From: Candidatus Yonathbacteria bacterium RIFOXYD1_FULL_52_36
GTDB lineage: Bacteria; Patescibacteriota; Minisyncoccia; Phycocordibacterales; UBA1539_B
Length of the DNA stretch: 27,907 nucleotides
NCBI GenBank assembly: GCA_001823605.1
Contig: MHUZ01000021.1
Location: 1-27,907 of the forward strand
Direction: 5' to 3'
The notes beneath the pieces are model-generated. The model was not told where the DNA came from and ran no database searches. It worked only from the letters and a program-made list of their open reading frames with translations. How positions within the stretch are numbered: the stretch's first letter is position 1; each line of letters starts with the position of its first letter. Of the stretch, positions 1 through 27,907 are shown in pieces. Made by a program: the position numbers and the translations under genes.

Positions 1-81
1 CGCCGGGAAGGATTCGAACCTTCGTAGGCATAAGCCGCTTGATTTACAGTCAAGTGCGATTGACCACTCCGCCACCGACGC
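1..81 (-). tRNA. tRNA-Tyr (anticodon GTA). It is cut by the window edge, so the last acceptor nucleotide, the discriminator and any CCA lie outside.
   Basis: The reverse complement folds as a cloverleaf. Acceptor GCGTCGG pairs with CCGGCG(+1 outside). The D arm contains GGAGTGGTCAA. The anticodon stem is CTTGA/TCAAG with loop CTGTAAA. A long type-II variable arm is present. The T arm is GAAGG-TTCGAAT-CCTTC. Confidence 0.8.
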
Positions 82-137
82 ATGCAACGAAAGGGAGTAT
101 ATCACGCCTCCTTTGTTGGTTCAACGATACTGGGCAA

Positions 138-2828
138 TTATCGTACAGTGGTCTTCTTCCCTGCGTGCTTTACCGAAGAGCGACGCGCTGAGGTCTTTTC
201 GACACTCACCACAACTTCCCCGCCCTTCATGTCCACGGCGACCACGCCACCCGAAAGCACGCCCCTCGAGATCATCAAAGACGCAACTGGCGTCAGGATC
301 TTACTCTGAATGAGTCGCTTGAGCGGGCGTGCCCCGTAGTGTGGGTCGTATCCTTCTTTGGCCATGTATTCCATTACCGTCTCGCTCACTGAGAGCGTGA
401 TTTCTTTTTCTGTGAGACGGTTCTGCACGATCTTCACTTGAAGCTTCACGATCTCGCGGATCGCCTCGGGCGAGAGAATATCAAACATGATGATCTCATC
501 GATGCGATTCAAAAACTCCGGGCGAAACGATTCTTTAAGCGCCTCCATGACGCGACCCTTCGCCTCACTGTAATCAGCGGCCGTCTCGCCGGTGCTGAAG
601 CCGATCGATTGCATCCGGTCAATGAATTGAGCGCCGATATTCGACGTCATAATAATGATCGTATTCTTGAAGTTGACCGTGCGCCCCTTCGAGTCGGTCA
701 AGATGCCGTTATCGAGCACTTGGAGCAAAATGTTGAATACTTCGGGATGCGCCTTTTCGATCTCATCAAACAAGATCACCGAGTACGGGCGATGACGAAC
801 GGTCTCGGTTAGATTTCCGCTCTCCTCGTGCCCCACGTACCCCGGGGGTGACCCAATGATCTTTGAGACTGAATGCTTTTCCATGTACTCGGACATGTCG
901 ACACGAATGAGCGACTTCTCGTCGTCAAACATGAATGAAGCAAGCGCTTTTGAAAGTTCGGTTTTGCCGACACCTGTTGGTCCAAGGAAAATGAACGAGC
1001 CGATTGGACGATTCGGATCAGCAATACCGGCACGCGAGCGCTTGACCGCATCGGCGATCTTTTGAATCGCATCGCTCTGCCCGATCACACGCGAACCAAG
1101 CTCCTGCTCAATGCGCGAGAGCTTCTCAGCCTCTTCCTCAAGCATCCGTGTGACCGGAATACCGGTCCAGCGCGACACCACCTCAGCAATATCCTGCTCA
1201 AGGATCTCTTCTTTGAGAATACGGCGCGATTTCTGGAGTTTCTTTAGGCGCAGTGCTTTTTGCGCAAGCTCGCGCTGAAGCGTGGGGATCTTCCCATAGC
1301 GGATCTCTGCGGCCACAGAAAGGTCGGCGCGCATCTCTGCGTTTTCTGCTTCAAGGCGCAACGCTTCGAGTTTTTTCTTGATCTCACGGATCTCGATCAG
1401 GATCTCTTTTTCGTTTTTCCATTTGAGTTCGAGTTCTTTCGTGCGCTCTTTGAGGTCGGCGATCTCCTGGTCGATCTTCTTGGTGCGCGCTTTTGCCTTT
1501 TTACCTGCAGCACCTTCTTCCTCAGACTCTTTCTTGAGCGCCTCTTTTTCGATCTGGAGCCGCATAATCTTGCGGTGTGCTTCTTCAAGCACTTGAGGCT
1601 TGTTCTCAAGCGAAATACGGAGCGATGACGCACTCTCGTCGATCAAGTCAACCGCCTTATCGGGAAGAAATCGATCCGTAATATACCGGCTCGAAAGGTT
1701 CACCGCAGCAATGATCGCATCGTCAGTGATGCGAATACCATGAAAGAGTTCATAGCGTTCTTTGAGTCCGCGCAAGATCGCGACCGCATCCTCAATAGAC
1801 GGTTCTGAAACATGCACTGGCTGAAATCGGCGCGTAAGTGCCGGGTCTTTTTCAATATATTTTTGATACTCCTTGAGTGTCGTGGCGCCGATCGCACGAA
1901 GCTCGCCGCGCGCGAGTGCAGGCTTAAGCATGTTCGATGCGTCCATTGACCCTTCAGCGGCACCAGCACCCACAATAGTGTGGATCTCATCAATGAACAG
2001 AATAATCTTGCCGTCAGACTGTTCGATCTCCTTCATTATTTTTTTCAAACGATCCTCGAATTCACCACGGTACTTCGTACCAGCAATGAGCGAGCCGAGA
2101 TCAAGAGATACTAGGTCTTTATCTTTGAGTGACTCGGGGACATCGCCTTTTGCCATGCGCACCGCAAGCCCTTCAACCACAGCGGTCTTGCCCACGCCAG
2201 CCTCGCCGATAAGGATCGGGTTGTTTTTGGTACGACGCGAAAGGATCTGCATCACACGAGCAATCTCGTTGTCGCGACCAATCACCGGATCAAGTTTGTC
2301 TTGTGCGGCGAGCTTAGTGAGGTTGCGCGTATATTTCGAGATCGCGCGTGTCTTCTTGGGGGTACCGGCGTCAGAAATATTGCTTGAACGAAATTCTTGA
2401 AGTACACGCATCACATTCTCGCGATCAATACGGAACCGCGTAAGAATCTCGCGTGCTTGGCTTGGTACCTCGATCACCGAAAGGAAGAGGTGCTCCGTTG
2501 AAATGAAATCGTCTTTGAGTTGTGCCCCTACGCGTGCACTCCCTTCAAGGATCTGTCCGAGTTCTTGCGTCAGATAGATCTGATACGACGGCGAGAGCAC
2601 ATTGTTCTGGTCAGGCGATTCGATCGCTTCGATCACGGCGTCGGTAAGTGCAATGGTGTCTGTCTCCAATTTATCCAAAATAGAAACCACCATACTTTCT
2701 TCTTGGAGCAAAAGTGCAGCAAGAAGATGCACGGGGTTTACATGATTCTGTCCCCGTTCGATCGCGAGTTCGTGGGCTTTCCTGATTGCCTCGCGTGCTT
2801 TTGATGTGAAGTTGCTGAATGGTGGCAT
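138..2828 (-). CDS. clpB: ClpB chaperone / disaggregase (class I AAA+ with two NBDs and a coiled-coil M domain)
   Basis: Clp N domain at the N terminus. Walker A GEAGVGKT in NBD1 and GPTGVGKT in NBD2. A long K/E-rich coiled coil lies between them. Sensor-2 GARPLKR is present. The track ORF starts at 2879, but the homology-consistent start is the ATG at 2826-2828 ([14 protein letters not shown]...). Confidence 0.92.
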
Positions 2829-2875
2829 ATAGTAATACTTAGATACATATACGATACAACAATTTTTAAAGAAAG

Positions 2876-3748
2876 TCAACTAATTTCCGTCCCCGATGCC
2901 TCCGGGACACCAGCCGCGCCCGACCCTGAAGGTGGGGCGAGCATGGTGCGCAAATCTCCTGCCGGCACAACCCATATATTCCCTCCCTCTTGCGCCACGA
3001 TACCGATTACCTCCCCTGTTGCCGGATGCACAAGAACCTTTCCCAGATCTCCACTCCCAAGCGGGATACTGGTCTTGATCCGCCGTACTGAAACCTCTTC
3101 TTCGGTCCGTTCAATCAAAGAAGAAACGATCCCGTAGTCGGCACTTCCGCCATCTTCCCCGCTCACCAAAATGACCGCCTGCCCCACCTTAGGAAGTGAT
3201 CCTGTTGAGAATGTTACGGGCGAGAGGTGGAGCGGTTTTTTATCAGGAGTAGTGGTCGAGGTATCACTCCGGAGCTTGATGCGCTCCCCGACAGTTGCAA
3301 CGGAGAAGCCGTTCATGGTCGTGGTTGCCAACGTGACCGCATAGGCACCCTCACCTCCGCGCACATATCGGTCAGGAACCGTAGCGGCTCCTGCGGGAAC
3401 CAGCAATGTGTCTCCACTCACGGCAACTCCTCGCACGATCGAACTTGATTCTGCTCCCTGAAGCACCATTTCCGTAAAACTTCCCGCATTACGCTCTATT
3501 GCATGAATGATCAGATCTTCAGAATTCGGTGCCTTGGGCTCGTCGCTCGGAGGCGAAGCTTCGGTTACAACCGGCGTGGGTACAGGGATGACTTTTTCAA
3601 TGACGCGATTTACCGTCTGAATGATTGGCGACGAGGTGGGAGCATTGCGCGAGAGCTGTGCGGTGGTCACAATACTTGCCGAGATAGACGTTACAAAACT
3701 AACGAATACCGCAAGGAGAACGAGTTGTGATTTAGTGAGGTGCTCCAT
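2876..3748 (-). CDS. Membrane-anchored hypothetical protein with a trypsin/HtrA-like domain carrying atypical active-site motifs
   Basis: N-terminal signal-anchor helix [19 protein letters not shown]. The segment [23 protein letters not shown] resembles the HtrA GNSGGPLVN..GEVIGI region, but the catalytic motif is non-canonical. IIHAIE is a possible His region. Confidence 0.55.
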
Positions 3749-3804
3749 TTATTTGCTCATTAGATACTATTGTACGCTCACCACCTTGTGCTCGCAAGAC
3801 GCAG

Positions 3805-4386
3805 TTACGCCCGAAAACGCTCCTCAGCAACATCCCAATTGATGGCATTCCAGAACGCGTCGATGTACTCAGCACGCTTCAGACCGTAATCAAGCATGAA
3901 TGCATGTTCGAATACATCCATAACAAGAATCGGCCGCGCACCGGCAAGGTGTCCTGCATCGTGCTCGTTGACCCACACATTAAAAAGACGTTTTGTCTCT
4001 TCATCTCTTACGAGGATTGCCCAACCAATACCGCGCATAGCGCCAGTTGCCTTAAAGTCCGCCGCCCATGCATCGAATGAACCAAATTGTTCCTCAATGG
4101 CAGCAAAGAGTAGTGGCTTCTCAGGGGCTTGTGCTTGTGCGCTGGTCATGTTCCCAAAATACAGCTCATGGAGACGCATACCGTTGTATTCCCAACCAAA
4201 CCGACGTTTGAGTTCTGTGTATTCAGGGGTGCCTGCCTGCGCGTTTTTAAGTGCCTCGGCAAGTTTATTCGTATTCGTCACATACCCTTGATAAAGTGTG
4301 AAGTGATTCTTAAGCAATGCATCACTAAACCCTTTGGTACCCAAGAGATGGTCAAATGATTTTGCTTCGTACGATAGTGCGGTCAT
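3805..4386 (-). CDS. sod: Fe/Mn-family superoxide dismutase
   Basis: The N-terminal pattern LPYxxxALEPxIS is present as SYEAKSFDHLLGTKGFSDALLKNH. The C-terminal metal-ligand motif DVFEHAFMLDYG corresponds to the canonical DVWEHAYY. The protein is 193 aa. Confidence 0.88.
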   Translation of the reverse strand: MTALSYEAKSFDHLLGTKGFSDALLKNHFTLYQGYVTNTNKLAEALKNAQAGTPEYTELKRRFGWEYNGMRLHELYFGNMTSAQAQAPEKPLLFAAIEEQFGSFDAWAADFKATGAMRGIGWAILVRDEETKRLFNVWVNEHDAGHLAGARPILVMDVFEHAFMLDYGLKRAEYIDAFWNAINWDVAEERFRA

Positions 4387-4407
4387 GAATCGATTACAAA
4401 TTAAATA

Positions 4408-5655
4408 CTAAATATCAGATACATCAGCATACGGTTCCATTCTCGCAAGGATGCGCCCCAGCGCAGACACGAATTCCTTGAGACTCTGTGCGGTCGTGTC
4501 AGACCCGAGCGAAACGCGAATACCCCCGTGCACTCCCTGCTTCTTGAGTGCAAGTATAACACGCGAGTCCGCACCGAGTGTTCCTGTGCACGCACTTCCC
4601 GTGGACACCGCAAATCCTTCCGCATCAAGTGCAAGCGCGAGGTAATCATGTGCCATCCCAGGGACTGAAAAATTCACAATGTGGGGCACGCGGTCGGTCG
4701 GATGACCGTTTATGATCACGCCAGGCACTCGGCGCATGAGGTCCGCAGTCAACGCGCCAGAAAGTTTTCGAAGACGCTTCTCTTCTTTTTCTGATGCGTC
4801 TCGTGCCAACGCAAACGCCGTAGCAGCAGCGACAATCCCCGCTCCCCATTCTGTACCACCTCGCCTACCCTGCTCCTGTTCACCCGGAATCACCGGCGTA
4901 ACAGAACCACCACGTCGTACATACAAAACACCAACCCCTTTCGGCCCGTAAAACTTTGCTCCACTTATAGTAAGAAAATCGATGTTAAGCCGTGATGAAG
5001 CAATGTCTAAAAACTGTGCCGCTTGGCACGCATCGGTATGCACTAAGGGATAGCGCAATTGATTCTCTTTCCGCGCACGCACGGCGACCTTCACGATATC
5101 TTTGACCGGCTCGATCGTGCCGAACTCATTGTTTGCATACATGACCGAAACAATAGCCGTGTTTGGTGTTATGAGCTCGCGCAGTGCTTTGAGTGACACT
5201 GTGCCATACTCGTCACCTGGGATCTCGCGCACGATTGCTTTCCCTGCGTGGACAAGCGCCAAAGCTCCCTCGTGTACCGACGCGTGCTCAATCGATGAGA
5301 TCAAAATTTCCGGAGTCTTGCCGGGAAACGCCGCACGAAATCCTTCGACCGCGCTCGTGAGCGCAGTCATATTCGCTTCGGTCGCATTGCTGGTGAATAT
5401 GATCTCATCCGCATGAGCCGAGAGACCTTCCGCAAATACTTGCCGCGCTTCCTCAATGGCCCGCCGTGCAAATACACCGCCCCGATGAATTGAGCTTGGA
5501 TTCTCTGGATGCTTTTTTTCATATGCAACCAGCGCCGCAAGCGCTTCTTTTCTCATTGGCGTTGCCGCAGCATAGTCGAGATATACGCGTTTTGCTGCGC
5601 TCTTTCTTTGTGTGACCCGCGTCGGGCGTTTCTTTTTTGTTAGTGTCCGTGCCAT
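4408..5655 (-). CDS. iscS: Cysteine desulfurase (class V aminotransferase, NifS/IscS-like)
   Basis: YLDYAAATP N-terminal motif. PLP-lysine motif SGAKFYGPKGVG. Active-site cysteine loop STGSACTG. A short basic N-terminal extension is present. The track start codon is a GTG at 5658. The ATG at 5653-5655 sits 6 nt after a TACAAT -10, which makes it a likely leaderless start. Confidence 0.85.
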   Translation of the reverse strand: MARTLTKKKRPTRVTQRKSAAKRVYLDYAAATPMRKEALAALVAYEKKHPENPSSIHRGGVFARRAIEEARQVFAEGLSAHADEIIFTSNATEANMTALTSAVEGFRAAFPGKTPEILISSIEHASVHEGALALVHAGKAIVREIPGDEYGTVSLKALRELITPNTAIVSVMYANNEFGTIEPVKDIVKVAVRARKENQLRYPLVHTDACQAAQFLDIASSRLNIDFLTISGAKFYGPKGVGVLYVRRGGSVTPVIPGEQEQGRRGGTEWGAGIVAAATAFALARDASEKEEKRLRKLSGALTADLMRRVPGVIINGHPTDRVPHIVNFSVPGMAHDYLALALDAEGFAVSTGSACTGTLGADSRVILALKKQGVHGGIRVSLGSDTTAQSLKEFVSALGRILARMEPYADVSDI

Positions 5656-5661
5656 CACCGC

Positions 5662-5711
5662 ATTGTAGTACCGTTATAAACAATTGCAAAATCACGATTT
5701 TTGTGTACAAT
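5662..5711. promoter_or_regulatory. Symmetric divergent promoter pair that shares one palindromic -35 hexamer
   Basis: On the plus strand, TTGCAA (5684-5689), a 16-nt spacer and TACAAT (5706-5711) lead to ATG 5720. On the minus strand the same TTGCAA, a 16-nt spacer and TACAAT (reverse complement of 5662-5667) lead to the GTG/ATG at 5658/5655. Both starts lie about 7 nt from the -10, which implies leaderless transcripts. Confidence 0.6.
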
Positions 5712-5719
5712 TGAGCGTT

Positions 5720-6172
5720 ATGGCAGACACCCAAACGCTCGTTACGATCGCACTTGCGCTTATCACCATAATCCTCTTCGGATGGGTCATCATTCTTGAG
5801 CGCCGCATGCGCCGTCTCCTCGTCGGCAAAAACGCTCAAACGCTCGAGGACACCATCATAACGATTCGTGACGGCATCTACGCACTTTCACACGCACACA
5901 AAGAATCCAAGACACGTATCGAGGATCTCGACCGCCGTGTGAAGCGCAGTATGCAGGGCGTAGAGACGGTGCGCTTCAACGCATTCGGAGACGCAGGAAG
6001 CAAGCAGAGCTTTGCCATCGGCATCTTAAACGAAGAAGGTGACGGTGTCGTGCTTTCGAGCCTCTATGCACGCGATCGCATGAGCATCTTTGCAAAACCG
6101 ATCAAAGCACACGCTTCGGAGCACGAGCTCACTGAAGAAGAGCGCTCTGCGATCGAGCGCGCACGCCGCTAG
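5720..6172 (+). CDS. Conserved membrane-anchored hypothetical protein (DUF4446-like)
   Basis: N-terminal TM helix LVTIALALITIILFGWVIIL, then a soluble domain with VRFNAFGDAGSKQSFAIGILNEEGDGVVLSSLYARDRMSIFAKPI, a pattern recalled for the DUF4446 family. The start was chosen at ATG 5720 (MADTQ...), immediately downstream of the promoter. The track ORF begins 36 nt upstream. Confidence 0.6.
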   Translation: MADTQTLVTIALALITIILFGWVIILERRMRRLLVGKNAQTLEDTIITIRDGIYALSHAHKESKTRIEDLDRRVKRSMQGVETVRFNAFGDAGSKQSFAIGILNEEGDGVVLSSLYARDRMSIFAKPIKAHASEHELTEEERSAIERARR

Positions 6173-6225
6173 CACATCCCCTGCACGCAACGCCCCGTGC
6201 ACCGCGATATGAACCCCACAACCCT

Positions 6226-7746
6226 ATGTCAGCAAAACACACACAATCAGCGCCTGCTTCACAAGAGCGTCCTCCCATCGTGGTTATCATGGGCCATATT
6301 GACCATGGCAAATCAACGCTCCTTGATTACATCCGAAAGACCAACATTGTAGCAACCGAGGCGGGTGGTATCACCCAGCACCTTTCTGCATACGAGGTAA
6401 CACACCCAGGCAGTGATGGCTTGCCCAAGCGCATCACCTTTCTTGATACTCCGGGACATGAGGCATTCTCTCAAATGCGCTCTCGTGGAGCACGCGTGGC
6501 TGACGTGGCGATCTTGGTCGTCTCGGCTGAAGACGGCGTAAAAGCGCAGACCAAAGAAGCCCTCGCTTCAATCATCGCCGCAAAAACACCCTACATTGTT
6601 GCCATCAATAAGATCGACAAGCCGGCCGCAAATATTGACCGCACCAAAAACTCTCTTGTTGAAAACGAAATCTACATCGAAGGATTCGGAGGTGATATCC
6701 CCGCCCTGCCTATTTCTGCAAAAACCGGCCAAGGGGTTCCCGAGCTTCTTGATATGGTTCTTCTGCTCGCAGATATGCAGACCCTTACCGCAGATCCGGG
6801 CCGCCCTGCATCTGGTATCGTGATCGAAGCGAATGTCGACCCACGCAAAGGCATCTCGGCTACGCTCATCATTAAGAATGGTACGCTCAAGAAAGGGATG
6901 TTCGTGATCGCCGAGCAAAGCATTGCTCCGGTACGCGCGATCGAAACATTCATGGGAACTCTCGTCCCTGAAGCATCATTCTCATCCCCTATCCGTATTA
7001 CCGGATGGAGCGGTGTTCCTCCGGTAGGCGCCTCATTTGACGCCTGCGAGAACAAGAAAGAGGCTGAGCAGCTCGTGGCCGCATTTGGAGATCCCAACCG
7101 CAAAGAGAATATTCCGGGAATTGGCCTATCGTCAGACGGAAAGACATTTGTTCCTGTCATTATAAAAACCGATGTTTCAGGAACACTTGAGGCGGTTGAG
7201 AAGGAGCTCGGAAAACTTGATCAGGAAAAAATTGGTGTGAGGATCATTCATGCGGGTGTCGGGACGATCACCGAAGGCGACATCAAGAACGCCCAGGGTA
7301 CTGACCCAGCGATCGTGCTCGGGTTCAACGTAAAGACCGACACGCAGGCACGCATCATGGCGGAACGAACCAATGTTCGCATCGAACTGTTCGATATTAT
7401 CTATAAACTTACTGAATGGCTCGGTGAGGAAATGGCGAAGCGAACACCGAAAGAAACCGTAATCGAGGTGCGCGGAAAAGCCCAGCTTCTGCGACTCTTT
7501 AGTGCTACCAAGCAAAAACAAGTCATTGGAGGTCGTGTTCTTGAAGGATCATTCGACCACGGAGCGCTCGTACGCATTATGCGCCGCGAGACCGAGATCG
7601 GTACCGGCAAAGTGCTCGAGCTTCAGCAACAAAAAGTAAAGGCGGACAAAGTGCTCGAGGGAAATGAATTTGGTGCAATGATTGAATCAAAAATAGAACT
7701 TGCAACAGGCGACATCCTTGAGGCGCTTGTACGCATCGAACGTTAA
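6226..7746 (+). CDS. infB: Translation initiation factor IF-2 (short form lacking the long N-terminal region)
   Basis: G domain with VVIMGHIDHGKSTLLD (G1), DTPGHEAF (G3) and NKIDK (G4). The C-terminal beta-barrel domains are present. The protein is 506 aa. Confidence 0.92.
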   Translation: MSAKHTQSAPASQERPPIVVIMGHIDHGKSTLLDYIRKTNIVATEAGGITQHLSAYEVTHPGSDGLPKRITFLDTPGHEAFSQMRSRGARVADVAILVVSAEDGVKAQTKEALASIIAAKTPYIVAINKIDKPAANIDRTKNSLVENEIYIEGFGGDIPALPISAKTGQGVPELLDMVLLLADMQTLTADPGRPASGIVIEANVDPRKGISATLIIKNGTLKKGMFVIAEQSIAPVRAIETFMGTLVPEASFSSPIRITGWSGVPPVGASFDACENKKEAEQLVAAFGDPNRKENIPGIGLSSDGKTFVPVIIKTDVSGTLEAVEKELGKLDQEKIGVRIIHAGVGTITEGDIKNAQGTDPAIVLGFNVKTDTQARIMAERTNVRIELFDIIYKLTEWLGEEMAKRTPKETVIEVRGKAQLLRLFSATKQKQVIGGRVLEGSFDHGALVRIMRRETEIGTGKVLELQQQKVKADKVLEGNEFGAMIESKIELATGDILEALVRIER

Positions 7747-7751
7747 CTACT

Positions 7752-8078
7752 ATGGCACACGACCGCATTGACCGCGTTGAAGGATTGTTGCGAGAACTTG
7801 CCGCAACGTTTCTTGAACGCGAAACTGACCACACGTCGCTCATCACCGTCACCCGCTGTACCGTCTCAAGGGACCTCACGCGCTCTACGGTGTTCTTCAC
7901 CGTGCTTCCCGACAGCATGGAGGAACAGGCATCAGCATTCGTCACACGGCGCATGGGTGCGTTCCGTGAATATGTGAAGTCAAAAACTTCACTCCGCCGG
8001 CTCCCCTACTTTGAGGCGGAGTTCGACAAGGGTGAGCGCATTCGTCAAAAAATTGACTCACTCGACACTGACACATAG
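7752..8078 (+). CDS. rbfA: Ribosome-binding factor A
   Basis: 108 aa. It lies 5 nt downstream of infB, which is the conserved infB-rbfA synteny. The RbfA KH-like pattern is present (R..RV...L..ELA..F.......VT.V.VS.DL..A.VF). Confidence 0.85.
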   Translation: MAHDRIDRVEGLLRELAATFLERETDHTSLITVTRCTVSRDLTRSTVFFTVLPDSMEEQASAFVTRRMGAFREYVKSKTSLRRLPYFEAEFDKGERIRQKIDSLDTDT

Positions 8079-8103
8079 AATGTTCGAGTAGATGACATCG
8101 TAG

Positions 8104-8175
8104 GGCGTGGTGGCGAAGTGGTAACGCTTCGGTCTGCAAAACCGACACGCGCGGGTTCGATTCCCGCCCACGCCT
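8104..8175 (+). tRNA. tRNA-Cys (GCA). No encoded CCA.
   Basis: Acceptor GGCGTGG pairs with CCACGCC. Anticodon stem TCGGT/ACCGA with loop CTGCAAA. T arm GCGGG-TTCGATT-CCCGC. Discriminator T. The following bases are CTA. Confidence 0.88.
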
Positions 8176-8203
8176 CTAGAAAAAGTGCTAGAATACTCAT
8201 CAC

Positions 8204-8286
8204 GCCGGGGTGATGAAATGGTAGACATAGGAGACTTAAAATCTCCAGGGCGCAAGCCCGTGTGGGTTCGAGTCCCACCCTCGGCA
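8204..8286 (+). tRNA. tRNA-Leu (TAA), type II. No encoded CCA.
   Basis: Acceptor GCCGGGG pairs with CCTCGGC. Anticodon stem GGAGA/TCTCC with loop CTTAAAA. Long variable arm GGGCGCAAGCCCGT. T arm GTGGG-TTCGAGT-CCCAC. Discriminator A. Confidence 0.88.
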
Positions 8287-8307
8287 CTAAAGTAAATCTA
8301 AAAAGTT

Positions 8308-9510
8308 ATGGCATTTAATAAAGAGCCGTCACAACAACAGACACCAGGAGAATTAAAGATAACCGAATATGCCAACAGAGTAACGGCCGGGGAGCCACTC
8401 GACTCAATTCTTGATGGTCTGCCGCCTGGAATGAGGCAAGTGGTCGAAGCCCGTGTGAATGCTCAAGGCGAAGATCCAACTGAGAAGCCGGCGGAAAGCC
8501 AACCTGACCACGCCTTGAGATTGCCTCCTCAATACGCAGGCTTGCCATCAGAAATTGTGGAAGACCTTTGGATAATTCCGGTGTATGTCGATCCTGAAAA
8601 GACACAGAGTGAACTAAAGAAAAAGGAGGCGGTTCTTAATGCCCTACGACACAAAGAAAGAGCGGGGGCTGTGTCCGAAGAGAATGAAGCGCTTAAATGG
8701 GCAGATGATACGGCAAGAATTTCAGAAATAAGAGAGCAAATCGGTATTCCTACTCCTGAACAAGGAATAACCTCATTTGAACAACTTGGGGCCATAGAGT
8801 CGATGAGCGTCGAAGAATTTGCCGTGTATCTGGCAGCAGAGGCAAAAAAACAAGGAAAGGAGCTTGCGGGAAAGACCGCGTATGAGGCACTCACGGCACG
8901 CCCTGAGTGCCGTGAATTAAGAATTTCATCGGCATTCGGAAACTCAGACGCCCTAATGGAGGTGTTCCACAAAAATGGAGAAGCTATCCGAAAATTCAAA
9001 GAAGACACTGCATCAAAAGTTACAGCGGTCGATGGTGTAGAGTATGTTCCAGGTGCTTGGGATCATTACAAAATCCAATATGAACAGCGGGAACGGGAGG
9101 AGACACACAAAGGGTATATTACAATTAATAAAGATCAAATCCTTACTGAATTTACGCCAGATGTGCGCCACGAGATCGTAAAAAAACTTCGTGACGGTGG
9201 GTACCGTGGTCAAGTGAAATTCCCCGTGCTCGGCTCTAGGGCGCTCTTAAGCTACGACAACATTGTCCTTCACGGAAATGAGCTGGCTGATGTGGATCGT
9301 GGCATAGAAATAGTCCAGAATGTTTTAAATGAGGTCCGCCTGAACCATGAAGCTCCAAGGCGCGGGGTAGATGCGGCGGGAGTAGATGGCAAAAAAACCA
9401 GCTATACTGATCGAATTGCCCAGCTAGTCACGCAAGCAAGCAAAGATCCAAGCATTGATCTTGAAACAGAGATCAAAAGATTGAAGGAGCCCGAACACGC
9501 TCGAGAATGA
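8308..9510 (+). CDS. Hypothetical protein of 400 aa with atypical composition. Likely horizontally acquired.
   Basis: Long uninterrupted ORF that begins 22 nt after tRNA-Leu. GC is visibly lower than the flanks: one 60-nt sample is 40% against more than 55% around it. Codon usage is A-rich, with AGA/AGG Arg and AAA/GAA runs. The N terminus is an E/P/Q-rich, likely disordered region. No confident family was recognised. Confidence 0.7.
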   Translation: MAFNKEPSQQQTPGELKITEYANRVTAGEPLDSILDGLPPGMRQVVEARVNAQGEDPTEKPAESQPDHALRLPPQYAGLPSEIVEDLWIIPVYVDPEKTQSELKKKEAVLNALRHKERAGAVSEENEALKWADDTARISEIREQIGIPTPEQGITSFEQLGAIESMSVEEFAVYLAAEAKKQGKELAGKTAYEALTARPECRELRISSAFGNSDALMEVFHKNGEAIRKFKEDTASKVTAVDGVEYVPGAWDHYKIQYEQREREETHKGYITINKDQILTEFTPDVRHEIVKKLRDGGYRGQVKFPVLGSRALLSYDNIVLHGNELADVDRGIEIVQNVLNEVRLNHEAPRRGVDAAGVDGKKTSYTDRIAQLVTQASKDPSIDLETEIKRLKEPEHARE

Positions 9511-9540
9511 ATCGAGGAAGAAAATGGATCTAACCAAAAA

Positions 9541-9564
9541 AACACCCGAGAGGGTGTTTTTTTG
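9541..9564. terminator. Bidirectional intrinsic terminator between convergent genes
   Basis: Stem AACACCC / GGGTGTT with GAGA loop. It is flanked by A7 upstream and T7 downstream, so it works on both strands. It sits between the stop of the 8308-9510 gene and the mscL stop at 9570. Confidence 0.75.
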
Positions 9565-9569
9565 GTTTC

Positions 9570-9995
9570 TTAACTAAGCTCTGCCGTACACTGCGGGCAC
9601 CGTGTTGCCTTAATGGGAATTGTTGAGATACAGAATGGGCACTCTTTGGTTGTCGGTTCTCCCTCTTCGGTTTTCTCTGCCTTGCGCCGCAGATTGTTCA
9701 TGCCCTTCACCACCATAAAGATCGCGAACGCAACGATCGCAAAATCTATCACGGCGTTGAGAAACACGCCGTAGTTGAGTGTCACCGCGGCGGTAGCGTT
9801 ACTCGCCTCCTTGAGTGTGATCACCAAGTTTGAAAAATCAACACCACCGGTCAGAACTCCGACAGGAGGCATGATAACGTCACTTACGAGAGATGAAACG
9901 ATCTTGCCGAATGCGGTTCCGATAACAACGCCGATCGCCAGATCAACCACATTGCCGCGCATTGCAAACTCCTTAAATTCTTTGATGACTGACAT
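9570..9995 (-). CDS. mscL: Large-conductance mechanosensitive channel MscL with a C-terminal Cys4 zinc-ribbon tail
   Basis: [33 protein letters not shown] is the canonical MscL N terminus and TM1. TM2 is present. The start was trimmed to ATG 9993-9995, whereas the track ORF extends to 10028. The C terminus is ...[25 protein letters not shown]. Confidence 0.88.
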
Positions 9996-10035
9996 ATGTA
10001 TTGGATTACACGGATAACTCCGCTTCACTCCGTTA

Positions 10036-10111
10036 TGGTCCGCCCGGTAGGAATCGAACCTACGACCGTTTGCTTAAGAGGCAACTGCTCTACCGACTGA
10101 GCTACGGGCGG
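10036..10111 (-). tRNA. tRNA-Lys (CTT) with genomically encoded CCA
   Basis: The reverse complement is CCGCCCG-TA-GCTCAGTCGGTAGAGC-A-GTTGC-CTCTTAA-GCAAA-CGGTC-GTAGG-TTCGATT-CCTAC-CGGGCGG-A-CCA. There is one non-Watson-Crick pair at positions 27:43. Confidence 0.82.
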
Positions 10112-10125
10112 ATATTCAACCCATA

Positions 10126-10386
10126 CTACCAGAGAGCGCCTTCTGCTTCAAGGCGTTTCCGTTTTTGTGCCGATCCCCTATTATACCCACCCACGGAACC
10201 ATCCGCTCGCACTACGCGATGGCACGGGATCGCCGGGTCGTAATTAGTGGTGAGGATATTCCCCACCGCGCGATACGCACGCGGACTTCCCGCGCGACGT
10301 GCCACTTCAGCATAGGTCATCGTCTTGCCTTTGGGAATCGTGCGGACCACGCTGAATACTTTGTCTCGAAATACAATCCTCTCCAT
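10126..10386 (-). CDS. Single-domain MGMT-family protein (methylated-DNA-protein-cysteine methyltransferase DNA-binding / acceptor domain only)
   Basis: The PCHRVV motif is IPCHRVVRADGSVGGY, followed by the helix-turn-helix TYAEVARRAGSPRAYRAVGN. The start was trimmed to ATG 10384-10386 (MERIVFRD...). The protein is 86 aa. Confidence 0.8.
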   Translation of the reverse strand: MERIVFRDKVFSVVRTIPKGKTMTYAEVARRAGSPRAYRAVGNILTTNYDPAIPCHRVVRADGSVGGYNRGSAQKRKRLEAEGALW

Positions 10387-10407
10387 TACACTGACTGTAC
10401 CACAACG

Positions 10408-10436
10408 TTGGTGATTCACTAAAAATGCGCTAGAAT
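10408..10436 (+). promoter_or_regulatory. Sigma70-like promoter for the tRNA-Leu pair
   Basis: TTGGTG, a 17-nt spacer and TAGAAT, located 42 nt upstream of tRNA-Leu(TAG). Confidence 0.45.
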
Positions 10437-10478
10437 CCTAGAACACCAAGAGGGATAGGTGCTGCGGTGAAACGAAGC

Positions 10479-10560
10479 GCCGAGGTGGCGAAATTGGTAT
10501 ACGCACTTGCCTTAGGAGCAAGCGGGGCAACCCATGGAGGTTCAAGTCCTCTCCTCGGCA
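10479..10560 (+). tRNA. tRNA-Leu (TAG), type II. No encoded CCA.
   Basis: Acceptor GCCGAGG pairs with CCTCGGC. Anticodon stem CTTGC/GCAAG with loop CTTAGGA. Long variable arm. T arm GGAGG-TTCAAGT-CCTCT. Discriminator A. Confidence 0.85.
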
Positions 10561-10577
10561 CAAAAAAGGAACCAAGC

Positions 10578-10662
10578 GGGCGTGTGGCGGAATTGGTATA
10601 CGCGTACGTCTCAGAAGCGTATGGAGTAATCCTTGGGAGTTCGAGTCTCCCCACGCCCACCA
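10578..10662 (+). tRNA. tRNA-Leu (CAG), type II, with encoded CCA
   Basis: Acceptor GGGCGTG pairs with CACGCCC. Anticodon stem TACGT/GCGTA with loop CTCAGAA. Variable arm TGGAGTAATCCTT. T arm GGGAG-TTCGAGT-CTCCC. The 3' end is A-CCA. Confidence 0.82.
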
Positions 10663-10676
10663 ATAAAGACCGGGTC

Positions 10677-10711
10677 CAAAAATGCAAGGTAATACCTTGC
10701 ATTTTTCTGTG
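10677..10711 (+). terminator. Intrinsic terminator after the tRNA cluster
   Basis: Stem AATGCAAGG / CCTTGCATT with TAATA loop, followed by TTTTCTGTG. Confidence 0.7.
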
Positions 10712-10724
10712 AATATGGTATAAT
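10698..10724 (+). promoter_or_regulatory. Promoter with extended -10 for the SPFH operon
   Basis: TTGCAT (10698-10703), a 15-nt spacer, then TGgTATAAT (10716-10724). A GAGGAG Shine-Dalgarno sits 8 nt upstream of ATG 10807. Confidence 0.5.
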
Positions 10725-10806
10725 TAACTTAGATATCTTTTTGGTTTAAACTACCCCAAAGGTACTGGCGCACATTCACAATTGAAACTCTATGAGGAGA
10801 TCTTAG

Positions 10807-11994
10807 ATGGACACTCAGCAACAAACGCCTTCGGTGGTCATACGTACAGGGATGTATTGGACGTTCGTCATCATATACCTCGTCCTTATGCTCACTGTCG
10901 TTATCGTTATCCGCTTCTCCACGGGTCCTGGTGTTGAACACTTTGGTCTTCAGTGGAGCTGGAGCGGTCTTGCAACAATCCTCGCACTCCTCCATATATT
11001 CGCCTCGATCAAAACCCGATCAGTAGACGAACACGTTGGTGTTACGATCTTTGAAATGCCTGTGCTGGAAAAAAGGAGCCCTGGTCCGTTTCTTGCTCCG
11101 TATTTCCCAGGCATGGTGAAGGTATGGCGGATCACCCAAAATGTTCTCCAAAACCAATTCCCTGGAGAGCCTGAGCAGATCGAGTGGCGCGATGAAAAGG
11201 AAGTTTTGAATGAACTCAAAGACGGAAAACTCCCCGATGGAAAGGTGTGGCCGATCCGAGTTCCTACCGGTCCTGCACGTGAAGGAGATCGTGGCAACGG
11301 TTTGAAGTGGAGCAATGATGACCCGTTCAACGTGCAGATGGTCATCTCTGCTTCGTTCTACACTCGCTATCGCGTTAAAAACCTGTTTCAGTTCCTCATG
11401 GTCGTTGGTGGTGATACCGAAAAAGAGGCGTTGGAACGTGTCGTTAAACAACTTCGTGACAGCGGCGAGCGCGTACTGCTCAATGAGCTTAGCAGCCGTA
11501 ACCTCGCGCTGGTCATCGAAGAGACCAGCAAAATCAATCAATCCATGAAGGATGCCTTCGACAAACTAACGGAAACATGGGGTGCTGACATTGTGGAGGT
11601 CGGCGTACTCATGCCCAGTCCGGGACATGAGTTCAACATGGCGGTCCGCGAGATCGGCCAGACAAAGGCAAGGGCGCAACAAACGCGTATCACTGCCGCT
11701 GCAGAGGAGTATAGGCTTACCCAAGAAGGCACCGGCCGAGGAAACGCAAACGAGCAGGAGATTGCCGGTCGCATCCGCGGCCTAACAGAAGCTAACAAAG
11801 CTGGCATTGATCCTGTTGTCATCATAGCGGCAACCGCTGCTCAAGATATTGCAAAGAACGCCAACTATGCCTACTTCGGAGAACTTGGTGGTCTAGGCGG
11901 CATCACTGATGCTATCGCAAAAACCTTAAAGCAGGGCGGGAGCAATACTCAAAAACCCTCACCCGCATCAACTACAGGAGGTGAATCGCAATGA
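10807..11994 (+). CDS. SPFH/band-7 (stomatin/flotillin-like) membrane protein
   Basis: N-terminal TM helices, then an SPFH core (NVQMVISASFYTRYRV..., ALERVVKQLRDSGERVLLNELSSRNLALVIEETSKINQS...) and a coiled-coil A/E/Q-rich tail. The SD GAGGAG is present. Confidence 0.8.
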   Translation: MDTQQQTPSVVIRTGMYWTFVIIYLVLMLTVVIVIRFSTGPGVEHFGLQWSWSGLATILALLHIFASIKTRSVDEHVGVTIFEMPVLEKRSPGPFLAPYFPGMVKVWRITQNVLQNQFPGEPEQIEWRDEKEVLNELKDGKLPDGKVWPIRVPTGPAREGDRGNGLKWSNDDPFNVQMVISASFYTRYRVKNLFQFLMVVGGDTEKEALERVVKQLRDSGERVLLNELSSRNLALVIEETSKINQSMKDAFDKLTETWGADIVEVGVLMPSPGHEFNMAVREIGQTKARAQQTRITAAAEEYRLTQEGTGRGNANEQEIAGRIRGLTEANKAGIDPVVIIAATAAQDIAKNANYAYFGELGGLGGITDAIAKTLKQGGSNTQKPSPASTTGGESQ

Positions 11995-12713
11995 GTGGTC
12001 CATTGGTACTTCTCATCATCATGGCAGTACTTGCTCTCGTAGGCCAAATGCTTGGAAACCGCACACAGAGAAACATGCCTCTGTGTGAAGAAAGCGTACC
12101 CCCATGCGAACTCCCCGCCCCTGTGCGAAGGGGGCGGTGGTACCGATTCAGGCAATGGACAAGGGGGCTTTGGGACAGTTCCGAATCGTCAGCCACTTTG
12201 ACAATTCTTGGTCTTTGGGCGCTGGTGATGGGAGCACTGTATTTTTTCTGGCCTGATCAGTTCAAGCAATTCTGGAACTGGCGTGACCACATGGTGTTCC
12301 TGGGGCTTCCTCTTCTTTTGGTGATTATTGTTCAGGCGCTCGACAGGCCAACAAGAACACCTGCAACCAAATGGATCGGCGGAGTGCTGCTCACGACACT
12401 CATCGTGATCTACATCATCGTAGTGGCCGAGCAGTTTGGTATGTCATTCAACGGCACGGAGGAGGTTGCGGGGAGGACACTTCGGATTCCCGCTGGAGAA
12501 ACACGGTGGGTTGAGTTCGAGTTCGGCAAAACAGTGACCTATCACTGCTCTACGGATGGAAACATCCTTATCGCCGAGCAAGGATTGCCTGTTCCTTGCG
12601 GACCGAATGCACAGCGAGCAGACCTAGAGCCAACGGTCGACCCGCAAACAGGAACACTTTCTGTCGGGTTCCTTGCACCGGAAAACAGTGAAATGATAGT
12701 TCTTCTTTGGTAG
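11991..12713 (+). CDS. Polytopic membrane protein translationally coupled to the SPFH gene. Possibly an NfeD-like partner.
   Basis: Its ATG overlaps the SPFH stop as ATGA. There are about 4 predicted TM helices and a C-terminal beta-rich soluble domain (TLRIPAGETRWVEFEFGKTVTYH...). The NfeD assignment is inferred only from the typical SPFH-NfeD gene pairing. Confidence 0.6.
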   Translation: MSGPLVLLIIMAVLALVGQMLGNRTQRNMPLCEESVPPCELPAPVRRGRWYRFRQWTRGLWDSSESSATLTILGLWALVMGALYFFWPDQFKQFWNWRDHMVFLGLPLLLVIIVQALDRPTRTPATKWIGGVLLTTLIVIYIIVVAEQFGMSFNGTEEVAGRTLRIPAGETRWVEFEFGKTVTYHCSTDGNILIAEQGLPVPCGPNAQRADLEPTVDPQTGTLSVGFLAPENSEMIVLLW

Positions 12714-12731
12714 GCACAACGCCTGCCACCA

Positions 12732-12762
12732 AAGGCGCCACCACCCGTGGCGCCTTTTTTCT
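12732..12762 (+). terminator. Intrinsic terminator for the SPFH operon
   Basis: Stem GGCGCCAC / GTGGCGCC with CACCC loop, followed by TTTTTTCTTTT. Confidence 0.8.
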
Positions 12763-12780
12763 TTTCGTATCTGAACGCAA

Positions 12781-12803
12781 AATCGCCCCTAAGGGGCGAT
12801 TTT
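12781..12803 (-). terminator. Intrinsic terminator closing the minus-strand pilin-like operon (usable in both directions)
   Basis: Stem ATCGCCCC / GGGGCGAT with TAA loop. It is flanked by AAAA on the plus side and TTTTG on the other. It lies 23 nt downstream on the minus strand of the last gene in the array, whose stop is at 12826. Confidence 0.7.
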
Positions 12804-12825
12804 GCAAATCTACACTCTAGAATAC

Positions 12826-13083
12826 TTAGTATGGTCTTGGGACACCAACGACATTTGCAATGACGTTGATGATCACATACACAAGAAGCATGATCGACAT
12901 ACCAACGACTCCCCAGATCATGTGTCGCTTCCCATCTTCGCGACTCGTGTCGTCATCAAACCCTTTTACGAATTTGAGCACGCCCCACACAAAATAGAGC
13001 ACTGCGGCAGATGAGATAAGTACGATGAACGGATTGAGAATCTCTCGCGAGATCGAAGAGATAAGCTGACCTAGAGGATCCAT
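12826..13083 (-). CDS. Small two-TM protein, paralogue A of the VirB2/TrbC-like 'T4SS-pilin-like' family. Core only, with no signal peptide.
   Basis: Shared core: AAVLYFVWGVLKFVKGFDDDTSREDGKRHMIWGVVGMSIMLLVYVIINV. It lies 9 nt downstream of paralogue B. The start is taken as ATG 13081-13083. The track starts at a TTG at 13086. Confidence 0.65.
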   Translation of the reverse strand: MDPLGQLISSISREILNPFIVLISSAAVLYFVWGVLKFVKGFDDDTSREDGKRHMIWGVVGMSIMLLVYVIINVIANVVGVPRPY

Positions 13084-13095
13084 CAAAGAGTACGC

Positions 13096-13482
13096 TTAGC
13101 GAGTACGGTTGTTGATCGGGAGATCTGGCGCAGATCCTGTTGTTCCACGTCCACCGACCGTTCGAATCAAAATTCCCACCAATGCCCATACGCTCACCAT
13201 AATAGCGATCGCCACAATGCTGTGGACGATCATACTGCGAGCTTCTTTACGAGCTTCTTCGTCACCTGAATTCAAAACAAACTTTGCCAATCCCCAGAGG
13301 AAATACACCACCGCGAGTGAAACAAAGAGTGAAGCGAGGAGGTTCAAAATAGTACCGACGAACGCAAAGACATCTCCCGCGTCTGCTTGTGTACCAATGG
13401 TAAGTGGTCCCGTCGCAAATACTGCCACAGGAAGCATCGCCACGAGGATCCATGCTGAGATCTTTATTGCTGTAGAACGCAT
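13096..13482 (-). CDS. Small two-TM protein, paralogue B, with an N-terminal signal peptide
   Basis: Signal peptide MRSTAIKISAWILVAMLPVAVFA. Core: VVYFLWGLAKFVLNSGDEEARKEARSMIVHSIVAIAIMVSVWALVGIL. The alternative upstream start at 13527 is encoded by AT-rich, promoter-like sequence. Confidence 0.65.
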   Translation of the reverse strand: MRSTAIKISAWILVAMLPVAVFATGPLTIGTQADAGDVFAFVGTILNLLASLFVSLAVVYFLWGLAKFVLNSGDEEARKEARSMIVHSIVAIAIMVSVWALVGILIRTVGGRGTTGSAPDLPINNRTR

Positions 13483-13590
13483 AACGTAATTAAAAATGCT
13501 TTTATAAATAAAATTGATGATCGACACAACCTATCCTCTAGTATACGGCACACCTGGACAACCCGCAATCATACCTGTGGATAGCACCGT

Positions 13591-13935
13591 TTACGAAAGC
13601 GTGCGTACCACGATCCCCACAAATGCCCAAAAGGCGGCAATGACCGCAAGAGCGACGATTCCCCAAATCATCCGTTCCCTGCCCTCAGTGCGCCCGTCAG
13701 ACTCTGCAGAATTGCGTATATACTGCACGGCACCCCAGAGAAAATAGACAATGGTGGCAGCAAAAAGAATACTCACCAAAGGACCGATGATCTGACCGAC
13801 CACATACTGCACCAATGTCCTAAAGTCAGTAAAGTGCTCTGACACATATACCCCTTCCGCCGAAAGAACGAGCGGAGCAAATAATCCAAATGCCCCAAGG
13901 ACACTGCCGATGTTTCTTTGAACCCTAGTATGCAT
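13591..13935 (-). CDS. Small two-TM protein, paralogue C, with an N-terminal signal peptide
   Basis: Signal peptide MHTRVQRNIGSVLGAFGLFAPLVLSAEG. Core: TIVYFLWGAVQYIRNSAESDGRTEGRERMIWGIVALAVIAAFWAFVGIV. A GAGAGA SD sits 9 nt upstream. Confidence 0.7.
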   Translation of the reverse strand: MHTRVQRNIGSVLGAFGLFAPLVLSAEGVYVSEHFTDFRTLVQYVVGQIIGPLVSILFAATIVYFLWGAVQYIRNSAESDGRTEGRERMIWGIVALAVIAAFWAFVGIVVRTLS

Positions 13936-13951
13936 ATATTTATCTCTCTAT

Positions 13952-14419
13952 CTAGATCCTTTGGATCGTCCCCGCAATCGCCGTTGCCAACGCCCAAGCG
14001 CCGAGTACGATCGCCGCGCCAATAATCGTACCAAAAAATGTTTTCTTGGCATCTTCAAGTTTCTTAGTGTCTCCTCCTGCAGTCACAAAAAGAAATCCGG
14101 AGTAAATAAGCATCACCGCTATGACCGGCATCAAGATCCGCACAATCGCTTCAAGGACTTTGTGTAAAAGCTCCATGAGGCTGTTGTAGGGTGTCGGGTT
14201 CGGAAACCTGATTGTCTCCCCAGATCCTGCCACTGGCTGAACATTGGTAGTTCGAGGTGCCTGCGGCGTGATTGTACCCTGTCCCGCGGGTGGCTGTGGC
14301 GTAATGGTCCCTTGGGCATACACAACACCCCCCGGCACCGCAACAAGAACCATGCTGACCAACAGCGAACATACTGCTATGCCACCTGCGATGTACGTAT
14401 ATAGTGATTTCATGCTCAT
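13952..14419 (-). CDS. VirB2/TrbC-like pilin-like protein, paralogue D, with a signal peptide and a Pro/Thr-rich tandem repeat
   Basis: Signal peptide MSMKSLYTYIAGGIAVCSLLVSMVLVAVPGGVVYAQG. Tandem 11-mer GTITPQPPAGQ / GTITPQAPRTT. Core IAVMLIYSGFLFVTAGGDTKKLEDAKKTFFGTIIGAAIVLGAWALATAIAG. This IYGGF..T.GG...K...AKK...A.IG..IV..A pattern was recalled from memory as a CPR pilin-like family signature. Confidence 0.75.
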   Translation of the reverse strand: MSMKSLYTYIAGGIAVCSLLVSMVLVAVPGGVVYAQGTITPQPPAGQGTITPQAPRTTNVQPVAGSGETIRFPNPTPYNSLMELLHKVLEAIVRILMPVIAVMLIYSGFLFVTAGGDTKKLEDAKKTFFGTIIGAAIVLGAWALATAIAGTIQRI

Positions 14420-14425
14420 AGATTA

Positions 14426-14806
14426 TTACCCGACAGATCTAAACGGTTCTTCGAACAGGACCGTCATGACAAACTTTACGATCACCCACGCACCAAATGC
14501 CACCACTAACCCGATCGCGGCCCACAGAAAAGCATCTTTCGCATTTTGACGTGCCGTGTCGCTCCCCCCATGGATCATCAACTGAAACCCCGCATAGGCA
14601 AACGCAACCGCCGCAAGGGGAAGTGCTAACCCGTACAACAAAAAATCAACGATGTTGCGCGCCAGTTGCATAAGTTGTGTCCAGCCACATCCCGACCCTT
14701 CACATGCCGGCACGATCGCCGTCGGCGCAGTCGCGTACACAAGTACCGGAACAAAGCTTACCACGACCGCGCTTGTGCGTGCTGCATAGTCTTGAAACAT
14801 ACTCAT
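14426..14806 (-). CDS. VirB2/TrbC-like pilin-like protein, paralogue E
   Basis: Signal-like hydrophobic N terminus followed by CEGSGCGW. Core AVAFAYAGFQLMIHGGSDTARQNAKDAFLWAAIGLVVAFGAWVIVKFV. It starts 2 nt after the stop of the upstream SBP gene and ends 6 nt before D. Confidence 0.72.
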   Translation of the reverse strand: MSMFQDYAARTSAVVVSFVPVLVYATAPTAIVPACEGSGCGWTQLMQLARNIVDFLLYGLALPLAAVAFAYAGFQLMIHGGSDTARQNAKDAFLWAAIGLVVAFGAWVIVKFVMTVLFEEPFRSVG

Positions 14807-14808
14807 AG

Positions 14809-16152
14809 TTACGGCATTGATCGTTTAATACTCTCACTCAGTCGTCCATCGAGCACCGTGATCGAATCTTTCGCGTCACGTCGTGCCGAGAGCACATCTT
14901 CAATCGCCGACTGGAACGCACTTTTTGTGCTCGCCGCGTCTGGATCGACAAACCCGCGCGCAATAAGCGCTCCTCGATACACAACCTCTTTGAACGGATC
15001 ACTCTGCTCTACGGAAAGCATGTCTCGGCGGACAGGAGCAATGCCAAGCGCATCAGAAAATGCCTGAGAGAACTCCCTGCTTCCAAAAAGCCCCGCAATA
15101 TATGATCCGCCAGAAGGATTTGCCCCCGCCTTAAGTACGCCTGCCGCATATAACGTGCCGAACGTTGCCGATCTTCCCGGATCCTCAGTCTTCACTTTTG
15201 CTTGTGGTAACGGCGCCATATCAAAATTGAGATGTGGATTCTTCTGGGTGATAACTGCGTACTCGCTCGCGAACCCAAAGTAGGTTGCCAAGTCCCCCTG
15301 TGCAAAAAAATCACGTGAGACGGGAAGCGCCCGACTCCATGAATATTCTCCGCGAGTCGGGTCAGCAAATCGCGTATAGAAACGAAGTGCGGCTATAGCA
15401 GGAGAACTCGCCGACTGTACATCGCGCGCGATCACACTCTTAAGTGTTTGCGCGGCTTCTGCTCCTTCAAACATCGTGATCGCATTTCCGGTCTGCAAGA
15501 TAAGCGTGGCCAGGATCTCTTTTGCGTGGAGCACATTCTCAGACTGCCCCAACGCGATCCCGCTCTGTGCGATCGCCCCCTGTGTGGTTCCACGTTTCGT
15601 GAGTTGCACCATCGGTTCAACGTAAAACTCAGTCCACGATTGAGGCGGGTTTGCGATTCCTTCCGCAGAAAACAGGTCGCGGTTCCAATACATCACCAGC
15701 GGGTCAACCGCGATCGGCATCCCGATCATTCCCTGCGGGTAGACTAGGAGCTCAACCTCTTCAATAAATGTATTCTTGAGGTCGCGCAACGCCATCGAGA
15801 ATGGCACGAGCCGATCACGATGACGATACATTCCATCGTGCGTGAATATGACCGCATCAGGAGCACGATTTGAAGCAAGCGCTTCAGTAAGATCCGCATC
15901 AAGCGTATCGGGATCTTTTTGTACATATGCCATTCGCACTGTCTCGATCCCTGGAAATGCTTCGTTAAAGGCACTGGTAACGACCCGTTCATCAACCGTT
16001 CCCCACACCGTCACTGTGCCGTAGTTCTGCTTCGCTTTGCTCCCCCATGGCGAAGGGATAATGTCGGCGAACATAAGAAAGCCCAACATGCCGAAAAGTG
16101 CGGCTCCCATCATCAACCCTACCTGAAAAATATTCGTGCTTTTTTCTTGCAT
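14809..16152 (-). CDS. Membrane-anchored extracellular solute-binding protein (ABC-type family-1, MalE-like). No transporter partners are in the window.
   Basis: N-terminal TM helix. Family-1 SBP hallmarks are VTVWGTVDE...AFPGIETV...APDAVIF and YPQGMIGMPIAVDPLVMYWNRDLFSAEGIANPPQSWTEF. The protein is 447 aa. Confidence 0.75.
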   Translation of the reverse strand: MQEKSTNIFQVGLMMGAALFGMLGFLMFADIIPSPWGSKAKQNYGTVTVWGTVDERVVTSAFNEAFPGIETVRMAYVQKDPDTLDADLTEALASNRAPDAVIFTHDGMYRHRDRLVPFSMALRDLKNTFIEEVELLVYPQGMIGMPIAVDPLVMYWNRDLFSAEGIANPPQSWTEFYVEPMVQLTKRGTTQGAIAQSGIALGQSENVLHAKEILATLILQTGNAITMFEGAEAAQTLKSVIARDVQSASSPAIAALRFYTRFADPTRGEYSWSRALPVSRDFFAQGDLATYFGFASEYAVITQKNPHLNFDMAPLPQAKVKTEDPGRSATFGTLYAAGVLKAGANPSGGSYIAGLFGSREFSQAFSDALGIAPVRRDMLSVEQSDPFKEVVYRGALIARGFVDPDAASTKSAFQSAIEDVLSARRDAKDSITVLDGRLSESIKRSMP

Positions 16153-16155
16153 ACG

Positions 16156-16704
16156 TTATCCGGTGTTCTTCTTCATAACAATACCATAATGGTGCGCACC
16201 GGCATCAAAGAGCGGTTTTTCATATCGAAACCGCTCGCCTTCAAAAATACGCCGTGCCTCATCGGCACGCACGAGCTGTCGTACGGTTGGTCCTGCGCCG
16301 CCAAACGAGCCTGACCAGTCGATCACGATCGCTTTACCGCCATTCTTGAGTACGCGCCACGCTTCCCGTGCAATACCGGCTCGATCCGGTGCCTGGAACA
16401 ATACGTTGGCAACTAGCACGAGATCGACGGACGCATTACGAAGCTTGGTTCCTCCTTCGCGTTCGATATCACCCCACACCACTTCCACATTCCCCTTGCG
16501 CGACTCGCGCGCTTTGAGGCTCAGTGTAGCAACAAGATCTTTTTGTACTTCAACCGCATAGACCTTGCCTGTGTCTCCCGCGGCTTCCGCAAGTGCCAGC
16601 GTGTACATTCCCGAGCCGGCACCAAAGTCCGCGACCTGCATTCCCTCCGTCACGGAAGCCTCCTTAACTACTTTTTTGGGATCAGAAAATTCACTCATTA
16701 TCAT
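16156..16704 (-). CDS. Class I SAM-dependent methyltransferase, small and soluble
   Basis: Motif I VADFGAGSGMYT. An acidic post-I residue (AVEV). Motifs II/III are VDLVLVANVLFQ ... LKNGGKAIVID. The first ATG at 16704 is embedded in the -10 element. A second ATG at 16698 is the probable leaderless start. Confidence 0.78.
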   Translation of the reverse strand: MIMSEFSDPKKVVKEASVTEGMQVADFGAGSGMYTLALAEAAGDTGKVYAVEVQKDLVATLSLKARESRKGNVEVVWGDIEREGGTKLRNASVDLVLVANVLFQAPDRAGIAREAWRVLKNGGKAIVIDWSGSFGGAGPTVRQLVRADEARRIFEGERFRYEKPLFDAGAHHYGIVMKKNTG

Positions 16705-16745
16705 TATAGTATACCCCGCGTTCGCACAATGTACGAACGCGGGGT
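16698..16745 (-). promoter_or_regulatory. Promoter of the MTase-SBP-pilin-like operon, overlapped by a 31-nt near-perfect palindrome (candidate operator)
   Basis: Minus-strand reading is ...ACATTGTGCGAACGCGGGGTATACTATAATGATAATG. The -10 element is TATACT/TATAAT and abuts the start codons. The palindrome CCCCGCGTTCGCACAATGTACGAACGCGGGG (16714-16744) covers the -35 region. Confidence 0.5.
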
Positions 16746-16746
16746 T

Positions 16747-16771
16747 GGGGAAAACACCCTTAAAAAGGGTG
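16747..16771 (-). terminator. Intrinsic terminator of gyrA
   Basis: Minus-strand reading is CACCCTT-TTT-AAGGGTG followed by TTTTCCCC. It lies 60 nt downstream of the gyrA stop. Confidence 0.7.
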
Positions 16772-16830
16772 CGCTCAAAGCGCGGCGAACGCCCAGAACT
16801 GGATGAGAAGCGCGGGATTTCACGCGTCGC

Positions 16831-19299
16831 TTAGAGGCACACCAGCGAGGCAATCGAATCCCCCTCGCGCAATTTCATAATCCGCACGCCCTGCGTCTGT
16901 CGGCCAAGTGCGGGGATGCTCTTAGTTTCTACGCGGATGACTTGGCTCTTCTTTGATATTGAAACAACTTCTTCGTCGAGAGACGTGATCACCTTCGCCG
17001 CCATGAGCGCGCCGGTCTTTGCGGTTACCTTAAACGTCTTGATGCCCGAACCGCCGCGACCCTGAATCTTGTACTCTTTCATCGGGGTCTTCTTGCCGTA
17101 GCCATTCTCGCTCATCACTAAAAGTTCCGGATTCTCCGCGGCAGCCGAAACCACATCCGCGCCGATCAGACTGTCGCCTTTGCCGATCTTGAGAGCGCGC
17201 ACACCGCCCGCCGCACGCCCCATCTCGCGCACATCGGATTCTTTAAATCGAATTGATTGCCCCTTTGCCGTAGCAAGCACCACACTGTCTCCCTTACCAC
17301 AGAGACGCGCCGAAAGCAGTTCATCACCCGGAGCAAGCTTGATTGCCATGAGACCGCTCCTGCGTACATCCGCAAAACCCTGCGCAGAAACTTTCTTCAC
17401 CACACCCTGTTTTGTGACCATCATGAGTGATGCCTGTGCTTGCACACCCTTTACCGCCTTAGGTACTGAAAGGATCGAGGTGACATTCTCATCCGCAGAA
17501 AGCGAGAGGAAGTTCATCACCGACTTGCCGCGCGTTGCACGCTTCCCTTCAGGGATATCGTACATTTTGATCTGATATGCCTTGCCTTTATCGCTAAAGA
17601 AGAGCAGGTCGCTGTGCGTGGACGCAGAAAGGAATATTGTAATAAAATCTTCTTCTTTGGTATTGAGGTCCATCACGCCCACCCCGCCGCGATTTTGTTT
17701 GCGGTACTCGCTCGGGTTTGTGCGCTTCACATATCCTCCGCTCGTGAACACCAAGATCGATTCTTCGTCGGGGATCGTGTCCTCAAGAGAGATCGCCTTA
17801 GCGCCACCCTTCACGATGCGCGTGCGGCGATCGTTGCCATATTTCTCCTTCGCCTCGAGAAGTTCTGTCTTCACCACACCCAAGATCTTTTTCTCGCTTG
17901 CGAGAAGTTCCTTCAACTCTTTGATGAGCTTGCGCTTCTCTTCGAGTTCGGTCTCCACCTGCTTACGCTCAAGACCGGCAAGTTTCTGGAGGCGCATTTC
18001 CAAGATAGCCGTCGCTTGGCGATCGGAGAACTTGAACTCTTTCATCAAATTGAGGTGCGCAGTCGGCGTGTCTTTTGACGCCTTGATCACCTTAATGATC
18101 TGGTCAATATGATCGAGGGCTTTCTTCAACCCTTCCAAAATGTGTGCGCGCTCCTCTGCGCGCGTAAGGTCATACTGCGTACGGCGACGCACGACGATCT
18201 GGCGGTGCGCCAAAAATTCTACAAGGATCTGCTTGAGCGAGAGCGTCTGAGGAACACCATCCACCAATGCGAGCATGTTGTAGTGGAACATCGTCTCAAG
18301 CGTGGTGTGCTTGTAGAGGTAGTTCAGCACGTTCTGCGGATGGGCACCTGATTTAAGGTCGATCACTACACGGATCTCTTTTGTTGATTCATCGCGAAGT
18401 CCTTTGATGCCCTCGATCTTCTTCTCGCGCACCAGCTCAGCGATCTGCATGATGAGGTCGGACTTGTTTACGCGGAATGGGATCGAGGTGATGAGGATCT
18501 GACTGCCGTTCTTGCCATCCACGATATCCACCTCGCCGCGCGTCACCACACCACCGCGTCCGGATGAATATGCGTGATGAATGTCTTTCTCGTTAAACAC
18601 CAAACCGCCGGTCGGAAAATCGGGACCCTTCACGAACTTCAACAGATCTTCGTTCGTGGCATCTTTGTCGTCAGCTAGATAAGAACAGGCATCGACAAGC
18701 TCGCCCAAGTTGTGGGGAGGAATGTTCGTTGCCATACCGACGGCGATACCCAGCGTTCCGTTCAAAAGAAGGTTGGGCACCCCTGCCGGAAGCACGATCG
18801 GTTCCTTGCGGGTGTTGTCGTAGTTGCCACGGAAGTCAACTGTTTCTTTATCAAGATCACGGAGCAGTTCGCTGGCGATGCGGGACATCTTTGCCTCGGT
18901 GTAACGCATGGCTGCCGGAGGGTCGCCGTCGATCGAACCGAAGTTACCCTGACCGAAGACGAGCGGGTAGCGTGTCACGAAATCTTGACCGAGCTTCACC
19001 ATTGCGTCGTACACAGACGAGTCGCCGTGCGGGTGGTATTTTCCGAGCACGTCTCCAACTACTGCCGCCGACTTGCGGAATTTTGCGGTGTGCGCGAGTC
19101 CCATCTCCCCCATCGCGAAAAGAATGCGGCGGTGCACCGGCTTGAGCCCATCGCGCACGTCAGGCAACGCACGACTCGCAATGACGGACATTGCGTAGTC
19201 GAGATACGATTCTTTCATCTCCGCGCTGATCTCAACAGAGATGACGCCCTCGTGAGGCGCCTTTGGTTCTTCGTGCTGTTCCTGCTCCCGTTTCTTCAT
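16831..19299 (-). CDS. gyrA: DNA gyrase subunit A
   Basis: Motifs [17 protein letters not shown] and the [23 protein letters not shown] (Ser/Asp are the wild-type positions). C-terminal beta-pinwheel repeats are present. The protein is 822 aa. The SD AAGAGGAA sits 6 nt upstream. Confidence 0.95.
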
Positions 19300-19336
19300 A
19301 ATGTTCCTCTTAGTATATCACACAACGCCGCTTCAG

Positions 19337-19705
19337 TTAAGGGGCTGGTGGTGGTAAAACGTCTTCTTCTGCCGACACTTCCGGTACCAATTCCTCGGTT
19401 GTTGTGGCGGAAGATCCCTCGATCAGAGCTTCTTCTTGGACAACCACCGGAGCATAGTTCTCTGGGGCTTCTGTCTTCTTTTCAAATGGTGCGCCGGTTC
19501 CGCTCATGCTTGCACGAAGGACCCCGCCAAGCGCCTCAAATGGTGAGGGGGCGTTTTGCGCCGTATCTTCACTCTCTTTACCGGCGACCTGCATGAGCAT
19601 TACCCATAGAAAAATAACGAGGCCGAACAAGATTATCGTCAACGCGAGCGCGATCTGTTTGCGCTCATGTTCCGGTTTCTTTTGGAGACGCTCAATGAGA
19701 TCCAT
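19337..19705 (-). CDS. Small membrane protein with an acidic, Pro-rich extracytoplasmic tail
   Basis: A single TM helix IALALTIILFGLVIFLWVMLM follows a basic N terminus. The tail is low complexity and ends in PPPAP. It lies 18 nt downstream of the MBL gene and 37 nt upstream of gyrA. Confidence 0.5.
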   Translation of the reverse strand: MDLIERLQKKPEHERKQIALALTIILFGLVIFLWVMLMQVAGKESEDTAQNAPSPFEALGGVLRASMSGTGAPFEKKTEAPENYAPVVVQEEALIEGSSATTTEELVPEVSAEEDVLPPPAP

Positions 19706-19723
19706 AGCGGATTGCGGTGCGGG

Positions 19724-20353
19724 TTACGCCGTGAGTACAATGACTTTCCCTTCTTTTCCTTCGAGATCCTTGCGCTTGATTGTGAGTTTTTCGAGTACCT
19801 CTGCTTTTTCCCCTGCCTCTTTCTCAAGCGCCGTAAGTGCGGTGTCCCCCACGCCATCATAATGGATCGGGATCAAAATATTTGCTTCGAGTGCGACCGC
19901 GATCTTGTGCGCGTCGCCTGCCGAGAGCACCTCGCCTCCCTCGATCGGTGCGAAGAGGATGTCGACACTCCCCAACATTTCTTTGATCTCGCCCGTAAGC
20001 GCTTCTGCATTCGGCAGTGCGCCCAAGAACCCGATACGGATGTCGTCGAATGTAAGCGCGTAGACCGTATTGGCGCGCAGTTTTTTGTGGTAGGTCGTCT
20101 GTGTATAGGCGCCCTTGATGAAGATTCCCTTCACTTCGTACTCGCCTGGACCCGAAACCACGAATGGCGTCTTATCTCCGTACGTCACCTGTTCGATGCC
20201 GTTGAAATCCGCATCATCGAGCGTAACGAACGCAATATCCGCACCGAAGCGCGACTGCTTCCAGACCGACTCCTTGCCGATGGGGTTAAAAGCGAGCACC
20301 ATATCGCCCACCTGCGCCTTGATGAATTCTCCTCCGTGATAGGTGATAACCAT
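19724..20353 (-). CDS. MBL-fold metal-dependent hydrolase (UPF0173/UlaG-like beta-lactamase superfamily)
   Basis: The N terminus is MVITYHGGEFIKAQ. Metal-ligand regions are HYDGVGD and DILFAPIEGG. The protein is about 210 aa. The start was taken at ATG 20351-20353. The track starts at an upstream GTG. Confidence 0.7.
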   Translation of the reverse strand: MVITYHGGEFIKAQVGDMVLAFNPIGKESVWKQSRFGADIAFVTLDDADFNGIEQVTYGDKTPFVVSGPGEYEVKGIFIKGAYTQTTYHKKLRANTVYALTFDDIRIGFLGALPNAEALTGEIKEMLGSVDILFAPIEGGEVLSAGDAHKIAVALEANILIPIHYDGVGDTALTALEKEAGEKAEVLEKLTIKRKDLEGKEGKVIVLTA

Positions 20354-20417
20354 AGTGGGCACATTCTATCAGGTTTTTCAAAGAACAAAAACTGTTGGGG
20401 GTTGTCCACAGCGGAAC

Positions 20418-20447
20418 TTGTATTTTTGTTTGAGTATTGCATAATAT
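20418..20447 (+). promoter_or_regulatory. Sigma70-like promoter driving the small-ORF locus
   Basis: TTGTAT, an 18-nt spacer and TAATAT. It lies 48 nt upstream of ATG 20495, which has a GGGGGTG SD. Confidence 0.45.
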
Positions 20448-20494
20448 ATCTCGGTTGTTTAAGATCTTTCCATTAAACAAGACGGGGGTGTTGC

Positions 20495-20665
20495 ATGAGT
20501 GAAACACAAGGAAACACGCAAGATACCACTGAGGATGGCTCGTGGTCCGATGACATGAATCTCGGTGCCGCACCACCTGACCAGCCGAATGGTCACCATC
20601 GCGGCCGCCGCACAGACCTCGACCTCAAAAATCAGGCCGTGGAAGCCCTCGACACCTATGGCTGA
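20495..20665 (+). CDS. Candidate small acidic protein of 56 aa (MSETQGNTQDTTEDGSWSDDMNLGAAPPDQPNGHHRGRRTDLDLKNQAVEALDTYG)
   Basis: ATG is preceded by GACGGGGGTG, an SD 6 nt upstream, with a promoter upstream. Codon usage looks host-like (CGC/GGC/GAC). It falls below the 60-aa cutoff of the ORF track. Confidence 0.35.
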   Translation: MSETQGNTQDTTEDGSWSDDMNLGAAPPDQPNGHHRGRRTDLDLKNQAVEALDTYG

Positions 20666-20734
20666 TGTGGTATGGTTGTTTCGGAGCAGTTGGTCACCGG
20701 CCCAATAGTCCGGCATTGCCAGAGGAGCAATCCT

Positions 20735-20854
20735 ATGCACGCCAGCAACACCGGTCCCCCGGGAAAAACCTCGGAGGACATCACGCTGAAGATTGTCACG
20801 CGCGACGAGAAGTCCATCGTGACCAGCACAATCGGCGCCGGCTCGGGCGACTAG
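20735..20854 (+). CDS. Candidate small protein of 39 aa (MHASNTGPPGKTSEDITLKIVTRDEKSIVTSTIGAGSGD)
   Basis: An AGAGGAG SD sits 7 nt upstream of the ATG. The ORF is followed 50 nt later by terminator T1. Confidence 0.3.
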   Translation: MHASNTGPPGKTSEDITLKIVTRDEKSIVTSTIGAGSGD

Positions 20855-20905
20855 CCCTAGGCCTGAACGAATCCAGCATCGACCCCGATGACTGGAAACC
20901 CAACA

Positions 20906-20938
20906 ACGCCCCGACACACGTCGGGGCGTCTTACTTTG
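20906..20938 (+). terminator. Intrinsic terminator T1 (copy 1 of a repeated hairpin)
   Basis: ACGCCCCGAC-ACAC-GTCGGGGCGT followed by CTTACTTTG. Confidence 0.7.
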
Positions 20939-20950
20939 TCCGCCGAGCAC

Positions 20951-20979
20951 TTGACATATCCTACATATCTGCTATACTA
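20951..20979 (+). promoter_or_regulatory. Near-consensus sigma70 promoter
   Basis: TTGACA, a 17-nt spacer (TATCCTACATATCTGC) and TATACT. A 33-codon ORF with a GGAG SD follows 39 nt downstream. Confidence 0.6.
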
Positions 20980-21017
20980 CTACTTGGATCAATTCGATCC
21001 TCACTGGAGAAATACCA

Positions 21018-21119
21018 ATGAAGACGCCCAGCACCTTCTTGAGTAGCCATATGATCAACATCACGGCCGACACCGGCGGCAGCGGTCATCCCGCCATTGG
21101 TCTGAACTACATCGCCTGA
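21018..21119 (+). CDS. Candidate small peptide of 33 aa (MKTPSTFLSSHMINITADTGGSGHPAIGLNYIA)
   Basis: A near-consensus promoter is upstream. A GGAG SD sits 9 nt upstream of the ATG. Terminator T2 lies about 85 nt downstream. Confidence 0.3.
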   Translation: MKTPSTFLSSHMINITADTGGSGHPAIGLNYIA

Positions 21120-21202
21120 ACCACGGCCGGCGCCGACGGGAACACATAAGTGTTCGCCCGCTTCGCCAGTGACATCCTTACCGGATGTCACGCAGCACCC
21201 GA

Positions 21203-21235
21203 CCACCCCCTGCCACTAAGGGGGTGGTTTTTTCT
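21203..21235 (+). terminator. Intrinsic terminator T2
   Basis: CCACCCCC-TGCCACTAA-GGGGGTGG followed by TTTTTTCTT. Confidence 0.75.
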
Positions 21236-21475
21236 TGCGCAAAAAGTTTTCCACAGACACGTGCCATTACCATCACTCCAAGCAAGCGCATGTGATATGC
21301 TTAAAGAGGAGTAGTTTGCGCTAGTCCTTTGGCTAGAGTCCGCGACAAAGGAGCTTTCCCATGAAAAGCCCTCCGCTGTTTAGCACTGCCTCACCCGCGT
21401 GCACCTTCCCGCACTAGGGCGACTGCCATGGCCCTTACAAAGAACCCTGGCTGCTTTTGCCAGCATCTACAACCA

Positions 21476-21506
21476 ACGCCCCGACATACGTCGGGGCGTT
21501 TTCTTG
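21476..21506 (+). terminator. Intrinsic terminator T3 (copy 2 of the repeated hairpin)
   Basis: ACGCCCCGAC-ATAC-GTCGGGGCGT followed by TTTCTTG. It matches T1 apart from one loop base, and both have CAACGCC immediately upstream. It is preceded by an 18-codon ORF (21361-21417) with a perfect AAAGGAG SD. Confidence 0.7.
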
Positions 21507-21680
21507 CCCGAAGACCCCCACCATGCTATAGTTTCCCCACCAAGCCGGCATGTTCGACTCGGTATTAATTGATAACCTTTAAGGGTAACCCCATTAAAGT
21601 GATTGCGCCGTTTAGATGCGCATGAACTTATGGAACCTTAAGGCGGAATGCCCCCGCCCTAGGCGGGCTTTTTTATTTTC
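21503..21680 (+). promoter_or_regulatory. rpsA leader: candidate promoter, two CCTT(T)AAGG palindromic boxes, and a terminator-like hairpin with a U-tract ending 1 nt before the start codon
   Basis: CTTGCC, an 18-nt spacer and TATAGT at 21503-21531. ACCTTTAAGG is at 21575-21584 and ACCTTAAGG at 21624-21632. The hairpin is CCCGC-CCTAG-GCGGG (21653-21667), followed by CTTTTTTATTTTC and then ATG 21681. Confidence 0.45.
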
Positions 21681-22796
21681 ATGACCAAACAAGAAACCAC
21701 AGAAGAAGTTGTCGTCGAAACGCTCATGCACGAGCTTTTGAAGCGCGTCCCCACTCCTCCCAAGCTTGGTGACCTCATTGAAGGCCCGGTCATATCAATC
21801 GACAAAGCGGCAGTCTACATTAACCTGAAGCCCTTCGGAACCGGCATCATTTTCGGCCGCGAGTACCTTCAGGCGCGCGATGTTTTGAAAAAGATCGCCA
21901 TCGGCGATACGATCAGCGCCCAGGTTGTGGACGCACACAACGAAGACGGCTACGTTGAGCTCTCGCTCCACGAGGCACGCCAGGCACTCATCTGGACCGA
22001 GGCAGAAGATGCGATCAAAAAGAAACTTGTCGTCGAGCTCCCGATCAAGGACGCCAACAAGGGTGGACTTATCCTCGAGTGGCAGGGCATCGCAGGATTC
22101 CTCCCGGCTTCACAACTCAAGCCCGAGCACTACCCGCGCGTTGAGGACGGCAGTAAGGATCGTATTTTGGAAGAGCTGAAGAAACTCATCGGCGAAAAAC
22201 TTACCGTCACCATCATCGGTGCTGACCAGAAAGAAGGAAAGCTTATTTTTTCCGAGAAAGATTCAGGACAGAAAGAGAAGCGCGAGATGGTTGAGAAGTA
22301 CGCCGTAGGCGACGAGCGCGACGGCACCGTGACCGGCATCGTTGACTTTGGCGTCTTCGTCAAGATCGAAGAAGGACTCGAGGGACTCGTCCACATCTCC
22401 GAGATGGACTGGGCACTCGTCGAGAATCCGCGCACACTCTACAAAGTAGGCGACAAAGTTCGCGTAAAGGTCATTGATGTAAAGGACGGCAAAGTGTCGC
22501 TCTCGATCAAGGCTCTCAAGGACAATCCGTGGACCGAAGCAAGCAAGAAATGGAAGAAGGGTGATGCAGTGACCGGCGTGGTAATCAAATTCAACCAGTA
22601 CGGCGCACTCGTTTCGATCGAGGAAGGCGTTGCAGGATTGGTTCATTTCTCCGAATTCGGAACGATGGACAAACTCCGCGCAGCACTCGAACTCGGCAAG
22701 ACCTACAGCTTCAAGATCACGCTCTTCGAGCCCAAGGATCAGAAGATGACACTCTCGTTTTCTCAGGCAAACACCGAAGGAGAAGAGGCGAAGTAG
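21681..22796 (+). CDS. rpsA: 30S ribosomal protein S1, four-S1-domain form
   Basis: Repeated S1 OB-fold motifs: G.V.G.V......FGVFV......GLVHISE. The protein is 371 aa. Confidence 0.9.
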   Translation: MTKQETTEEVVVETLMHELLKRVPTPPKLGDLIEGPVISIDKAAVYINLKPFGTGIIFGREYLQARDVLKKIAIGDTISAQVVDAHNEDGYVELSLHEARQALIWTEAEDAIKKKLVVELPIKDANKGGLILEWQGIAGFLPASQLKPEHYPRVEDGSKDRILEELKKLIGEKLTVTIIGADQKEGKLIFSEKDSGQKEKREMVEKYAVGDERDGTVTGIVDFGVFVKIEEGLEGLVHISEMDWALVENPRTLYKVGDKVRVKVIDVKDGKVSLSIKALKDNPWTEASKKWKKGDAVTGVVIKFNQYGALVSIEEGVAGLVHFSEFGTMDKLRAALELGKTYSFKITLFEPKDQKMTLSFSQANTEGEEAK

Positions 22797-22810
22797 GACC
22801 TATCGACAAA

Positions 22811-22947
22811 GACACACAAAAAAACCCGCGCGCCGGGCCACAATATTTTTCTGCTGAAAAATTTGCAGCCCCCACCTCGCGCCACCGCGCTCCGGTTCTG
22901 AACGCTCCGCGCACTCGCGTTCAGCGGCGCGCGGGTTTTTGTGTGTC
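22811..22947. repeat. Long composite palindrome and bidirectional terminator between the convergent rpsA and GH genes
   Basis: Outer arms are GACACACAAAAAAACCCGCGCGCCG (22811-22835) and CGGCGCGCGGGTTTTTGTGTGTC (22925-22947). Inner hairpins are CTGAACGC...GCGTTCAG (22898-22924) and ATTTTTC-TGCT-GAAAAAT (22845-22862). Confidence 0.7.
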
Positions 22948-22955
22948 TGCCCCTA

Positions 22956-24734
22956 TCAATTTGCACGGATCTTTACCGATGCCGTACGGAGCGTCACGCC
23001 ACTCAGATCCTTTGCCACGAACGTGACCGTGTACTCCCCGCTTGAACGCCACTTCCAATTCCTCACGCTCACCAGAGCCTCTTTGTTCAATGAGTCCGCA
23101 CTATCGCGCATAGCGTTAAGCGTTCCACCATCCACTTTCCAATACATTGTGTACTGCGGAAGCGTGTACCCGCCAAGCGACGCCTTAAATGTTTGCGTGT
23201 CTGAAAGCGTCGCCCCGTTCGTCGGCGCAACGATCGTAATAGTGCCCGGAGTCGCCGCAGGACCGACCGAAAGCGTTGCCACATTATTCCTCCACGTATA
23301 GAGCCTCGACCAATTACTGGCAAACGCACCCATTTTCAGTGTGTACGAACCATTACTTGCGGGTGTCCAGTCAAGTGAATACTGTTTTGTTTCCCCCGCT
23401 GCAAAATTCTGCCCCGAGAAATATCGCTGAAACACCTTGCGCCCCTGACCGTCGTAGATCTCGTAATCAATGATCGCATTCGAGACCGCAGTATCGCTCT
23501 GTGCGGATACGCCAAGCGTTGCCCTTTGTCCTGCCGTAAGTGTTCCCGCGGCAACGAGCGCTGCCGAAAATGTCGCGGTCTGTGGTTCTGGCGGGGGCGG
23601 TGGCGGCGTTTCGCCATTGATCGTGCCAAACCACTGGCGCATCACCTCTTCAGCAGGTTTGTTCTGCGGTGTGTAATCTTTGTTCCCTGTTCCGCCAGCA
23701 TCGGGGTAACTTATCCAATTCCACAAGTACACTCCCCGCATATACGAGGAGGTTCCCCAGTAACTCAAAAGCGCCTCGTAGAGCCGCGCCTGAAGCTCAG
23801 CATTGTACGGCGCATCGGTCCACGATTCATAGGGTTTCATGTTGGCCCCGTTGACACTACGGTATCCCACTTCGCTGAAGATGATTGGTTTGTTGTATTG
23901 GTTATAAAATGGCTGCAAGTGAGTATCATTGAGTTGGTCCCACGCTGACACAAATGAAGCGACCGAGTTCTGTGAATCACCCGGAAGACTGAAGTATGCC
24001 GAGATGCTTATGAAATCCACCGATGGCCAAAACCCGACATATGCCTTTTCATTGCTGATCCAATCATTGGGATCAGGATACGAGGAATTCGCCTCGTAGG
24101 TAACGTTGCCGGAATATACCCCGCGCACACGATTGATAAGCGCGACCCAGCGATCGGTCTGTCCATTGTTTTTGTTCGCGAGCGTTACCATTTCGGTACC
24201 GATCGAAAAGTTCTCCGCACCGTTTGTCTGTGCAAGGGTTGCAATGCGCACCAAAAGGTCCCCATAGGTTTGGAACCACGCCGCTTTATCATTTGGATTG
24301 ATCCTTCCGCGCCAATCATGGGTAAGCGGTTCCGCGTGCACCTTCACGGTTACTTGCAGTCCGATCGAGCGCGCATACCGGATCGCTTCCGCAAGTGATG
24401 CGTCAGTCGGCGTACCGGTGCCAGTACGATAAATATCACTTGAGGTGATCGATGTCTGATAGTACGTTGCAACGAGCCCTACATGGGTTGCGCCCGTTGC
24501 TTTGAGATCGCGCAATGACGCCTTGAATGATTCACTCGCATAATCAGTCGAGGAGCGCGCTACGATGCTCGCCCCTTTGTGCCACCCCGTCACCGCCGCA
24601 TCGGCTTTGGGTGTCGGCGCAATCACTGGTGCGAACGACATCCCCACCACTGAAAACAACATAAGAAAAGAGATTGCACGATGACCAATGCCTCTTGCAT
24701 AAAAATTCATCACATATTTTTTTGTCTTTGTCAT
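22956..24734 (-). CDS. Secreted glycoside hydrolase (clan GH-A-like TIM barrel) with a poly-Pro linker and two C-terminal beta-sandwich domains
   Basis: Signal peptide MTKTKKYVMNFYARGIGHRAISFLMLFSVVGMSFAPVIA. Candidate catalytic glutamates lie in FSIGTEMV and IIFSEVGY (acid/base and nucleophile of retaining TIM-barrel hydrolases). PPPPPPEP linker. Two Ig/CBM-like domains follow. The start was chosen at ATG 24732-24734. Alternatives are 24788 (track) and 24710. Confidence 0.7.
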   Translation of the reverse strand: MTKTKKYVMNFYARGIGHRAISFLMLFSVVGMSFAPVIAPTPKADAAVTGWHKGASIVARSSTDYASESFKASLRDLKATGATHVGLVATYYQTSITSSDIYRTGTGTPTDASLAEAIRYARSIGLQVTVKVHAEPLTHDWRGRINPNDKAAWFQTYGDLLVRIATLAQTNGAENFSIGTEMVTLANKNNGQTDRWVALINRVRGVYSGNVTYEANSSYPDPNDWISNEKAYVGFWPSVDFISISAYFSLPGDSQNSVASFVSAWDQLNDTHLQPFYNQYNKPIIFSEVGYRSVNGANMKPYESWTDAPYNAELQARLYEALLSYWGTSSYMRGVYLWNWISYPDAGGTGNKDYTPQNKPAEEVMRQWFGTINGETPPPPPPEPQTATFSAALVAAGTLTAGQRATLGVSAQSDTAVSNAIIDYEIYDGQGRKVFQRYFSGQNFAAGETKQYSLDWTPASNGSYTLKMGAFASNWSRLYTWRNNVATLSVGPAATPGTITIVAPTNGATLSDTQTFKASLGGYTLPQYTMYWKVDGGTLNAMRDSADSLNKEALVSVRNWKWRSSGEYTVTFVAKDLSGVTLRTASVKIRAN

Positions 24735-24807
24735 GGTGAAATTAATTAAAAGTGAGTAGTGCACGATGAGCATACCTATAGTAAACACCTTGTCTCATTA
24801 ACCTCGC

Positions 24808-24853
24808 GTGAACAAAAACCAGCGCGCCGTACGGCGCGCTGGTTTTTGTTCAC
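24808..24853. repeat. Perfect 46-nt palindrome and bidirectional terminator between pth and the GH gene
   Basis: GTGAACAAAAACCAGCGCGCCG-TA-CGGCGCGCTGGTTTTTGTTCAC. It shares the core CAAAAACC(C/A)GCGCGCCG with the 22811-22947 element. Confidence 0.75.
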
Positions 24854-24872
24854 TTCATTAAAACTCCCCCTT

Positions 24873-25463
24873 TTAATTCACCTCCCCCATCGCCCGCTCA
24901 CGTCCTTCGGTCACCACGAGTTCAAGCGCCTCGCTTGCCTTTTTGAGCACCTTTTTGAGTACGTCCGTTTCCTTTGGAGAAAACTTCCCGAGGATGAATT
25001 TGATCACCGCATCCTCGCCCGAAGGTTTGCGCAGTTTACCCGAGGGTGTCGCCGGTGAGACACCCACGCGTACGCGCACGAACGCGCGCGTTTTCAGATG
25101 TTTGATGATCGATTCAAGTCCGCGGTGCCCGCCAGACCCGCGATCAAACGAGATCTTCATGGTGCCGAGCGGCAGATCAAGATCATCGTAGATCACCACG
25201 AGTTTCTCCGCCTGCTTCGCGTTTTTCACGAGCGGTGCGATCGCCTTACCCGAGTTATTCATAAAGGTTTCGGGCATCACCGCAACGACCGACTCCTTCC
25301 CTACCTTACCCTTCGCCACGAGCGCTTTCGTGTACTTGTCGTCCTTCCAGTCGGAGAGCTCTTGTTTCTTTGCAAACTTCTCGACGACCATCCGCCCCAC
25401 GTTGTGTCGTGTGCCTTCGTATTCGTCTCCCGGATTGCCGAGCCCTGCGATGATGTATCCCAT
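24873..25463 (-). CDS. pth: Peptidyl-tRNA hydrolase
   Basis: The N terminus MGYIIAGLGNPGDEYEGTRHNVG is the canonical Pth start, with the catalytic His in HN(V/I)G. The start was trimmed from the track ORF (25526) to ATG 25461-25463. Confidence 0.9.
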   Translation of the reverse strand: MGYIIAGLGNPGDEYEGTRHNVGRMVVEKFAKKQELSDWKDDKYTKALVAKGKVGKESVVAVMPETFMNNSGKAIAPLVKNAKQAEKLVVIYDDLDLPLGTMKISFDRGSGGHRGLESIIKHLKTRAFVRVRVGVSPATPSGKLRKPSGEDAVIKFILGKFSPKETDVLKKVLKKASEALELVVTEGRERAMGEVN

Positions 25464-25606
25464 AATGATATCCAAGTATAGCGATACCGCAAAAAAATTA
25501 CCACCCTCGCGCGCAAATGCTCGCATTTGTGCTGCTCCTCACTTGGCGTTATAAAGAATACTGTAGATCGTCATCATTCGGACGGGGTACACACATGAGT
25601 ACATGT

Positions 25607-25635
25607 TTGTACCCGCCCTCATTTGGCGCTATACT
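25607..25635 (+). promoter_or_regulatory. Promoter of lepB, with a leaderless transcript
   Basis: TTGTAC, a 17-nt spacer and TATACT. ATG 25643 begins 7 nt after the -10, so there is no room for a 5' UTR or SD. Confidence 0.55.
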
Positions 25636-25642
25636 CCACACC

Positions 25643-26236
25643 ATGGAACCATCATCACCACAAACCACTCCCTCTAAAGCGCCGGAGCCTCAAAAACAAA
25701 CGCTTCGCCACAGTATTTTCGAGTTCGTAAAATTCGTGATCATCGCCGTGATCATCGTGGTTCCCGTGCGCATGTATATCGCTCAGCCGTTCATCGTAAA
25801 TGGCGAATCAATGGATCCGACGTTCGCCACTGGACAATACCTCATTATTGACGAGATCTCGTATCGCTTCTCGCCCCCCGAGCGTGGTGACATTGTCGTC
25901 CTCCACGATCCGCGTGGCAACAGCAAAAAGTACCTGATCAAACGCGTGGTCGGCCTTCCCGGAGAAACACTCGAGATCGCGGACGGTACGATATGCATCA
26001 GCACAGGAGAAGCTCCGTGTACGACGCTCGAGGAGCCGTACGTGCTCTACCCCAAGACCGACGAGGTACTCCGCGTTACTCTCGGGCAGGAAGAATTTTT
26101 TATGATGGGTGACAATCGCGCCGCAAGTCTCGACTCGCGTTTCTTCGGTCCCGTAAAACGCGATCTCATTGTCGGCCGCGCATTCGTACGTCTTTTGCCG
26201 CCAACCACCGCCTCATTCTTCCCTGGAAAAGAGTAA
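25643..26236 (+). CDS. lepB: Signal peptidase I
   Basis: TM anchor, Ser box GESMDPTF, Lys box KRVVGLPGETL and GDNRAASLDSRFFG. The start was trimmed to MEPSSPQ. The track ORF starts at 25517 inside pth. Confidence 0.88.
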   Translation: MEPSSPQTTPSKAPEPQKQTLRHSIFEFVKFVIIAVIIVVPVRMYIAQPFIVNGESMDPTFATGQYLIIDEISYRFSPPERGDIVVLHDPRGNSKKYLIKRVVGLPGETLEIADGTICISTGEAPCTTLEEPYVLYPKTDEVLRVTLGQEEFFMMGDNRAASLDSRFFGPVKRDLIVGRAFVRLLPPTTASFFPGKE

Positions 26237-26237
26237 T

Positions 26238-26264
26238 TTGACGTCGAACCGGATGTGATATACT
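26238..26264 (+). promoter_or_regulatory. Promoter of hisS (extended -10)
   Basis: TTGACG, a 15-nt spacer, then TGaTATACT. ATG 26302 lies 37 nt downstream. Confidence 0.5.
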
Positions 26265-26301
26265 ACCGGCACTAAGCCCTCCGTAGCGCACCGCCATTCC
26301 T

Positions 26302-27636
26302 ATGCAGCAAAAACAGCCATCCAAAAAACCGCACGCCGAACTCTTCACCTCTCCCAAAGGTATGCGTGATCTCATTGGAGAGGAGTTTTACAAGTACCAA
26401 GGTTTTTTTGATAAAGCATCAGAAGTCGCGGTCTACTACGGTTTCAAGCCGATTGCTACGCCAATCCTCGAGCGCGAGCCGGTCTTCACCTCAAGCCTTG
26501 GTGTCGGTACCGACATTCGCGACAAAGAAATGTACTCGCTCAAGACCAAGGGCGGCGATCACCTCGTAATGCGCCCTGAGGGGACTGCGGGGGTCATGCG
26601 CGCATACATCGAGCACGGCATGCAAGCGCTTCCTCAGCCGGTGATGCTCTACTACTGCGGACCATTCTTCCGCCACGAAAATCCTCAGCACGGTCGCCTC
26701 CGTGAACTGCGACAATTCGGCTTGGAGATCTTGGGTAGCACAAAAAGCATCGCGGATGCGATCGTGATCCGCACCATGACGATCATTCTCGAAGAAGCCG
26801 GTATCAAAAATATCGTGGTGTACATCAACAGCATCGGTGACAAAGACTGTCGCCCTGCGTTTCTCCGCGAGCTCACCAACTACTACAAAAAGCATGCTGA
26901 CAACCTCTGTCCTCACTGCCAAGAACGCTTGAAGACCAATCCCCTCCGCCTTCTCGACTGCAAAGACGAACGCTGTGAGCCGTTTAAAGCAGGGGCGCCT
27001 CAATCGATCGCCTTTCTCTGCTCACCTTGCCGTGCGCACTTCAAAGAAGTGATCGAGTACCTCGAAACCATGGGAATTCCCTACGAAATGAATCCGTTCC
27101 TTGTACGCGGGCTCGACTACTACACACGCACTGTCTTCGAGATCGCTGAACGCTTGCCGGAAGGAGCCGCAGCGCCGGACGAACGCGATCCAGGTGCGCT
27201 CTCAGTCGCTGCCGGTGGCCGATACGACTACTTGGCAAAATTCCTCGGGAGCAAGAAGGATGTTCCCGGCGTCGGCGGGGGTATTGGTATTGATCGTGTC
27301 ATCATGTCGCCTCGCCACAAACCGCTCGACCCGCGCATCTTAAAGAAACCGAAGGTCTGCTTCATCCAGCTCGGATTCGAAGCAAAGCTCAAGAGTCTCT
27401 CGATCATCGAGATCCTCCGCAAAGCACGTATTCCGGTCGTGCAGTCGCTCCCGAAAGACAGCCTCTCGGTTCAACTCGGTATGGCAGAGAACCTTAATGT
27501 TCCCTACGCGATAATCTTTGGCCAAAAAGAAGCCATGGATGGGACGGTTATTGTGCGCGACATGAGCTCACGCTCCCAGGAAACGGTAAAGATCGCTGAT
27601 CTGCCGGAATATATCAAGAAGATCAAGCCACATTAA
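26302..27636 (+). CDS. hisS: Histidyl-tRNA synthetase
   Basis: Class II motifs: motif 2 region GGDHLVMRPEGTAGVMRAY, YYCGPFFRHE, and motif 3 GGGRYDYL. A C-terminal anticodon-binding domain is present. The protein is 444 aa. Confidence 0.9.
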   Translation: MQQKQPSKKPHAELFTSPKGMRDLIGEEFYKYQGFFDKASEVAVYYGFKPIATPILEREPVFTSSLGVGTDIRDKEMYSLKTKGGDHLVMRPEGTAGVMRAYIEHGMQALPQPVMLYYCGPFFRHENPQHGRLRELRQFGLEILGSTKSIADAIVIRTMTIILEEAGIKNIVVYINSIGDKDCRPAFLRELTNYYKKHADNLCPHCQERLKTNPLRLLDCKDERCEPFKAGAPQSIAFLCSPCRAHFKEVIEYLETMGIPYEMNPFLVRGLDYYTRTVFEIAERLPEGAAAPDERDPGALSVAAGGRYDYLAKFLGSKKDVPGVGGGIGIDRVIMSPRHKPLDPRILKKPKVCFIQLGFEAKLKSLSIIEILRKARIPVVQSLPKDSLSVQLGMAENLNVPYAIIFGQKEAMDGTVIVRDMSSRSQETVKIADLPEYIKKIKPH

Positions 27637-27660
27637 AAACCGTTCTCAAAAACCGCACCC

Positions 27661-27689
27661 TTGTCAAAAAAACCCTGATGTGATAATCT
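27661..27689 (+). promoter_or_regulatory. Promoter of rpsU, near-leaderless
   Basis: TTGTCA, 15-17 nt, then TGATAATCT. ATG 27697 lies 7-9 nt downstream. Confidence 0.5.
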
Positions 27690-27696
27690 TTTGTCC

Positions 27697-27907
27697 ATGA
27701 TCGTAAATGCAGAAGTCAAAAAAACAGGTAACGAAAGTCCCGTAACGCTCATCAAGCGATTCTCTCGCCGCATGCAGTCAACGGGTATTATCCCCCGCCT
27801 CAAGAGCGAGCGCTATTTTGAGCGCACGATGTCAAAATATAAAGTAAAGGCGCGCGCACTCAAAACGCTCGAGCGCCGCAAGGTCTATGACCGCCTCAAA
27901 AAACTCG
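27697..27907 (+). CDS. rpsU: 30S ribosomal protein S21 (partial, runs off the window end)
   Basis: MIVNAEVKKTGNESPVTLIKRFSRRMQSTGIIPRLKSERYFERTMSKYKVKARALKTLERRKVYDRLKKL matches the basic S21 pattern (V.V..NE....ALRRFKR.....G.....R.R.FYEKP...RKR.K). Confidence 0.8.
   Translation, partial: MIVNAEVKKTGNESPVTLIKRFSRRMQSTGIIPRLKSERYFERTMSKYKVKARALKTLERRKVYDRLKKL

Follow-up and report, generated by a model that had tools for sequence, protein, structure and literature searches.

Results

An ORF within a tRNA gene array

The stretch of DNA from Candidatus Yonathbacteria, an ultra-small bacterium of groundwater, analyzed here (27,907 nt, hereafter the window) contains an ORF located within an array of tRNA genes (Table 1). 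A first-pass annotation, made from the DNA letters, had called this ORF of 400 aa, and the ORF, on the plus strand with an ATG start, indeed proved to be real and conserved. An identical protein was found on 14 contigs, and in all four contigs that were read (4/4) the gene order was the same as in the window. The ORF is located directly 3' of tRNA-Cys and tRNA-Leu(taa), as annotated; however, the spacing between tRNA and ATG is 20 nt and not 22 nt. Because of this short gap we infer co-transcription of tRNA-Cys, tRNA-Leu and the ORF, which the putative promoter upstream of tRNA-Cys could drive.

Table 1. Features of the locus and of the encoded protein, with positions in the window.
Feature	Position	Strand	Remarks
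Candidate sigma-70-like promoter, 5' of tRNA-Cys	8053-8081	+	TTGACT-17 nt-TAGAAT; 10/12 consensus positions, consensus match only
tRNA-Cys(gca)	8104-8176	+	First tRNA of the ancestral array; also 3' of rbfA in ~25 relatives
tRNA-Leu(taa)	8204-8287	+	3' end is the left edge of the insertion gap
ORF, 400 aa	8308-9510	+	ATG start; N-terminal module, coiled linker and HopA1/LanY-like core
N-module part A, residues 12-53	8341-8466	+	Three-helix unit; motif KIxEYxxRIxxGExxxSILxGLP
Acidic Pro-rich linker, residues 54-68	8467-8511	+	pLDDT <50; variable or missing in homologues
N-module part B, residues 69-115	8512-8652	+	Motif RLPPQYxGLPxEIxxxLWxIPxYVDxEKT
Long lone helix, residues 96-144	8593-8739	+	Leads from N-module to core; pLDDT 87-91
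Core domain, residues 160-395	8785-9492	+	Unannotated family with predicted HopA1/LanY/OspF phospholyase fold
K268-G-Y270	9109-9117	+	On beta-strand; K268 aligned with CaoY R187 and SpvC K104 (enolate-stabilizing)
K304	9217-9219	+	Candidate catalytic base; aligned with CaoY K219 and SpvC K136
R311	9238-9240	+	Putative phosphate-binding Arg; role like CaoY R229 and SpvC R148
Y-D317-N-I-V-L-H322-G motif	9256-9276	+	Matches CaoY F-D231-A-L-V-L-Y236
Bidirectional intrinsic terminator	9532-9567		Perfect 16-bp hairpin; common to ORF and mscL
mscL	9570-10028	-	PF01741, E 3e-44; second cargo gene of the Leu(taa)/Lys gap
tRNA-Lys(ctt)	10036-10111	-	Right edge of the gap; inverted relative to the usual array
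MGMT-type DNA_binding_1 gene	10126-10419	-	Further cargo, between tRNA-Lys and tRNA-Leu(tag)
tRNA-Leu(tag) and tRNA-Leu(cag)	10479-10662	+	End of the array

Downstream of the ORF, the bidirectional terminator that had been postulated opposite mscL was recovered as a hairpin with A- and T-runs on either side, facing mscL. Its calculated folding energy was -24 kcal/mol (z -4.2) on one strand and -23 kcal/mol (z -5.7) on the other. The mscL gene itself has a normal composition and had no match in 80 infB-relative loci; likewise, the MGMT-type gene was not found at the loci of relatives.

Base composition and codon choice

The GC content of the ORF had been put at 40-45% against 55-58% in its neighbors. 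The direction of this difference holds but its size does not: the ORF has 47.5% GC vs 52.2% for the window (4.7 points lower), and neighboring genes range from 47 to 58%. With 41.6%, the GC3 of the ORF is the lowest among 25 genes (mean of the rest 56.4%, sd 5.9; z -2.5), and observed minus expected GC3 amounts to -0.149 (z -2.2). The source of this deficit is synonymous codon choice. As annotated, arginine codons differ from those of the neighbors, AGA and AGG making up 10 of the 25 Arg codons (40%) vs 9% in the other genes. A deficit limited to a C-terminal cassette was ruled out, as it runs evenly across the whole gene. Since the SOD gene (3805-4386) and one pilin gene (13096-13527), both native-looking, come near the composition of the ORF, the latter is an edge-of-range outlier and no foreign block. 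The composition is odd, but the original claim was overstated.

In relatives, the tRNA array is an insertion hotspot

In most relatives rbfA, tRNA-Cys, tRNA-Leu(taa), tRNA-Lys and tRNA-Leu(tag) are tightly packed, with 37-255 nt between tRNA-Leu(taa) and tRNA-Lys (loci L022, L036, L042, L045, L056, L083, L091 and L096). The closest relative, L022 (infB 62% identical), has such a tight array. Among the 80 infB-relative loci, those of 30 relatives extended for 2.5 kb or more past the downstream end of infB, and none of them (0/30) carried a homologue of the ORF, the closest ones (infB 59-62% identical) included. The arrays of other relatives are occupied by LAGLIDADG genes or, at tRNA-Leu(taa) or tRNA-Lys, by genes for large serine recombinases. 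Recombinase genes lie at these tRNAs in L023 and L026, the one in L023 encoding a large serine recombinase and overlapping tRNA-Leu(taa) at its 3' end. Judging from the relatives, the array that houses the ORF is an insertion hotspot.

Two lineages (L007 and L008) carry the gene inside the same gap, in opposite orientation. These copies are 46% identical to the ORF core, the corresponding values being 50% for infB and 33-37% for rbfA. A higher identity, 70% over the core, was obtained with a protein of a MAG labelled Saccharibacteria, a label given by the MAG title alone. In other genomes the gene was located in at least three unrelated loci, and the GC content of the homologues, from 30% to 47%, tracks that of each host genome. 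Within the 27.9-kb window no integrase, recombinase, transposase or phage genes were found. For the terminal 22 nt at the 3' end of tRNA-Leu(taa), no second copy was found at up to three mismatches, and there is no att repeat in the window; the sole repeats of the tRNA-Leu 3' end reflect the T-arm similarity among tRNAs. The idea of a mobile-element remnant is not supported, the window having neither an integrase, transposase or phage gene nor the tRNA-Leu 3' repeat. The tRNA 3' flank as an integration site is supported by the hotspot in relatives but not by such a repeat in the window.

An early reading of the locus as vertical and not an island, based on the synteny with L007 and L008 and on host-like GC, was revised when the 80 loci showed empty sites and mobile elements. 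An old gene, vertically inherited without any horizontal transfer, lost in most relatives and keeping AT-rich codons for expression, would explain why L007 and L008 use the same gap at an identity that fits infB and rbfA, why homologue GC follows the host, and why the window lacks an integrase or att repeat. However, it is at odds with the absence from 30/30 relatives with enough flank and their tight arrays, the opposite orientation in L007 and L008, the unrelated loci elsewhere, the high identity to a protein of a differently labelled lineage and the AGA/AGG bias, and we regard it as quite unlikely. Judging from the sequence comparisons, the ORF is most likely cargo in the tRNA-array hotspot, gained by gene transfer among Patescibacteria. 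Acquisition is supported because there are empty sites, mobile elements in the array, a codon bias and an incongruent similarity. Since the contigs read for the identical protein share their gene order and L007 and L008 carry the gene in the same gap, the ORF is a settled gene and no recent intact island. The horizontal acquisition first suggested is supported by the sister genomes and by the recombinases in the array.

The core domain is predicted to adopt a phospholyase fold

No motif could initially be assigned to the folded domain of the protein, but AlphaFold and Foldseek make it assignable to a known fold. The AlphaFold model reached a pLDDT of 82.5 overall and of 88-98 across most of the core. 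Top ranks in the Foldseek search were taken by HopA1, LxmY and ThurKC with probabilities of 0.97-1.00 but weak E-values (4e-3 to 8e-2), LxmY being the best structural match. [quoted passage not shown]

The core family is absent from Pfam, NCBIfam and PHROGs. The ORF had no Pfam match at E<=0.1, PF17914 included, and this family was also not among the 25 families listed for 36 diverse core domains in a scan at E<=10. Searches with the ORF and diverse family members against Pfam, PHROGs and NCBIfam yielded nothing informative, and the same was true for the viral structures of BFVD. A PDB profile search, even with a diverse profile, gave no sequence match, including 4rsw and 9dk1, and a search for LanY sequences with a reconstructed 62-residue CaoY fragment returned no matches.

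Candidate active site residues

In CaoY, the exchange K219A abolished the lyase step, R187A left the peptide mostly phosphorylated and hardly dehydrated, and R229Q led to incomplete dehydration; Y236, the conserved counterpart of SpvC Y158, was not among the mutated residues (PMC9486802). The surrounding CaoY segments, obtained from mutagenesis primers, read GL-R187-VYVHL and YRA-K219-VISTRTGYP-R229-FDALVL-Y236 (PMC9486802). Alignment of the 62-residue CaoY fragment with the family profile using hhalign gave the register K268/K304/315/H322, at a P of 0.005 but a probability of only 7%. H322 is aligned with CaoY Y236 and SpvC Y158. Two of the replacements from CaoY to the family, R to K and Y to H, are conservative. 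Among 75 diverse domains, K304 is present in all (75/75), K268 and Y270 in 74 each and D317 in 73; H322 is found in 73, the remaining two having Tyr. An R or K occupies position 311 in 32 of these domains and position 315 in 29, never both. CaoY R229 aligns to position 315, where some family members carry their basic residue instead of at 311. By alignment, the core thus appears to keep a Lys/Lys/Arg/His set at the catalytic positions of phospho-Ser/Thr lyases. The general acid of SpvC, His106, is not conserved in the core family; LanY enzymes likewise lack it. The family-specific invariants D317, D355, S365 and W251 have no described phospholyase role and could point to a different chemistry.

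The HopA1-like fold may have another job. It could bind kinases or phosphoproteins without any catalysis, or it could be an enzyme for a different phosphorylated or acylated substrate, e.g., a lipid, sugar, nucleotide or cell-wall precursor. We consider this possible but rather doubtful. HopA1, which targets EDS1 and is a putative binder of several kinases, is without demonstrated lyase activity (PMC9486802). Moreover, the invariant D317, D355, S365, W251, R198 and R202 lie outside the described lyase site, and no family matches at the sequence level. On the other hand, no positions of the family are better conserved than those corresponding to the lyase residues tested in CaoY, with K304 invariant, and the either-or arginine at 311/315 argues for a functional phosphate or anion site.

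The N-terminal module occurs with alternative C-terminal regions

The N-terminal third, first taken to be probably disordered, is mostly structured in the model. A pLDDT below 50 is confined to residues 1-10 and 54-68; residues 12-53 and 69-144 form conserved helices with a pLDDT of 75-91. Part A of the N-terminal module is shuffled among proteins and sometimes tandemly repeated, and in P0013 part B is joined to a different C-terminus. The 159 relatives comprise 36 proteins with N-module and core, 59 with the core alone and 64 with the N-module alone. Of the latter, 47 extend at least 80 residues beyond the module, in at least 15 C-terminal clusters. In P0074 the N-module is combined with a metallophosphoesterase-like domain, adjoining RuvX and tRNA_bind; at L003, N-module and core are encoded as split genes, again adjoining RuvX and tRNA_bind. 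This RuvX-adjacent locus carries alternative C-terminal domains in different genomes. From these architectures, the N-terminal helical module is an adaptor, shuffled among many alternative C-terminal domains. The combination of N-module and core was observed only in proteins of up to 600 aa.

The core is also part of giant proteins

The core was also identified inside multi-domain proteins of 1,000-5,181 aa, some on phage-like contigs. P0003 is a fusion of the core with ART-PolyVal; in P0025 the core is likewise accompanied by ART-PolyVal, and in P0020 by LPD23. The gene of P0034 (3,519 aa) has tail-spike and tail-fibre genes as neighbors. The giant ORF of L018 shows the same multi-domain polyvalent feature as P0020, P0025 and P0034. 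A scan of viral contigs with a closer alignment of the core found two contigs, and on a 142-kb IMG/VR viral contig the core lies within an ORF of more than 4,208 aa. GenBank phages and PLSDB plasmids (tblastn) as well as PHROGs gave no match. The N-module is present in none of the 26 core carriers of at least 1,000 aa (0/26).

The early guess of an effector or toxin agrees with the fold, with the fusion to ART-PolyVal and with the presence of giant proteins on phage-like contigs. These proteins with their LPD23 and ART-PolyVal partners, some of them on phage-like or viral contigs, together with the recombinase-bearing elements held by the hotspot in relatives, could also be read as a sign that the ORF is a domesticated fragment of an injected polyvalent phage protein, that is, a prophage remnant and no cellular effector. 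We find this very improbable: N-module and core are joined only in the small proteins and the N-module is missing from all giants, the window has no other phage gene, and the phage, plasmid and PHROGs searches were without match.

Discussion

Based on the sequence, the ORF probably encodes a mobile, phospho-Ser/Thr-eliminating putative effector in a tRNA hotspot of Candidatus Yonathbacteria. The best joint explanation, a two-module protein of Patescibacteria (the candidate phyla radiation, CPR) that is transferred as cargo and whose phospholyase-fold core is used in conflict, is in our view about evenly balanced between right and wrong. In the proposed mechanism, K304 would remove the alpha-proton from a phospho-Ser or phospho-Thr, with K268 stabilizing the enolate and R311 holding the leaving phosphate. 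H322 would take the place of the catalytic Tyr; R198 and R202 may assist in holding the phosphate. The product would be dehydroalanine or dehydrobutyrine, the phospho-mark being irreversibly erased. As neither a partner kinase nor a peptide precursor has a gene in the vicinity, the protein would act on targets that are already phosphorylated, like OspF, and have no part in peptide maturation. LxmY being the best structural match, a LanY-like lyase subunit of a lanthipeptide-type (RiPP) dehydratase might be considered. Yet, neither an aminoglycoside-phosphotransferase-like kinase nor a precursor peptide, cyclase or transporter was found near the gene in the window, L001, L003, L007 or L008, and such a role is hardly credible.

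The putative phospholyase probably serves in conflicts, either with a host cell or with a phage. Since its core is found inside giant phage proteins as well, we regard it as a probable weapon between organisms that is traded horizontally. A further-reaching proposal sees the family as a new phosphoprotein lyase clade, which Patescibacteria would deliver into other cells to erase irreversibly the phospho-Ser/Thr signals of their defence, with the N-module as an export signal, e.g., for the type IV secretion system; phages would use injected giant proteins as their route. We consider this unlikely as it stands. A precedent for a target of this kind is reported in a 2026 preprint (PMC13622651): Actinomycetota sense Saccharibacteria epibionts via a Ser/Thr kinase, and phosphorylation of the FHA protein EsrG1 at Thr152 by this kinase turns on an Esx-based defence. 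The ORF protein has no signal peptide or recognizable secretion domain. The type IV secretion system of Patescibacteria is essential for epibiotic growth, and we know of no substrates of it.

Phospholyases are rare "erasers": with them, the phosphorylation site is destroyed rather than reset. To our knowledge, they have so far been found in a few animal and plant pathogens and in peptide-antibiotic pathways. If our reading is correct, a large unannotated branch, located in ultra-small symbiotic bacteria and in giant proteins of phage-like contigs, would extend phospholyase chemistry to conflicts between bacteria and between phage and bacterium, the ORF would be a first concrete effector candidate for Patescibacteria, and new scaffolds to install dehydroalanine or dehydrobutyrine in proteins would become available. 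The tRNA array 3' of rbfA is a clear natural hotspot of gene insertion and inversion in reduced genomes.

Comparison with known systems

Of the features of a tRNA-targeted island, an integrase by the tRNA and a 3'-end direct repeat are absent from the window, and the empty site in relatives is present. Akin to polymorphic toxins, a constant N-module is followed by at least 15 alternative C-terminal regions, and at the RuvX-adjacent locus the C-terminal domain varies by genome. However, no immunity gene adjoins. In the window, the ORF is followed by the terminator and by mscL in convergent orientation; its downstream neighbor is a tRNA in both L007 and L008, and in L001 it is again a convergent gene. 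In addition, the N-module matches no known trafficking domain, and no secretion-system gene is linked except for a pilin array 3.6 kb away. The toxin-immunity reading was ranked low, as were the RiPP and prophage readings.

Polyvalent proteins combine 2-15 disparate domains per polypeptide and are encoded by phages, plasmids and conjugative elements (Iyer et al. 2017, PMC5512222); the words HopA1 and lyase are absent from that survey. The core resembles them in occurring in the large proteins with LPD23 or ART-PolyVal, one giant being encoded in a phage-like tail-gene neighborhood and another relative on an IMG/VR viral contig. In contrast, the window protein is small, has two modules and is encoded chromosomally among housekeeping genes, with no mobile-element gene.

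HopA1, a type III effector of Pseudomonas syringae (4rsw, 4rsx), is likewise a stand-alone protein with an N-region apart from the folded C-domain. However, neither a type III secretion system nor the ShcA chaperone is present here, and sequence similarity to the ORF is not detectable. With the phosphothreonine lyases OspF, SpvC and HopAI1 the ORF protein may share the activity of a lone lyase on pre-phosphorylated proteins, and the catalytic K136 of SpvC is conserved as K304. The structural match is nevertheless far weaker, and neither the general-acid His106 nor the Arg-rich pocket of SpvC (R213, R220) is identifiable. A MAPK docking motif like that of OspF/SpvC was not recognized, and targets of the ORF protein, if any, would be prokaryotic.

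LanY enzymes (LxmY, PDB 9dk1; CaoY) are HopA1-like phospho-Ser/Thr lyases of class V lanthipeptides and thioamitides. They share with the ORF a [KR]-x-Y strand, an invariant Lys on the next strand and then (R)-[FY]-D-x-[IL]-V-L-[YH], so that CaoY R187, K219, R229 and Y236 would correspond to K268, K304, R311/R315 and H322. In contrast to LanY, the ORF has no PF17914 match (identity is ~10-12%), no APH-like kinase (LanK) or precursor nearby in the window and five related loci, and an additional N-terminal module; its family has His for the catalytic Tyr and Lys for Arg. Whereas LanY belongs to actinomycete biosynthetic clusters, the ORF family occurs in Patescibacteria and in giant proteins of phage-like contigs.

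Composition and flanks of the ORF

The ORF, whose product is deposited as a hypothetical protein, belongs to Candidatus Yonathbacteria, a member of the Parcubacteria group within the Patescibacteria. Its ATG is located 20 nt from tRNA-Leu(taa). An identical protein is encoded on 14 contigs and, in all four of those read, the gene order of the window is retained, although the samples differ. The first-pass annotation described the ORF as foreign in composition, which is right in direction but overstated in size. Its GC content of 47.5% lies below the 52.2% of the window, the other genes covering 47-58%. The GC3 of 41.6% is the lowest among 25 genes (mean of the others 56.4%, sd 5.9; z -2.5), and 40% of the arginine codons are AGA/AGG, compared to 9% in the other genes. 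The GC3 deficit is synonymous (observed minus expected -0.149, z -2.2) and evenly distributed over the ORF. The hairpin between the ORF and mscL folds with about -24 kcal/mol on each strand (z -4.2 and -5.7). No obvious Shine-Dalgarno sequence was observed at the start of the ORF, and tRNA-Cys is preceded by a promoter-like site. The ORF may be co-transcribed with the upstream tRNAs and freed through tRNA processing.

The tRNA array is an insertion hotspot

The four-tRNA array 3' of rbfA (8104-10662 in the window) is an insertion and inversion hotspot in about 25 related genomes (L022-L098). For comparison, 80 metagenomic loci were collected whose infB is 46-62% identical to that of the window. 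Most contain a tight array of rbfA, tRNA-Cys, tRNA-Leu(taa), tRNA-Lys(ctt) and tRNA-Leu(tag) with a Leu(taa)-Lys spacing of only 37-255 nt, including the closest relative, L022, where the array is on a 784-kb contig. In many loci tRNA orientation is flipped, and gaps are either empty or hold varied cargo, such as an ECF sigma factor pair (L038), endonuclease genes or serine recombinases. The recombinase islands of L023 and L026 are likely integrated elements targeting the array. The window carries the ORF and mscL between Leu(taa) and Lys, an MGMT-type gene between Lys and Leu(tag), and tRNA-Lys in inverted orientation.

Features of the window and of related loci
Feature	Location	Strand	Remarks
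Promoter-like site	8053-8081	+	upstream of tRNA-Cys
tRNA-Cys	8104-8176		upstream of tRNA-Leu(taa)
tRNA-Leu(taa)	8204-8287		directly upstream of the ORF
ORF	8308-9510	+	400 aa, ATG start
Hairpin	9532-9567		perfect 16 bp, A-/T-runs at both sides; between ORF and convergent mscL
MGMT-type gene	10126-10419	-	97 aa, DNA_binding_1 domain only, PCHRV motif kept; not found in relatives' loci
Four VirB2-like T4SS pilin genes (PF18895)	13096-14806	-	3.6 kb from the ORF; kept in L007 and L008
Large serine recombinase (Resolvase, Recombinase, Zn_ribbon_recom)	L023:9020-10633	-	overlaps 3' end of tRNA-Leu(taa); then 4.4-kb island
Serine recombinase (Resolvase, Recombinase, Zn_ribbon_recom)	L026:9388-10842	-	abuts tRNA-Lys; 4.9-kb island
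LAGLIDADG-type endonuclease gene	L040:9108-9794	-	between array tRNAs
LAGLIDADG-type endonuclease gene	L028:8072-8734	+	between array tRNAs
tRNA-like gene	L022:9911-9998	-	inside array; two-base anticodon left undetermined by ARAGORN
Split homologue	L003:7549-8699		N-module and core ORFs
P0074	L020:8001-9485		N-module, metallophosphoesterase-like C-terminus

The homologues P0008 and P0009 share the neighbourhood of the window (clpB, trypsin-like protease, aminotransferase, DUF4446, infB, rbfA, homologue, Band_7, a T4SS-pilin array, SBP, methyltransferase and gyrA), with the same tRNA borders, one formed by Cys plus Leu(taa) and the opposite one by Lys plus Leu(tag). The GC content of homologues tracks that of the host genome, from 30% to 47%. 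This synteny, the shared tRNA flanks and the host-following GC looked like vertical inheritance, a reading revised after the 80 infB-relative loci. In 30 loci the sequence extends 2.5 kb or more downstream from infB, and neither module of the protein is encoded in any of them. Two other lineages (L007, L008) carry an oppositely oriented homologue in the Leu(taa)/Lys gap, and the family also occurs at unrelated loci, adjoining RuvX (L003) or near Mur ligases (L001). Moreover, the core shares 70% identity with a protein from a MAG titled Candidatus Saccharibacteria, but only 46% with the syntenic copies. Ancient presence of the ORF, followed by many losses, is the less likely alternative. Most likely, the ORF is a settled cargo gene in the hotspot that arrived via transfer among Patescibacteria, and we consider its cargo or transfer status quite probable. 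Neither an integrase nor any other gene of a mobile element is present in the window, and a repeat of the tRNA-Leu 3' end, which the first-pass annotation suggested looking for, was not found in it. Acquisition at the tRNA site, also proposed, is upheld by the empty gaps in relatives and the recombinases in the same array.

Modular architecture of the protein family

Close relatives are rare: a set of 5.8 billion clustered proteins contains only 10-13. When 1.84 billion representatives were searched exhaustively with a profile, 347 relatives scored at E<=1e-3. The profile was divided into models of the helical N-module (residues 8-115) and the core (160-395), which were scored on the 159 sequences in hand. 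Both modules were present in 36 proteins, every one of at most 600 aa, while 59 had the core without the N-module and 64 the N-module without the core. In 26 of the 59, the core is embedded in proteins of 1,000-5,181 aa. Where at least 80 residues follow the N-module (47 of the 64), the C-terminal regions form at least 15 unrelated clusters. The N-terminus, first taken as probably disordered, is a module that recurs across the family. P0014, P0121 and P0141 carry its first 50-residue element as two or three tandem copies.

In a Saccharibacteria-labelled MAG (L003), a frameshift has left the N-module (151 aa) and the core (232 aa) in separate ORFs that overlap at ATGA on the family-invariant Met166. 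Since five assemblies agree on this identical split (L003, L004, L005, L006, L010), the modules are separable, and the two ORFs may form a translationally coupled pair. P0074 adjoins RuvX and tRNA_bind, like the N-module and core genes of L003, and joins its metallophosphoesterase-like C-terminus, another domain that removes phosphate, to this adaptor, by coincidence or not. The core is fused to an ART-PolyVal ADP-ribosyltransferase in P0003 (E 8e-24); ART-PolyVal is also present in P0025, and LPD23 in P0020. P0034 (3,519 aa) neighbours virion, tail-spike and tail-fibre genes, and on two viral contigs from IMG/VR (142 kb in one case), the core lies within an ORF of >4,208 aa.

Fold and putative active site of the core

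Searches of Pfam, NCBIfam, PHROG and PDB gave no sequence match, even with a profile of 36 diverse domains. The confident AlphaFold model (pLDDT 82.5 for the whole protein, 88-98 across most of the core) independently retrieved HopA1, LxmY and ThurKC as top Foldseek matches, with modest E-values. A HopA1/LanY-like fold is thus highly probable, and the earlier view that no motif could be assigned is superseded. Profile positions 87-142 also weakly matched a phage hub/tail protein (PDB 9cuy_X, E 0.09, 'KGYVTV...AGYNGDEK'), probably by chance, although the two most conserved strands are spanned.

Across 75 diverse domains, R198, R202, W251, K268, Y270, T272, K304, D317, H322, D355 and S365 are near-invariant, K304 being conserved in 100%. 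In the lyase CaoY, K219A abolishes the lyase step, leaving phosphorylated peptide only, R187A leaves mostly phosphorylated peptide with trace dehydration, and R229Q dehydrates fully only in part, leaving phosphorylated intermediates; these residues correspond to SpvC K136 (the base), K104 and R148, and Y236 is the conserved counterpart of SpvC Y158, mutants having been made at other positions (PMC9486802). CaoY segments were reconstructed from the mutagenesis primers in the supplement of that paper. Using hhalign, R187/K219/R229/Y236 fell on K268/K304/position 315/H322 of the family profile (P 0.005, probability only 7%), and the CaoY motif R-F-D-A-L-V-L-Y has its family counterpart in (R)-[FY]-D-N-I-V-L-H. 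Position 311 is basic in 32 domains and position 315 in 29, both in none, as would be expected if one functional Arg came from either position. While fold and residue conservation are read directly from these comparisons, the catalytic mechanism is one that we infer, and for phospholyase activity the chances appear evenly balanced.

Proposed function

A role in inter-organism conflict is indicated by the partners (ART and, on phage-like contigs, polyvalent giant proteins), by the polymorphic architecture and by mobility. The effector-like nature suggested at first pass holds up, and the annotation as a whole was partly confirmed in observation and partly supported in interpretation; actual delivery as an effector seems rather unlikely. 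Epibiotic growth of Patescibacteria requires their type IV secretion system, of which VirB2-like pilin arrays are a typical feature; such arrays were reported essential in a cultivated Saccharibacterium. Actinomycetota sense Saccharibacteria through a Ser/Thr kinase that phosphorylates an FHA protein (PMC13622651). In light of this literature, a host-directed role is plausible. The swappable N-terminal adaptor would serve targeting or export.

In the literature searched, neither Patescibacteria nor polyvalent proteins are linked to phospholyase or HopA1-like domains. We regard the core as a so far unannotated, new branch within a known enzyme superfamily, in an architectural and ecological setting that is also new. 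Because neither a kinase nor a precursor peptide nor an immunity gene is present near the ORF, a stand-alone lyase is the simplest reading: akin to OspF, the protein would act alone on substrates phosphorylated beforehand.

Follow-up and report, generated by a model that had tools for sequence, protein, structure and literature searches.

A conserved cassette of five VirB2/TrbC-like pilin paralogues and an anchored sugar-type binding protein in a Candidatus Yonathbacteria genome

[quoted passage not shown] As judged by sequence comparison, the five subunits of this array form a fixed cassette that is always encoded together with a sugar-binding protein, and not a variable repertoire. The explanation that best accounts for the data as a whole, and that is held with moderate confidence, is that the genes encode subunits of a pilus-like or stalk structure of a Patescibacteria-type T4SS. 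Patescibacteria are already known to carry divergent VirB2-like pilins in tandem arrays (Wang 2023, PMC10633639; Quinonero-Coronel 2025, PMC12102498), so the kind is known. What goes beyond the searchable literature as found is the conserved block of gyrA, methyltransferase, solute-binding protein (SBP) and pilin genes, the fixed positional orthology of the pilins and the lack of T4SS machinery within ~48 kb.

The locus contains the following features, given in the direction of the minus strand:

16771..16792, minus strand: terminator-like hairpin with T-run, between gyrA and the methyltransferase gene (consensus scan, weak evidence)
16156..16704, minus strand: class I SAM-dependent methyltransferase, 182 aa (Methyltransf_11, 57.8 bits)
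14809..16152, minus strand: membrane-anchored solute-binding protein of MalE/CUT1 fold, 447 aa
14426..14806, minus strand: pilin paralogue 1, 126 aa
13952..14419, minus strand: pilin paralogue 2, 155 aa
13591..13935, minus strand: pilin paralogue 3, 114 aa
13096..13527, minus strand: pilin paralogue 4, 143 aa from GTG, or 128 aa from ATG at codon 16
12826..13086, minus strand: pilin paralogue 5, 86 aa from TTG, or 85 aa from the next codon, ATG
12779..12803, minus strand: stable hairpin, ~20 nt 3' of the pilin-5 stop codon

All five open reading frames that an earlier note on this DNA had placed at 12826-14806 on the minus strand are present, and its account of the spacing is borne out, with 6, 16, 63 and 9 nt between successive pilin genes and 2 nt between the SBP gene and pilin 1. 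Pairwise local identity among the five proteins ranges from 16.5 to 33.3% (mean 26.7%), in agreement with the earlier estimate of 'below roughly 35%'. A search of the array for DNA-level repeats, a sign of recent duplication or gene conversion, found none, and the pilin duplications are thus old; the five paralogues are ancient and their order is fixed. The methyltransferase gene, which ends 3 nt before the SBP gene, is probably the first of the operon, and the hairpin between it and gyrA may form the upstream operon boundary. At the other end, the hairpin behind pilin 5 has a fold energy of -26.9 kcal/mol (z = -6.05 against shuffles) and probably marks the end of the operon.

Membership in the pilin family is clear for each of the five proteins. 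The gathering score of PF18895 (T4SS_pilin), 26.6 bits, is exceeded by pilins 1 to 5 with 48.4, 39.5, 34.4, 34.5 and 35.0 bits and E-values of 1e-8 to 1e-12, and the same families are precomputed for identical proteins in public contigs. Since each protein matches independently, the common architecture goes beyond chance. TrbC/VirB2 (PF04956, gathering score 27.9 bits) is passed by pilin 1 alone (33.1 bits), with pilins 2 and 3 below the cut-off (20.5 and 11.6 bits) and no match for pilins 4 and 5. The proposal that the array belongs to the 'T4SS pilin-like' family is thereby confirmed by the Pfam check that the earlier note had itself named, five of five proteins passing PF18895 and pilin 1 also PF04956. 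The shared hairpin architecture holds as well: a hydropathy scan finds three hydrophobic segments in pilins 1-4 and two in pilin 5; the charged loop G(G/S)D..(A/G)(K/R) is visible in the alignment of the five, and both the charged-loop and the helix motifs are conserved.

Among the NCBIfam models, the best match of all five is NF045849 (Mbov_0395 pilin-like conjugal transfer protein), with 31.9, 23.9, 29.6, 27.6 and 36.6 bits for pilins 1 to 5 (E = 2e-5 to 3e-9); none reaches its curated cut-off of 40 bits, and the five are related to this family yet not members of it. A profile built from the pilins recovered 76,996 cluster representatives, and a separate word-indexed search recovered 118 proteins, nearly all annotated PF18895. 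Some single polypeptides carry 2-17 tandem hairpins behind one leader, which shows that the hairpins function side by side. At the structural level, the AF2 model of pilin 1 shows a leader helix and a hairpin (H42-78/H83-118) at a pLDDT of only 63, and its first Foldseek match in the PDB is the Agrobacterium tumefaciens T-pilus VirB2 (8exh_A; 23% identity), which is not significant at E = 3.9. Neither pilin 1 nor a 74-sequence profile retrieved a pilin when searched against the sequences of solved structures.

The array closes a conserved block in the order gyrA, SAM methyltransferase, membrane-anchored MalE-fold SBP and pilins. In each of the 61 related species-level loci with enough downstream sequence, the SBP gene is followed immediately by pilin genes, the median gap being 32 nt as against 2 nt in the window, and the linkage is also present in loci that were found with the pilin profile alone. 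The earlier note had seen the 2-nt gap and missed the conservation of the SBP-pilin link, which is the most conserved and the least explained feature of the locus. The methyltransferase gene is directly upstream of the SBP gene in all 78 loci with room for it, often with overlapping stop and start codons.

Conservation extends to each position of the array. Across 37 species-level loci and the window, a pilin's best match in a second genome occupies the corresponding array position in 187 of 190 cases, which argues against a reading as antigenic or copy-number variation and for five non-redundant subunits. A relative with ~67% SBP identity (L007) has the same five genes in unchanged order, with 54-82% identity between orthologues and 21-35% between paralogues, and the arrangement recurs in more distant relatives. 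The cassette also lies on two contigs of about 600 kb, ERZ25039512 contig_80216 and ERZ27297473 k141_3549054. Both the conserved motifs and the presence or absence of a leader are specific to a position. The variable repertoire with copy-number variation that the earlier note had entertained is not supported, given this relative and the position-true matches.

The SBP itself scores above the Pfam cut-offs for SBP_bac_8 (46.6 bits) and SBP_bac_1 (39.4 bits). Its AF2 model (pLDDT 89.6) consists of a TM helix at residues 8-28 followed by the SBP fold, which Foldseek pairs with MBP and sugar-binding proteins (probability 1.0); among solved structures, 4r9f 'MBP1' is nearest in sequence. Within the membrane anchor F9, Q10 and F28 (residues from different alignments) are conserved, a pattern that hints at intramembrane contacts. 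Pfam scans of the window and its extended flanks (~48 kb) found no cognate permease or ATPase, the sole ABC gene being a fused exporter-type ABC_membrane and ABC_tran protein ~15 kb away. The protein resembles CUT1 (MalE-like) SBPs in family scores and in its confidently modelled fold, but it differs from them in being held by an N-terminal TM helix and no lipid anchor, in lacking transporter partners over this distance and in being invariably followed by pilin genes.

Comparison with known systems places the array closest to the published Patescibacterial ones, with which it shares PF18895 with or without PF04956, the tandem order, the leader plus hairpin and the Patescibacterial host. Those arrays are defined by two or more tandem genes of low identity; here there are five, and their mean identity of 26.7% compares with a mean within-array identity of 25% in a survey of 441 VirB2-like pilin arrays (PMC12102498), the dataset of which includes a genome with identical proteins. 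Published Tn-seq data mark the PF18895 genes SEML1_0014-0019 of Ca. Southlakia epibionticum as essential for its epibiotic growth, so that the earlier statement that the function is 'uncharacterised either way' was too strong given this and the published arrays. On a Southlakia-like contig, six PF18895 genes stand beside TrbL/VirB6-like genes, and the position-specific HMMs match them at 1e-11 to 1e-18. More generally, Saccharibacteria carry homologous PF18895 arrays within the T4SS cluster and without an SBP; when the six pilins of the Saccharibacterial T4SS cluster were mapped onto the five positions, they proved homologous but showed no 1:1 correspondence.

The present array differs from such T4SS arrays in having no T4SS cluster within ~48 kb, in lying, next to gyrA, in one operon with the genes for a sugar-type SBP and a methyltransferase, and in its exactly conserved positional orthologues across species. 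Diderm VirB2/TrbC/TraA pilins (PF04956) likewise start out as small pro-pilins that carry a leader and have two hydrophobic helices on either side of a short charged loop, but four of the five present proteins fall below the TrbC cut-off, the host is monoderm, five distinct paralogues take the place of one major pilin, and the VirB machinery is not adjacent. The match to NF045849, from Mycoplasma ICEs, spans the entire 80-residue hairpin and connects the array with a monoderm element of MPF-FATA type; in contrast to that ICE gene, the locus lies in a chromosomal housekeeping context without ICE features. The reported ancestry of Patescibacterial VirB4 is the monoderm MPF-FATA type.

The earlier note had reported no VirB4, VirB6, VirD4 or type IV pilus ATPase in the window, and Pfam scans of all large open reading frames agree. 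Extending the scans ~10 kb beyond each end (~48 kb in total) gave no matches to VirB4, VirB6, VirD4, TrsD or VirB3, and apart from one gene for a polysaccharide-lyase/fn3 surface protein, the flanks yielded nothing but housekeeping genes. The locus therefore lacks the physical linkage on which a shared function is usually argued. One mark of a published pilin array is a place in or near a virB4 cluster (within about 20 CDS), and no such cluster lies in the ~48 kb scanned here; this proximity is no strict criterion, since the survey (PMC12102498) finds a pilin close to virB4 in only 1135 of its 1948 assemblies. The pilins are 100% identical to the 'hypothetical proteins' A2408_01210-01225 of Ca. 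Yonathbacteria bacterium RIFOXYC1_FULL_52_10, and Table S1 of the same survey lists VirB4 'Yes' for this genome (GCA_001823595.1), although no A2408_* locus tag occurs in that table. A 'pilin stockpile for a distantly encoded secretion machine', one of the functions floated earlier, is to this extent compatible with the data. Among eight cassette-bearing assemblies checked in the published table, VirB4 is 'Yes' in six and 'No' in two, a frequency that is indistinguishable from that of the whole dataset and confounded by MAG incompleteness.

In the model that best fits the available data, the locus is the distal part of a conserved Paceibacteria operon that encodes a SAM methyltransferase, an anchored sugar-type SBP and five VirB2/TrbC-like paralogues. 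Pilins 1-4 would be made with a Sec-type leader, probably cut by signal peptidase, while pilin 5 would insert into the membrane without one. Each of the five is predicted to span the cytoplasmic membrane as a hairpin of two helices, its N- and C-terminus facing outwards and its short, highly charged loop facing inwards. This membrane pool of five non-interchangeable subunits may then supply the pilus-like or stalk structure of a monoderm, MPF-FATA-derived T4SS, the assembly machinery of which (VirB4, VirB6 and others) would be encoded elsewhere in the chromosome. The co-translated SBP would most likely serve that surface structure as an adhesin or receptor for glycans. The analysis demonstrates the family membership, the architecture, the layout of the operon, its conservation with fixed positional orthology and its distance from any T4SS genes; assembly by a T4SS, formation of a filament and the roles of the SBP and the methyltransferase are what we infer here.

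Several observations speak for this T4SS reading: the passing scores for PF18895 (all five) and TrbC/VirB2 (pilin 1), the VirB4-positive entry for the genome with identical proteins (Table S1, PMC12102498), the homologous arrays in the Saccharibacterial T4SS cluster together with the essential SEML1_0014-0019, a within-array identity close to the published mean (26.7% vs 25%) combined with fixed positional orthology, the predicted helical hairpin of pilin 1 with VirB2 8exh_A as its first, non-significant Foldseek match, and the polypeptides with 2-17 tandem hairpins behind one leader. Against it stand the missing linkage, the fact that the sole conserved neighbours, SBP and methyltransferase, are not known T4SS parts, and the two VirB4-negative drafts, though these are incomplete MAGs. 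Additionally, no T4SS pilus has been reported as seen on any Patescibacterium, and reviews term it a 'possibility'.

In another reading, the five hairpins would form a T4SS channel or stalk that is embedded in the membrane or spans the cell wall, a heteromeric VirB2-like ring at a monoderm translocon with no extended pilus. Such a structure is unlikely, yet it deserves the most weight among the alternatives: monoderm MPF-FATA systems are normally without a pilus according to the literature, the best NCBIfam match comes from ICEs of wall-less Mycoplasma (24-37 bits, below the cut-off), and five fixed, stoichiometric-looking positions plus fusions of 2-17 hairpins are easier to reconcile with a defined oligomer than with an open-ended polymer. 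The nearest curated relatives, TrbC/VirB2, are nevertheless filament subunits, and variable low-complexity extracellular linkers at position 2 suggest surface exposure. A T4SS may also be dispensed with, the anchored SBP and the five hairpins forming a surface or membrane apparatus that captures host-derived glycans or adheres, or else an unconventional uptake pore. Such an apparatus would be a functional analogue of the archaeal 'bindosome' of Sulfolobus, where binding proteins are organised by pilin-like proteins, though these pilins are of another class than VirB2-like ones. The invariant SBP-pilin link (61/61, and in pilin-profile-only loci), an SBP without nearby permease or ATPase, the lack of T4SS genes within ~48 kb, the conserved anchor residues F9, Q10 and F28 and the two cassette-bearing MAGs listed without VirB4 all fit this idea, but it is rather improbable given that Saccharibacterial homologous arrays lie within the T4SS cluster and lack the SBP, that six of eight genomes checked have VirB4, and that transport via VirB2-like hairpins has no known energy source or precedent. 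Doubtful to a like degree is a related, more far-reaching proposal, that the methyltransferase-SBP-five-pilin cassette by gyrA, conserved across Paceibacteria, encodes a distinct apparatus in which five different hairpin subunits build a defined heteromeric structure at the surface or in the membrane. This structure would display or gate the SBP, capture host glycans or dock onto the host, and might be independent of T4SS ATPases.

Two further readings fare worse. Antigenic variation or host-range switching by a variable repertoire, an idea from the published survey by analogy with the VirB2 paralogues of Bartonella and Anaplasma (PMC12102498), could draw on the low within-array identity (16-33%), on the faster evolution of the pilins than of gyrA between close relatives (54-82% vs 92% identity), on array sizes of 4 to 7 among distant species and on the hypervariable extracellular linker at position 2. 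It is largely refuted and very unlikely, since 187 of 190 best matches are position-true, the same five genes recur in order in the ~67% relative and in farther ones, no DNA repeats are present to drive recombination, and motifs and leader status are position-specific. That unrelated small membrane proteins (holins, ABC-2 permease fragments or other two-TM proteins) mimic pilins by hydrophobic composition is barely credible and, for the family assignment, refuted. Sub-threshold Pfam matches exist (ABC2_membrane, 17.3 bits; DUF3262, 17.5 bits) and fold searches cannot discriminate within so simple a fold as the hairpin, but all five proteins exceed the PF18895 cut-off while every other family stays far below its own, the profile built from them recovers 76,996 cluster representatives, the word-indexed search leads almost only to PF18895 proteins, and the charged-loop and helix motifs are conserved. 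Identity as a holin or ABC-2 permease fragment was rejected on these Pfam scores.

Patescibacteria account for much of the uncultured diversity of bacteria, and they live on the surface of other cells. In the one tractable species, a T4SS with a VirB2-like array is essential to this lifestyle. The locus brings no new kind of gene; the comparison instead sharpens, for the largest class, Paceibacteria, the question of what structure such pilins build and why there are several. In this class the pilins occur as five fixed orthologous subunits, are always expressed together with a methyltransferase and an anchored sugar-binding protein, and are encoded at a distance from the secretion ATPase. The 'antigenic variation' idea thereby gives way to a testable model of heteromeric assembly plus glycan receptor, with five pilins and one SBP as targets. 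Should the cassette prove to be a distinct apparatus, it would put the conjugative-pilin fold to a new use and give the bindosome idea a counterpart in bacteria.

The individual subunits differ in detail, the leader cleavage sites given here being read by eye with no prediction tool. Pilin 1 has a leader with a probable cleavage at VYA|T and a Cys pair (PACEGSGC) ahead of the two-helix hairpin; the pair is kept as PC.G.....C at array position 1 across 38 loci. In pilin 2, a leader (VYA|Q, putative) is followed by a linker rich in Pro, Thr and Gln, in which QGTITPQ occurs twice, and the hairpin comes last. Conservation is strong in the core of position 2, IYsGFLFV.AqGn...Ak...GAw, while the L007 orthologue has a different low-complexity sequence in place of the linker. 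Pilin 3 comprises a leader (LSA|E, putative) and a hairpin, with three hydrophobic segments and 54% identity to its L007 orthologue. Pilin 4 has a leader (VFA|T, putative), a hairpin and a C-terminal tail of 20 residues; AGAGGA lies 6 nt upstream of its GTG start, the alternative ATG is codon 16, and gene callers assign it either length, 143 or 128 aa, on other, identical contigs of the same population. The earlier suggestion that two of the proteins lack a signal peptide or carry extra N-terminal modules holds in part: pilin 5 is leaderless, but all others have a leader, the supposed module of the 155-aa pilin 2 is its linker and no separate module, and the 15 additional residues of the 143-aa pilin 4 hinge on the choice of start codon. 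Pilin 5 consists of the hairpin only, without a leader, is the most conserved of the five (82% identity to its L007 orthologue) and belongs to the one position that has just two hydrophobic segments in 38 of 38 loci.

The ORF listing places five consecutive small genes on the minus strand at 12826-14806, exactly where the earlier note had put them. The gene for a membrane-anchored solute-binding protein (SBP, 447 aa, 14809-16152, minus strand) ends 2 nt before the first of them, and the gaps within the array are 6, 16, 63 and 9 nt, in agreement with the 6-63 nt initially read off.

The methyltransferase gene upstream of the SBP gene and the five pilin genes, in transcription order
16156-16704, minus strand: class I SAM methyltransferase, 182 aa
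14426-14806, minus strand: pilin 1, 126 aa
13952-14419, minus strand: pilin 2, 155 aa
13591-13935, minus strand: pilin 3, 114 aa
13096-13527, minus strand: pilin 4, 143 aa, GTG start
12826-13086, minus strand: pilin 5, 86 aa from TTG or 85 aa from the next codon, ATG

The shared hairpin architecture is borne out by the alignment, in which all five proteins have a first helix ending in Y-x-x-G, a charged loop G(G/S)D...(A/G)(K/R) and a second helix, and by a hydropathy scan, in which pilins 1-4 show a leader and two transmembrane segments and pilin 5 shows the two-segment hairpin only. Pairwise local identity is 16.5-33.3% (mean 26.7%), within the ceiling of roughly 35% estimated by eye, and a search for DNA-level repeats linking the five genes found none. 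The VirB2/TrbC-like assignment proves right: in Pfam, all five proteins score above the cut-off of PF18895 (T4SS_pilin), and in addition pilin 1 scores above the PF04956 (TrbC/VirB2) cut-off (33.1 versus 27.9 bits) and pilin 2 just under it (20.5 versus 27.9 bits). The claim that two of the proteins lack a signal peptide or carry extra modules holds in part; only one is without a leader, and the additional length of the 155-aa pilin 2 is a Pro/Thr/Gln-rich linker with QGTITPQ repeated twice, not a module. The N-terminal extension of pilin 4 depends on the choice of start codon: gene callers give 143 or 128 aa on other contigs of the same population, and AGAGGA lies 6 nt upstream of the GTG start. 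Together, the ORF, identity, repeat, hydropathy and alignment results confirm the observation. The feature is real and belongs to the family originally assigned, and that these are unrelated membrane proteins is highly improbable.

Residues 36-80 of pilin 2 (13952-14419) form a low-complexity extracellular linker, QGTITPQPPAGQGTITPQAP in the window. In the pilin 2 orthologue on a close relative's contig (L007, 4461-4985), the linker is Gly/Thr/Ser/Asn-rich and wholly unlike the window's, while the hairpin is kept; the linker has the look of a surface-exposed segment that evolves fast.

Comparison across loci indicates that each gene keeps its place. Specifically, among 37 five-gene loci and the window, BLASTP best hits between loci agreed in array position in 187 of 190 cases. 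The signatures are a conserved Cys pair (PC.G.....C) at position 1, the core IYsGFLFV.AqGn at position 2 and a YFLWG...WGLV type of sequence common to positions 3 to 5, and position 5 is without a leader in 38 of 38 loci. This near-perfect positional orthology, with its own signature per position, argues that the five genes are ancient and non-interchangeable, and thereby contradicts the variable surface repertoire that the earlier note had entertained. Antigenic or host-range variation has also been suggested for such arrays by the authors of a survey, by analogy with Bartonella and Anaplasma (PMC12102498); given the positional evidence, a variable antigenic repertoire is very unlikely here.

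The block extends beyond the array. In contigs of close relatives (SBP 67-68% identical) the five genes recur in unchanged order, with 54-82% identity between orthologues versus 21-35% between paralogues, and genomes farther away (SBP 37-51% identical) also have GyrA, the methyltransferase, SBP and some five small genes of PF18895. An SBP-alignment scan with one genome per species yielded at least 595 stretches encoding a relative, and a pilin HMM from our own alignment was run against all ORFs of the best 80. Among these 80, 77 loci contain pilin ORFs, all of which follow the SBP gene directly and in the same orientation (median gap 32 nt), and the remaining three have less than 600 nt downstream of that gene. 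Where at least 3 kb of sequence follows the SBP gene, as in 61 loci, one or more pilin ORFs are always present (five in 30, six in 20, seven in 5 and four in 4). Upstream, the SBP gene is directly preceded by the methyltransferase gene wherever there is room for it (78 of 78 loci), often in a stop/start overlap, and GyrA is found in 61 of 66. Searching with only the pilin profile brought up two homologues, on contigs of about 600 kb, that are likewise surrounded by this block.

In the window, a strong hairpin at 12779-12803 (-26.9 kcal/mol, z = -6) bounds the array downstream, and the stretch from gyrA to the methyltransferase gene contains a terminator-like site; the transcription unit therefore likely comprises the methyltransferase (16156-16704), SBP and pilins 1 to 5. 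The methyltransferase may modify the pilins or SBP, or may be a housekeeping enzyme merely sharing the transcript. Otherwise the window carries chromosomal housekeeping genes (ClpB, SOD, cysteine desulfurase, IF-2, RbfA, MscL, an SPFH protein, GyrA, ribosomal protein S1, GH113, Pth, signal peptidase and HisRS). Two plus-strand ORFs are without a match among Pfam and NCBIfam families, one of 400 aa (8308-9510) and the other for a 240-aa membrane protein (11991-12713), whose gene overlaps the SPFH stop codon by 4 nt and converges on the array end, and whose copy in a close relative is only 42% identical. Neither is conserved beside the array in distant genomes.

SBP scores above the Pfam cut-offs for SBP_bac_1 and SBP_bac_8, and its predicted model (pLDDT 89.6) has a TM helix at 8-28, a linker and a MalE-type fold, matching MBP and sugar-binding proteins with Foldseek probability 1.0. 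No partner permease or ATPase was found within about 48 kb (window plus flanks). In the anchor, F9 and Q10 are conserved in both alignments examined, reaching at least 80% in the one of 85 sequences, and F28 is nearly invariant in the other, of 25 sequences; such conservation, unusual for a simple signal anchor, may reflect a contact inside the membrane. The closest solved sequence relative is 4r9f 'MBP1', presumably a manno-oligosaccharide binder. A GH113 glycoside hydrolase of 610 aa, which carries a Wzt_C-like carbohydrate-binding domain, is encoded 8 kb from the SBP gene (22956-24788, minus strand); GH113 enzymes are beta-mannanases, and the two proteins may share a glycan theme. About 15 kb past the window's left end, on a stretch reaching beyond it (L095, 18468-20873), a large protein (over 1000 aa) combines fn3 and polysaccharide-lyase domains; it is a further candidate for a surface protein of this organism directed at host glycans.

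As the earlier note had stated for the window, VirB4, VirB6, VirD4 and a type IV pilus ATPase are absent, and none occurs within 10 kb beyond either end. On a Southlakia-like Saccharibacterial contig, six PF18895 genes lie divergent beside TrbL/VirB6-like genes, followed by Hsp20, a layout that matches SEML1_0014-0020. All six match the position-specific HMMs at 1e-11 to 1e-18, with no 1:1 mapping onto the five positions found by these models. These matches show homology between the cassette proteins and T4SS-cluster pilins that are experimentally essential in Southlakia. The best NCBIfam match of all five pilins is NF045849 (Mycoplasma ICE 'Mbov_0395 family pilin-like conjugal transfer protein'), at 24-37 bits under a cut-off of 40, which agrees with the monoderm ancestry reported for the Patescibacterial T4SS. 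These NF045849 matches also suggest that a VirB2-like small protein does exist in monoderm MPF-FATA elements, although the class is stated to be without virB2 homologues (PMC12102498).

We infer that the five proteins would be membrane-inserted pro-pilins, four leader-dependent and one without a leader, which may well be assembled as distinct subunits into a pilus-like or stalk structure by a Patescibacteria-type T4SS encoded elsewhere, with the co-expressed anchored SBP as a glycan receptor or adhesin there; we place this reading slightly on the probable side. A membrane or cell-wall channel of the T4SS in place of a pilus is rather unlikely. An assembly of SBP and hairpins for glycan capture or adhesion, independent of any T4SS, would sit with the distance from T4SS genes; in light of the Southlakia matches, we hold it to be more doubtful still.

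The kind of feature is already published, and the locus is one more instance. In the Saccharibacterium Ca. Southlakia epibionticum, SEML1_0014-0019 match PF18895, some also PF04956, and are essential (Wang et al. 2023, PMC10633639), and describing the array's function as uncharacterised makes it out to be newer than it is. Quinonero-Coronel et al. (2025, PMC12102498) applied PF04956 and PF18895 to 3,035 Patescibacteria genomes and counted 441 arrays, each of 2-11 VirB2-like genes, across 383 assemblies; identity within an array averaged 25%. Their Table S1 lists GCA_001823595.1 (class Paceibacteria, 766 kb), whose proteins are identical to the window's, with VirB4 marked present. A 2025 review considers such arrays remarkable, as monoderm T4SSs are otherwise without pilins. 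The moderate interest of the locus lies in the SBP/methyltransferase coupling, the site beside gyrA and the strict five-position orthology, for which no paper was found in the literature searched.

The family is very large, with 76,996 cluster representatives at E <= 1e-3 in an exhaustive profile search. Many top hits, among them P0239, P0240, P0253 and P0304, string 2-17 hairpins in tandem behind a single leader within one polypeptide, as in P0239 (552 aa; one leader, then six hairpins) and P0304 (1775 aa; 17 matched stretches). Such fusions imply that hairpins assemble side by side, or that these proteins are polyprotein precursors. A solitary PF18895 gene in another Patescibacterium (P0008; L006, 10001-10396), 38% identical to pilin 1, interrupts the ribosomal-protein operon, where it sits in opposite orientation between rpsC (S3) and rplP (L16).

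Follow-up and report, generated by a model that had tools for sequence, protein, structure and literature searches.

A class I SAM-dependent methyltransferase (MTase), a membrane-anchored MalE-like solute-binding protein (SBP) and an array of small TrbC/VirB2-type pilins are encoded by an operon that is deeply conserved in the ultra-small Paceibacteria (Parcubacteria-type CPR). The reading that we favour, and to which we give an even chance of being right, is that the operon specifies a conserved module of the cell surface, where the SBP, coupled to a VirB2-type assembly, works as a ligand receptor and not as a component of a classical ABC importer. Few uncultured bacteria are as abundant as Paceibacteria, whose host recognition and nutrient acquisition are an open question; if our reading is true, the field gains a defined, near-universal seven-gene module for tests of host recognition. 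In the literature on Parcubacteria SBPs and pilins and on the family PF18895, we found no description of an MTase-SBP-pilin operon.

Within the window, the whole 27.9-kb stretch of DNA that was analysed, the genes follow one another on the minus strand in the order MTase (16156–16704), SBP (14809–16152) and five small genes ending at 12826. The MTase and SBP genes are 3 nt apart and the SBP gene is separated by 2 nt from the first pilin gene (14426–14806); our check of the ORFs showed that the sequence-only reading had both the ORFs and the two spacers right. A strong hairpin with a U tract, located directly 3′ of the last pilin gene, is the intrinsic terminator of the operon (12777–12805, minus strand; GCAAAAUCGCCCC-UUA-GGGGCGAUUUUGC; z = −6.4 for the region). 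Part of this U tract lies inside the stem. The same reading saw no terminators inside the operon, a statement that has to be qualified for three weak terminator-like matches and otherwise stands, as the total is not above the shuffled expectation (8 matches versus 5.1 ± 2.6 in shuffled sequence).

The 126-nt spacer between gyrA and the MTase gene contains a terminator-like hairpin and a 15-bp palindrome. The hairpin (16750–16776, minus strand), with a CACCCUU/AAGGGUG core followed by UUUU, was observed in a fold of positions 16700–16835 (z = −6.7 versus shuffles) and is probably the gyrA terminator, in which case the MTase-SBP-pilin operon would have its own start. Another terminator-like match lies close to it, at 16771–16792. 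The palindrome (16713–16745, minus strand), which is perfect and has a 15-bp stem (CCCCGCGTTCGTACA...), immediately precedes a TATACTATAAT box overlapping the annotated start codon (ATG) of the MTase gene, and is a candidate for an operator or a second terminator. The matches returned by a sigma-70 promoter scan were not above chance, and the spacers contained no riboswitch or known RNA, the only Rfam matches being tRNAs.

Relatives of the SBP are encoded in at least 595 species genomes, and our neighbourhood counts rest on the 80 best loci among these. The sequence-only reading had asked whether the three parts form a conserved unit, and these loci do keep the order MTase-SBP-pilin as far as their contigs extend: an HMM scan revealed an MTase, then the SBP, then one to seven pilins, all on a single strand. 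The MTase gene is immediately upstream of the SBP gene in 81 of the 82 loci with upstream sequence; the exceptions to the general organization are locus L043, where the MTase is missing, and locus L018, which has a single pilin. Within the unit the gaps are short (MTase to SBP, median of 10 nt, n = 79, maximum of 229 nt; SBP to pilin, median of 5 nt, 100 nt or less in 76 of 79). Between gyrA and the MTase gene, the median is 165 nt and the gap exceeds 300 nt in 23 of 69 loci, which have insertions of up to 2.5 kb at this junction. The upstream gyrA is lost altogether at locus L087 and the genes downstream of the unit vary. Despite these changes on both flanks, no rearrangement falls within the MTase-SBP-pilin triad. 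Many loci exhibit stop/start codon overlaps (−4 nt) within the unit, which points to its translational coupling. A search conducted from the MTase side recovered the triad again in Lloydbacteria, where no gyrA lies upstream, in Vogelbacteria and in one more lineage.

All five small proteins match the TrbC/VirB2-type T4SS_pilin family (PF18895), with scores of 34–48 bits against a cutoff of 26.6. Their earlier description as pilin-like is refined here to conjugative TrbC/VirB2-type helical hairpins, as distinct from type IV pilins. Pilin class 1 (126 aa; 14426–14806, on the minus strand like the other four; PF18895 at 1e-12) additionally matches PF04956 at 7e-8, above the cutoff of that family, and its class consensus comprises a signal peptide, a conserved Cys pair (PC..G....C.F) and the TrbC/VirB2-type hairpin. 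Class 2 (155 aa; 13952–14419; PF18895 at 6e-10) has, in its consensus, a signal peptide, a low-complexity repeat rich in Thr, Pro and Gln, an NPxxY motif and the hairpin IYSGFLFV..G. FLWG...WGLV-type hairpins are found in class 3 (114 aa; 13591–13935) and in class 4 (143 aa in its longest ORF, with a signal peptide; 13096–13527), both of which match PF18895 at 2e-8. Class 5, the product of the last gene of the operon (86 aa; 12826–13086; PF18895 at 1.5e-8), consists of the hairpin alone, with a conserved HM.WG motif in the class consensus. The array shows the layout expected of such pilins, namely a signal peptide, two hydrophobic helices and a charged loop, with class 5 lacking the signal peptide.

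Judged from their sequences, the five paralogous pilins belong to orthologous classes of ancient origin, the order of which is fixed. In all-against-all best matches, by which we assessed the order (a five-position HMM classification of five-member arrays being circular), a pilin has its best cross-species match at its own array position in 83% of comparisons, versus 20% by chance. This positional orthology reaches 94% for class 1, 99.8% for class 2, 80% for class 4 and 98% for class 5, and the six- and seven-member arrays correspond to collinear duplications (for example 123445 and 123345). In some species, the first-position pilin is 476–737 aa long and carries fn3-like or Peptidase_S8 (subtilase) domains N-terminal to the hairpin; with such fusions, the first subunit at least is unlikely to make up the bulk of a fibre. 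A word-based search beyond Paceibacteria that started from the first pilin returned only 8 matches, which we attribute to pilins diverging too fast.

The SBP (447 aa) is a MalE-like, family 1 or CUT1-type protein that matches SBP_bac_8 at 5e-12 and SBP_bac_1 at 9e-10, the two scores of 46.6 and 39.4 bits exceeding the curated cutoffs of 27 and 26. The N-terminal TM anchor proposed from sequence is present in the AF2 model (pLDDT of 90.1) as a membrane helix at residues 8–28, followed by a linker of about 17 residues and a two-lobe binding domain (residues 46–445). This domain has the MalE-like fold: Foldseek matches comprise Atu4361, MalE, CpMnBP1 and a cyclodextrin-binding protein (TM 0.6–0.67, probability 1.00), and an SBP profile retrieved 4r9f from the PDB at 3e-19. 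Identity to solved structures is 15–19% only. Residues are conserved at the MalE ligand positions, with D106, D150, E212 and S296/Y298 aligning with MalE D65, E111, E153 and W230/W232, respectively. Sixty-four positions are at least 90% conserved, 17 of them aromatic. The residues at the pocket-equivalent positions are an indirect sign that the SBP may bind a solute in its inter-lobe cleft. In the anchor helix, the conserved residues F9, Q10, F17, G24 and F28 share one helical face. Two other modes of anchoring were ruled out: a lipoprotein anchor, as the N-terminus has neither Cys nor lipobox, and a class III (type IV pilin-like) signal, which calls for Gly at −1, Phe or Met at +1 and Glu at +5 of the cleavage site. 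Of these the Gly and the Glu are missing: F9 is 93% conserved, but −1 is variable (most commonly K, 21%) and +5 is Leu.

The first gene of the unit encodes a cytoplasmic MTase of 182 aa, which matches Methyltransf_11, _25 and _31 at 1e-13 to 2e-15 (Methyltransf_11 at 1.8e-15). Translation may start instead at the second ATG, at 16698; the resulting 180 aa agree in length with the homologues (mostly 175–180 aa). The SAM-binding GxGxG motif, DFGAGSG, is invariant, and the AF2 model (pLDDT of 93.6) adopts a Rossmann-like class I fold closest to the uncharacterised Aquifex protein 3dh0 (TM 0.86). None of the named MTase subfamilies (UbiE/MenG, ArsM, PCMT, PrmA, KsgA and others) scored above its NCBIfam curated cutoff; the best, ArsM, reached 61.6 bits against 263, and the others were far below theirs. 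Altogether, the NCBIfam, PDB sequence and fold searches yielded just Aquifex 3dh0 and generic small-molecule MTases. This likeness to small-molecule enzymes and not to known protein MTases counts against our favoured reading.

The favoured reading is supported by three co-oriented and nearly abutting parts, bounded by a terminator and found together in at least 80 species while their flanks vary. The SBP would recognise the ligand for a VirB2-type assembly at the surface or in the membrane. Its uncleaved N-terminal helix would keep it in the membrane, about 17 residues above the bilayer, and the conserved helix face could pack on a membrane partner, the simplest candidates being the co-expressed hairpin subunits. 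The ligand may be a sugar or oligosaccharide on the host surface or released by the host, the binding of which would guide attachment, or feed or gate a T4SS-related apparatus that is encoded elsewhere in the genomes of most Patescibacteria. The hairpins would act as polymerising or anchoring modules with their N-termini exposed outside the cell, a topology suggested by the species whose first subunit bears fused fn3-like or subtilase domains. The stability of the pilin classes in their fixed order argues that the five differentiated subunits may form a heteromeric set. The MTase would be a co-translated accessory enzyme acting from the cytoplasm on an operon product (either before its export or at a loop or N-terminus that faces the cytoplasm), or else on a lipid or small molecule that the assembly uses. 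VirB4 has been found in 2,417 of 3,035 Patescibacteria genomes (PMC12102498), and Southlakia depends on a series of pilins that is essential to it (PMC10633639). Against the receptor reading stands the lack of virB4 and virB6 in the window: no T4SS gene (virB4, virB6 or others) was found among the scanned ORFs of the window or the called genes of loci L001–L006 and L087–L089.

The SBP could instead be the CUT1 ABC receptor of an ordinary importer, with the permease and ATPase encoded elsewhere or shared and the pilins adjoining it as co-expressed exported envelope proteins, an explanation that we consider unlikely but to which we allow a real chance. Monoderm bacteria are known to have orphan SBP genes whose products work with permeases encoded far away, and in its fold and pocket positions the SBP resembles a typical MalE-like sugar binder. 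In addition, the short linker of the modelled protein would hold the SBP at the membrane in a manner that suits docking to a permease at least as well as a role as adhesin, a point against our favoured reading. K02027, the orthologue group of the SBP, is now cited as evidence for ABC sugar import in Paceibacteria, and published reconstructions take it as sugar uptake (PMC7137472, PMC12361377). Against this explanation, no partner was found in the window or near the 80 loci. The sequence-only reading had noticed no ABC permease or ATPase in or next to the operon, and our Pfam scan detected none among the main ORFs of the window. No EAA-type permease motif occurs within ±8 kb of the 80 loci, where the only ABC ATPase is of the ABC-2 exporter type; for the multi-TM ORFs of the flanks (10 of 40 scanned), those matched in Pfam are AI-2E, MFS, MurJ or AcrB proteins. 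Source data for 49 Patescibacteria SAGs report K02027 in 16, K02025 in 1 and list no K02026 (PMC12361377), and the one SAG with K02025 counts against the SBP being an orphan. Patescibacteria have on average 3 ± 3 ABC transporter proteins and nevertheless retain K02027 (PMC7137472); one supplementary file of that study contains none of K02025, K02026 and K02027, and the Minisyncoccus description and a subterranean-estuary paper hold nothing relevant on transporters. The invariant, translationally coupled placement of the SBP with the MTase and pilins and its conserved anchor face would also be unexpected for a free-standing SBP. Should the SBP prove to be an orphan coupled to VirB2-like subunits, metabolic reconstructions based on K02027 will need revision.

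The coupling of the MTase-SBP-pilin unit applies equally to a new uptake route, in which the five two-helix proteins would be a channel, or a T4SS conduit in import mode, fed by the SBP in place of an ABC permease. This possibility seems improbable to us, as does its fuller version, in which a VirB2-type assembly replaced the ABC permease, the SBP passes a host sugar or glycan to a T4SS-energised hairpin conduit and the MTase tunes this conduit; if true, the latter would add a new class of machine for binding-protein-dependent uptake or for tapping the host. The pilins would supply 10 TM helices, in classes of fixed stoichiometry, with the SBP near the membrane, and VirB2-like Ced pili are known to import DNA in archaea. 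However, there is no known precedent for a VirB2-type structure being fed by a family-1 SBP, the operon has no energising component, and the signal peptides and N-terminal fusions to large extracellular domains resemble surface display more than a channel. The Patescibacteria T4SS, which is without relaxase and coupling proteins, is suspected to act “in an alternative capacity” (PMC10633639, PMC12102498), a point in favour of uptake. Finally, the genes could be functionally unrelated and merely frozen in a slowly rearranging, streamlined region downstream of gyrA. The upstream block lactamase_B_3–small ORF–gyrA is likewise syntenic in about 55 of the 80 loci, indicating that gene order is conservative in this group and that adjacency alone overstates functional linkage, and the MTase has no recognisable tie to envelope biology. 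This explanation is nonetheless very improbable in our view given that rearrangements affect both flanks and never the triad, and that the codon overlaps argue for coupled translation.

E. coli MalE, CpMnBP1 (4r9f) and Atu4361 (4qsd) share with the SBP the two-lobe fold, the Pfam families and acidic or aromatic residues at pocket-equivalent positions. Unlike MalE and other CUT1 SBPs, ours has no adjacent permease or ATPase and bears a TM anchor with a conserved face in place of a lipobox or cleaved signal peptide. In ChvE-VirA of Agrobacterium and PrgZ/TraC of enterococcal pheromone plasmids, ligand binding by an SBP controls or serves a T4SS beyond nutrition; ChvE (family 2) and PrgZ (OppA-like, family 5) both still use ABC permeases and, in contrast to our SBP, are not known to be encoded in an operon with pilin genes. 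The fimU-pilVWXY1E operon of type IV pili combines ordered, differentiated minor subunits with a large non-pilin ligand-binding protein, PilY1, that associates with them, an analogy only, as the pilin superfamily and assembly machinery differ. Salmonella FliB, a cytoplasmic SAM-dependent lysine methyltransferase encoded beside flagellin, modifies an exported filament subunit and resembles our MTase in arrangement only, with no family relationship implied. The Sulfolobus bindosome (Bas; PMC3047682) displays surface sugar-binding proteins via small pilin-like proteins encoded with the assembly system, but these are type IV pilin-like and not VirB2-type, and its SBPs have class III signal peptides, of which the −1 Gly/+5 Glu signature is absent here, and still use ABC transporters.

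A further resemblance is with the VirB2-like T4SS arrays of Patescibacteria, which are also tandem, divergent PF18895/PF04956 two-helix genes in monoderm CPR, with paralogues just about 25% identical. These arrays comprise 2–11 genes, including the essential series of Ca. Southlakia epibionticum, and their diversity has been put down to host-range or antigenic variation (PMC10633639, PMC12102498); neither publication mentions a solute-binding protein. Whereas the published arrays lie in or near a virB4 cluster and have been read as variable, the one described here has an MTase and an SBP at its head, no T4SS gene in the window, and stable orthologous classes. At least for this array, five ancient classes in a fixed order speak against antigenic variation and point to a heteromeric structure.

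Seven closely packed minus-strand genes lie downstream of gyrA (16831-19299, minus) in the window. The first encodes a 182-aa class I SAM methyltransferase (MTase; 16156-16704, minus; Pfam Methyltransf_11, 1.8e-15) and is followed after 3 nt by the gene of a 447-aa family-1 solute-binding protein (SBP; 14809-16152, minus; SBP_bac_8, 5e-12; SBP_bac_1, 9e-10), then by five same-strand genes for proteins of 126, 155, 114, 143 and 86 aa, ending at 12826, with spacers ahead of them of 2 (SBP-pilin), 6, 16, 63 and 9 nt. ORFs, spacers and Pfam families thus bear out the arrangement of MTase, SBP and pilin-like genes described in the sequence-only reading. Because all five small proteins exceed the Pfam cutoff for T4SS_pilin (PF18895) and the first additionally matches TrbC/VirB2 (PF04956), the "pilin-like" genes encode conjugation-type two-helix pilins and not type IV pilins. 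The small proteins also show a weak likeness to the Mycoplasma ICE "Mbov_0395 pilin-like conjugal transfer protein".

SBP homologues number in the hundreds (35-68% identity), and all informative source names are those of Parcubacteria/Paceibacteria-type CPR bacteria. With one genome scanned for each species, at least 595 species had an SBP relative; the best 80 loci were compared using HMMs derived from the window and from three relatives. In essentially every locus gyrA, MTase, SBP and one to seven pilin genes succeed each other on a single strand, with breaks only at contig ends. The MTase gene lies immediately 5′ of the SBP gene in 81 of the 82 loci with upstream sequence, and a pilin gene immediately 3′ of it in 79/79 loci with a readable downstream ORF. 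The exception is locus L043 (1258-5079), where gyrA abuts the SBP gene and seven pilin genes are present; locus L018 (5809-7326) has one pilin gene only, then an AI-2E transporter gene. Median gaps are 10 nt between MTase and SBP (n = 79; maximum 229 nt; 4-nt overlap in 14 loci), 5 nt between SBP and first pilin (n = 79; at most 100 nt in 76) and 165 nt between gyrA and MTase (n = 69; above 300 nt in 23, with insertions of up to 2.5 kb). On a Lloydbacteria contig an MFS transporter and a transposase replace gyrA while the triad is kept, and the genes 3′ of the array differ between loci. Given this variation on both sides, the conserved core consists of MTase, SBP and pilins, and gyrA is a frequent neighbour only. 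An independent start from MTase homologues recovered the triad in three further lineages, the Lloydbacteria contig among them. The genetic coupling that had been suspected from one genome is real, ancient and very widespread. As a caveat, gene order is generally conservative in this group: about 55 of 80 loci also keep a lactamase_B_3 gene and a small ORF in synteny upstream of gyrA.

Co-transcription across 16704-12826 is likely, since hairpins flank the unit and internal terminator-like matches do not exceed the number seen after shuffling. The last pilin gene is followed at once by a strong hairpin and U tract (12777-12805, minus); the convergent operon has a second hairpin of its own (12731-12757), and a terminator-like hairpin with UUUU occupies 16750-16776 in the gyrA-MTase spacer. 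The earlier statement that the operon has no internal terminators is refined by the internal matches, which are weak. In the gyrA-MTase spacer, a perfect 15-bp-stem palindrome (16713-16745, minus) also directly precedes a TATACTATAAT box, which itself overlaps the annotated MTase ATG; the palindrome could act as an operator or second terminator, or reflect a leaderless-mRNA arrangement. A second ATG at 16698 would yield a 180-aa MTase, inside the homologue size range.

In line with the sequence-only reading, which saw none in or next to the operon, no ABC permease or ATPase was found among the window ORFs scanned with Pfam, nor was any T4SS gene. No ORF within ±8 kb of the 80 loci carries the EAA permease motif, and the sole ABC ATPase there adjoins an ABC-2 exporter permease. 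Ten of 40 multi-TM flank ORFs were scanned with Pfam: eight are AI-2E, MFS, MurJ or AcrB proteins and two gave no significant family match. The main rival explanation, an ordinary importer whose partner genes are distant, strikes us as rather unlikely. Members of the window SBP family carry as JGI name the definition of K02027, the multiple-sugar SBP (PMC7137472), and both PMC7137472 and PMC12361377 interpret the K02027 gene as a sugar transporter. Published ABC counts agree with the SBP being an orphan: Patescibacteria have on average 3 ± 3 ABC transporter proteins, yet K02027 is "retained" (PMC7137472), and the source table for 49 single-cell genomes of Antarctic Patescibacteria lists K02027 for 16 of them and the permease K02025 for 1, with no row for K02026 (PMC12361377).

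The best-supported explanation, to which we give an even chance, is that a VirB2-type surface assembly would carry the SBP as an attached receptor, with the MTase in an accessory role. VirB2-like pilin arrays are known in Patescibacteria (441 arrays of 2-11 genes each), as is VirB4 (2,417 of 3,035 genomes; PMC12102498), and an essential pilin series sits within the Southlakia T4SS cluster (PMC10633639). Neither paper mentions a solute-binding protein, PMC12102498 does not mention gyrA or a methyltransferase linked to VirB2 arrays, and a full-text literature search on the gene combination or PF18895 found no description of the operon. We rate the module as a new form of known kinds, namely VirB2 arrays and orphan SBPs. 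Functionally, its closest analogies are ChvE-VirA, PrgZ, the minor-pilin/PilY1 operon and the Sulfolobus bindosome (PMC3047682). Such a reading would recast a gene routinely cited to show that CPR bacteria take up sugar, and offers the MTase-SBP-pilin unit as a compact, testable module.

The AF2 model of the SBP is confident (pLDDT 90.1) and comprises a helix (8-28), a poorly ordered linker (about 29-45) and a two-lobe domain (46-445). Its Foldseek matches are MalE-type sugar binders (TM 0.6-0.67, 15-19% identity), including Atu4361 with sucrose or maltotriose, MalE, the mannotriose binder CpMnBP1 and a cyclodextrin-binding protein; the top PDB profile match is also CpMnBP1 (4r9f, 3e-19), a manno-oligosaccharide binder. 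Across 83 family members, 64 positions are at least 90% conserved, 17 of them aromatic. In a profile alignment D106, D150, E212 and S296/Y298 align with the ligand residues D65, E111, E153 and W230/W232 of E. coli MalE; the MalE sequence used is numbered correctly at 11 known ligand residues. Fold and conserved residues make a functional binding cleft, most likely for carbohydrate, plausible. The N-terminus has no Cys, hence no lipobox, and neither a good signal-peptidase site nor a class III signature was found there. The conserved helix residues F9 (93%), Q10 (81%), F17 (87%), G24 (80%) and F28 (98%) fall in a 100-degree arc by helical-wheel arithmetic, which suggests a retained anchor touching a specific membrane partner.

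The MTase is conserved more than the SBP (47-53% versus 35-40% identity at comparable depth). Its fold is predicted with confidence (pLDDT 93.6), and among proteins of known structure it is nearest to the uncharacterised Aquifex protein 3dh0 (profile 9e-30; TM 0.86, rmsd 1.9 Å), then to a Sulfolobus "type 11" MTase. Small-molecule MTases make up most of the other structural neighbours, which also include tRNA m1A58 enzymes, and no curated subfamily was reached. Lacking an export signal, it presumably acts in the cytoplasm; that it might modify one of the operon's products is an attractive speculation.

In 83% of comparisons across 37 independent five-member arrays, a pilin's best match in another species comes from the corresponding place in its array (chance, 20%); the figures for positions 1-5 are 94, 99.8, 45, 80 and 98%. 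Arrays with six or seven members have the order 123445, 123345 or 1234445, which reflects local duplication within classes 3 and 4. Class 1 has a conserved Cys pair and a signal peptide, class 2 a low-complexity extension, an NPxxY motif and IYSGFLFV, and classes 3-5 share FLWG...(D/E-R-EGK loop)...WGLV, class 5 being without signal peptide. Such ordered, ancient classes fit a heteromeric assembly of fixed composition. They do not fit antigenic or host-range variation, which has been put forward for VirB2 arrays of Patescibacteria generally (PMC12102498). In some species the first-position subunit reaches 476-737 aa (L038, 9329-11542, 737 aa; L079, 7395-8825, 476 aa; L013, 4722-6347, 541 aa), and on the N-terminal side of its T4SS_pilin hairpin bears fn3-like/Pur_ac_phosph_N repeats or a Peptidase_S8 subtilase domain; the hairpin could therefore anchor or polymerise while displaying extracellular domains. 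Between its signal peptide and hairpin the class 2 pilin has a Thr/Pro/Gln-rich extension, in which residues 36-53 (about 14261-14314, minus) repeat QGTITPQ(P/A)P in tandem. This may be an exposed or glycosylated linker; relatives have other low-complexity repeats at this site, such as NTSGNTIT in the close relative L001. In another CPR bacterium (L090, 8001-8396) a lone T4SS_pilin gene lies on the opposite strand between the L16 and S3 genes, inside a ribosomal-protein operon, so VirB2-like genes also occur singly, without an SBP.

Most of the remaining Pfam-matched window genes have housekeeping roles; the list comprises ClpB, SOD, a cysteine-desulfurase-like aminotransferase, IF-2, RbfA, MscL, S1, a GH113 hydrolase, Pth, signal peptidase and HisRS. 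Located 6 kb upstream, the 610-aa GH113 glycoside hydrolase (22956-24788, minus) bears a Wzt_C-like carbohydrate-binding domain; any link to the SBP, with its manno-oligosaccharide binder as best PDB sequence match, is weak, as no gene in the corresponding stretch of L001 is annotated GH113. Two small tRNA clusters, Cys-GCA with Leu-TAA (8104-8287) and Lys-CTT, Leu-TAG and Leu-CAG (10036-10662), enclose the MscL gene and a 400-aa ORF without family match (8308-9510). The gene for a 395-aa SPFH/Band_7 protein overlaps the start of that for a 240-aa four-TM protein (10807-12713, plus), and the pair is convergent with the pilin operon, with a terminator region in common. A Band_7 gene followed by one for a protein of about 240-380 aa without Pfam match recurs 3′ of the array in other lineages (L087, 10098-11877; L089, 11048-12924), and jackhmmer found Band_7 homologues in 12 other loci.

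Follow-up and report, generated by a model that had tools for sequence, protein, structure and literature searches.

The spacer between two divergent conserved genes in a Paceibacteria (CPR) genome of groundwater origin, one for a Lactamase_B_3 family hydrolase (- strand) and one for ribosomal protein S1 (+ strand), probably harbors two compact transcription units for three short proteins, a species-specific insertion, and an S1 unit with a structured leader. The products of the two units (ORF1 to ORF3) are probably three short proteins specific to the closest relatives, and for ORF1, which is under purifying selection, the status of a genuine protein gene is almost certain. The signals and their conservation, the patterns of selection, and which units are present or absent are shown by the compared loci; from them, we infer active promoters and terminators and translated ORFs. 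The window denotes the whole stretch of DNA which was analysed (27,907 nt).

Organization of the hydrolase-S1 spacer

In the genus-level clade, the spacer would be filled by self-contained transcription units, all co-oriented with the S1 gene. In unit 1 (20418-20932), ORF1 (56 aa) and ORF2 (39 aa) would be co-transcribed from promoter P1 as a bicistronic mRNA which stops at terminator T1. Unit 2 (20951-21236) would be transcribed from the near-consensus promoter P2, encode ORF3 (33 aa), and end at terminator T2. A promoter of its own appears to precede the S1 gene, with a structured leader of approximately 140 nt in between which lacks a Shine-Dalgarno (SD) sequence. The features of the locus are as follows.

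19724..20353, - strand: Lactamase_B_3 family hydrolase gene (Pfam PF13483, E=7.7e-17), left flank, transcribed away from the spacer
20472-20443, - strand: candidate promoter facing the hydrolase gene (promoter scan)
20418..20447, + strand: candidate promoter P1 of the ORF1-ORF2 unit, TTGTAT-18-TAATAT, read from the sequence
20484-20490, + strand: SD of ORF1, GGGGGTG
20495-20665, + strand: ORF1, 56-aa acidic, predicted soluble small protein
20721-20727, + strand: SD of ORF2, AGAGGAG
20735-20854, + strand: ORF2, 39-aa variable peptide rich in Gly, Ser and Thr
20904..20932, + strand: putative terminator T1 at the end of unit 1, GC-rich stem of 10-11 bp (20906-20929)
20951..20978, + strand: candidate promoter P2, TTGACA-16-TATACT with TG upstream, 11/12 consensus positions
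21006-21009, + strand: SD of ORF3, GGAG
21018-21119, + strand: ORF3, 33-aa variable peptide
21140-21155 and 21169-21191, + strand: two hairpins between ORF3 and T2
21201-21229 plus U-run, to 21236, + strand: putative terminator T2, 11-bp stem followed by TTTTTTC
21230..21502, + strand: lineage-specific insertion of about 270 nt, absent from loci L182 and L179
21361-21417, + strand: ORF4, 18 aa, inside the insertion, SD AAGGAG at about 21348-21353
21474-21502, + strand: T3, a copy of T1 (93% identity; hairpin 21476-21500), missed by the scanner
21504..21532, + strand: candidate S1 promoter P4, TTGCCC-17-TATAGT (promoter scan)
21539..21680, + strand: structured S1 leader without a visible SD, read from the sequence and from folds
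21576-21584 pairing with 21636-21643, + strand: helix P1 of the leader, enclosing a UAAC motif (21586-21589) and an inner hairpin
21653-21667, + strand: GC hairpin of the leader, followed by a U-run up to the S1 ATG (to 21680)
21681..22796, + strand: ribosomal protein S1 gene with four S1 domains (Pfam PF00575, E=5.7e-41), right flank

All features which the initial annotation had located in this region were found there, with a P2 spacer of 16 nt instead of 17 nt. P1, P2 and P4 consist of hexamers 16-18 nt apart, and T1 and T2 of a GC-rich hairpin with a U-tract; of these signals, P1, P2, T1 and T2 are kept in relatives. The region had also been described as a dense array of signals, which was borne out by counts. 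Between 19500 and 22500, five promoter-like and 12 terminator-like sites were detected, compared to 1.8+/-1.3 and 3.5+/-1.9, respectively, in shuffles. Hairpins with stems of at least 10 pairs number three in the region and one in the other 20 kb (Poisson p about 5e-5), and five-base SD-like motifs occur seven times on the + strand (2.8+/-1.7 expected) and once on the - strand. The signal density is above chance. An antisense RNA like those of type I toxin-antitoxin systems would have its own promoter; on the - strand, the sole promoter-like site (20472-20443) faces the hydrolase gene. Likewise, the region contains no credible ORF of at least 60 aa, as proposed earlier: the longer ORFs of 163 aa (- strand), 118 aa (+ strand) and 81 aa (- strand) have negative codon scores, and zero Pfam matches were obtained for them in a six-frame search.

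The hydrolase-S1 synteny is kept in 63 of the 80 GTDB relatives, where the gap length ranges from 145 to 2267 nt. Searches of the region against these 80 genomes by blastn and tblastx gave no conservation (S1 at most 70% identical); the relatives are too distant for such a comparison. Homologues of ORF1 to ORF3 were collected by an exhaustive HMMER search and a cluster look-up, which led to the loci L179, L181, L182 and L183. The order P1-ORF1-ORF2-T1, P2-ORF3-T2, S1 promoter and leader is common to L179, L181 and L182/L183, except that L179 is without P2-ORF3-T2. In L179 and L182, a counterpart of P1 (TTGCAT-18-TAATAA) is found at the same place, and identity to L179 at P1 is 67% versus 40-51% in the adjoining non-coding DNA. 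P2 and the first ~12 transcribed bases are kept in L099, L181, L182 and the strain variant L089, and the stem of T1 in L179, L181 and L182, the latter with a clean U-run. The L182 counterpart of T2 directly adjoins the S1 promoter, and the block 'atgcTATAGT..cccacc' at P4 is kept in L179 and L182. At L099, where S1 is 81% identical, the layout persists and the peptides are not detectably homologous.

No match to the peptides was found in Pfam, NCBIfam, PADLOC, PHROGs, PDB profiles or viral contigs. A word-indexed protein search returned self-matches only for ORF1 and for ORF2, the latter as a 60-aa long form. A single peptide family across all relatives' gaps, sought by phmmer, hmmsearch and leave-one-out analyses, is unsupported beyond the close clade. 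By-eye similarities of the types MH..PP.G...IGAGxGD and N.T.D...TGSG were statistically unsupported beyond this clade as well. In hhalign comparisons, the ORF2 family gave a marginal score with a 45-aa ORF of L099 (P=0.023) and ORF3 gave no match.

Coding signatures of the small ORFs

The strongest case for a protein is ORF1. Its codon log-likelihood ratio (LLR) of 0.28 lies inside the range of genes, on a scale on which real genes average 0.32+/-0.15 and the top shadow ORF reaches 0.26. Both homologues (P0006 and P0008) comprise 56 aa, so that the length is equal in all three alleles, and the SD in the relatives is the canonical GGAGGTG. The dN/dS values are 0.24-0.26 versus L179 and L182, and 0.09 for L179 versus L182. 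Substitutions by codon position (16/11/28, 15/9/27 and 1/2/11) show an excess at the third position (p=0.0015-0.016). ORF1 thus combines purifying selection and third-position bias with a kept length, start and SD, as expected for a small coding gene. Its product (GRAVY -1.36) is predicted to be an acidic, soluble protein which has a helix at the C-terminus. In the AF2 model (mean pLDDT 65), this helix spans residues 41-55, and the N-terminal part is unstructured and of low confidence (pLDDT about 50-66); since the helix is all that was modeled at such a pLDDT, the model is too poor for a fold search. Our best guess is a small cytoplasmic adaptor or regulator.

ORF2 and ORF3 are probably translated as well; the case for them is the kept frame, SD, start and stop in four to five alleles of one narrow clade. 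The five alleles of ORF2 (37-46 aa) have the common pattern M..TGPP.K.S..I..EKS..IG.GS, and its SD, ATG and stop context are kept with length changes which are all multiples of three. The codon LLR of ORF2 is gene-like (0.36), its dN/dS is 0.45-0.76, and the third-position excess is at most weak. Synonymous divergence amounts to 0.3-0.56 versus 1.0-1.4 in neighbouring genes, a reduction which could reflect RNA-level constraint or recent recombination. Homologues of ORF3 lie behind a matching promoter in L181, L183 and L182, the one of L182 having 38 aa and an unchanged C-terminal end, and L089 contains a divergent allele. The alleles retain their SD, start, stop and frame. The peptide similarity between the window and L181 is significant against shuffles (p=0.0005). 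At a dN/dS of 0.76, the three codon positions of ORF3 are substituted evenly, and its length changes are in frame; the codon LLR (0.13) is between those of genes and shadow ORFs. Between alleles, the ATG-to-stop distances of ORF2 and ORF3 differ by 9, -6, 21 and 15 nt. Taken together, in these four to five alleles of one narrow clade, both ORFs retain frame, SD, ATG and stop at dN/dS values of 0.45-0.76 and with little or no third-position excess.

The sequences of ORF2 and ORF3 diversify fast, and the gap differences of near-identical strains cluster there. Between L182 and L183, 11 of the 13 differences in the gap fall inside ORF2 or ORF3, and nine of these 11 are non-synonymous. The hydrolase genes of the same pair show 28 synonymous and two non-synonymous differences (Fisher p=9e-5 against ORF2/ORF3). 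As a best guess, ORF2 and ORF3 represent fast-evolving accessory peptides of the cytoplasm. A diversity-generating retroelement target was considered here and rejected, because neither a reverse transcriptase nor a long template-like repeat is present in the window; the adenine bias of the ORF2 differences (4/4) comes from too small a sample.

Two expectations about the small ORFs had opposite outcomes. It had been proposed that the locus may be built of promoter-SD-ORF-terminator units for small proteins, and that relatives conserving hairpins and promoters without the reading frames would point to sRNAs; for both units, the close relatives keep the frames, SDs, starts and stops of ORF1 to ORF3 as well, an outcome which favors peptides. 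The further assumption that standard annotation would miss the peptides did not hold, because the gene callers used for public assemblies predict the 56-, 39- and 33-aa ORFs.

Unit turnover and the S1 leader

The insertion at 21230..21502 is bracketed by TTTTCTTGC repeats, and a homologue was sought in all loci with a match in the own species only. T1 and T3 form a direct repeat of 29 nt with 93% identity, T1 being the left copy, and within the window the element occurs at these two sites only. ORF4, which the initial annotation had listed as a further micro-ORF, lies in this insertion and is probably not a gene: the insertion is absent from every relative, the codon LLR of -0.39 scores as non-coding, and the SD and start are located inside a predicted hairpin. 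Most likely, the insertion is non-coding debris of duplication or recombination. L179 is without unit 2 and the window carries an extra 270 nt: units are turned over among close relatives, and recombination at the repeated terminator hairpins is apparently the cause. Besides the divergent allele of ORF3, additional sequence and a gap in the assembly are present in L089.

The rpsA leader, noted initially as one element of the region, proved to be a widely conserved structured element. Its architecture recurs in about 20 of 22 relatives' leaders in single-sequence folds. A narrow covariance model of the motif (R1) recovered its own subclade only, and with filters off true leaders scored among noise; MAFFT misaligned leaders with unequal inner hairpins. 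For these reasons, a descriptor search with shuffled controls was applied, in which 21 of 111 leaders matched compared to 1.8-4.9% of shuffles. In an alignment of six sequences, compensatory changes affect 9 of 14 pairs, and 91.7% of the cells are paired versus 74% in shuffles, with none of 500 shuffles reaching the observed score. The leader is thus a conserved RNA structure in a 5' UTR supported by covariation, as known from ribosomal protein leaders. No Rfam match was found for it in the window or in the loci of 12 relatives, and the 20 r-leader candidates of PMC7247131 do not include the motif.

It is probably the most reusable result of this study, being present in many Paceibacteria, well supported by covariation and absent from Rfam. 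To our knowledge, almost no cis-regulatory RNAs have been described for the CPR/Patescibacteria phylum, to which the motif would add a ribosomal protein leader. The rpsA leader of E. coli is structured, lacks a canonical SD, and mediates autogenous control by S1. By this precedent and by its position, the leader described here most likely serves autogenous control of S1. The autoregulatory leader of E. coli is reported to have a narrow distribution in Gammaproteobacteria (PMC3616713). Both are structured 5' leaders of S1 without a canonical SD; the present one differs in its outer helix, UAAC(C) internal loop, inner hairpin, and a terminator-like hairpin with a U-run abutting the AUG, and its hosts are Paceibacteria.

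Alternative readings and comparison with known systems

The units might instead be sRNA genes for structured RNAs of about 200-450 nt, with ORF2 and ORF3, and possibly ORF1, being incidental or part of dual-function RNAs. We regard this as unlikely, even though the flat substitution patterns and the dN/dS of ORF2 and ORF3, the conservation of ORF2 nucleotides beyond that of the synonymous sites of neighbouring genes, and the retention of the promoter/terminator layout without the peptides in distant relatives are in its favor. Relative to shuffles, the folds of the transcripts are also significantly more stable (z=-3.8 and -4.6, the latter for 20984-21237), which is compatible with an RNA function, but the terminator hairpins supply much of this signal. 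The clear coding signature of ORF1, the gene-like codon usage of ORF1 and ORF2, and the retention of SD, ATG, stop and frame by all ORF2 and ORF3 alleles, whose lengths change in frame only, argue against it. A structured non-coding RNA family, for which scans with Rfam/Infernal had been recommended, was not matched: gathering and permissive scans with Rfam 15 gave a best E-value of 0.11 in 20250-21800, at scores far below gathering, and scans of 12 relatives' loci gave zero matches. Quite improbable, in our judgment, is the proposal that ORF2 and ORF3 are extracellular precursor or variable peptides (RiPP- or bacteriocin-like, or for host interaction) or that the units resemble toxin-antitoxin systems. 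Conserved N-proximal blocks with variable Gly/Ser-rich C-terminal parts, the concentration of mostly non-synonymous strain differences in both ORFs, and the variation in alleles and in unit presence among strains would fit such peptides. However, none of the peptides has a signal peptide or a hydrophobic segment (maximum Kyte-Doolittle value over 11 residues <1.0), nor is any a hydrophobic, membrane-inserting peptide as in type I toxins. Pfam, NCBIfam and PADLOC contain no match, and the 28-kb window has a housekeeping context without a modifying enzyme, a C39-peptidase transporter or an immunity gene; only housekeeping genes were found up to the 31-kb contig, and a C39 domain is absent from the window and the extended contig. 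Cleavage after a double glycine would leave a product of three residues in the ORF2 allele of the window (at IGAG). Because no peptide is hydrophobic, the secreted peptides and toxin/antitoxin pairs suggested initially are without support, and family matches and partner genes are missing, too.

It is very improbable that the region lacks a function and represents either random intergenic DNA with coincidental signals or a decayed pseudogene. The blastn and tblastx searches without a homologue in the 80 GTDB relatives and the confinement of 21230-21502 to the species point in this direction, but units 1 and 2 are kept in close relatives with signatures of selection, the six-frame ORFs have no Pfam match, and the signal density is well over that of shuffles. 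This reading is largely refuted for 20418-21236 and plausible for 21230-21502 only. Hardly any credence can be given to the idea of an origin of replication or of a sponge RNA titrating CsrA, in which DnaA-box-like 9-mers or GGA-rich motifs would explain the apparent SDs. The DnaA box has two one-mismatch variants in the region (20402 and 21247), and L099 contains comparable boxes at comparable positions; the flanking genes diverge, and gyrA lies close by. In L101, L126 and L029, this gap harbors a CsrA gene. Against an origin, DnaA-box matches in the whole window equal expectation (5 vs 4.7), an AT-rich region is absent (GC 50-57%), and the cumulative GC skew is monotonic without a switch. 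Against a sponge, GGA is not enriched (18 vs 20.1+/-3.6 expected).

With two small-protein units as the preferred reading, the locus yields ORF1, a well-supported orphan small protein of the CPR, along with two families of fast-evolving peptides, and candidate promoters and terminators are defined for each. CPR/Patescibacteria genomes are small and rich in unknowns. A more far-reaching reading is possible but doubtful: ORF2 and ORF3 would be hypervariable cassettes under diversifying selection, exchanged among strains through recombination at conserved promoter/terminator modules in an episymbiont, beside a class-wide and previously undescribed S1 autoregulatory leader. If true, the locus would represent a minimal 'shufflon' of expressed peptides for interactions with hosts, phages or competitors.

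sORFs of less than 60 codons, each with a promoter and a terminator of its own, have been catalogued in E. coli and in microbiome smORF surveys such as GMSC (PMC11364881). Like other bacterial small-protein genes, those described here are short SD-led intergenic ORFs, lineage-restricted, without domain matches, and supported mainly by conservation and codon statistics. In contrast to them, three lie in tandem units within one recombination-prone spacer of a reduced CPR genome, two diversify unusually fast, and they can be given no class of function such as membrane modulator, toxin or regulator. With RiPP and bacteriocin cassettes, the locus shares conserved N-proximal and variable C-terminal parts as well as allelic and copy variation between strains; it differs by having no adjacent genes for maturation, export or immunity, no leader-cleavage motif which fits all alleles, and no core which is rich in Cys or typical in other respects.

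A further likeness exists to hotspots between core gene pairs, where the same flanking pair encloses very different cargo depending on the lineage. In other lineages, the hydrolase-S1 gap contains CsrA, a HIT protein, an IS30-like HTH-domain protein, an IS200-like transposase, secreted proteins and small ORFs. Compared with known intergenic hotspots, the cargo of the present spacer is tiny, with units of 0.3-0.5 kb, and lacks a recombinase; the repeated terminator hairpins have the appearance of recombination substrates. The locus thereby illustrates how the spacer of a core gene pair may turn over small, presumably expressed units by way of such hairpins.

The LactB3-S1 spacer and its signals

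The region at 20363-21680, described in the initial annotation as a small-protein, peptide or sRNA locus, is the entire spacer between the genes for a Lactamase_B_3 hydrolase (LactB3) and S1. It lies in a window of housekeeping gene content (ClpB, SOD, IF-2, tRNAs, gyrA, S1, Pth, HisRS and others). The observation holds, and its interpretation is supported in part: the spacer is a genuine island of small genes limited to a narrow lineage, with three probable small-protein genes in two units, one spurious element (that of ORF4) and a conserved S1 leader. Each of the listed elements was found at its position:

19724-20353, minus strand: LactB3 gene, left border of the spacer
20418-20932: unit 1, with promoter P1 (20418-20447), ORF1 (20495-20665, 56 aa), ORF2 (20735-20854, 39 aa) and terminator T1 (20904-20932)
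20951-21229 and U-run: unit 2, with promoter P2 (20951-20978), ORF3 (21018-21119, 33 aa) and terminator T2 (21201-21229 plus U-run)
21230-21502: insertion with ORF4 (21361-21417, 18 aa), bracketed by TTTTCTTGC repeats and ending in a duplicate of T1 (T3, 21474-21502)
21504-21532: S1 promoter
21539-21680, plus strand: S1 (rpsA) leader, structured and without Shine-Dalgarno sequence (SD)
21681-22796, plus strand: S1 gene, right border of the spacer

Promoter P2 is present, its hexamers being separated by 16 nt and not by 17 nt as noted before. T3 was missed by the terminator scanner but matches the 29-nt T1 element at 93% identity; the window contains no further copy of this element. The counts of promoters, terminators, hairpins and SD motifs all exceed expectation. 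Between 19500 and 22500, 5 promoter-like and 12 terminator-like sites were counted (1.8+/-1.3 and 3.5+/-1.9 in shuffles), and hairpin terminators with stems of at least 10 pairs number three here versus one in the other 20 kb (Poisson p about 5e-5). Five-base SD-like motifs occur 7 times on the plus strand (2.8 expected) and once on the minus strand. The lack of a credible long ORF was borne out, the ORFs of 163 aa (minus), 118 aa (plus) and 81 aa (minus) scoring negative on codons and having no Pfam match.

All relatives retrieved via the S1 protein are CPR metagenome-assembled genomes of the Paceibacteria/Parcubacteria type, and their S1 identities do not exceed 70% in the GTDB species set. 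Near-identical sequence from the same species is present in at least 14 public contigs, most of which come from groundwater assemblies. The spacer survey comprised loci L001-L080 and L099-L178. The gene order gyrA-hypothetical gene-LactB3/S1 is kept in 63 of 80 GTDB relatives, among which spacer length ranges continuously from 145 to 2267 nt. The cargo varies by lineage and includes none at all, CsrA (PF02599; L101, L126 and L029), a HIT protein (L104), a protein with IS30-like HTH domains (L126), an IS200-like Y1 transposase (L048), secreted proteins and small SD-led ORFs, the named loci all being from Paceibacteria. The spacer behaves as an insertion and recombination hotspot, and wide conservation is confined to the 100-190 nt adjoining S1. 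The spacers of 18 relatives (e.g. L005, L009, L042, L043, L050, L061, L062, L069, L076) contain sigma-70 promoters close to consensus, TTGACA-N16/17-TATAAT or TATACT, frequently with an extended -10 TG, and all of these lie on the S1 strand. Downstream of several comes a small SD-led ORF, and downstream of some no ORF is obvious; past this promoter, L042 and L050 have a conserved transcribed block in common.

L099, the closest metagenomic relative from the LactB3 scan (S1 81% identical), has a 1.6-kb spacer with similar promoter-SD-small ORF-terminator units, in which the P2 promoter and the first transcribed bases are conserved. Homology between its peptides and those of the window was not detectable, the profile comparison of the ORF2 family with a 45-aa ORF of L099 being marginal at best (P=0.023).

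Readings as an oriC or a CsrA sponge were both rejected because of motif statistics and composition. DnaA-box-like 9-mers are located at 20402-20410 and 21247-21255 (TTGTCCACA, TTTTCCACA) and at comparable relative positions in L099 (about 3897 and 3045; CTATCCACA, TTATCCACA); their window-wide count equals chance and an origin-like composition is absent. Elsewhere in the window, five tandem small genes of 85-155 aa (12826-14806, minus strand) all match the T4SS_pilin/TrbC family and adjoin a solute-binding protein gene.

Coding evidence for ORF1, ORF2 and ORF3

A codon log-odds model was trained on the 22 real genes of the window. In-frame gene segments score 0.32+/-0.15-0.18 per codon, out-of-frame ATG-ORFs (n=72) -0.26+/-0.21 with a maximum of 0.26, and the candidates 0.28 (ORF1), 0.36 (ORF2, 39-aa form), 0.13 (ORF3) and -0.39 (ORF4). 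With the three peptides concatenated as query, HMMER was run exhaustively against 1.84 billion representative proteins and returned the ORF1 homologue P0006 (56 aa), whose identity to ORF1 is 67% across residues 10-56 and 54% across the full length. A second one, P0008, was added by cluster look-up, and the contigs of both show the same synteny. The close relative L179 (S1 91%, gyrA 93%, LactB3 88% identical) carries P1-ORF1-ORF2-T1 followed directly by the S1 promoter and leader. L182/L183, whose ORF1 is P0008 (57% identical to that of the window), carry P1-ORF1-ORF2-T1, P2-ORF3-T2 and then the S1 promoter. In L181, an ORF1 identical to that of L179 is accompanied by another ORF2 allele, T1, P2 and the first part of an ORF3 homologue. 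As to the proposed check of frame conservation, the frames of ORF1-3 are kept in these close relatives together with P1 (TTGCAT-18-TAATAA), P2, both SDs, T1 and T2.

ORF1 is 56 aa long in all three alleles, and its unusual SD (GGGGGTG) is a canonical GGAGGTG in the relatives. Comparisons with the window give dN/dS values of 0.24-0.26, and that of L179 with L182 gives 0.09; the corresponding values are 0.13-0.23 for the neighbouring hypothetical gene and 0.03-0.06 for LactB3. Substitutions by codon position amount to 16/11/28, 15/9/27 and 1/2/11 (p=0.016, 0.007 and 0.0015). On this pattern, ORF1 is very probably a real gene. Its AF2 model (mean pLDDT 65) shows an acidic, unstructured N-terminus of 40 residues at low confidence (pLDDT about 50-66) and a C-terminal helix (41-55).

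ORF2 is known from five alleles of 37-46 aa with the invariant pattern M..TGPP.K.S..I..EKS..IG.GS and conserved SD, ATG and stop context (GCGAC-TAG-C). Its ATG-to-stop distances differ from that of the window by 9, -6 and 21 nt, each a multiple of three. Its dN/dS is 0.45-0.76, and the excess at third positions is weak at most. ORF2 is probably translated. Its synonymous divergence (20735-20854 versus L179, L181 and L182) is 0.3-0.56, far under the 1.0-1.4 of neighbouring genes, and a 24-nt block (CTCGGAGGACATCACGCTGAAGAT, with GGAGGA inside) is identical in the window and L179; both may reflect RNA-level constraint or a recombination tract.

The ORF3 homologue of L182 (38 aa, MKTPEYALSSLMSRLNFAKHDTGDSDHPATGLSLKYID) aligns with that of the window from MKTP through the C-terminal YI(A/D), the indels being in frame; the fragment in L181 is similar to the ORF3 of the window (p=0.0005 versus shuffles), and the strain variant L089 has a divergent allele beneath the same promoter. 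The dN/dS is 0.76, and substitutions are spread evenly over codon positions. ORF3 may well be translated. Some public annotations call a 76-aa minus-strand ORF in its place (L081:9281-9511, window 20961-21191); this ORF has a codon score of about 0 and no homologues and is probably a mis-call.

If the units encoded sRNAs only, good folding of the transcripts (z=-3.8 and -4.6) and the unusually conserved nucleotide sequence of ORF2 would be accounted for. This reading is contradicted for ORF1, and it is weakened for ORF2 and ORF3 by their conserved frame, SD and stop; a dual function as RNA and peptide is possible. A decayed pseudogene or junk is refuted for 20418-21236 and plausible for 21230-21502 only. 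That segment is missing from L182 and L179, a homologue was found nowhere outside the species, and ORF4 is very unlikely to be a gene.

Turnover of the units and nature of the peptides

The window, L181, L182 and L099-like genomes have unit 2, which L179 lacks; the window carries an extra 270 nt, and L089 has a replaced ORF3 body, behind which come further sequence and an assembly gap. The breakpoints coincide exactly with the repeated terminator (T1/T3) and repeated terminator-promoter junctions. The simplest mechanism for the gain, loss or exchange of units would therefore be recombination at such repeats. In L089 (563-815 versus window 20957-21109), the divergent allele MKMKKHLYFSSSLGANIAVHFANT is followed by a further SD-ATG (MNLEEK...) running into the gap, and therefore a different or additional cassette exists in the population. 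Several independent assemblies (contigs L083, L090, L095, L098) break at or beside the T3 hairpin (about 21451-21489), which fits a repeat or strain-variation problem there.

A comparison of L182 (804-2227) with L183 shows 30 differences in LactB3 (4.8% of sites), 28 being synonymous, 2 in the 536 nt of ORF1 and the whole non-coding spacer, and 11 in the 240 nt of ORF2 plus ORF3, nine of these non-synonymous (Fisher p=9e-5). This suggests that the spacer was recently exchanged between lineages and points to diversification focused on ORF2 and ORF3. All four ORF2 differences fall on adenines in L182, a sample too small to interpret.

The suggestion of toxin/antitoxin pairs or secreted peptides found no support: all peptides are hydrophilic and none has a signal or membrane segment. 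No matches were obtained in Pfam, NCBIfam, PADLOC, PHROGs, PDB profiles or viral contigs. Genes for maturation, export, immunity or a reverse transcriptase are absent from the neighbourhood, and so, as far as testable, the defining features of toxin-antitoxin, bacteriocin, RiPP and DGR systems are lacking. The preferred reading is that of soluble small proteins inside the cell, among which ORF2 and ORF3 would be rapidly evolving accessory peptides.

The S1 leader

In the window, the S1 gene lacks an SD, and a GC hairpin with U-run extends to within 13 nt of its ATG. Upstream of this hairpin, an outer helix surrounds an internal loop with the conserved sequence (A)UAAC(C) as well as an inner hairpin. 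This architecture is common to about 20 of 22 single-sequence folds of relatives with differing sequences, and L099, L179, L182, L041, L046, L051, L053, L055, L064, L077, L078 and others have the leader within the 100-190 nt that precede S1. Since hairpin and U-run persist even in spacers of 145-170 nt, they are part of the leader and not the terminator of an upstream gene. In L182 (2440-2560), they are followed by about 75 extra nt, and the called S1 start (MVIH...) is preceded by GAGGAG, a canonical SD, in contrast to the SD-less window, L179 and L099.

Covariation support is strong. A strict descriptor matches 21 of 111 non-redundant leaders; in shuffles the rate is 1.8%, or 4.9% if only the flanks around an intact motif are shuffled (p below 1e-12). 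Most helix positions show four to six different pair types. In a six-sequence alignment, 9 of 14 pairs have compensatory changes and 91.7% of cells pair (74% in shuffles); its score was reached by none of 500 shuffles, and the signal collapses when partners are slid. We infer autoregulation by S1 through this leader, which matches no Rfam family and is not among the published r-leader candidates. The S1 leader of E. coli is reported to have a narrow distribution, in Gammaproteobacteria (PMC3616713).

Follow-up and report, generated by a model that had tools for sequence, protein, structure and literature searches.

A conserved predicted leader RNA and a candidate attenuator ahead of an rpsA-like gene in Parcubacteria-group bacteria

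The rpsA-like gene and its upstream region

The stretch of DNA analyzed here, called the window, is 27,907 nt long, and all coordinates are positions within it; every feature given below lies on the plus strand. The window contains an rpsA-like gene (21681..22796) which encodes a protein of 371 amino acids with four S1 domains (Pfam PF00575, 5.7e-41). An NCBIfam search of this ORF returned 30S S1 models as its top matches, all under their curated cut-offs. The ATG at 21681 is supported as the start codon because the N-terminal residues TEEVVVE align with those of relatives whose S1 proteins start directly after their own leaders.

Directly upstream of the gene, a terminator scan found the hairpin CCCGCC-CUA-GGCGGG (21653..21667, -10.3 kcal/mol), which has six G-C pairs and a 3-nt loop and is followed by CUUUUUUAUUUU. 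The order 3' of the hairpin is a C, the U-run TTTTTTATTTT (21669..21679), another C, and the ATG. An earlier, sequence-only reading of this DNA had described a GC hairpin whose U-tract reaches to 1 nt before the S1 start codon, and that is what lies there. A G+C-rich stem-loop followed by a U-run is the sequence pattern of an intrinsic (Rho-independent) terminator, and the element is predicted to be one; its tail is also the entire SD-less translation initiation region. The same reading had reported no SD at rpsA, in agreement with a motif check in which none of GGAG, GAGG and AGGA was found outside the hairpin in the 30 nt 5' of the ATG. This absence is not distinctive for rpsA, because an SD-like motif is also missing at 16 of the 23 other ORF starts checked in the window. 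The start does combine the lack of an SD with AU-rich single strands, as E. coli-type operators do, and this combination is equally non-distinctive here. SD sequences are sparingly used throughout the window, and some of its genes look leaderless.

A consensus scan placed the rpsA promoter at 21504..21532, with a -35 element TTGCCC (21504-09), a 17-nt spacer and an extended -10 element TGcTATAGT (21524-32, TATAGT at 21527-32), for 9 of 12 consensus matches plus the upstream TG. Transcription is predicted to start at about A21539, which would give a 5' leader of 142 nt (21539..21680), counted from the predicted start to the base preceding the ATG. The TATAGT had been guessed to be a promoter with a leader of about 150 nt, and the guess gains from the relatives L041, L046, L051, L055 and L064, where TTGCCN-17-TATAGT also precedes the leader. 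Leader-peptide attenuation through a 10-codon uORF (21550-21582) was considered and rejected: the uORF lacks an SD and is not conserved in the relatives L081 or L021. The minimum free energy (MFE) of the 142-nt leader is -39.9 kcal/mol, with the terminator and three helices described below (P0, P1 and P2) all formed, and the leader as a whole does not stand out from shuffles (z = -1.2).

The hairpin could instead be the terminator of a free-standing small RNA gene, with rpsA expressed from its own promoter or leaderless. Such a unit would have a promoter and a good terminator and be about 135 nt long, other short promoter-terminator units lie in the same intergenic region, and the leaderless look of some window genes would fit. 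This is nevertheless very improbable. The consensus scan found no promoter-like site within 21640-21680, and on this account a leaderless or internally promoted rpsA was dropped as a candidate; the gap from stem to ATG is just 13 nt, with no suitably placed -10-like hexamer; and the motif described below stays directly 5' of rpsA at loci whose S1 proteins are 64-82% identical. At most such loci the motif must be in the mRNA leader, because there is no terminator between motif and ATG. The lack of an internal promoter and the constant position ahead of rpsA both favor the earlier view that the leader belongs to rpsA and not to an upstream unit.

A covarying motif upstream of S1 genes

Two palindromic CCTT(T)AAGG boxes had been reported at about 30 and 75 nt upstream of the gene. 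The boxes are real and the distances were rough: the first, ACCTTTAAGG (21575-21584), lies about 97 nt 5' of the ATG and 69 nt 5' of the hairpin, and the second, ACCTTAAGG (21635-21643), about 38 nt and 10 nt, respectively. They are not independent palindromic sites, and are instead the paired strands of one helix, P1. The P1 5' strand CUUUAAGG (21577..21584) is the core of the first box, and in every fold it pairs with the 3' strand CCUUAAGG (21636..21643), the core of the second. P1 closes on an internal loop whose 5' side, J12, is GUAACC (21585..21590), the conserved (R)R-UAA-Y-C core, unpaired in the folds; opposite it is J21, AA (21634..21635), for which the family consensus in the hand alignment is AAC, GA or NAC. 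The loop is capped by the variable inner hairpin P2 (21591..21633), with base CCAU/AUGG and apex GCGC...GCGC. Outside P1, an outer helix P0 forms in the MFE and centroid folds between GGCAUGUUCG (21547..21556) and CGGAAUGCC (21644..21652); an analogous UGUUUG/CGGACA pairing is present in L081, and P0 conservation is weak. An AU-rich element, UAUUAAUUGAUAA (21563..21575, family consensus about UUAUUAR), sits directly 5' of P1. It recurs 4-25 nt 5' of P1 in most loci, and one clade has it paired within a 5' hairpin, AAUAAAG.../...CUUUAUU, of which it forms the 3' strand. Compared with shuffles, the fold of the 67-nt motif has z = -3.0.

The motif, P1 / (R)R-UAA-Y-C / P2 / RAC, recurs 5' of S1 in Parcubacteria-group genomes and metagenomes. 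In L081, the closest relative (S1 identity 82%), P1 is CUUUGAGG/CCUCAGAG where the window has CUUUAAGG/CCUUAAGG, a compensatory change; elsewhere its strands are CUCACGGAG/CUCCAUGAG or UUUCGGG/CCCGAAA, complementary to each other and not individually palindromic. These comparisons bear on a reading in which a dimeric transcription factor would bind the two boxes as DNA operators. In the window both boxes come close to being perfect palindromes, but the matching segments in relatives are neither palindromic nor conserved in sequence and stay mutually complementary, which is the signature of an RNA helix, and the boxes lie downstream of the predicted transcription start. The chance that they are operators is very slight.

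Covariation of rpsA leaders, which had been proposed as a check, was analyzed with the motif placed by hand in 41 loci. Since this alignment is hand-made, with P2 apexes trimmed and N padding used, it leans towards structure. In it, 90.2% of the paired cells pair, versus 54.3% in shuffles, and 187 cells are changed on both sides, versus 59 in shuffles (0 of 500 shuffles were as high). Both-side changes are seen in all 11 motif pairs. The covariation score is 0.964, and sliding the partners by 1-3 columns brings it down to 0.24 or less. In J12 the U and the first A are invariant across the 41 loci, and conservation of the second A and of one C reaches at least 90%. The four basal P2 pairs are paired in 100% of loci (types CG, UA, GC and AU), and the interior of P2 ranges from 2 to 91 nt.

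A strict sequence descriptor of the motif was used alongside the hand parsing in place of energy-weighted automatic helix parsing, which had picked spurious long pairings. It matches in 34 of 81 loci at no more than 330 nt upstream of S1; elsewhere the background is 0.051 per 330 nt. A set of 55 unique metagenome loci was independent of the descriptor's design, and it matches 23 of these (background 0.056, binomial P = 5e-15).

The covariance models built from the hand alignment are weak. Model R2, which came from the trimmed 41-sequence alignment, proved specific, with 21 of its 23 matches in 476 kb lying at the rpsA-upstream site, and is insensitive to long P2; it missed the window's own copy of the motif. 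Model R3, with real loops and artificial end tags, ranked 21577-21643 top in the window (10.9 bits, E = 0.25), a circular match because the window was one of its seeds, and recovered only 7 matches among non-seed loci. Model R1, with 7 close seeds, found only its own seeds. When 19 leaders were plainly aligned with MAFFT, RNAalifold recovered the terminator stem alone, missing the motif because the variable length of P2 breaks the alignment.

Rfam 15 returned nothing at gathering score for the window leader, and only chance-level matches at E <= 10; leaders of 11 relatives gave no match at E <= 0.5. The literature searched yielded no relevant account of an S1 or rpsA leader from candidate phyla. 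What emerges is a 5' UTR structure that covaries across species, as expected of a ribosomal-protein leader, ahead of an ORF that is S1-like and below NCBIfam cut-offs. On comparative sequence grounds, the motif is a predicted structured leader RNA of rpsA across Parcubacteria-group bacteria, belonging to no Rfam 15 family, and we are confident that a conserved cis-acting structured leader precedes rpsA.

Alternative pairings with the terminator

In the window the motif is followed by the terminator, and their strands could compete. The candidate antiterminator 5' strand UAAGGCGG (21639..21646) consists of the last 5 nt of the P1 3' strand (P1') plus CGG, the start of the P0 3' strand, and its alternative partner is CCGCCCUA (21654-61) in the 5' strand of the terminator. 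The duplex of 21639-46 with 21653-61 has an energy of -10.8 kcal/mol (p = 0.01 versus shuffles). The P1' 3' end plus CGG is also complementary to the terminator 5' strand in L021, L081 and L002, and across the four loci these duplexes have energies of -10.8, -11.4, -12.0 and -7.9 kcal/mol (p <= 0.05 each). One pair changes from G-C to A-U, with GGCGG/CCGCC in the window and AGCGG/CCGCU in L021 and L081.

In the window, forcing the antiterminator costs 2.7 kcal/mol relative to the MFE. The terminator and antiterminator states come to -39.9 and -37.2 kcal/mol in the window, -30.8 and -28.1 in L021, and -34.2 and -34.9 in L081; in L002 the terminator state is -32.7, versus an antiterminator-type MFE of -36.4. 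In the window and these three relatives, the two folds are thus less than 4 kcal/mol apart. Computationally, terminator and antiterminator are mutually exclusive in all four, and the antiterminator overlaps the closing helix, as in an OFF-type device. The earlier suggestion of an attenuation switch is plausible on these fold energies and duplexes, and modeling favors, with some confidence, a terminator/antiterminator switch that operates in the window.

Such a switch would work as follows. The sensor would be P1 (21577-84/21636-43), closing the asymmetric loop GUAACC opposite AA and then the variable hairpin P2, and in the window genome it would be coupled to the intrinsic terminator (21653-67 plus the U-run) that ends at the start codon. 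With P1 and the outer helix P0 held closed, UAAGGCGG would be sequestered, the terminator would form, and transcription would stop ahead of rpsA (OFF). With P1 open, UAAGGCGG would pair with CCGCCCUA, the terminator would be blocked, and RNA polymerase would enter rpsA (ON). Read-through transcripts would be translated without an SD from the U-rich tail. We infer both termination itself and the direction of the switch. The leader is wired to a terminator that ends at the start codon and therefore probably throttles S1 production.

Expression platforms differ among relatives. A terminator-like hairpin is present in the 220 nt 5' of S1 in 69 of 136 unique loci, versus 0.054 expected. By reading of positions, the terminator lies between motif and ATG in about 35 of the 136 (about a quarter), with the stem ending 9-18 nt 5' of the ATG, so the fusion of a terminator to the translation initiation region, already proposed for the window, recurs. 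At most loci the interval from motif to ATG contains no terminator. In L011, L036, L023 and L157, P1' is directly followed by a U-run, and P1 would itself be the terminator stem; in a clade without terminator, an extended P1 ends 10-14 nt 5' of an SD-less AUG. In both layouts, a closed P1 would likewise mean OFF. The complement of the terminator 5' strand also varies by subclade: the P1' end has this role in the window's group, while L041, L064 and L051 use the P2 5' strand and L053, L016, L063 and L070 use a 5' GYCGGA element. Of the 18 loci examined, 7 showed no significant complement. In the layout with the 5' element, the closed motif could favor antitermination instead.

The element might instead have no ligand and act as a fixed partial attenuator, an mRNA-stabilizing 5' structure or a processing site, with the U-run as an S1-dependent SD-less loading site. 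The motif and terminator coexist in the MFE without conflict, a terminator is absent from the motif-to-ATG interval at most loci, and many window genes lack an SD, from which U/A-rich loading sites may be general. Against this, invariant loop nucleotides in covarying helices over many candidate phyla argue for specific recognition, and a static element needs neither the complementarity between P1' end and terminator nor the near-equal fold energies, both kept in the four relatives. A ligand-free element seems improbable.

Candidate ligands and known systems

We put a probability of about 0.55 on the whole reading, in which the window leader is a feedback OFF attenuator on rpsA and free S1 its most likely ligand. 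Free S1 would most likely be what holds P1 closed, giving negative feedback as in other ribosomal-protein leaders. A motif that precedes just one ribosomal-protein gene is usually taken to bind that gene's product (PMC7247131), and in gamma-proteobacteria S1 is known to repress its own synthesis through an SD-less, AU-rich rpsA leader (PMC10931766). Tentatively, we infer S1 to be the leading candidate for the ligand here.

The E. coli S1 analogy drawn by the sequence-only reading stands as a functional one. The E. coli and other gamma-proteobacterial rpsA operators share with the window leader the gene, an SD-less U/A-rich start, a structured leader and an expectation of negative feedback (PMC10931766). 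By inspection, the E. coli operator and the window leader resemble each other in neither sequence nor structure. The E. coli operator acts on translation only, through competition between free and 30S-bound S1, and has no terminator, whereas the window leader carries one. E. coli autorepression also requires S1 domain 6 (PMC10931766), and the window protein has four domains; neither a homologous leader fold nor an S1 with domain 6 was found in the window. The E. coli operator is conserved only in some gamma-proteobacterial families, and according to a review S1 feedback control has been characterized only in some gamma-proteobacteria (PMC10931766). Rfam 15 contains no S1 leader family, the E. 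coli leader included.

The window leader can also be compared with attenuation-type ribosomal-protein leaders, such as those of Firmicutes L20, L10, L13, L19 and L21 and the E. coli S10 leader with L4. Like these, it has a structured, covarying 5' leader and an intrinsic terminator before the coding region, and a protein-stabilized structure would be expected to mean termination; it is a different RNA family, with no Rfam match. Such leaders usually mimic the protein's rRNA site. In a comparison with the 16S 3' end (AAGGUAACCGUAGG), no resemblance of the window leader to an rRNA site was found, and S1 is not known to have a defined rRNA site. A likeness of the leader to AAGGGUAACCCC disappears in relatives because P1 varies there. 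The idea that the leader mimics the 16S 3' end or helix 45 was set aside as unsupported, since P1 varies freely.

The same switch could respond to something other than S1, as a riboswitch or as the site for another translational-capacity factor (a small molecule, an alarmone, another ribosomal protein, or S1-free 30S subunits). The compact conserved internal loop, with its invariant U-A-A flanked by freely covarying helices, and the joining of one sensor to several different expression platforms are typical riboswitch features. The usual targets of S1 are AU-rich single strands of RNA, bound with no sequence specificity, and S1 is not known to recognize a structured internal loop, which would also count for another ligand. 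So would the four-domain S1, which lacks the domain required for autorepression in E. coli (PMC10931766). On the other side, the DNA examined showed the motif nowhere but upstream of rpsA, and association with a single ribosomal-protein gene usually implies the encoded protein (PMC7247131). No metabolic gene is associated, and the gene context suggests no small-molecule ligand because rpsA alone is associated. A ligand other than S1 is unlikely.

OFF riboswitches are similar in that the P1 3' strand is shared with the antiterminator, the folds are near in energy, and one sensor is combined with lineage-specific platforms. They differ in that rpsA is the sole associated gene here and the sensor consists of one hairpin containing one internal loop. 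The loop may also resemble the internal-loop motif UAA/GAN, with its UA_handle submotif (Lee, Gutell and Russell 2006, as cited in PMC2615604). In both, a 5'-UAA-3' on one loop strand faces a short purine-rich strand. UAA/GAN, which is flanked by Watson-Crick pairs, has GAN on the opposite strand, where the window has AA(C) and the clade without terminator has GA, and its loop is 2-4 nt, versus an asymmetric 6-8 nt in the rpsA motif.

More speculatively, a new class of riboswitch or protein sensor might set S1 supply in ultra-small Patescibacteria, with the motif as its aptamer. The motif would then either read a small-molecule or ribosome-status signal, or be the first case of S1 recognizing a specific internal loop with structure and not AU-rich single strands, and one sensor would have been joined to three or more platforms: a separate terminator, P1 as terminator, and translational occlusion. 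The leader would also be a compact natural case of one sensor reused with different expression platforms.

Parcubacteria-group organisms are uncultivated and have tiny genomes and few regulators. A covarying rpsA leader offers a testable handle on ribosome-component homeostasis in these lineages, and it would serve as a marker RNA in annotating their genomes. The lineages in which it was seen include Kaiser-, Adler-, Yonath-, Zambryski-, Nomura-, Wolfe- and Lloydbacteria.

A conserved structure in the rpsA leader

The rpsA-like ORF at 21681-22796 on the forward strand encodes 371 amino acids with four S1 domains (Pfam PF00575, 5.7e-41), and its top NCBIfam matches are 30S S1 models, every one under the curated cut-off. 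ATG 21681 is the likely start because the N-terminal residues ...TEEVVVE... align with those of relatives' ORFs that begin directly after their own leaders. A promoter scan of the same strand found TTGCCC (21504-09), a 17-nt spacer and TATAGT (21527-32) with TG upstream, as also seen in several relatives (TTGCCN-17-TATAGT). The predicted transcription start near A21539 gives a leader of 142 nt, in agreement with the TATAGT promoter and leader of about 150 nt proposed in the sequence-only reading. Because a separate terminator hairpin (21474-21502) lies directly 5' of this promoter, the leader has a promoter of its own.

That reading also described two palindromic boxes, ACCTTTAAGG (21575-84) and ACCTTAAGG (21635-43). 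They are instead the two strands of one helix, P1, which pair together in all folds computed (CUUUAAGG, 21577-84, with CCUUAAGG, 21636-43, forward strand). Inside P1 come GUAACC (21585-90), then P2, which is a long and irregular hairpin (21591-21633), then AA (21634-35). The 67-nt motif has a folding energy of -19.3 kcal/mol (z = -3.0 relative to dinucleotide shuffles), and an outer helix, P0, is predicted around it (21547-56 with 21644-52, forward strand). A 10-codon upstream ORF (MFDSVLIDNL, 21550-21582) extends into the 5' strand of P1; it is probably fortuitous, since it has no Shine-Dalgarno (SD) motif and is not conserved in the close relatives L081 or L021.

An S1 protein search retrieved rpsA loci of relatives (labelled L plus a number): 80 came from species-representative genomes and another 80 from metagenomes. 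Every named record falls within the Patescibacteria/Parcubacteria group, with S1 identities of 64-82%. Most upstream regions share one layout: P1, (R)R-UAA-(C/U)-C, a P2 of highly variable length, AAC/GA/NAC, and the 3' strand of P1 (P1'). UAAAC, UAGCC and UAGUC are less common core variants. Two of the window's closest relatives read CUUUGAGG-AUAACC-CCGCC…GGCGG-AC-CCUCAGAG (L081) and CUUUAAGG-CUAACC-…-AA-CCUUAAAG (L021).

The covariation analysis suggested in the sequence-only reading was run on a hand-parsed alignment of 41 loci with fixed columns, P2 apexes trimmed and N as filler. All 11 of 11 pairs changed on both sides, with a covariation score of 0.964 that fell to 0.24 or less once the 3' partners were slid by 1-3 columns. 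Paired cells made up 90.2% against 54.3% in shuffles, and cells changed on both sides numbered 187 against 59, a count reached in 0/500 shuffles; these values come from an alignment biased towards structure, since its registers were chosen by hand.

An alignment-independent descriptor test was therefore added, requiring UAA[CU]C, a P1 of at least six uninterrupted pairs within 0-2 nt, a P2 of at least four pairs, and 1-4 nt between P2 and P1' (J21). It matched within 330 nt upstream of S1 in 34/81 loci; the rate elsewhere, on both strands, was 0.051 per 330 nt. For the 55 unique metagenome loci, which had no role in its design, the result was 23 against 0.056 (binomial P = 5e-15). Of the 23 hits (E < 10) found in 476 kb by R2, a covariance model built from the hand alignment, 21 lay at the rpsA-upstream site. 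R2 missed the window's copy, and another model, R3, ranked it first at 10.9 bits and E = 0.25 with the window among its own seeds. Because these models are weak on members with a long P2, the window's membership rests on the parse, the descriptor match at 21586 (P1 8 bp, P2 4 bp) and the closest relatives.

Searched against Rfam 15, the window leader had no match at gathering score and only chance-level matches at E <= 10, and 11 relatives' leaders gave none; even the cmk-rpsA intergenic leader of E. coli lacks an Rfam 15 family. Neither rpsA nor these phyla appear in a survey of ribosomal leaders (PMC7247131) or in a 50-genome ncRNA survey (PMC11109978), and further literature searches found nothing relevant. 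The conserved motif is thus absent from Rfam 15 and the papers searched. Judged from sequence and modelled folds, the leader is a new family of the ribosomal-protein leader type with a predicted terminator/antiterminator platform. As a lead, its internal loop may resemble the UAA/GAN and UA_handle modules (PMC2615604).

Predicted terminator, antiterminator and other platforms

As first read and here confirmed, a GC hairpin and U-tract end 1 nt before the S1 ATG. The terminator scan found CCCGCC-CUA-GGCGGG (21653-21667, forward strand), with six G-C pairs and -10.3 kcal/mol when folded in isolation. Next in the sequence come C, TTTTTTATTTT (21669-79), another C and the ATG. The reported lack of an SD is true, yet nothing special, being shared by 16/23 other ORF starts checked in the window.

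Five bases at the 3' end of P1' and the CGG after them form UAAGGCGG (21639-46). This segment complements CCGCCCUA (21654-61), which is most of the terminator 5' strand plus the terminator loop; P0 also covers the CGG. The duplex is predicted at -10.8 kcal/mol (p = 0.01 when that segment is shuffled). Its equivalents are UAAAGCGG/CCGCUUUA in L021 (8/8 pairs, -11.4), AGAGCGG/CCGCUUU in L081 (-12.0) and a duplex of -7.9 in L002, and the outer-end pair is G-C in the window against A-U in L021 and L081. Alternative-fold prediction, also proposed earlier, placed the antiterminator fold of the full window leader within 2.7 kcal/mol of the minimum (-37.2 against -39.9). The penalty is likewise 2.7 kcal/mol in L021; in L081 the antiterminator fold is the minimum, and in L002 the minimum is an antiterminator-type fold.

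From these folds we infer a switch in which P1 and P0, kept closed, would let the terminator form (OFF), and an open P1 would let the antiterminator form and give read-through (ON). A closed P1 as the OFF state also fits loci in which P1 is the terminator stem or P1' abuts the start region. The P1'-based logic is not uniform across loci. The best complement of the terminator 5' strand lies in the P2 5' strand in L041, L064 and L051, whereas in L053, L016, L063 and L070 it is GYCGGA, an element directly 5' of P1; 7/18 loci tested had no segment with significant complementarity to the terminator 5' strand. The sequence-only idea of an attenuator joined to the start codon is supported in outline, but the complementary segment differs among loci and is not found in all. 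One subclade (L041, L046, L051, L055, L064, L077, L147, L149) has an invariant CAUUACCAGUCGGA at the leader 5' end, 5' of P1, whose CGGA is a candidate partner of the invariant terminator strand UCCGC; neither segment varies.

In 69/136 unique loci a terminator-like hairpin ends no more than 220 nt 5' of the S1 anchor, against 0.054 expected (S1 coding strand). Judged by position, it lies between motif and ATG in about 35 of the 69, its stem typically stopping 9-18 nt short of the ATG. The U-run directly follows P1' in a few loci (L011, L036, L023, L157). One large clade (L014, L019, L025-27, L031, L037, L039, L075, L079 and others) lacks a terminator; its P1 is lengthened by GCG/CGU flanking a bulged C, and ACAAAMCAAUAU-AUG comes next, with no SD. 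Several layouts thus surround the same motif, so one sensor is joined to several platforms, as is typical of a cis-regulatory RNA and not of an unrelated upstream gene. Members of the terminator-less clade (L014, L025, L027, L031, L037, L039, L075, L079) also carry an extra hairpin between promoter and P1, some 20-60 nt 5' of P1; its stem, AAUAAAG…CUUUAUU, is conserved, and the 3' strand of that stem is a conserved UUAUUAR.

What may hold P1 closed

S1 itself is the leading candidate for the factor that holds P1 closed. In the DNA examined the motif occurs only upstream of rpsA, and the leader offers a conserved AU-rich stretch (21563-75) before P1 and a U-run at the start. Single strands like these are the kind bound by S1. 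The usual ligand of such leaders is the encoded protein (PMC7247131), and gamma-proteobacterial S1 has been proven to repress its own SD-less, AU-rich leader (PMC10931766). Against S1, the E. coli mechanism requires S1 domain 6 (PMC10931766), whereas the window's S1 has four domains and no domain 6. Mimicry of rRNA is not evident in the leader, and S1 is not known to read a structured loop. P1 may instead respond to another ligand, or the element may have no ligand.

Neighbouring features

Two terminator-type hairpins, 93% identical and 570 nt apart (20904-20932 and 21474-21502), share CAACGCCCCGACA[C/T]ACGTCGGGGCGT. A promoter-like CTTGAC or CTTGCC -35 box follows a few bases 3' of each, so the 1.2-kb gap before rpsA is made up of short promoter-terminator modules. 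A near-consensus promoter (TTGACA-16-TATACT with TG, 11/12 matches) drives a unit of about 250 nt (20951-21229), closed by a strong terminator (21201-21229). Inside it is a 33-aa ORF with an SD (21018-21119, MKTPSTFLSSHMINITADTGGSGHPAIGLNYIA) and no Pfam hit. An 18-codon ORF at 21361-21417 (MKSPPLFSTASPACTFPH) has the SD AAAGGAG; its start is like that of the 33-aa ORF (MK[ST]P..F), so both may encode paralogous small peptides.

In several of the 16/23 SD-less ORFs, a -10 box of TATACT type precedes the start codon by only 3-14 nt, suggesting leaderless or very-short-leader mRNAs; starts listed in this survey are 16704, 19299, 13527 and 3748 (minus strand). The window also holds five complete tRNA genes, Cys-GCA, Leu-UAA, Lys-CUU, Leu-UAG and Leu-CAG (8104-8287 and 10036-10662), and a sixth that is truncated at the window's start.

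Follow-up and report, generated by a model that had tools for sequence, protein, structure and literature searches.

The DNA analyzed here (the window) is a 27,907-nt stretch from a member of Candidatus Yonathbacteria (Paceibacteria, CPR), a tiny groundwater bacterium. Between its convergent genes rpsA and pth lies a gene for a GH113-family glycoside hydrolase, flanked by a palindrome downstream (copy D) and another upstream (copy U). The features of the locus are as follows.

21681–22796, plus strand: rpsA, encoding ribosomal protein S1 (371 aa; Pfam S1, E 5.7e-41), the left flank of a conserved junction
22811–22835, unstranded: left arm of the downstream palindrome, copy D, GACACACAAAAAAACCCGCGCGCCG
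22835–22895, plus strand: R1 core, a two-hairpin element (covariance-model match of 58.3 bits, E 6e-14)
22845–22851 / 22856–22862, plus strand: first R1 hairpin (hp1), loop TGCT
22879–22882 / 22887–22890, plus strand: second R1 hairpin (hp2), loop CACC
22898–22924, plus strand: third inner hairpin, CTGAACGC-11 nt-GCGTTCAG, which completes the 89-nt interior of copy D
22925–22947, unstranded: right arm of copy D, CGGCGCGCGGGTTTTTGTGTGTC, holding the U-tract for rpsA
22956–24734, minus strand: GH113-family glycoside hydrolase gene (592 aa; Pfam GH113, E 5.4e-50), the cargo
24735–24807, minus strand: 5' region of the GH113 gene, with a block TCACGCGAGGTTAATGAG...TTTACT that is kept in relatives L211 and L212
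24808–24853, unstranded: upstream palindrome, copy U, GTGAACAAAAACCAGCGCGCCG TA CGGCGCGCTGGTTTTTGTTCAC, 46 nt and perfect
24873–25526, minus strand: pth, encoding peptidyl-tRNA hydrolase (Pfam Pept_tRNA_hydro, E 9e-57), the right flank of the junction

The translated GH113 gene begins with a hydrophobic, signal-like segment and ends in a Wzt_C-like beta-sandwich domain (Pfam Wzt_C, 1.4e-6), and the protein is 100% identical to one from Candidatus Yonathbacteria RIFOXYC1_FULL_52_10. No anomaly was seen in the GC content of the gene, and no consensus sigma-70 promoter was called in its 5' region (24735–24807). GH113 and pth are co-directional, both on the minus strand, while rpsA and GH113 form a convergent pair. 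Because the identical locus sequence was recovered in six to nine assemblies made independently (ENA, NCBI, JGI, and Logan), an assembly artifact is ruled out.

Copy U consists of two 23-nt arms that are 100% complementary, with zero spacer and no bulges, and the 46-mer folds at −40.8 to −42 kcal/mol (z of −8 to −10 vs. shuffled sequence). It lies 19 nt past the pth stop codon, and there is no plus-strand gene for it to terminate. Copy D, a 137-nt composite (22811–22947) located 15 nt after the rpsA stop codon and 9 nt after that of GH113, has arms that pair over 22 nt (95% complementary, with runs of A7 vs. T5 leaving a 2-A bulge) and enclose an 89-nt interior (22836–22924); the composite folds at −74.5 / −85.5 kcal/mol (z of −8.6 vs. 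shuffled sequence). The right arm can alternatively pair locally with 22885–22894 (CCGCGCUCCG), and in folding this local hairpin forms on the plus strand only. The interior is a separate thing from the terminator arms, placed exactly at the hairpin tip. The original prediction placed both palindromes correctly (46 nt at 24808–24853 and 137 nt at 22811–22947), with two amendments: the “137-nt composite palindrome” has real arms but combines two things, terminator arms and an unrelated 89-nt insert of the R1 family, and the 46-mer does lie beside pth but, since pth and GH113 are co-directional, it would be the pth terminator ahead of GH113.

Bidirectional intrinsic (Rho-independent) terminators serve convergent gene pairs and have a GC stem between an A-tract and a T-tract. 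Copies U and D both present a GC hairpin followed by a U-run on each strand: in copy U the stem CCAGCGCGCCG/CGGCGCGCTGG is followed by TTTTTGTT on either strand, and in copy D the arms are followed by T5 or T7. Both are located at gene 3' ends, directly after stop codons, although only copy D lies between convergent genes. They further resemble such terminators in their GC-rich stems, their A-tract and T-tract sides, and their single occurrence in relatives, but differ in being present twice around an inserted gene and in having stems of 21–23 bp including the A/T tracts, far above typical length. The loop of copy U falls within the 3–8 nt range of terminators, whereas that of copy D carries an 89-nt, three-hairpin insert, and this multi-hairpin loop makes copy D atypical as a terminator. 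Judging by these sequence features, both copies probably act as terminators and insulators.

Exactly four occurrences of the core AAAAACCNGCGCGCCG were found in the window, one in each of the four arms, and with up to three mismatches allowed there were eight matches vs. 1.48 expected, a number reached in 0 of 100 shuffles. The arms of the locus palindromes read ACAAAAACCNGCGCGCCG, and the palindrome can be written as the pattern ACAAAAACC(C)GCGCGCC. Copies U and D have 16 nt in common in their left arms and 18 nt in their right arms. Among perfect palindromes with stems of ≥12 from 80 related loci, which supplied the null pairs, sharing of ≥16 nt with ≤1 mismatch was found in one of 15,196 inter-species pairs, for an empirical p of ∼1e-4 per pair. 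When gap ends were compared across 34 cargo-bearing rpsA–pth loci, the window alone was significant, and none of 1122 null pairs reached 17. The upstream arm of L212 is also identical to the downstream arm of the window across 19 nt. The likeness of the arms exceeds generic terminator resemblance and chance. Relative to copy D, copy U has a C-to-A change in the core that is mirrored (G to T) in its other arm, such that palindromy stays perfect.

The A-tract part of the arms (ACAAAAAC) is generic for terminators in the source genome and the clade. Within ∼40 kb of the source genome inspected, no further copies of the GC core were found, and the approximately 10 other palindromic terminators there all have unrelated stems. 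Searches with blastn of the 137-mer, 89-mer, and 46-mer against all loci returned no homologues at blastn sensitivity, and a metagenome scan for ACAAAAACCNGCGCGCCG listed at least 120 single, non-palindromic matches, mostly in high-GC DNA, which are random matches. A role of the core as a DNA-uptake sequence was rejected, given only four half-sites in ∼40 kb.

The gene order gyrA-lactB-rpsA> <pth lepB> hisS> is conserved in 80 related loci. No GH113 gene lies between convergent rpsA and pth in any of the 67 related species carrying both genes on one locus, ∼29 of which have just a short rpsA–pth gap, typically with one long A-tract/T-tract palindrome inside. GH113 is also missing from three closer relatives (L222, L223, and L224). 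In L223 and L224 (rpsA 93% identical at the amino acid level), the gap is 74 nt and contains exactly one palindrome, ACACAAAAACCGCGCGCC-ATAC-GGCGCGCGGTTTTTGTGT (−41.9 kcal/mol), with the same arms as in the window. The GH113 bearers are the window, L212 (GH113 87% identical), and L211 (GH113 69%, rpsA 94%, and pth 90%). Palindromes of shared sequence stand on both sides of GH113 in the window and in L212, whereas in L211 the shared palindrome is clear only downstream, as a simple hairpin; the upstream hairpin of L211 is much diverged (ACAAGCGTGACTC...GAGCGCGCTTGT) but retains ACAA..GCGCGC at the same position ahead of a conserved TCAC..TTAATGAG block. The junction terminator of L222 (rpsA 82%) has the same A-tract and a different stem, ACAAAAACACCCCGCC, and this clade specificity of the stem indicates that the duplication used the resident terminator, not an imported one. 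GH113 homologues elsewhere (∼41% identity) lie among polysaccharide genes, in clusters that lack such palindromes, and we accordingly rejected the palindrome as a co-traveller of GH113.

Between L223 and L224, identity is 100% across >1,480 nt of rpsA as far as the palindrome and ∼93% past its right edge, and the identity matrices of rpsA and pth conflict over which relatives are closest. In the rpsA tree the GH113-less L223 and L224 group with the GH113-bearing L211, which points to loss in L223/L224, or to recombination. In principle, a Logan contig might skip from one palindrome to an identical one, but this is unlikely here because two different samples share the GH113-less junction and contigs usually break at palindromes. 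Mirrored, palindromy-preserving changes were also seen in a second palindrome (window 21475–21500 vs. L211), which together with a near-identical one at 20905–20930 brackets another small module in the window.

The reading that we favor, with a probability of roughly 0.62, is that copies U and D are paralogous to the resident rpsA/pth bidirectional terminator and enclose a GH113 gene whose gain or loss proceeds by recombination. The single bidirectional intrinsic terminator of GH113-less relatives would correspond to two paralogous copies in GH113 bearers, with a ∼2-kb segment carrying the secreted glycoside hydrolase between them, yielding three insulated transcription units. Copy D would terminate rpsA transcripts (plus strand) and GH113 transcripts (minus strand), while copy U would end pth and may tune read-through into GH113. 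Gain could have proceeded by integration of a fragment or circle bearing a terminator copy at the resident terminator, and loss by recombination between the two copies, deleting GH113 and leaving one copy behind. Arm changes mirrored in the partner arm would have kept both copies as perfect hairpins. The insertion (or retention) of 89 nt at the tip of copy D, the first 61 of them R1, would be a separate event. Recombination as the mechanism, in either direction (gain or loss), is an inference.

Several elements of the original prediction carry over into this reading. The arms are truly related, with 16–18 nt shared and the core found four times in the window and not again in ∼40 kb of the source genome; the GH113 module has a copy of one inverted repeat at either end, as indicated by the single palindrome at the empty L223/L224 site; and the comparison of relatives shows that rpsA-GH-pth synteny is not universal (GH113 in 0/67 species and 0/3 closer relatives). 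The proposed mobile or recombined cassette holds up as a bounded, lineage-specific insert, but one for which neither a transposase or integrase nor a target duplication or attC-type core was found. The idea of the repeat as a mobile-element end was abandoned: it is instead the resident junction terminator, with an A-tract part that is generic in the clade.

The junction has the character of a hot spot, with conserved flanks, unrelated cargo per lineage, and no mobility genes. Depending on the species, the other cargo comprises a sigma factor, ankyrin, EamA, TANGO2, Mur-ligase-like, or hypothetical proteins, and no mobility genes or recombinases were found among it. In Neisseria, minimal mobile elements (MMEs) similarly hold variable cargo between conserved genes that is swapped by transformation and homologous recombination. 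The rpsA–pth gap resembles MMEs in its unrelated cargo per species, lack of mobility genes, and disagreeing flank identity patterns, but differs in that the terminator is duplicated at the flanks, and for the GH113 cargo only; host competence is assumed in this comparison. To our knowledge, flanking terminator duplication is not a described MME feature.

It is unlikely, although worth weighing, that the palindromes belong to a dispersed repeat family (REP/REPIN- or MITE-like) doubling as terminators, whose abundance or mobilisation would explain the GH113 flanks. Long perfect palindromes are very common (176 with stems of ≥12 in ∼1.1 Mb), the second near-identical pair in the window (20905–20930 and 21475–21500) also surrounds a small module, and our view of the source genome covers ∼40 kb, so a family elsewhere is possible. 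Against this, the GC core has no further copy in those ∼40 kb, where some 10 other terminators have unrelated stems; the same sequence is single-copy at the orthologous junction of GH113-less relatives, indicating local descent; and no target-site duplication was seen, nor any RAYT or transposase in the gene tables. With respect to a MITE or composite transposon, no direct repeat was visible outside the palindromes or the GH113 module, and the flanks differ in all three relatives.

We consider it quite improbable that two originally unrelated terminators were later homogenised by short-tract gene conversion or palindrome-templated repair, in which case, at the same low odds, their likeness would be uninformative on the arrival of GH113. 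Since the upstream hairpin of L211 is quite unlike its downstream one, while those of the window and L212 are nearly identical, the U–D likeness could be due to later gene conversion and not to the original duplication, and the mirrored changes imply that some templated or compensatory process works on these palindromes. However, the ACAA..GCGCGC still present at the same position in the L211 upstream hairpin fits divergence from a common copy, and it would be unusual for tracts of 20 nt to undergo conversion at a distance of 1.9 kb.

A dedicated site-specific cassette system using the palindromes as sites (integron attC-like or Xer/dif-module-like) is very unlikely despite the cassette-like geometry, that is, a single ORF followed by an imperfect 3' palindrome in the 57–141-nt class of attC sites and one copy in the empty locus. 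Integrase, attI, R/L core sites, and a cassette array are all lacking at the locus, which instead has two sites only, resembling ordinary terminators with A/T tracts. No integrase or recombinase was found among Pfam-annotated genes within about ±20 kb (∼40 kb of gene tables), no RYYYAAC/GTTRRRY core was visible by eye in the window, including GTTRRRY at the outer arm ends, and copy U is perfect, without extrahelical bases. No related flanking sites or recombinases accompany the cargo in 33 other species at the hot spot, and the fact that this cargo is not bracketed by related palindromes argues against a general cassette system. Finally, two independent ordinary terminators made alike by chance or convergence on an A-tract and GC stem are barely credible: the ACAAAAAC(C) prefix is indeed generic in the clade, but p is ∼1e-4 per pair, the matched test gave 0/1122, and relatives carry that stem in their lone terminator at the orthologous site.

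In CPR bacteria, whose genomes are very small and densely packed with genes, few mobile elements can be recognised. The routes by which accessory genes, e.g., for secreted glycoside hydrolases, reach these genomes are poorly understood, and the locus offers a clean comparison of filled and empty sites. If GH113 was gained or lost around a duplicated resident terminator, as we favor, the sole footprint of that event is the duplicated hairpin, which suggests terminator palindromes as recombination boundaries.

The insert at the tip of copy D has a distribution of its own. Where the window holds 89 nt, the same arms enclose a loop of 2–4 nt in L211 and L223. A hairpin-plus-loop search revealed a family, R1, that blastn had missed. 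Its covariance model matches 18 sites, spread over 16 of 81 Paceibacteria loci, at 44–68 bits; the best score in 648 kb of unrelated DNA was 15.8 bits, and a second covariance model scored the copy in the window at 55.2 bits. The third inner hairpin lies outside the family core and is missing in other members. Covariation is strong: 98.9% of cells are paired, double changes occur in nine of 11 pairs, one-sided (G-U) changes in none of the 11, and there is no G-U among 179 cells. R1 is usually found inside the tips of long perfect palindromes of unrelated sequence, and these outer stems comprise 321 Watson–Crick pairs, five G-U, and four mismatches. Its phylogenetic distribution is patchy, copies also occurring downstream of gyrA, rpsA, and pth, and no promoter or U-tract was seen consistently among them. 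R1 turns over fast, while its core is conserved across Paceibacteria.

At gathering thresholds, Rfam returned only tRNAs from the window and 10 R1-bearing loci, and at E ≤ 10 the region 22700–23050 gave three chance matches only (E 0.45–0.69). As far as Rfam covers them, SRP RNA, 6S RNA, and known riboswitches or ribozymes were therefore rejected as identities of the interior, and R1, a conserved and strongly covarying element with no G-U pairs, is new to Rfam. A pth leader was rejected, as R1 lies upstream of the pth promoter and is also found after other genes; in relatives, pth is apparently leaderless, with a −10 box 6–7 nt ahead of the ATG. A peptide gene was likewise rejected because R1 has no start codon, its indels are not multiples of three, and its stems covary. 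A scan of viral contigs gave two chance matches, inside coding sequence. Rather than a classical RNA gene, R1 probably resembles a small structured element that is mobile or acts at the DNA level.

Insertions that target palindromes include IS1397 and ISKpn1 in REP loops, IS110-family elements in REP, class C group II introns after terminators, and IS200/IS605-derived hairpin elements. R1 is similar in being located at the exact tip of a palindrome that is uninterrupted in relatives, and in that tip insertions recur. It differs in being ∼60 nt long and non-coding, without terminal inverted repeats of its own or target duplication, and in having a class-wide core with a different enclosing stem at every site. 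We know of no cognate transposase for R1. A flanking motif, CGCTCG ... CGCTYTAAGTT, was rejected as a target duplication, being restricted to a few related genomes and partly the gyrA 3' end. Orthologues of other R1 sites (L064/L051, L052/L060, L049/L067, and L048/L045) had different palindromic inserts or were off contig, and no clean empty site was found among these four pairs. Inversion of the 89-nt interior between the arms had no support, with one orientation in all independent assemblies.

That R1 is lodged at the tips of perfect palindromes that evolve fast suggests a process at the DNA level, one with the potential to shape intergenic regions class-wide. A more speculative and rather doubtful reading is that perfect palindromes in Paceibacteria are preferred sites of breakage and recombination on two scales: whole genes would enter or leave between the two copies of a duplicated junction terminator without an integrase, and R1 would be a new DNA-level tip element, mobile or structural. 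R1 may then insert into or seed hairpin tips, with genome-specific signatures and an ssDNA or cruciform form, possibly serviced by an HUH-type or structure-specific enzyme.

In quasipalindrome template-switch mutagenesis, a mutational process known from E. coli and yeast, imperfect inverted repeats are made perfect by copying of one arm from the other (PMC7202029). By analogy, template switching would explain the mirrored changes, the scarcity of mismatches and G-U pairs, and the right arm of L080, which is an inverted copy of the ancestral left flank, and may be involved in building the 20–43-bp perfect palindromes of CPR genomes. Nested tip insertions also recur, with nested palindromes in L042 and 64 nt within the hp2 loop in L222.

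The window originates from Candidatus Yonathbacteria (Paceibacteria/Parcubacteria, CPR) in Rifle groundwater, and identical DNA was found in at least nine independent contigs. The GH113 protein begins with a hydrophobic stretch and carries a GH113 catalytic domain (E 5e-50) and, at its C-terminus, a Wzt_C-like domain; it shares 100% identity with a protein of RIFOXYC1_FULL_52_10, and the GC content of its gene is nothing unusual. The features of the locus are:

21681-22796, plus strand, rpsA
22811-22947, composite palindrome downstream of GH113 (copy D)
22956-24734, minus strand, GH113
24808-24853, perfect 46-nt palindrome upstream of GH113 (copy U)
24873-25526, minus strand, pth
after pth, plus strand, lepB followed by hisS

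Because pth and GH113 are co-directional, copy U is the predicted pth terminator ahead of GH113, and the convergent rpsA and GH113 genes are separated only by copy D, whose arms of 25 nt (22811-22835) and 23 nt (22925-22947) enclose 89 nt that fold as three small hairpins. The A-tract part of the arms is generic, with other terminators in ∼40 kb of the source genome reading AAAAACACCGCC..., ACAAAAACTAAAATG... and AACCAAAAAAACACCC..., and those of relatives ACAAAAAAACC..., but the GC stem is not. In the window, a 16-nt core, AAAAACCNGCGCGCCG, is confined to the four arms, and the window palindromes share 16–18 nt, whereas only one of 15,196 pairs of perfect palindromes (each pair drawn from different related species) shared ≥16 nt at ≤1 mismatch. 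When the two ends of the rpsA-pth gap were compared in 34 cargo-bearing loci, the window alone stood out (0 of 1122 null pairs). The original prediction that GH113 is flanked by palindromes with related arms was borne out. Mirrored changes, CCC to CCA with GGG to TGG in copy U and GCCCCGAC to GCTCCGAC plus its mirror in another palindrome, fit either selection to keep the arms paired or correction of one arm templated by the other, described as quasipalindrome template switching (PMC7202029).

Close relatives carry the site in both filled and empty states. The 1.9-kb contig L212 encodes a GH113 87% identical to that of the window, and starts (...GGCGCGCGGGTTTTTGTGTTCAC) and ends (...GCAAAAACCCGCGCGCC) inside both palindromes. 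L211 (GH113 69%, rpsA 94%, pth 90%) shares the pth-GH113-rpsA order, with a simple hairpin, CAAAAAAACCGCGTGCCG-TT-GGCGCGCGGGTTTTTTG, downstream of GH113 and a diverged one upstream. In L223 and L224, short-read assemblies from two different samples (rpsA 93% at the amino acid level), GH113 is absent, and the 74-nt rpsA-pth spacing holds a single palindrome, ACACAAAAACCGCGCGCC-ATAC-GGCGCGCGGTTTTTGTGT. Two further relatives also lack GH113: at the junction of L222 (82%) the terminator has another stem, ACAAAAACACCCCGCC, and L221 (86%) has different cargo and no palindrome. One copy in the empty site, two in the filled site (clear in the window and L212) and a stem sequence limited to this small clade indicate that both GH113-flanking palindromes are probably paralogues of the resident junction terminator, as judged from sequence. 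The proposed cassette bounded by inverted-repeat copies therefore largely stands, except that the repeat would be the host's own junction terminator, duplicated.

We scanned one genome per species (80 loci, rpsA 64–73% identical), among which the order gyrA-lactB-rpsA> <pth lepB> hisS> was conserved. GH113 lay between rpsA and pth in none of the 67 loci with both genes. Measured between their aligned parts, gaps ranged from 12 to 3,823 bp; taken between true stop codons, the shortest were 2 and 5 nt. Around 29 loci had no ORF in the gap, most of these with one long A/T-tract palindrome; the remaining gaps held unrelated cargo (sigma factor, ankyrin, EamA, TANGO2, Mur-ligase-like, TSP3, and hypothetical proteins), which marks the junction as a hot spot for accessory genes. 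No recombinases were found among this cargo, and the two-end comparison of 34 cargo-bearing loci revealed no related palindromes bracketing other cargo.

Since other cargo is unbracketed and neither the locus nor the gene tables revealed an integrase, transposase, attC core or target duplication, we favor recombination at the resident terminator over a dedicated mobile system; it would proceed by Campbell-type integration or by deletion between copies. The mobile-module mechanism initially suggested was not upheld. A recombination breakpoint can be placed at the hairpin in L223 and L224, which are 100% identical over >1,480 nt across rpsA as far as the junction palindrome (L223 1-1555) and ∼93% identical from its right edge on (1556 onward). 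By rpsA DNA, L223 and L211 are 89.4% identical and either is 83.8–85.5% identical to the window, while pth gives another order of relatedness. We infer that either recombination between copies removed GH113 precisely in the lineage of L223, or the flanks have recombined. Later gene conversion between the two copies is possible, in line with the divergent upstream hairpin of L211. In contig L004, divergence from the window is mosaic (18600-19700, 25400-25800), with a gyrA protein ∼73% identical and lactB-rpsA-GH113 identical, indicating frequent recombination among co-occurring strains.

The 89-nt interior of copy D is unrelated to its arms and contains a conserved, previously uncatalogued element; in L211 and L223 the same arms enclose a loop of 2–4 nt, so the 89 nt represent an indel placed precisely at the tip. 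Hairpins with a TGCT loop were searched for first, and this and two subsequent covariance models identified 22835-22895 as a member of a two-hairpin family, R1, with the layout (ACGCAU)-[7-10-bp A/U-rich hairpin]-UUGCUC..CCUC-[GCGC-CGUC-GCGC hairpin]-UGC and a first loop of UGCU, UACU, UGAA or UGGU. Eighteen members occur in 16 of 81 loci (44–68 bits) and L222 holds a 19th; the best match in 648 kb of unrelated control DNA scored 15.8 bits, and R1 had no Rfam match. Pairing is preserved in 98.9% of cells, with changes on both sides in 9 of 11 pairs and none on one side, hence no G-U pairs.

Around two-thirds of R1 members lie within long, essentially perfect palindromes (16–43 bp; in total 321 Watson-Crick pairs, 5 G-U, and 4 mismatches), whose stem sequences are unrelated from one site to the next, even when both copies belong to a single genome (L064) or when sister species are compared at the same site (L073 vs. 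L080). Members are scattered on the rpsA tree, the nearest relatives often lacking R1, and both L064 copies carry a lineage-specific signature (UGAA loop, CCGGCG extension). The conserved core, variable perfect stems, absence of wobble pairs and fast turnover are better explained by a structured element that is mobile or acts at the DNA level than by a classical RNA gene.

The R1 copy of the window lies in rpsA sense. In plus-strand folds, the right arm of copy D can pair with the nearby CCGCGCUCCG in the 3′ part of R1, potentially forming a terminator hairpin of conventional type ahead of the U-run. Nine copies lie in pth sense upstream of a pth promoter that appears leaderless, with a TATAAT-like box 6–7 nt before the ATG (L019, L020, L049, L051, L054, L064, L073, L078, and L080); the opposite strand of the same pth-lepB intergenic regions has a conserved lepB promoter (TTGTCA ... 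TACAAT), placing R1 between divergent promoters. Others follow gyrA, rpsA or pth, or lie elsewhere. Nested tip insertions recur, in the second-hairpin loop of L222 and in L042 (∼14645-14844, minus strand), where an R1 palindrome (stem GGGGTGATGACGAAAAGAG) is nested in the loop of another palindrome, GCAGTACGGAGTTTTTCAAAC, and TCGCT(C/T)TAA(A/G)TT follows each of them. The rpsA-pth gaps of two species, L052 and L060, share another interior module, GAAAAGCATTGGTGACCTTTTG(T/A)CGCTCGCTTTTC, within long palindromic stems of different sequence, and R1 is probably not the sole tip element in Paceibacteria.

Long perfect A/T-tract palindromes are characteristic of the source genome. Its contig L215, left of the window, has a perfect 54-mer with 26-bp arms (13750-13803) and a perfect 32-mer without loop (17857-17888), both apparent terminators. 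In the window, a near-identical pair (20905-20930 and 21475-21500; AACGCCCCGACA[C/T]ACGTCGGGGCGT[T]), each copy followed by a promoter, repeats the GH113 geometry of two terminator copies around a module, here 545 nt without a long ORF:

20951-20978, strong promoter, TTGACA-16-TATACT
21018-21119, 33-aa ORF
21201-21229, predicted terminator
21362-21418, 18-aa ORF with AAGGAG ribosome-binding site

A strain-level replacement falls in this small-ORF module upstream of rpsA, where L009 653-814 (162 nt) takes the place of window 21025-21108 (84 nt). Contigs of independent assemblies break inside palindromes: L007 ends at window 22863, L008 and L010 end at 24847-24848, L003 and L010 start at 21482, and both ends of L212 lie inside palindromes. 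CPR assemblies appear to be broken up by perfect palindromes that exceed the k-mer in length, so that loci of this kind may go unseen in MAGs.

Elsewhere in the window are five tRNA genes (8104-10662), a partial tRNA (1-81), and a cluster of five T4SS_pilin/TrbC-like small genes (13096-14806; Pfam labels from the contig gene table) adjoining a solute-binding protein gene. Directly 5′ of the rpsA start codon (region 21640-21680), in a ∼150-nt leader with a promoter ahead at 21504-21532, lies a hairpin with a U-run (CCCGCCCTAGGCGGGCTTTTTT, 21653-21674) that could be an attenuator or S1 autoregulation site.
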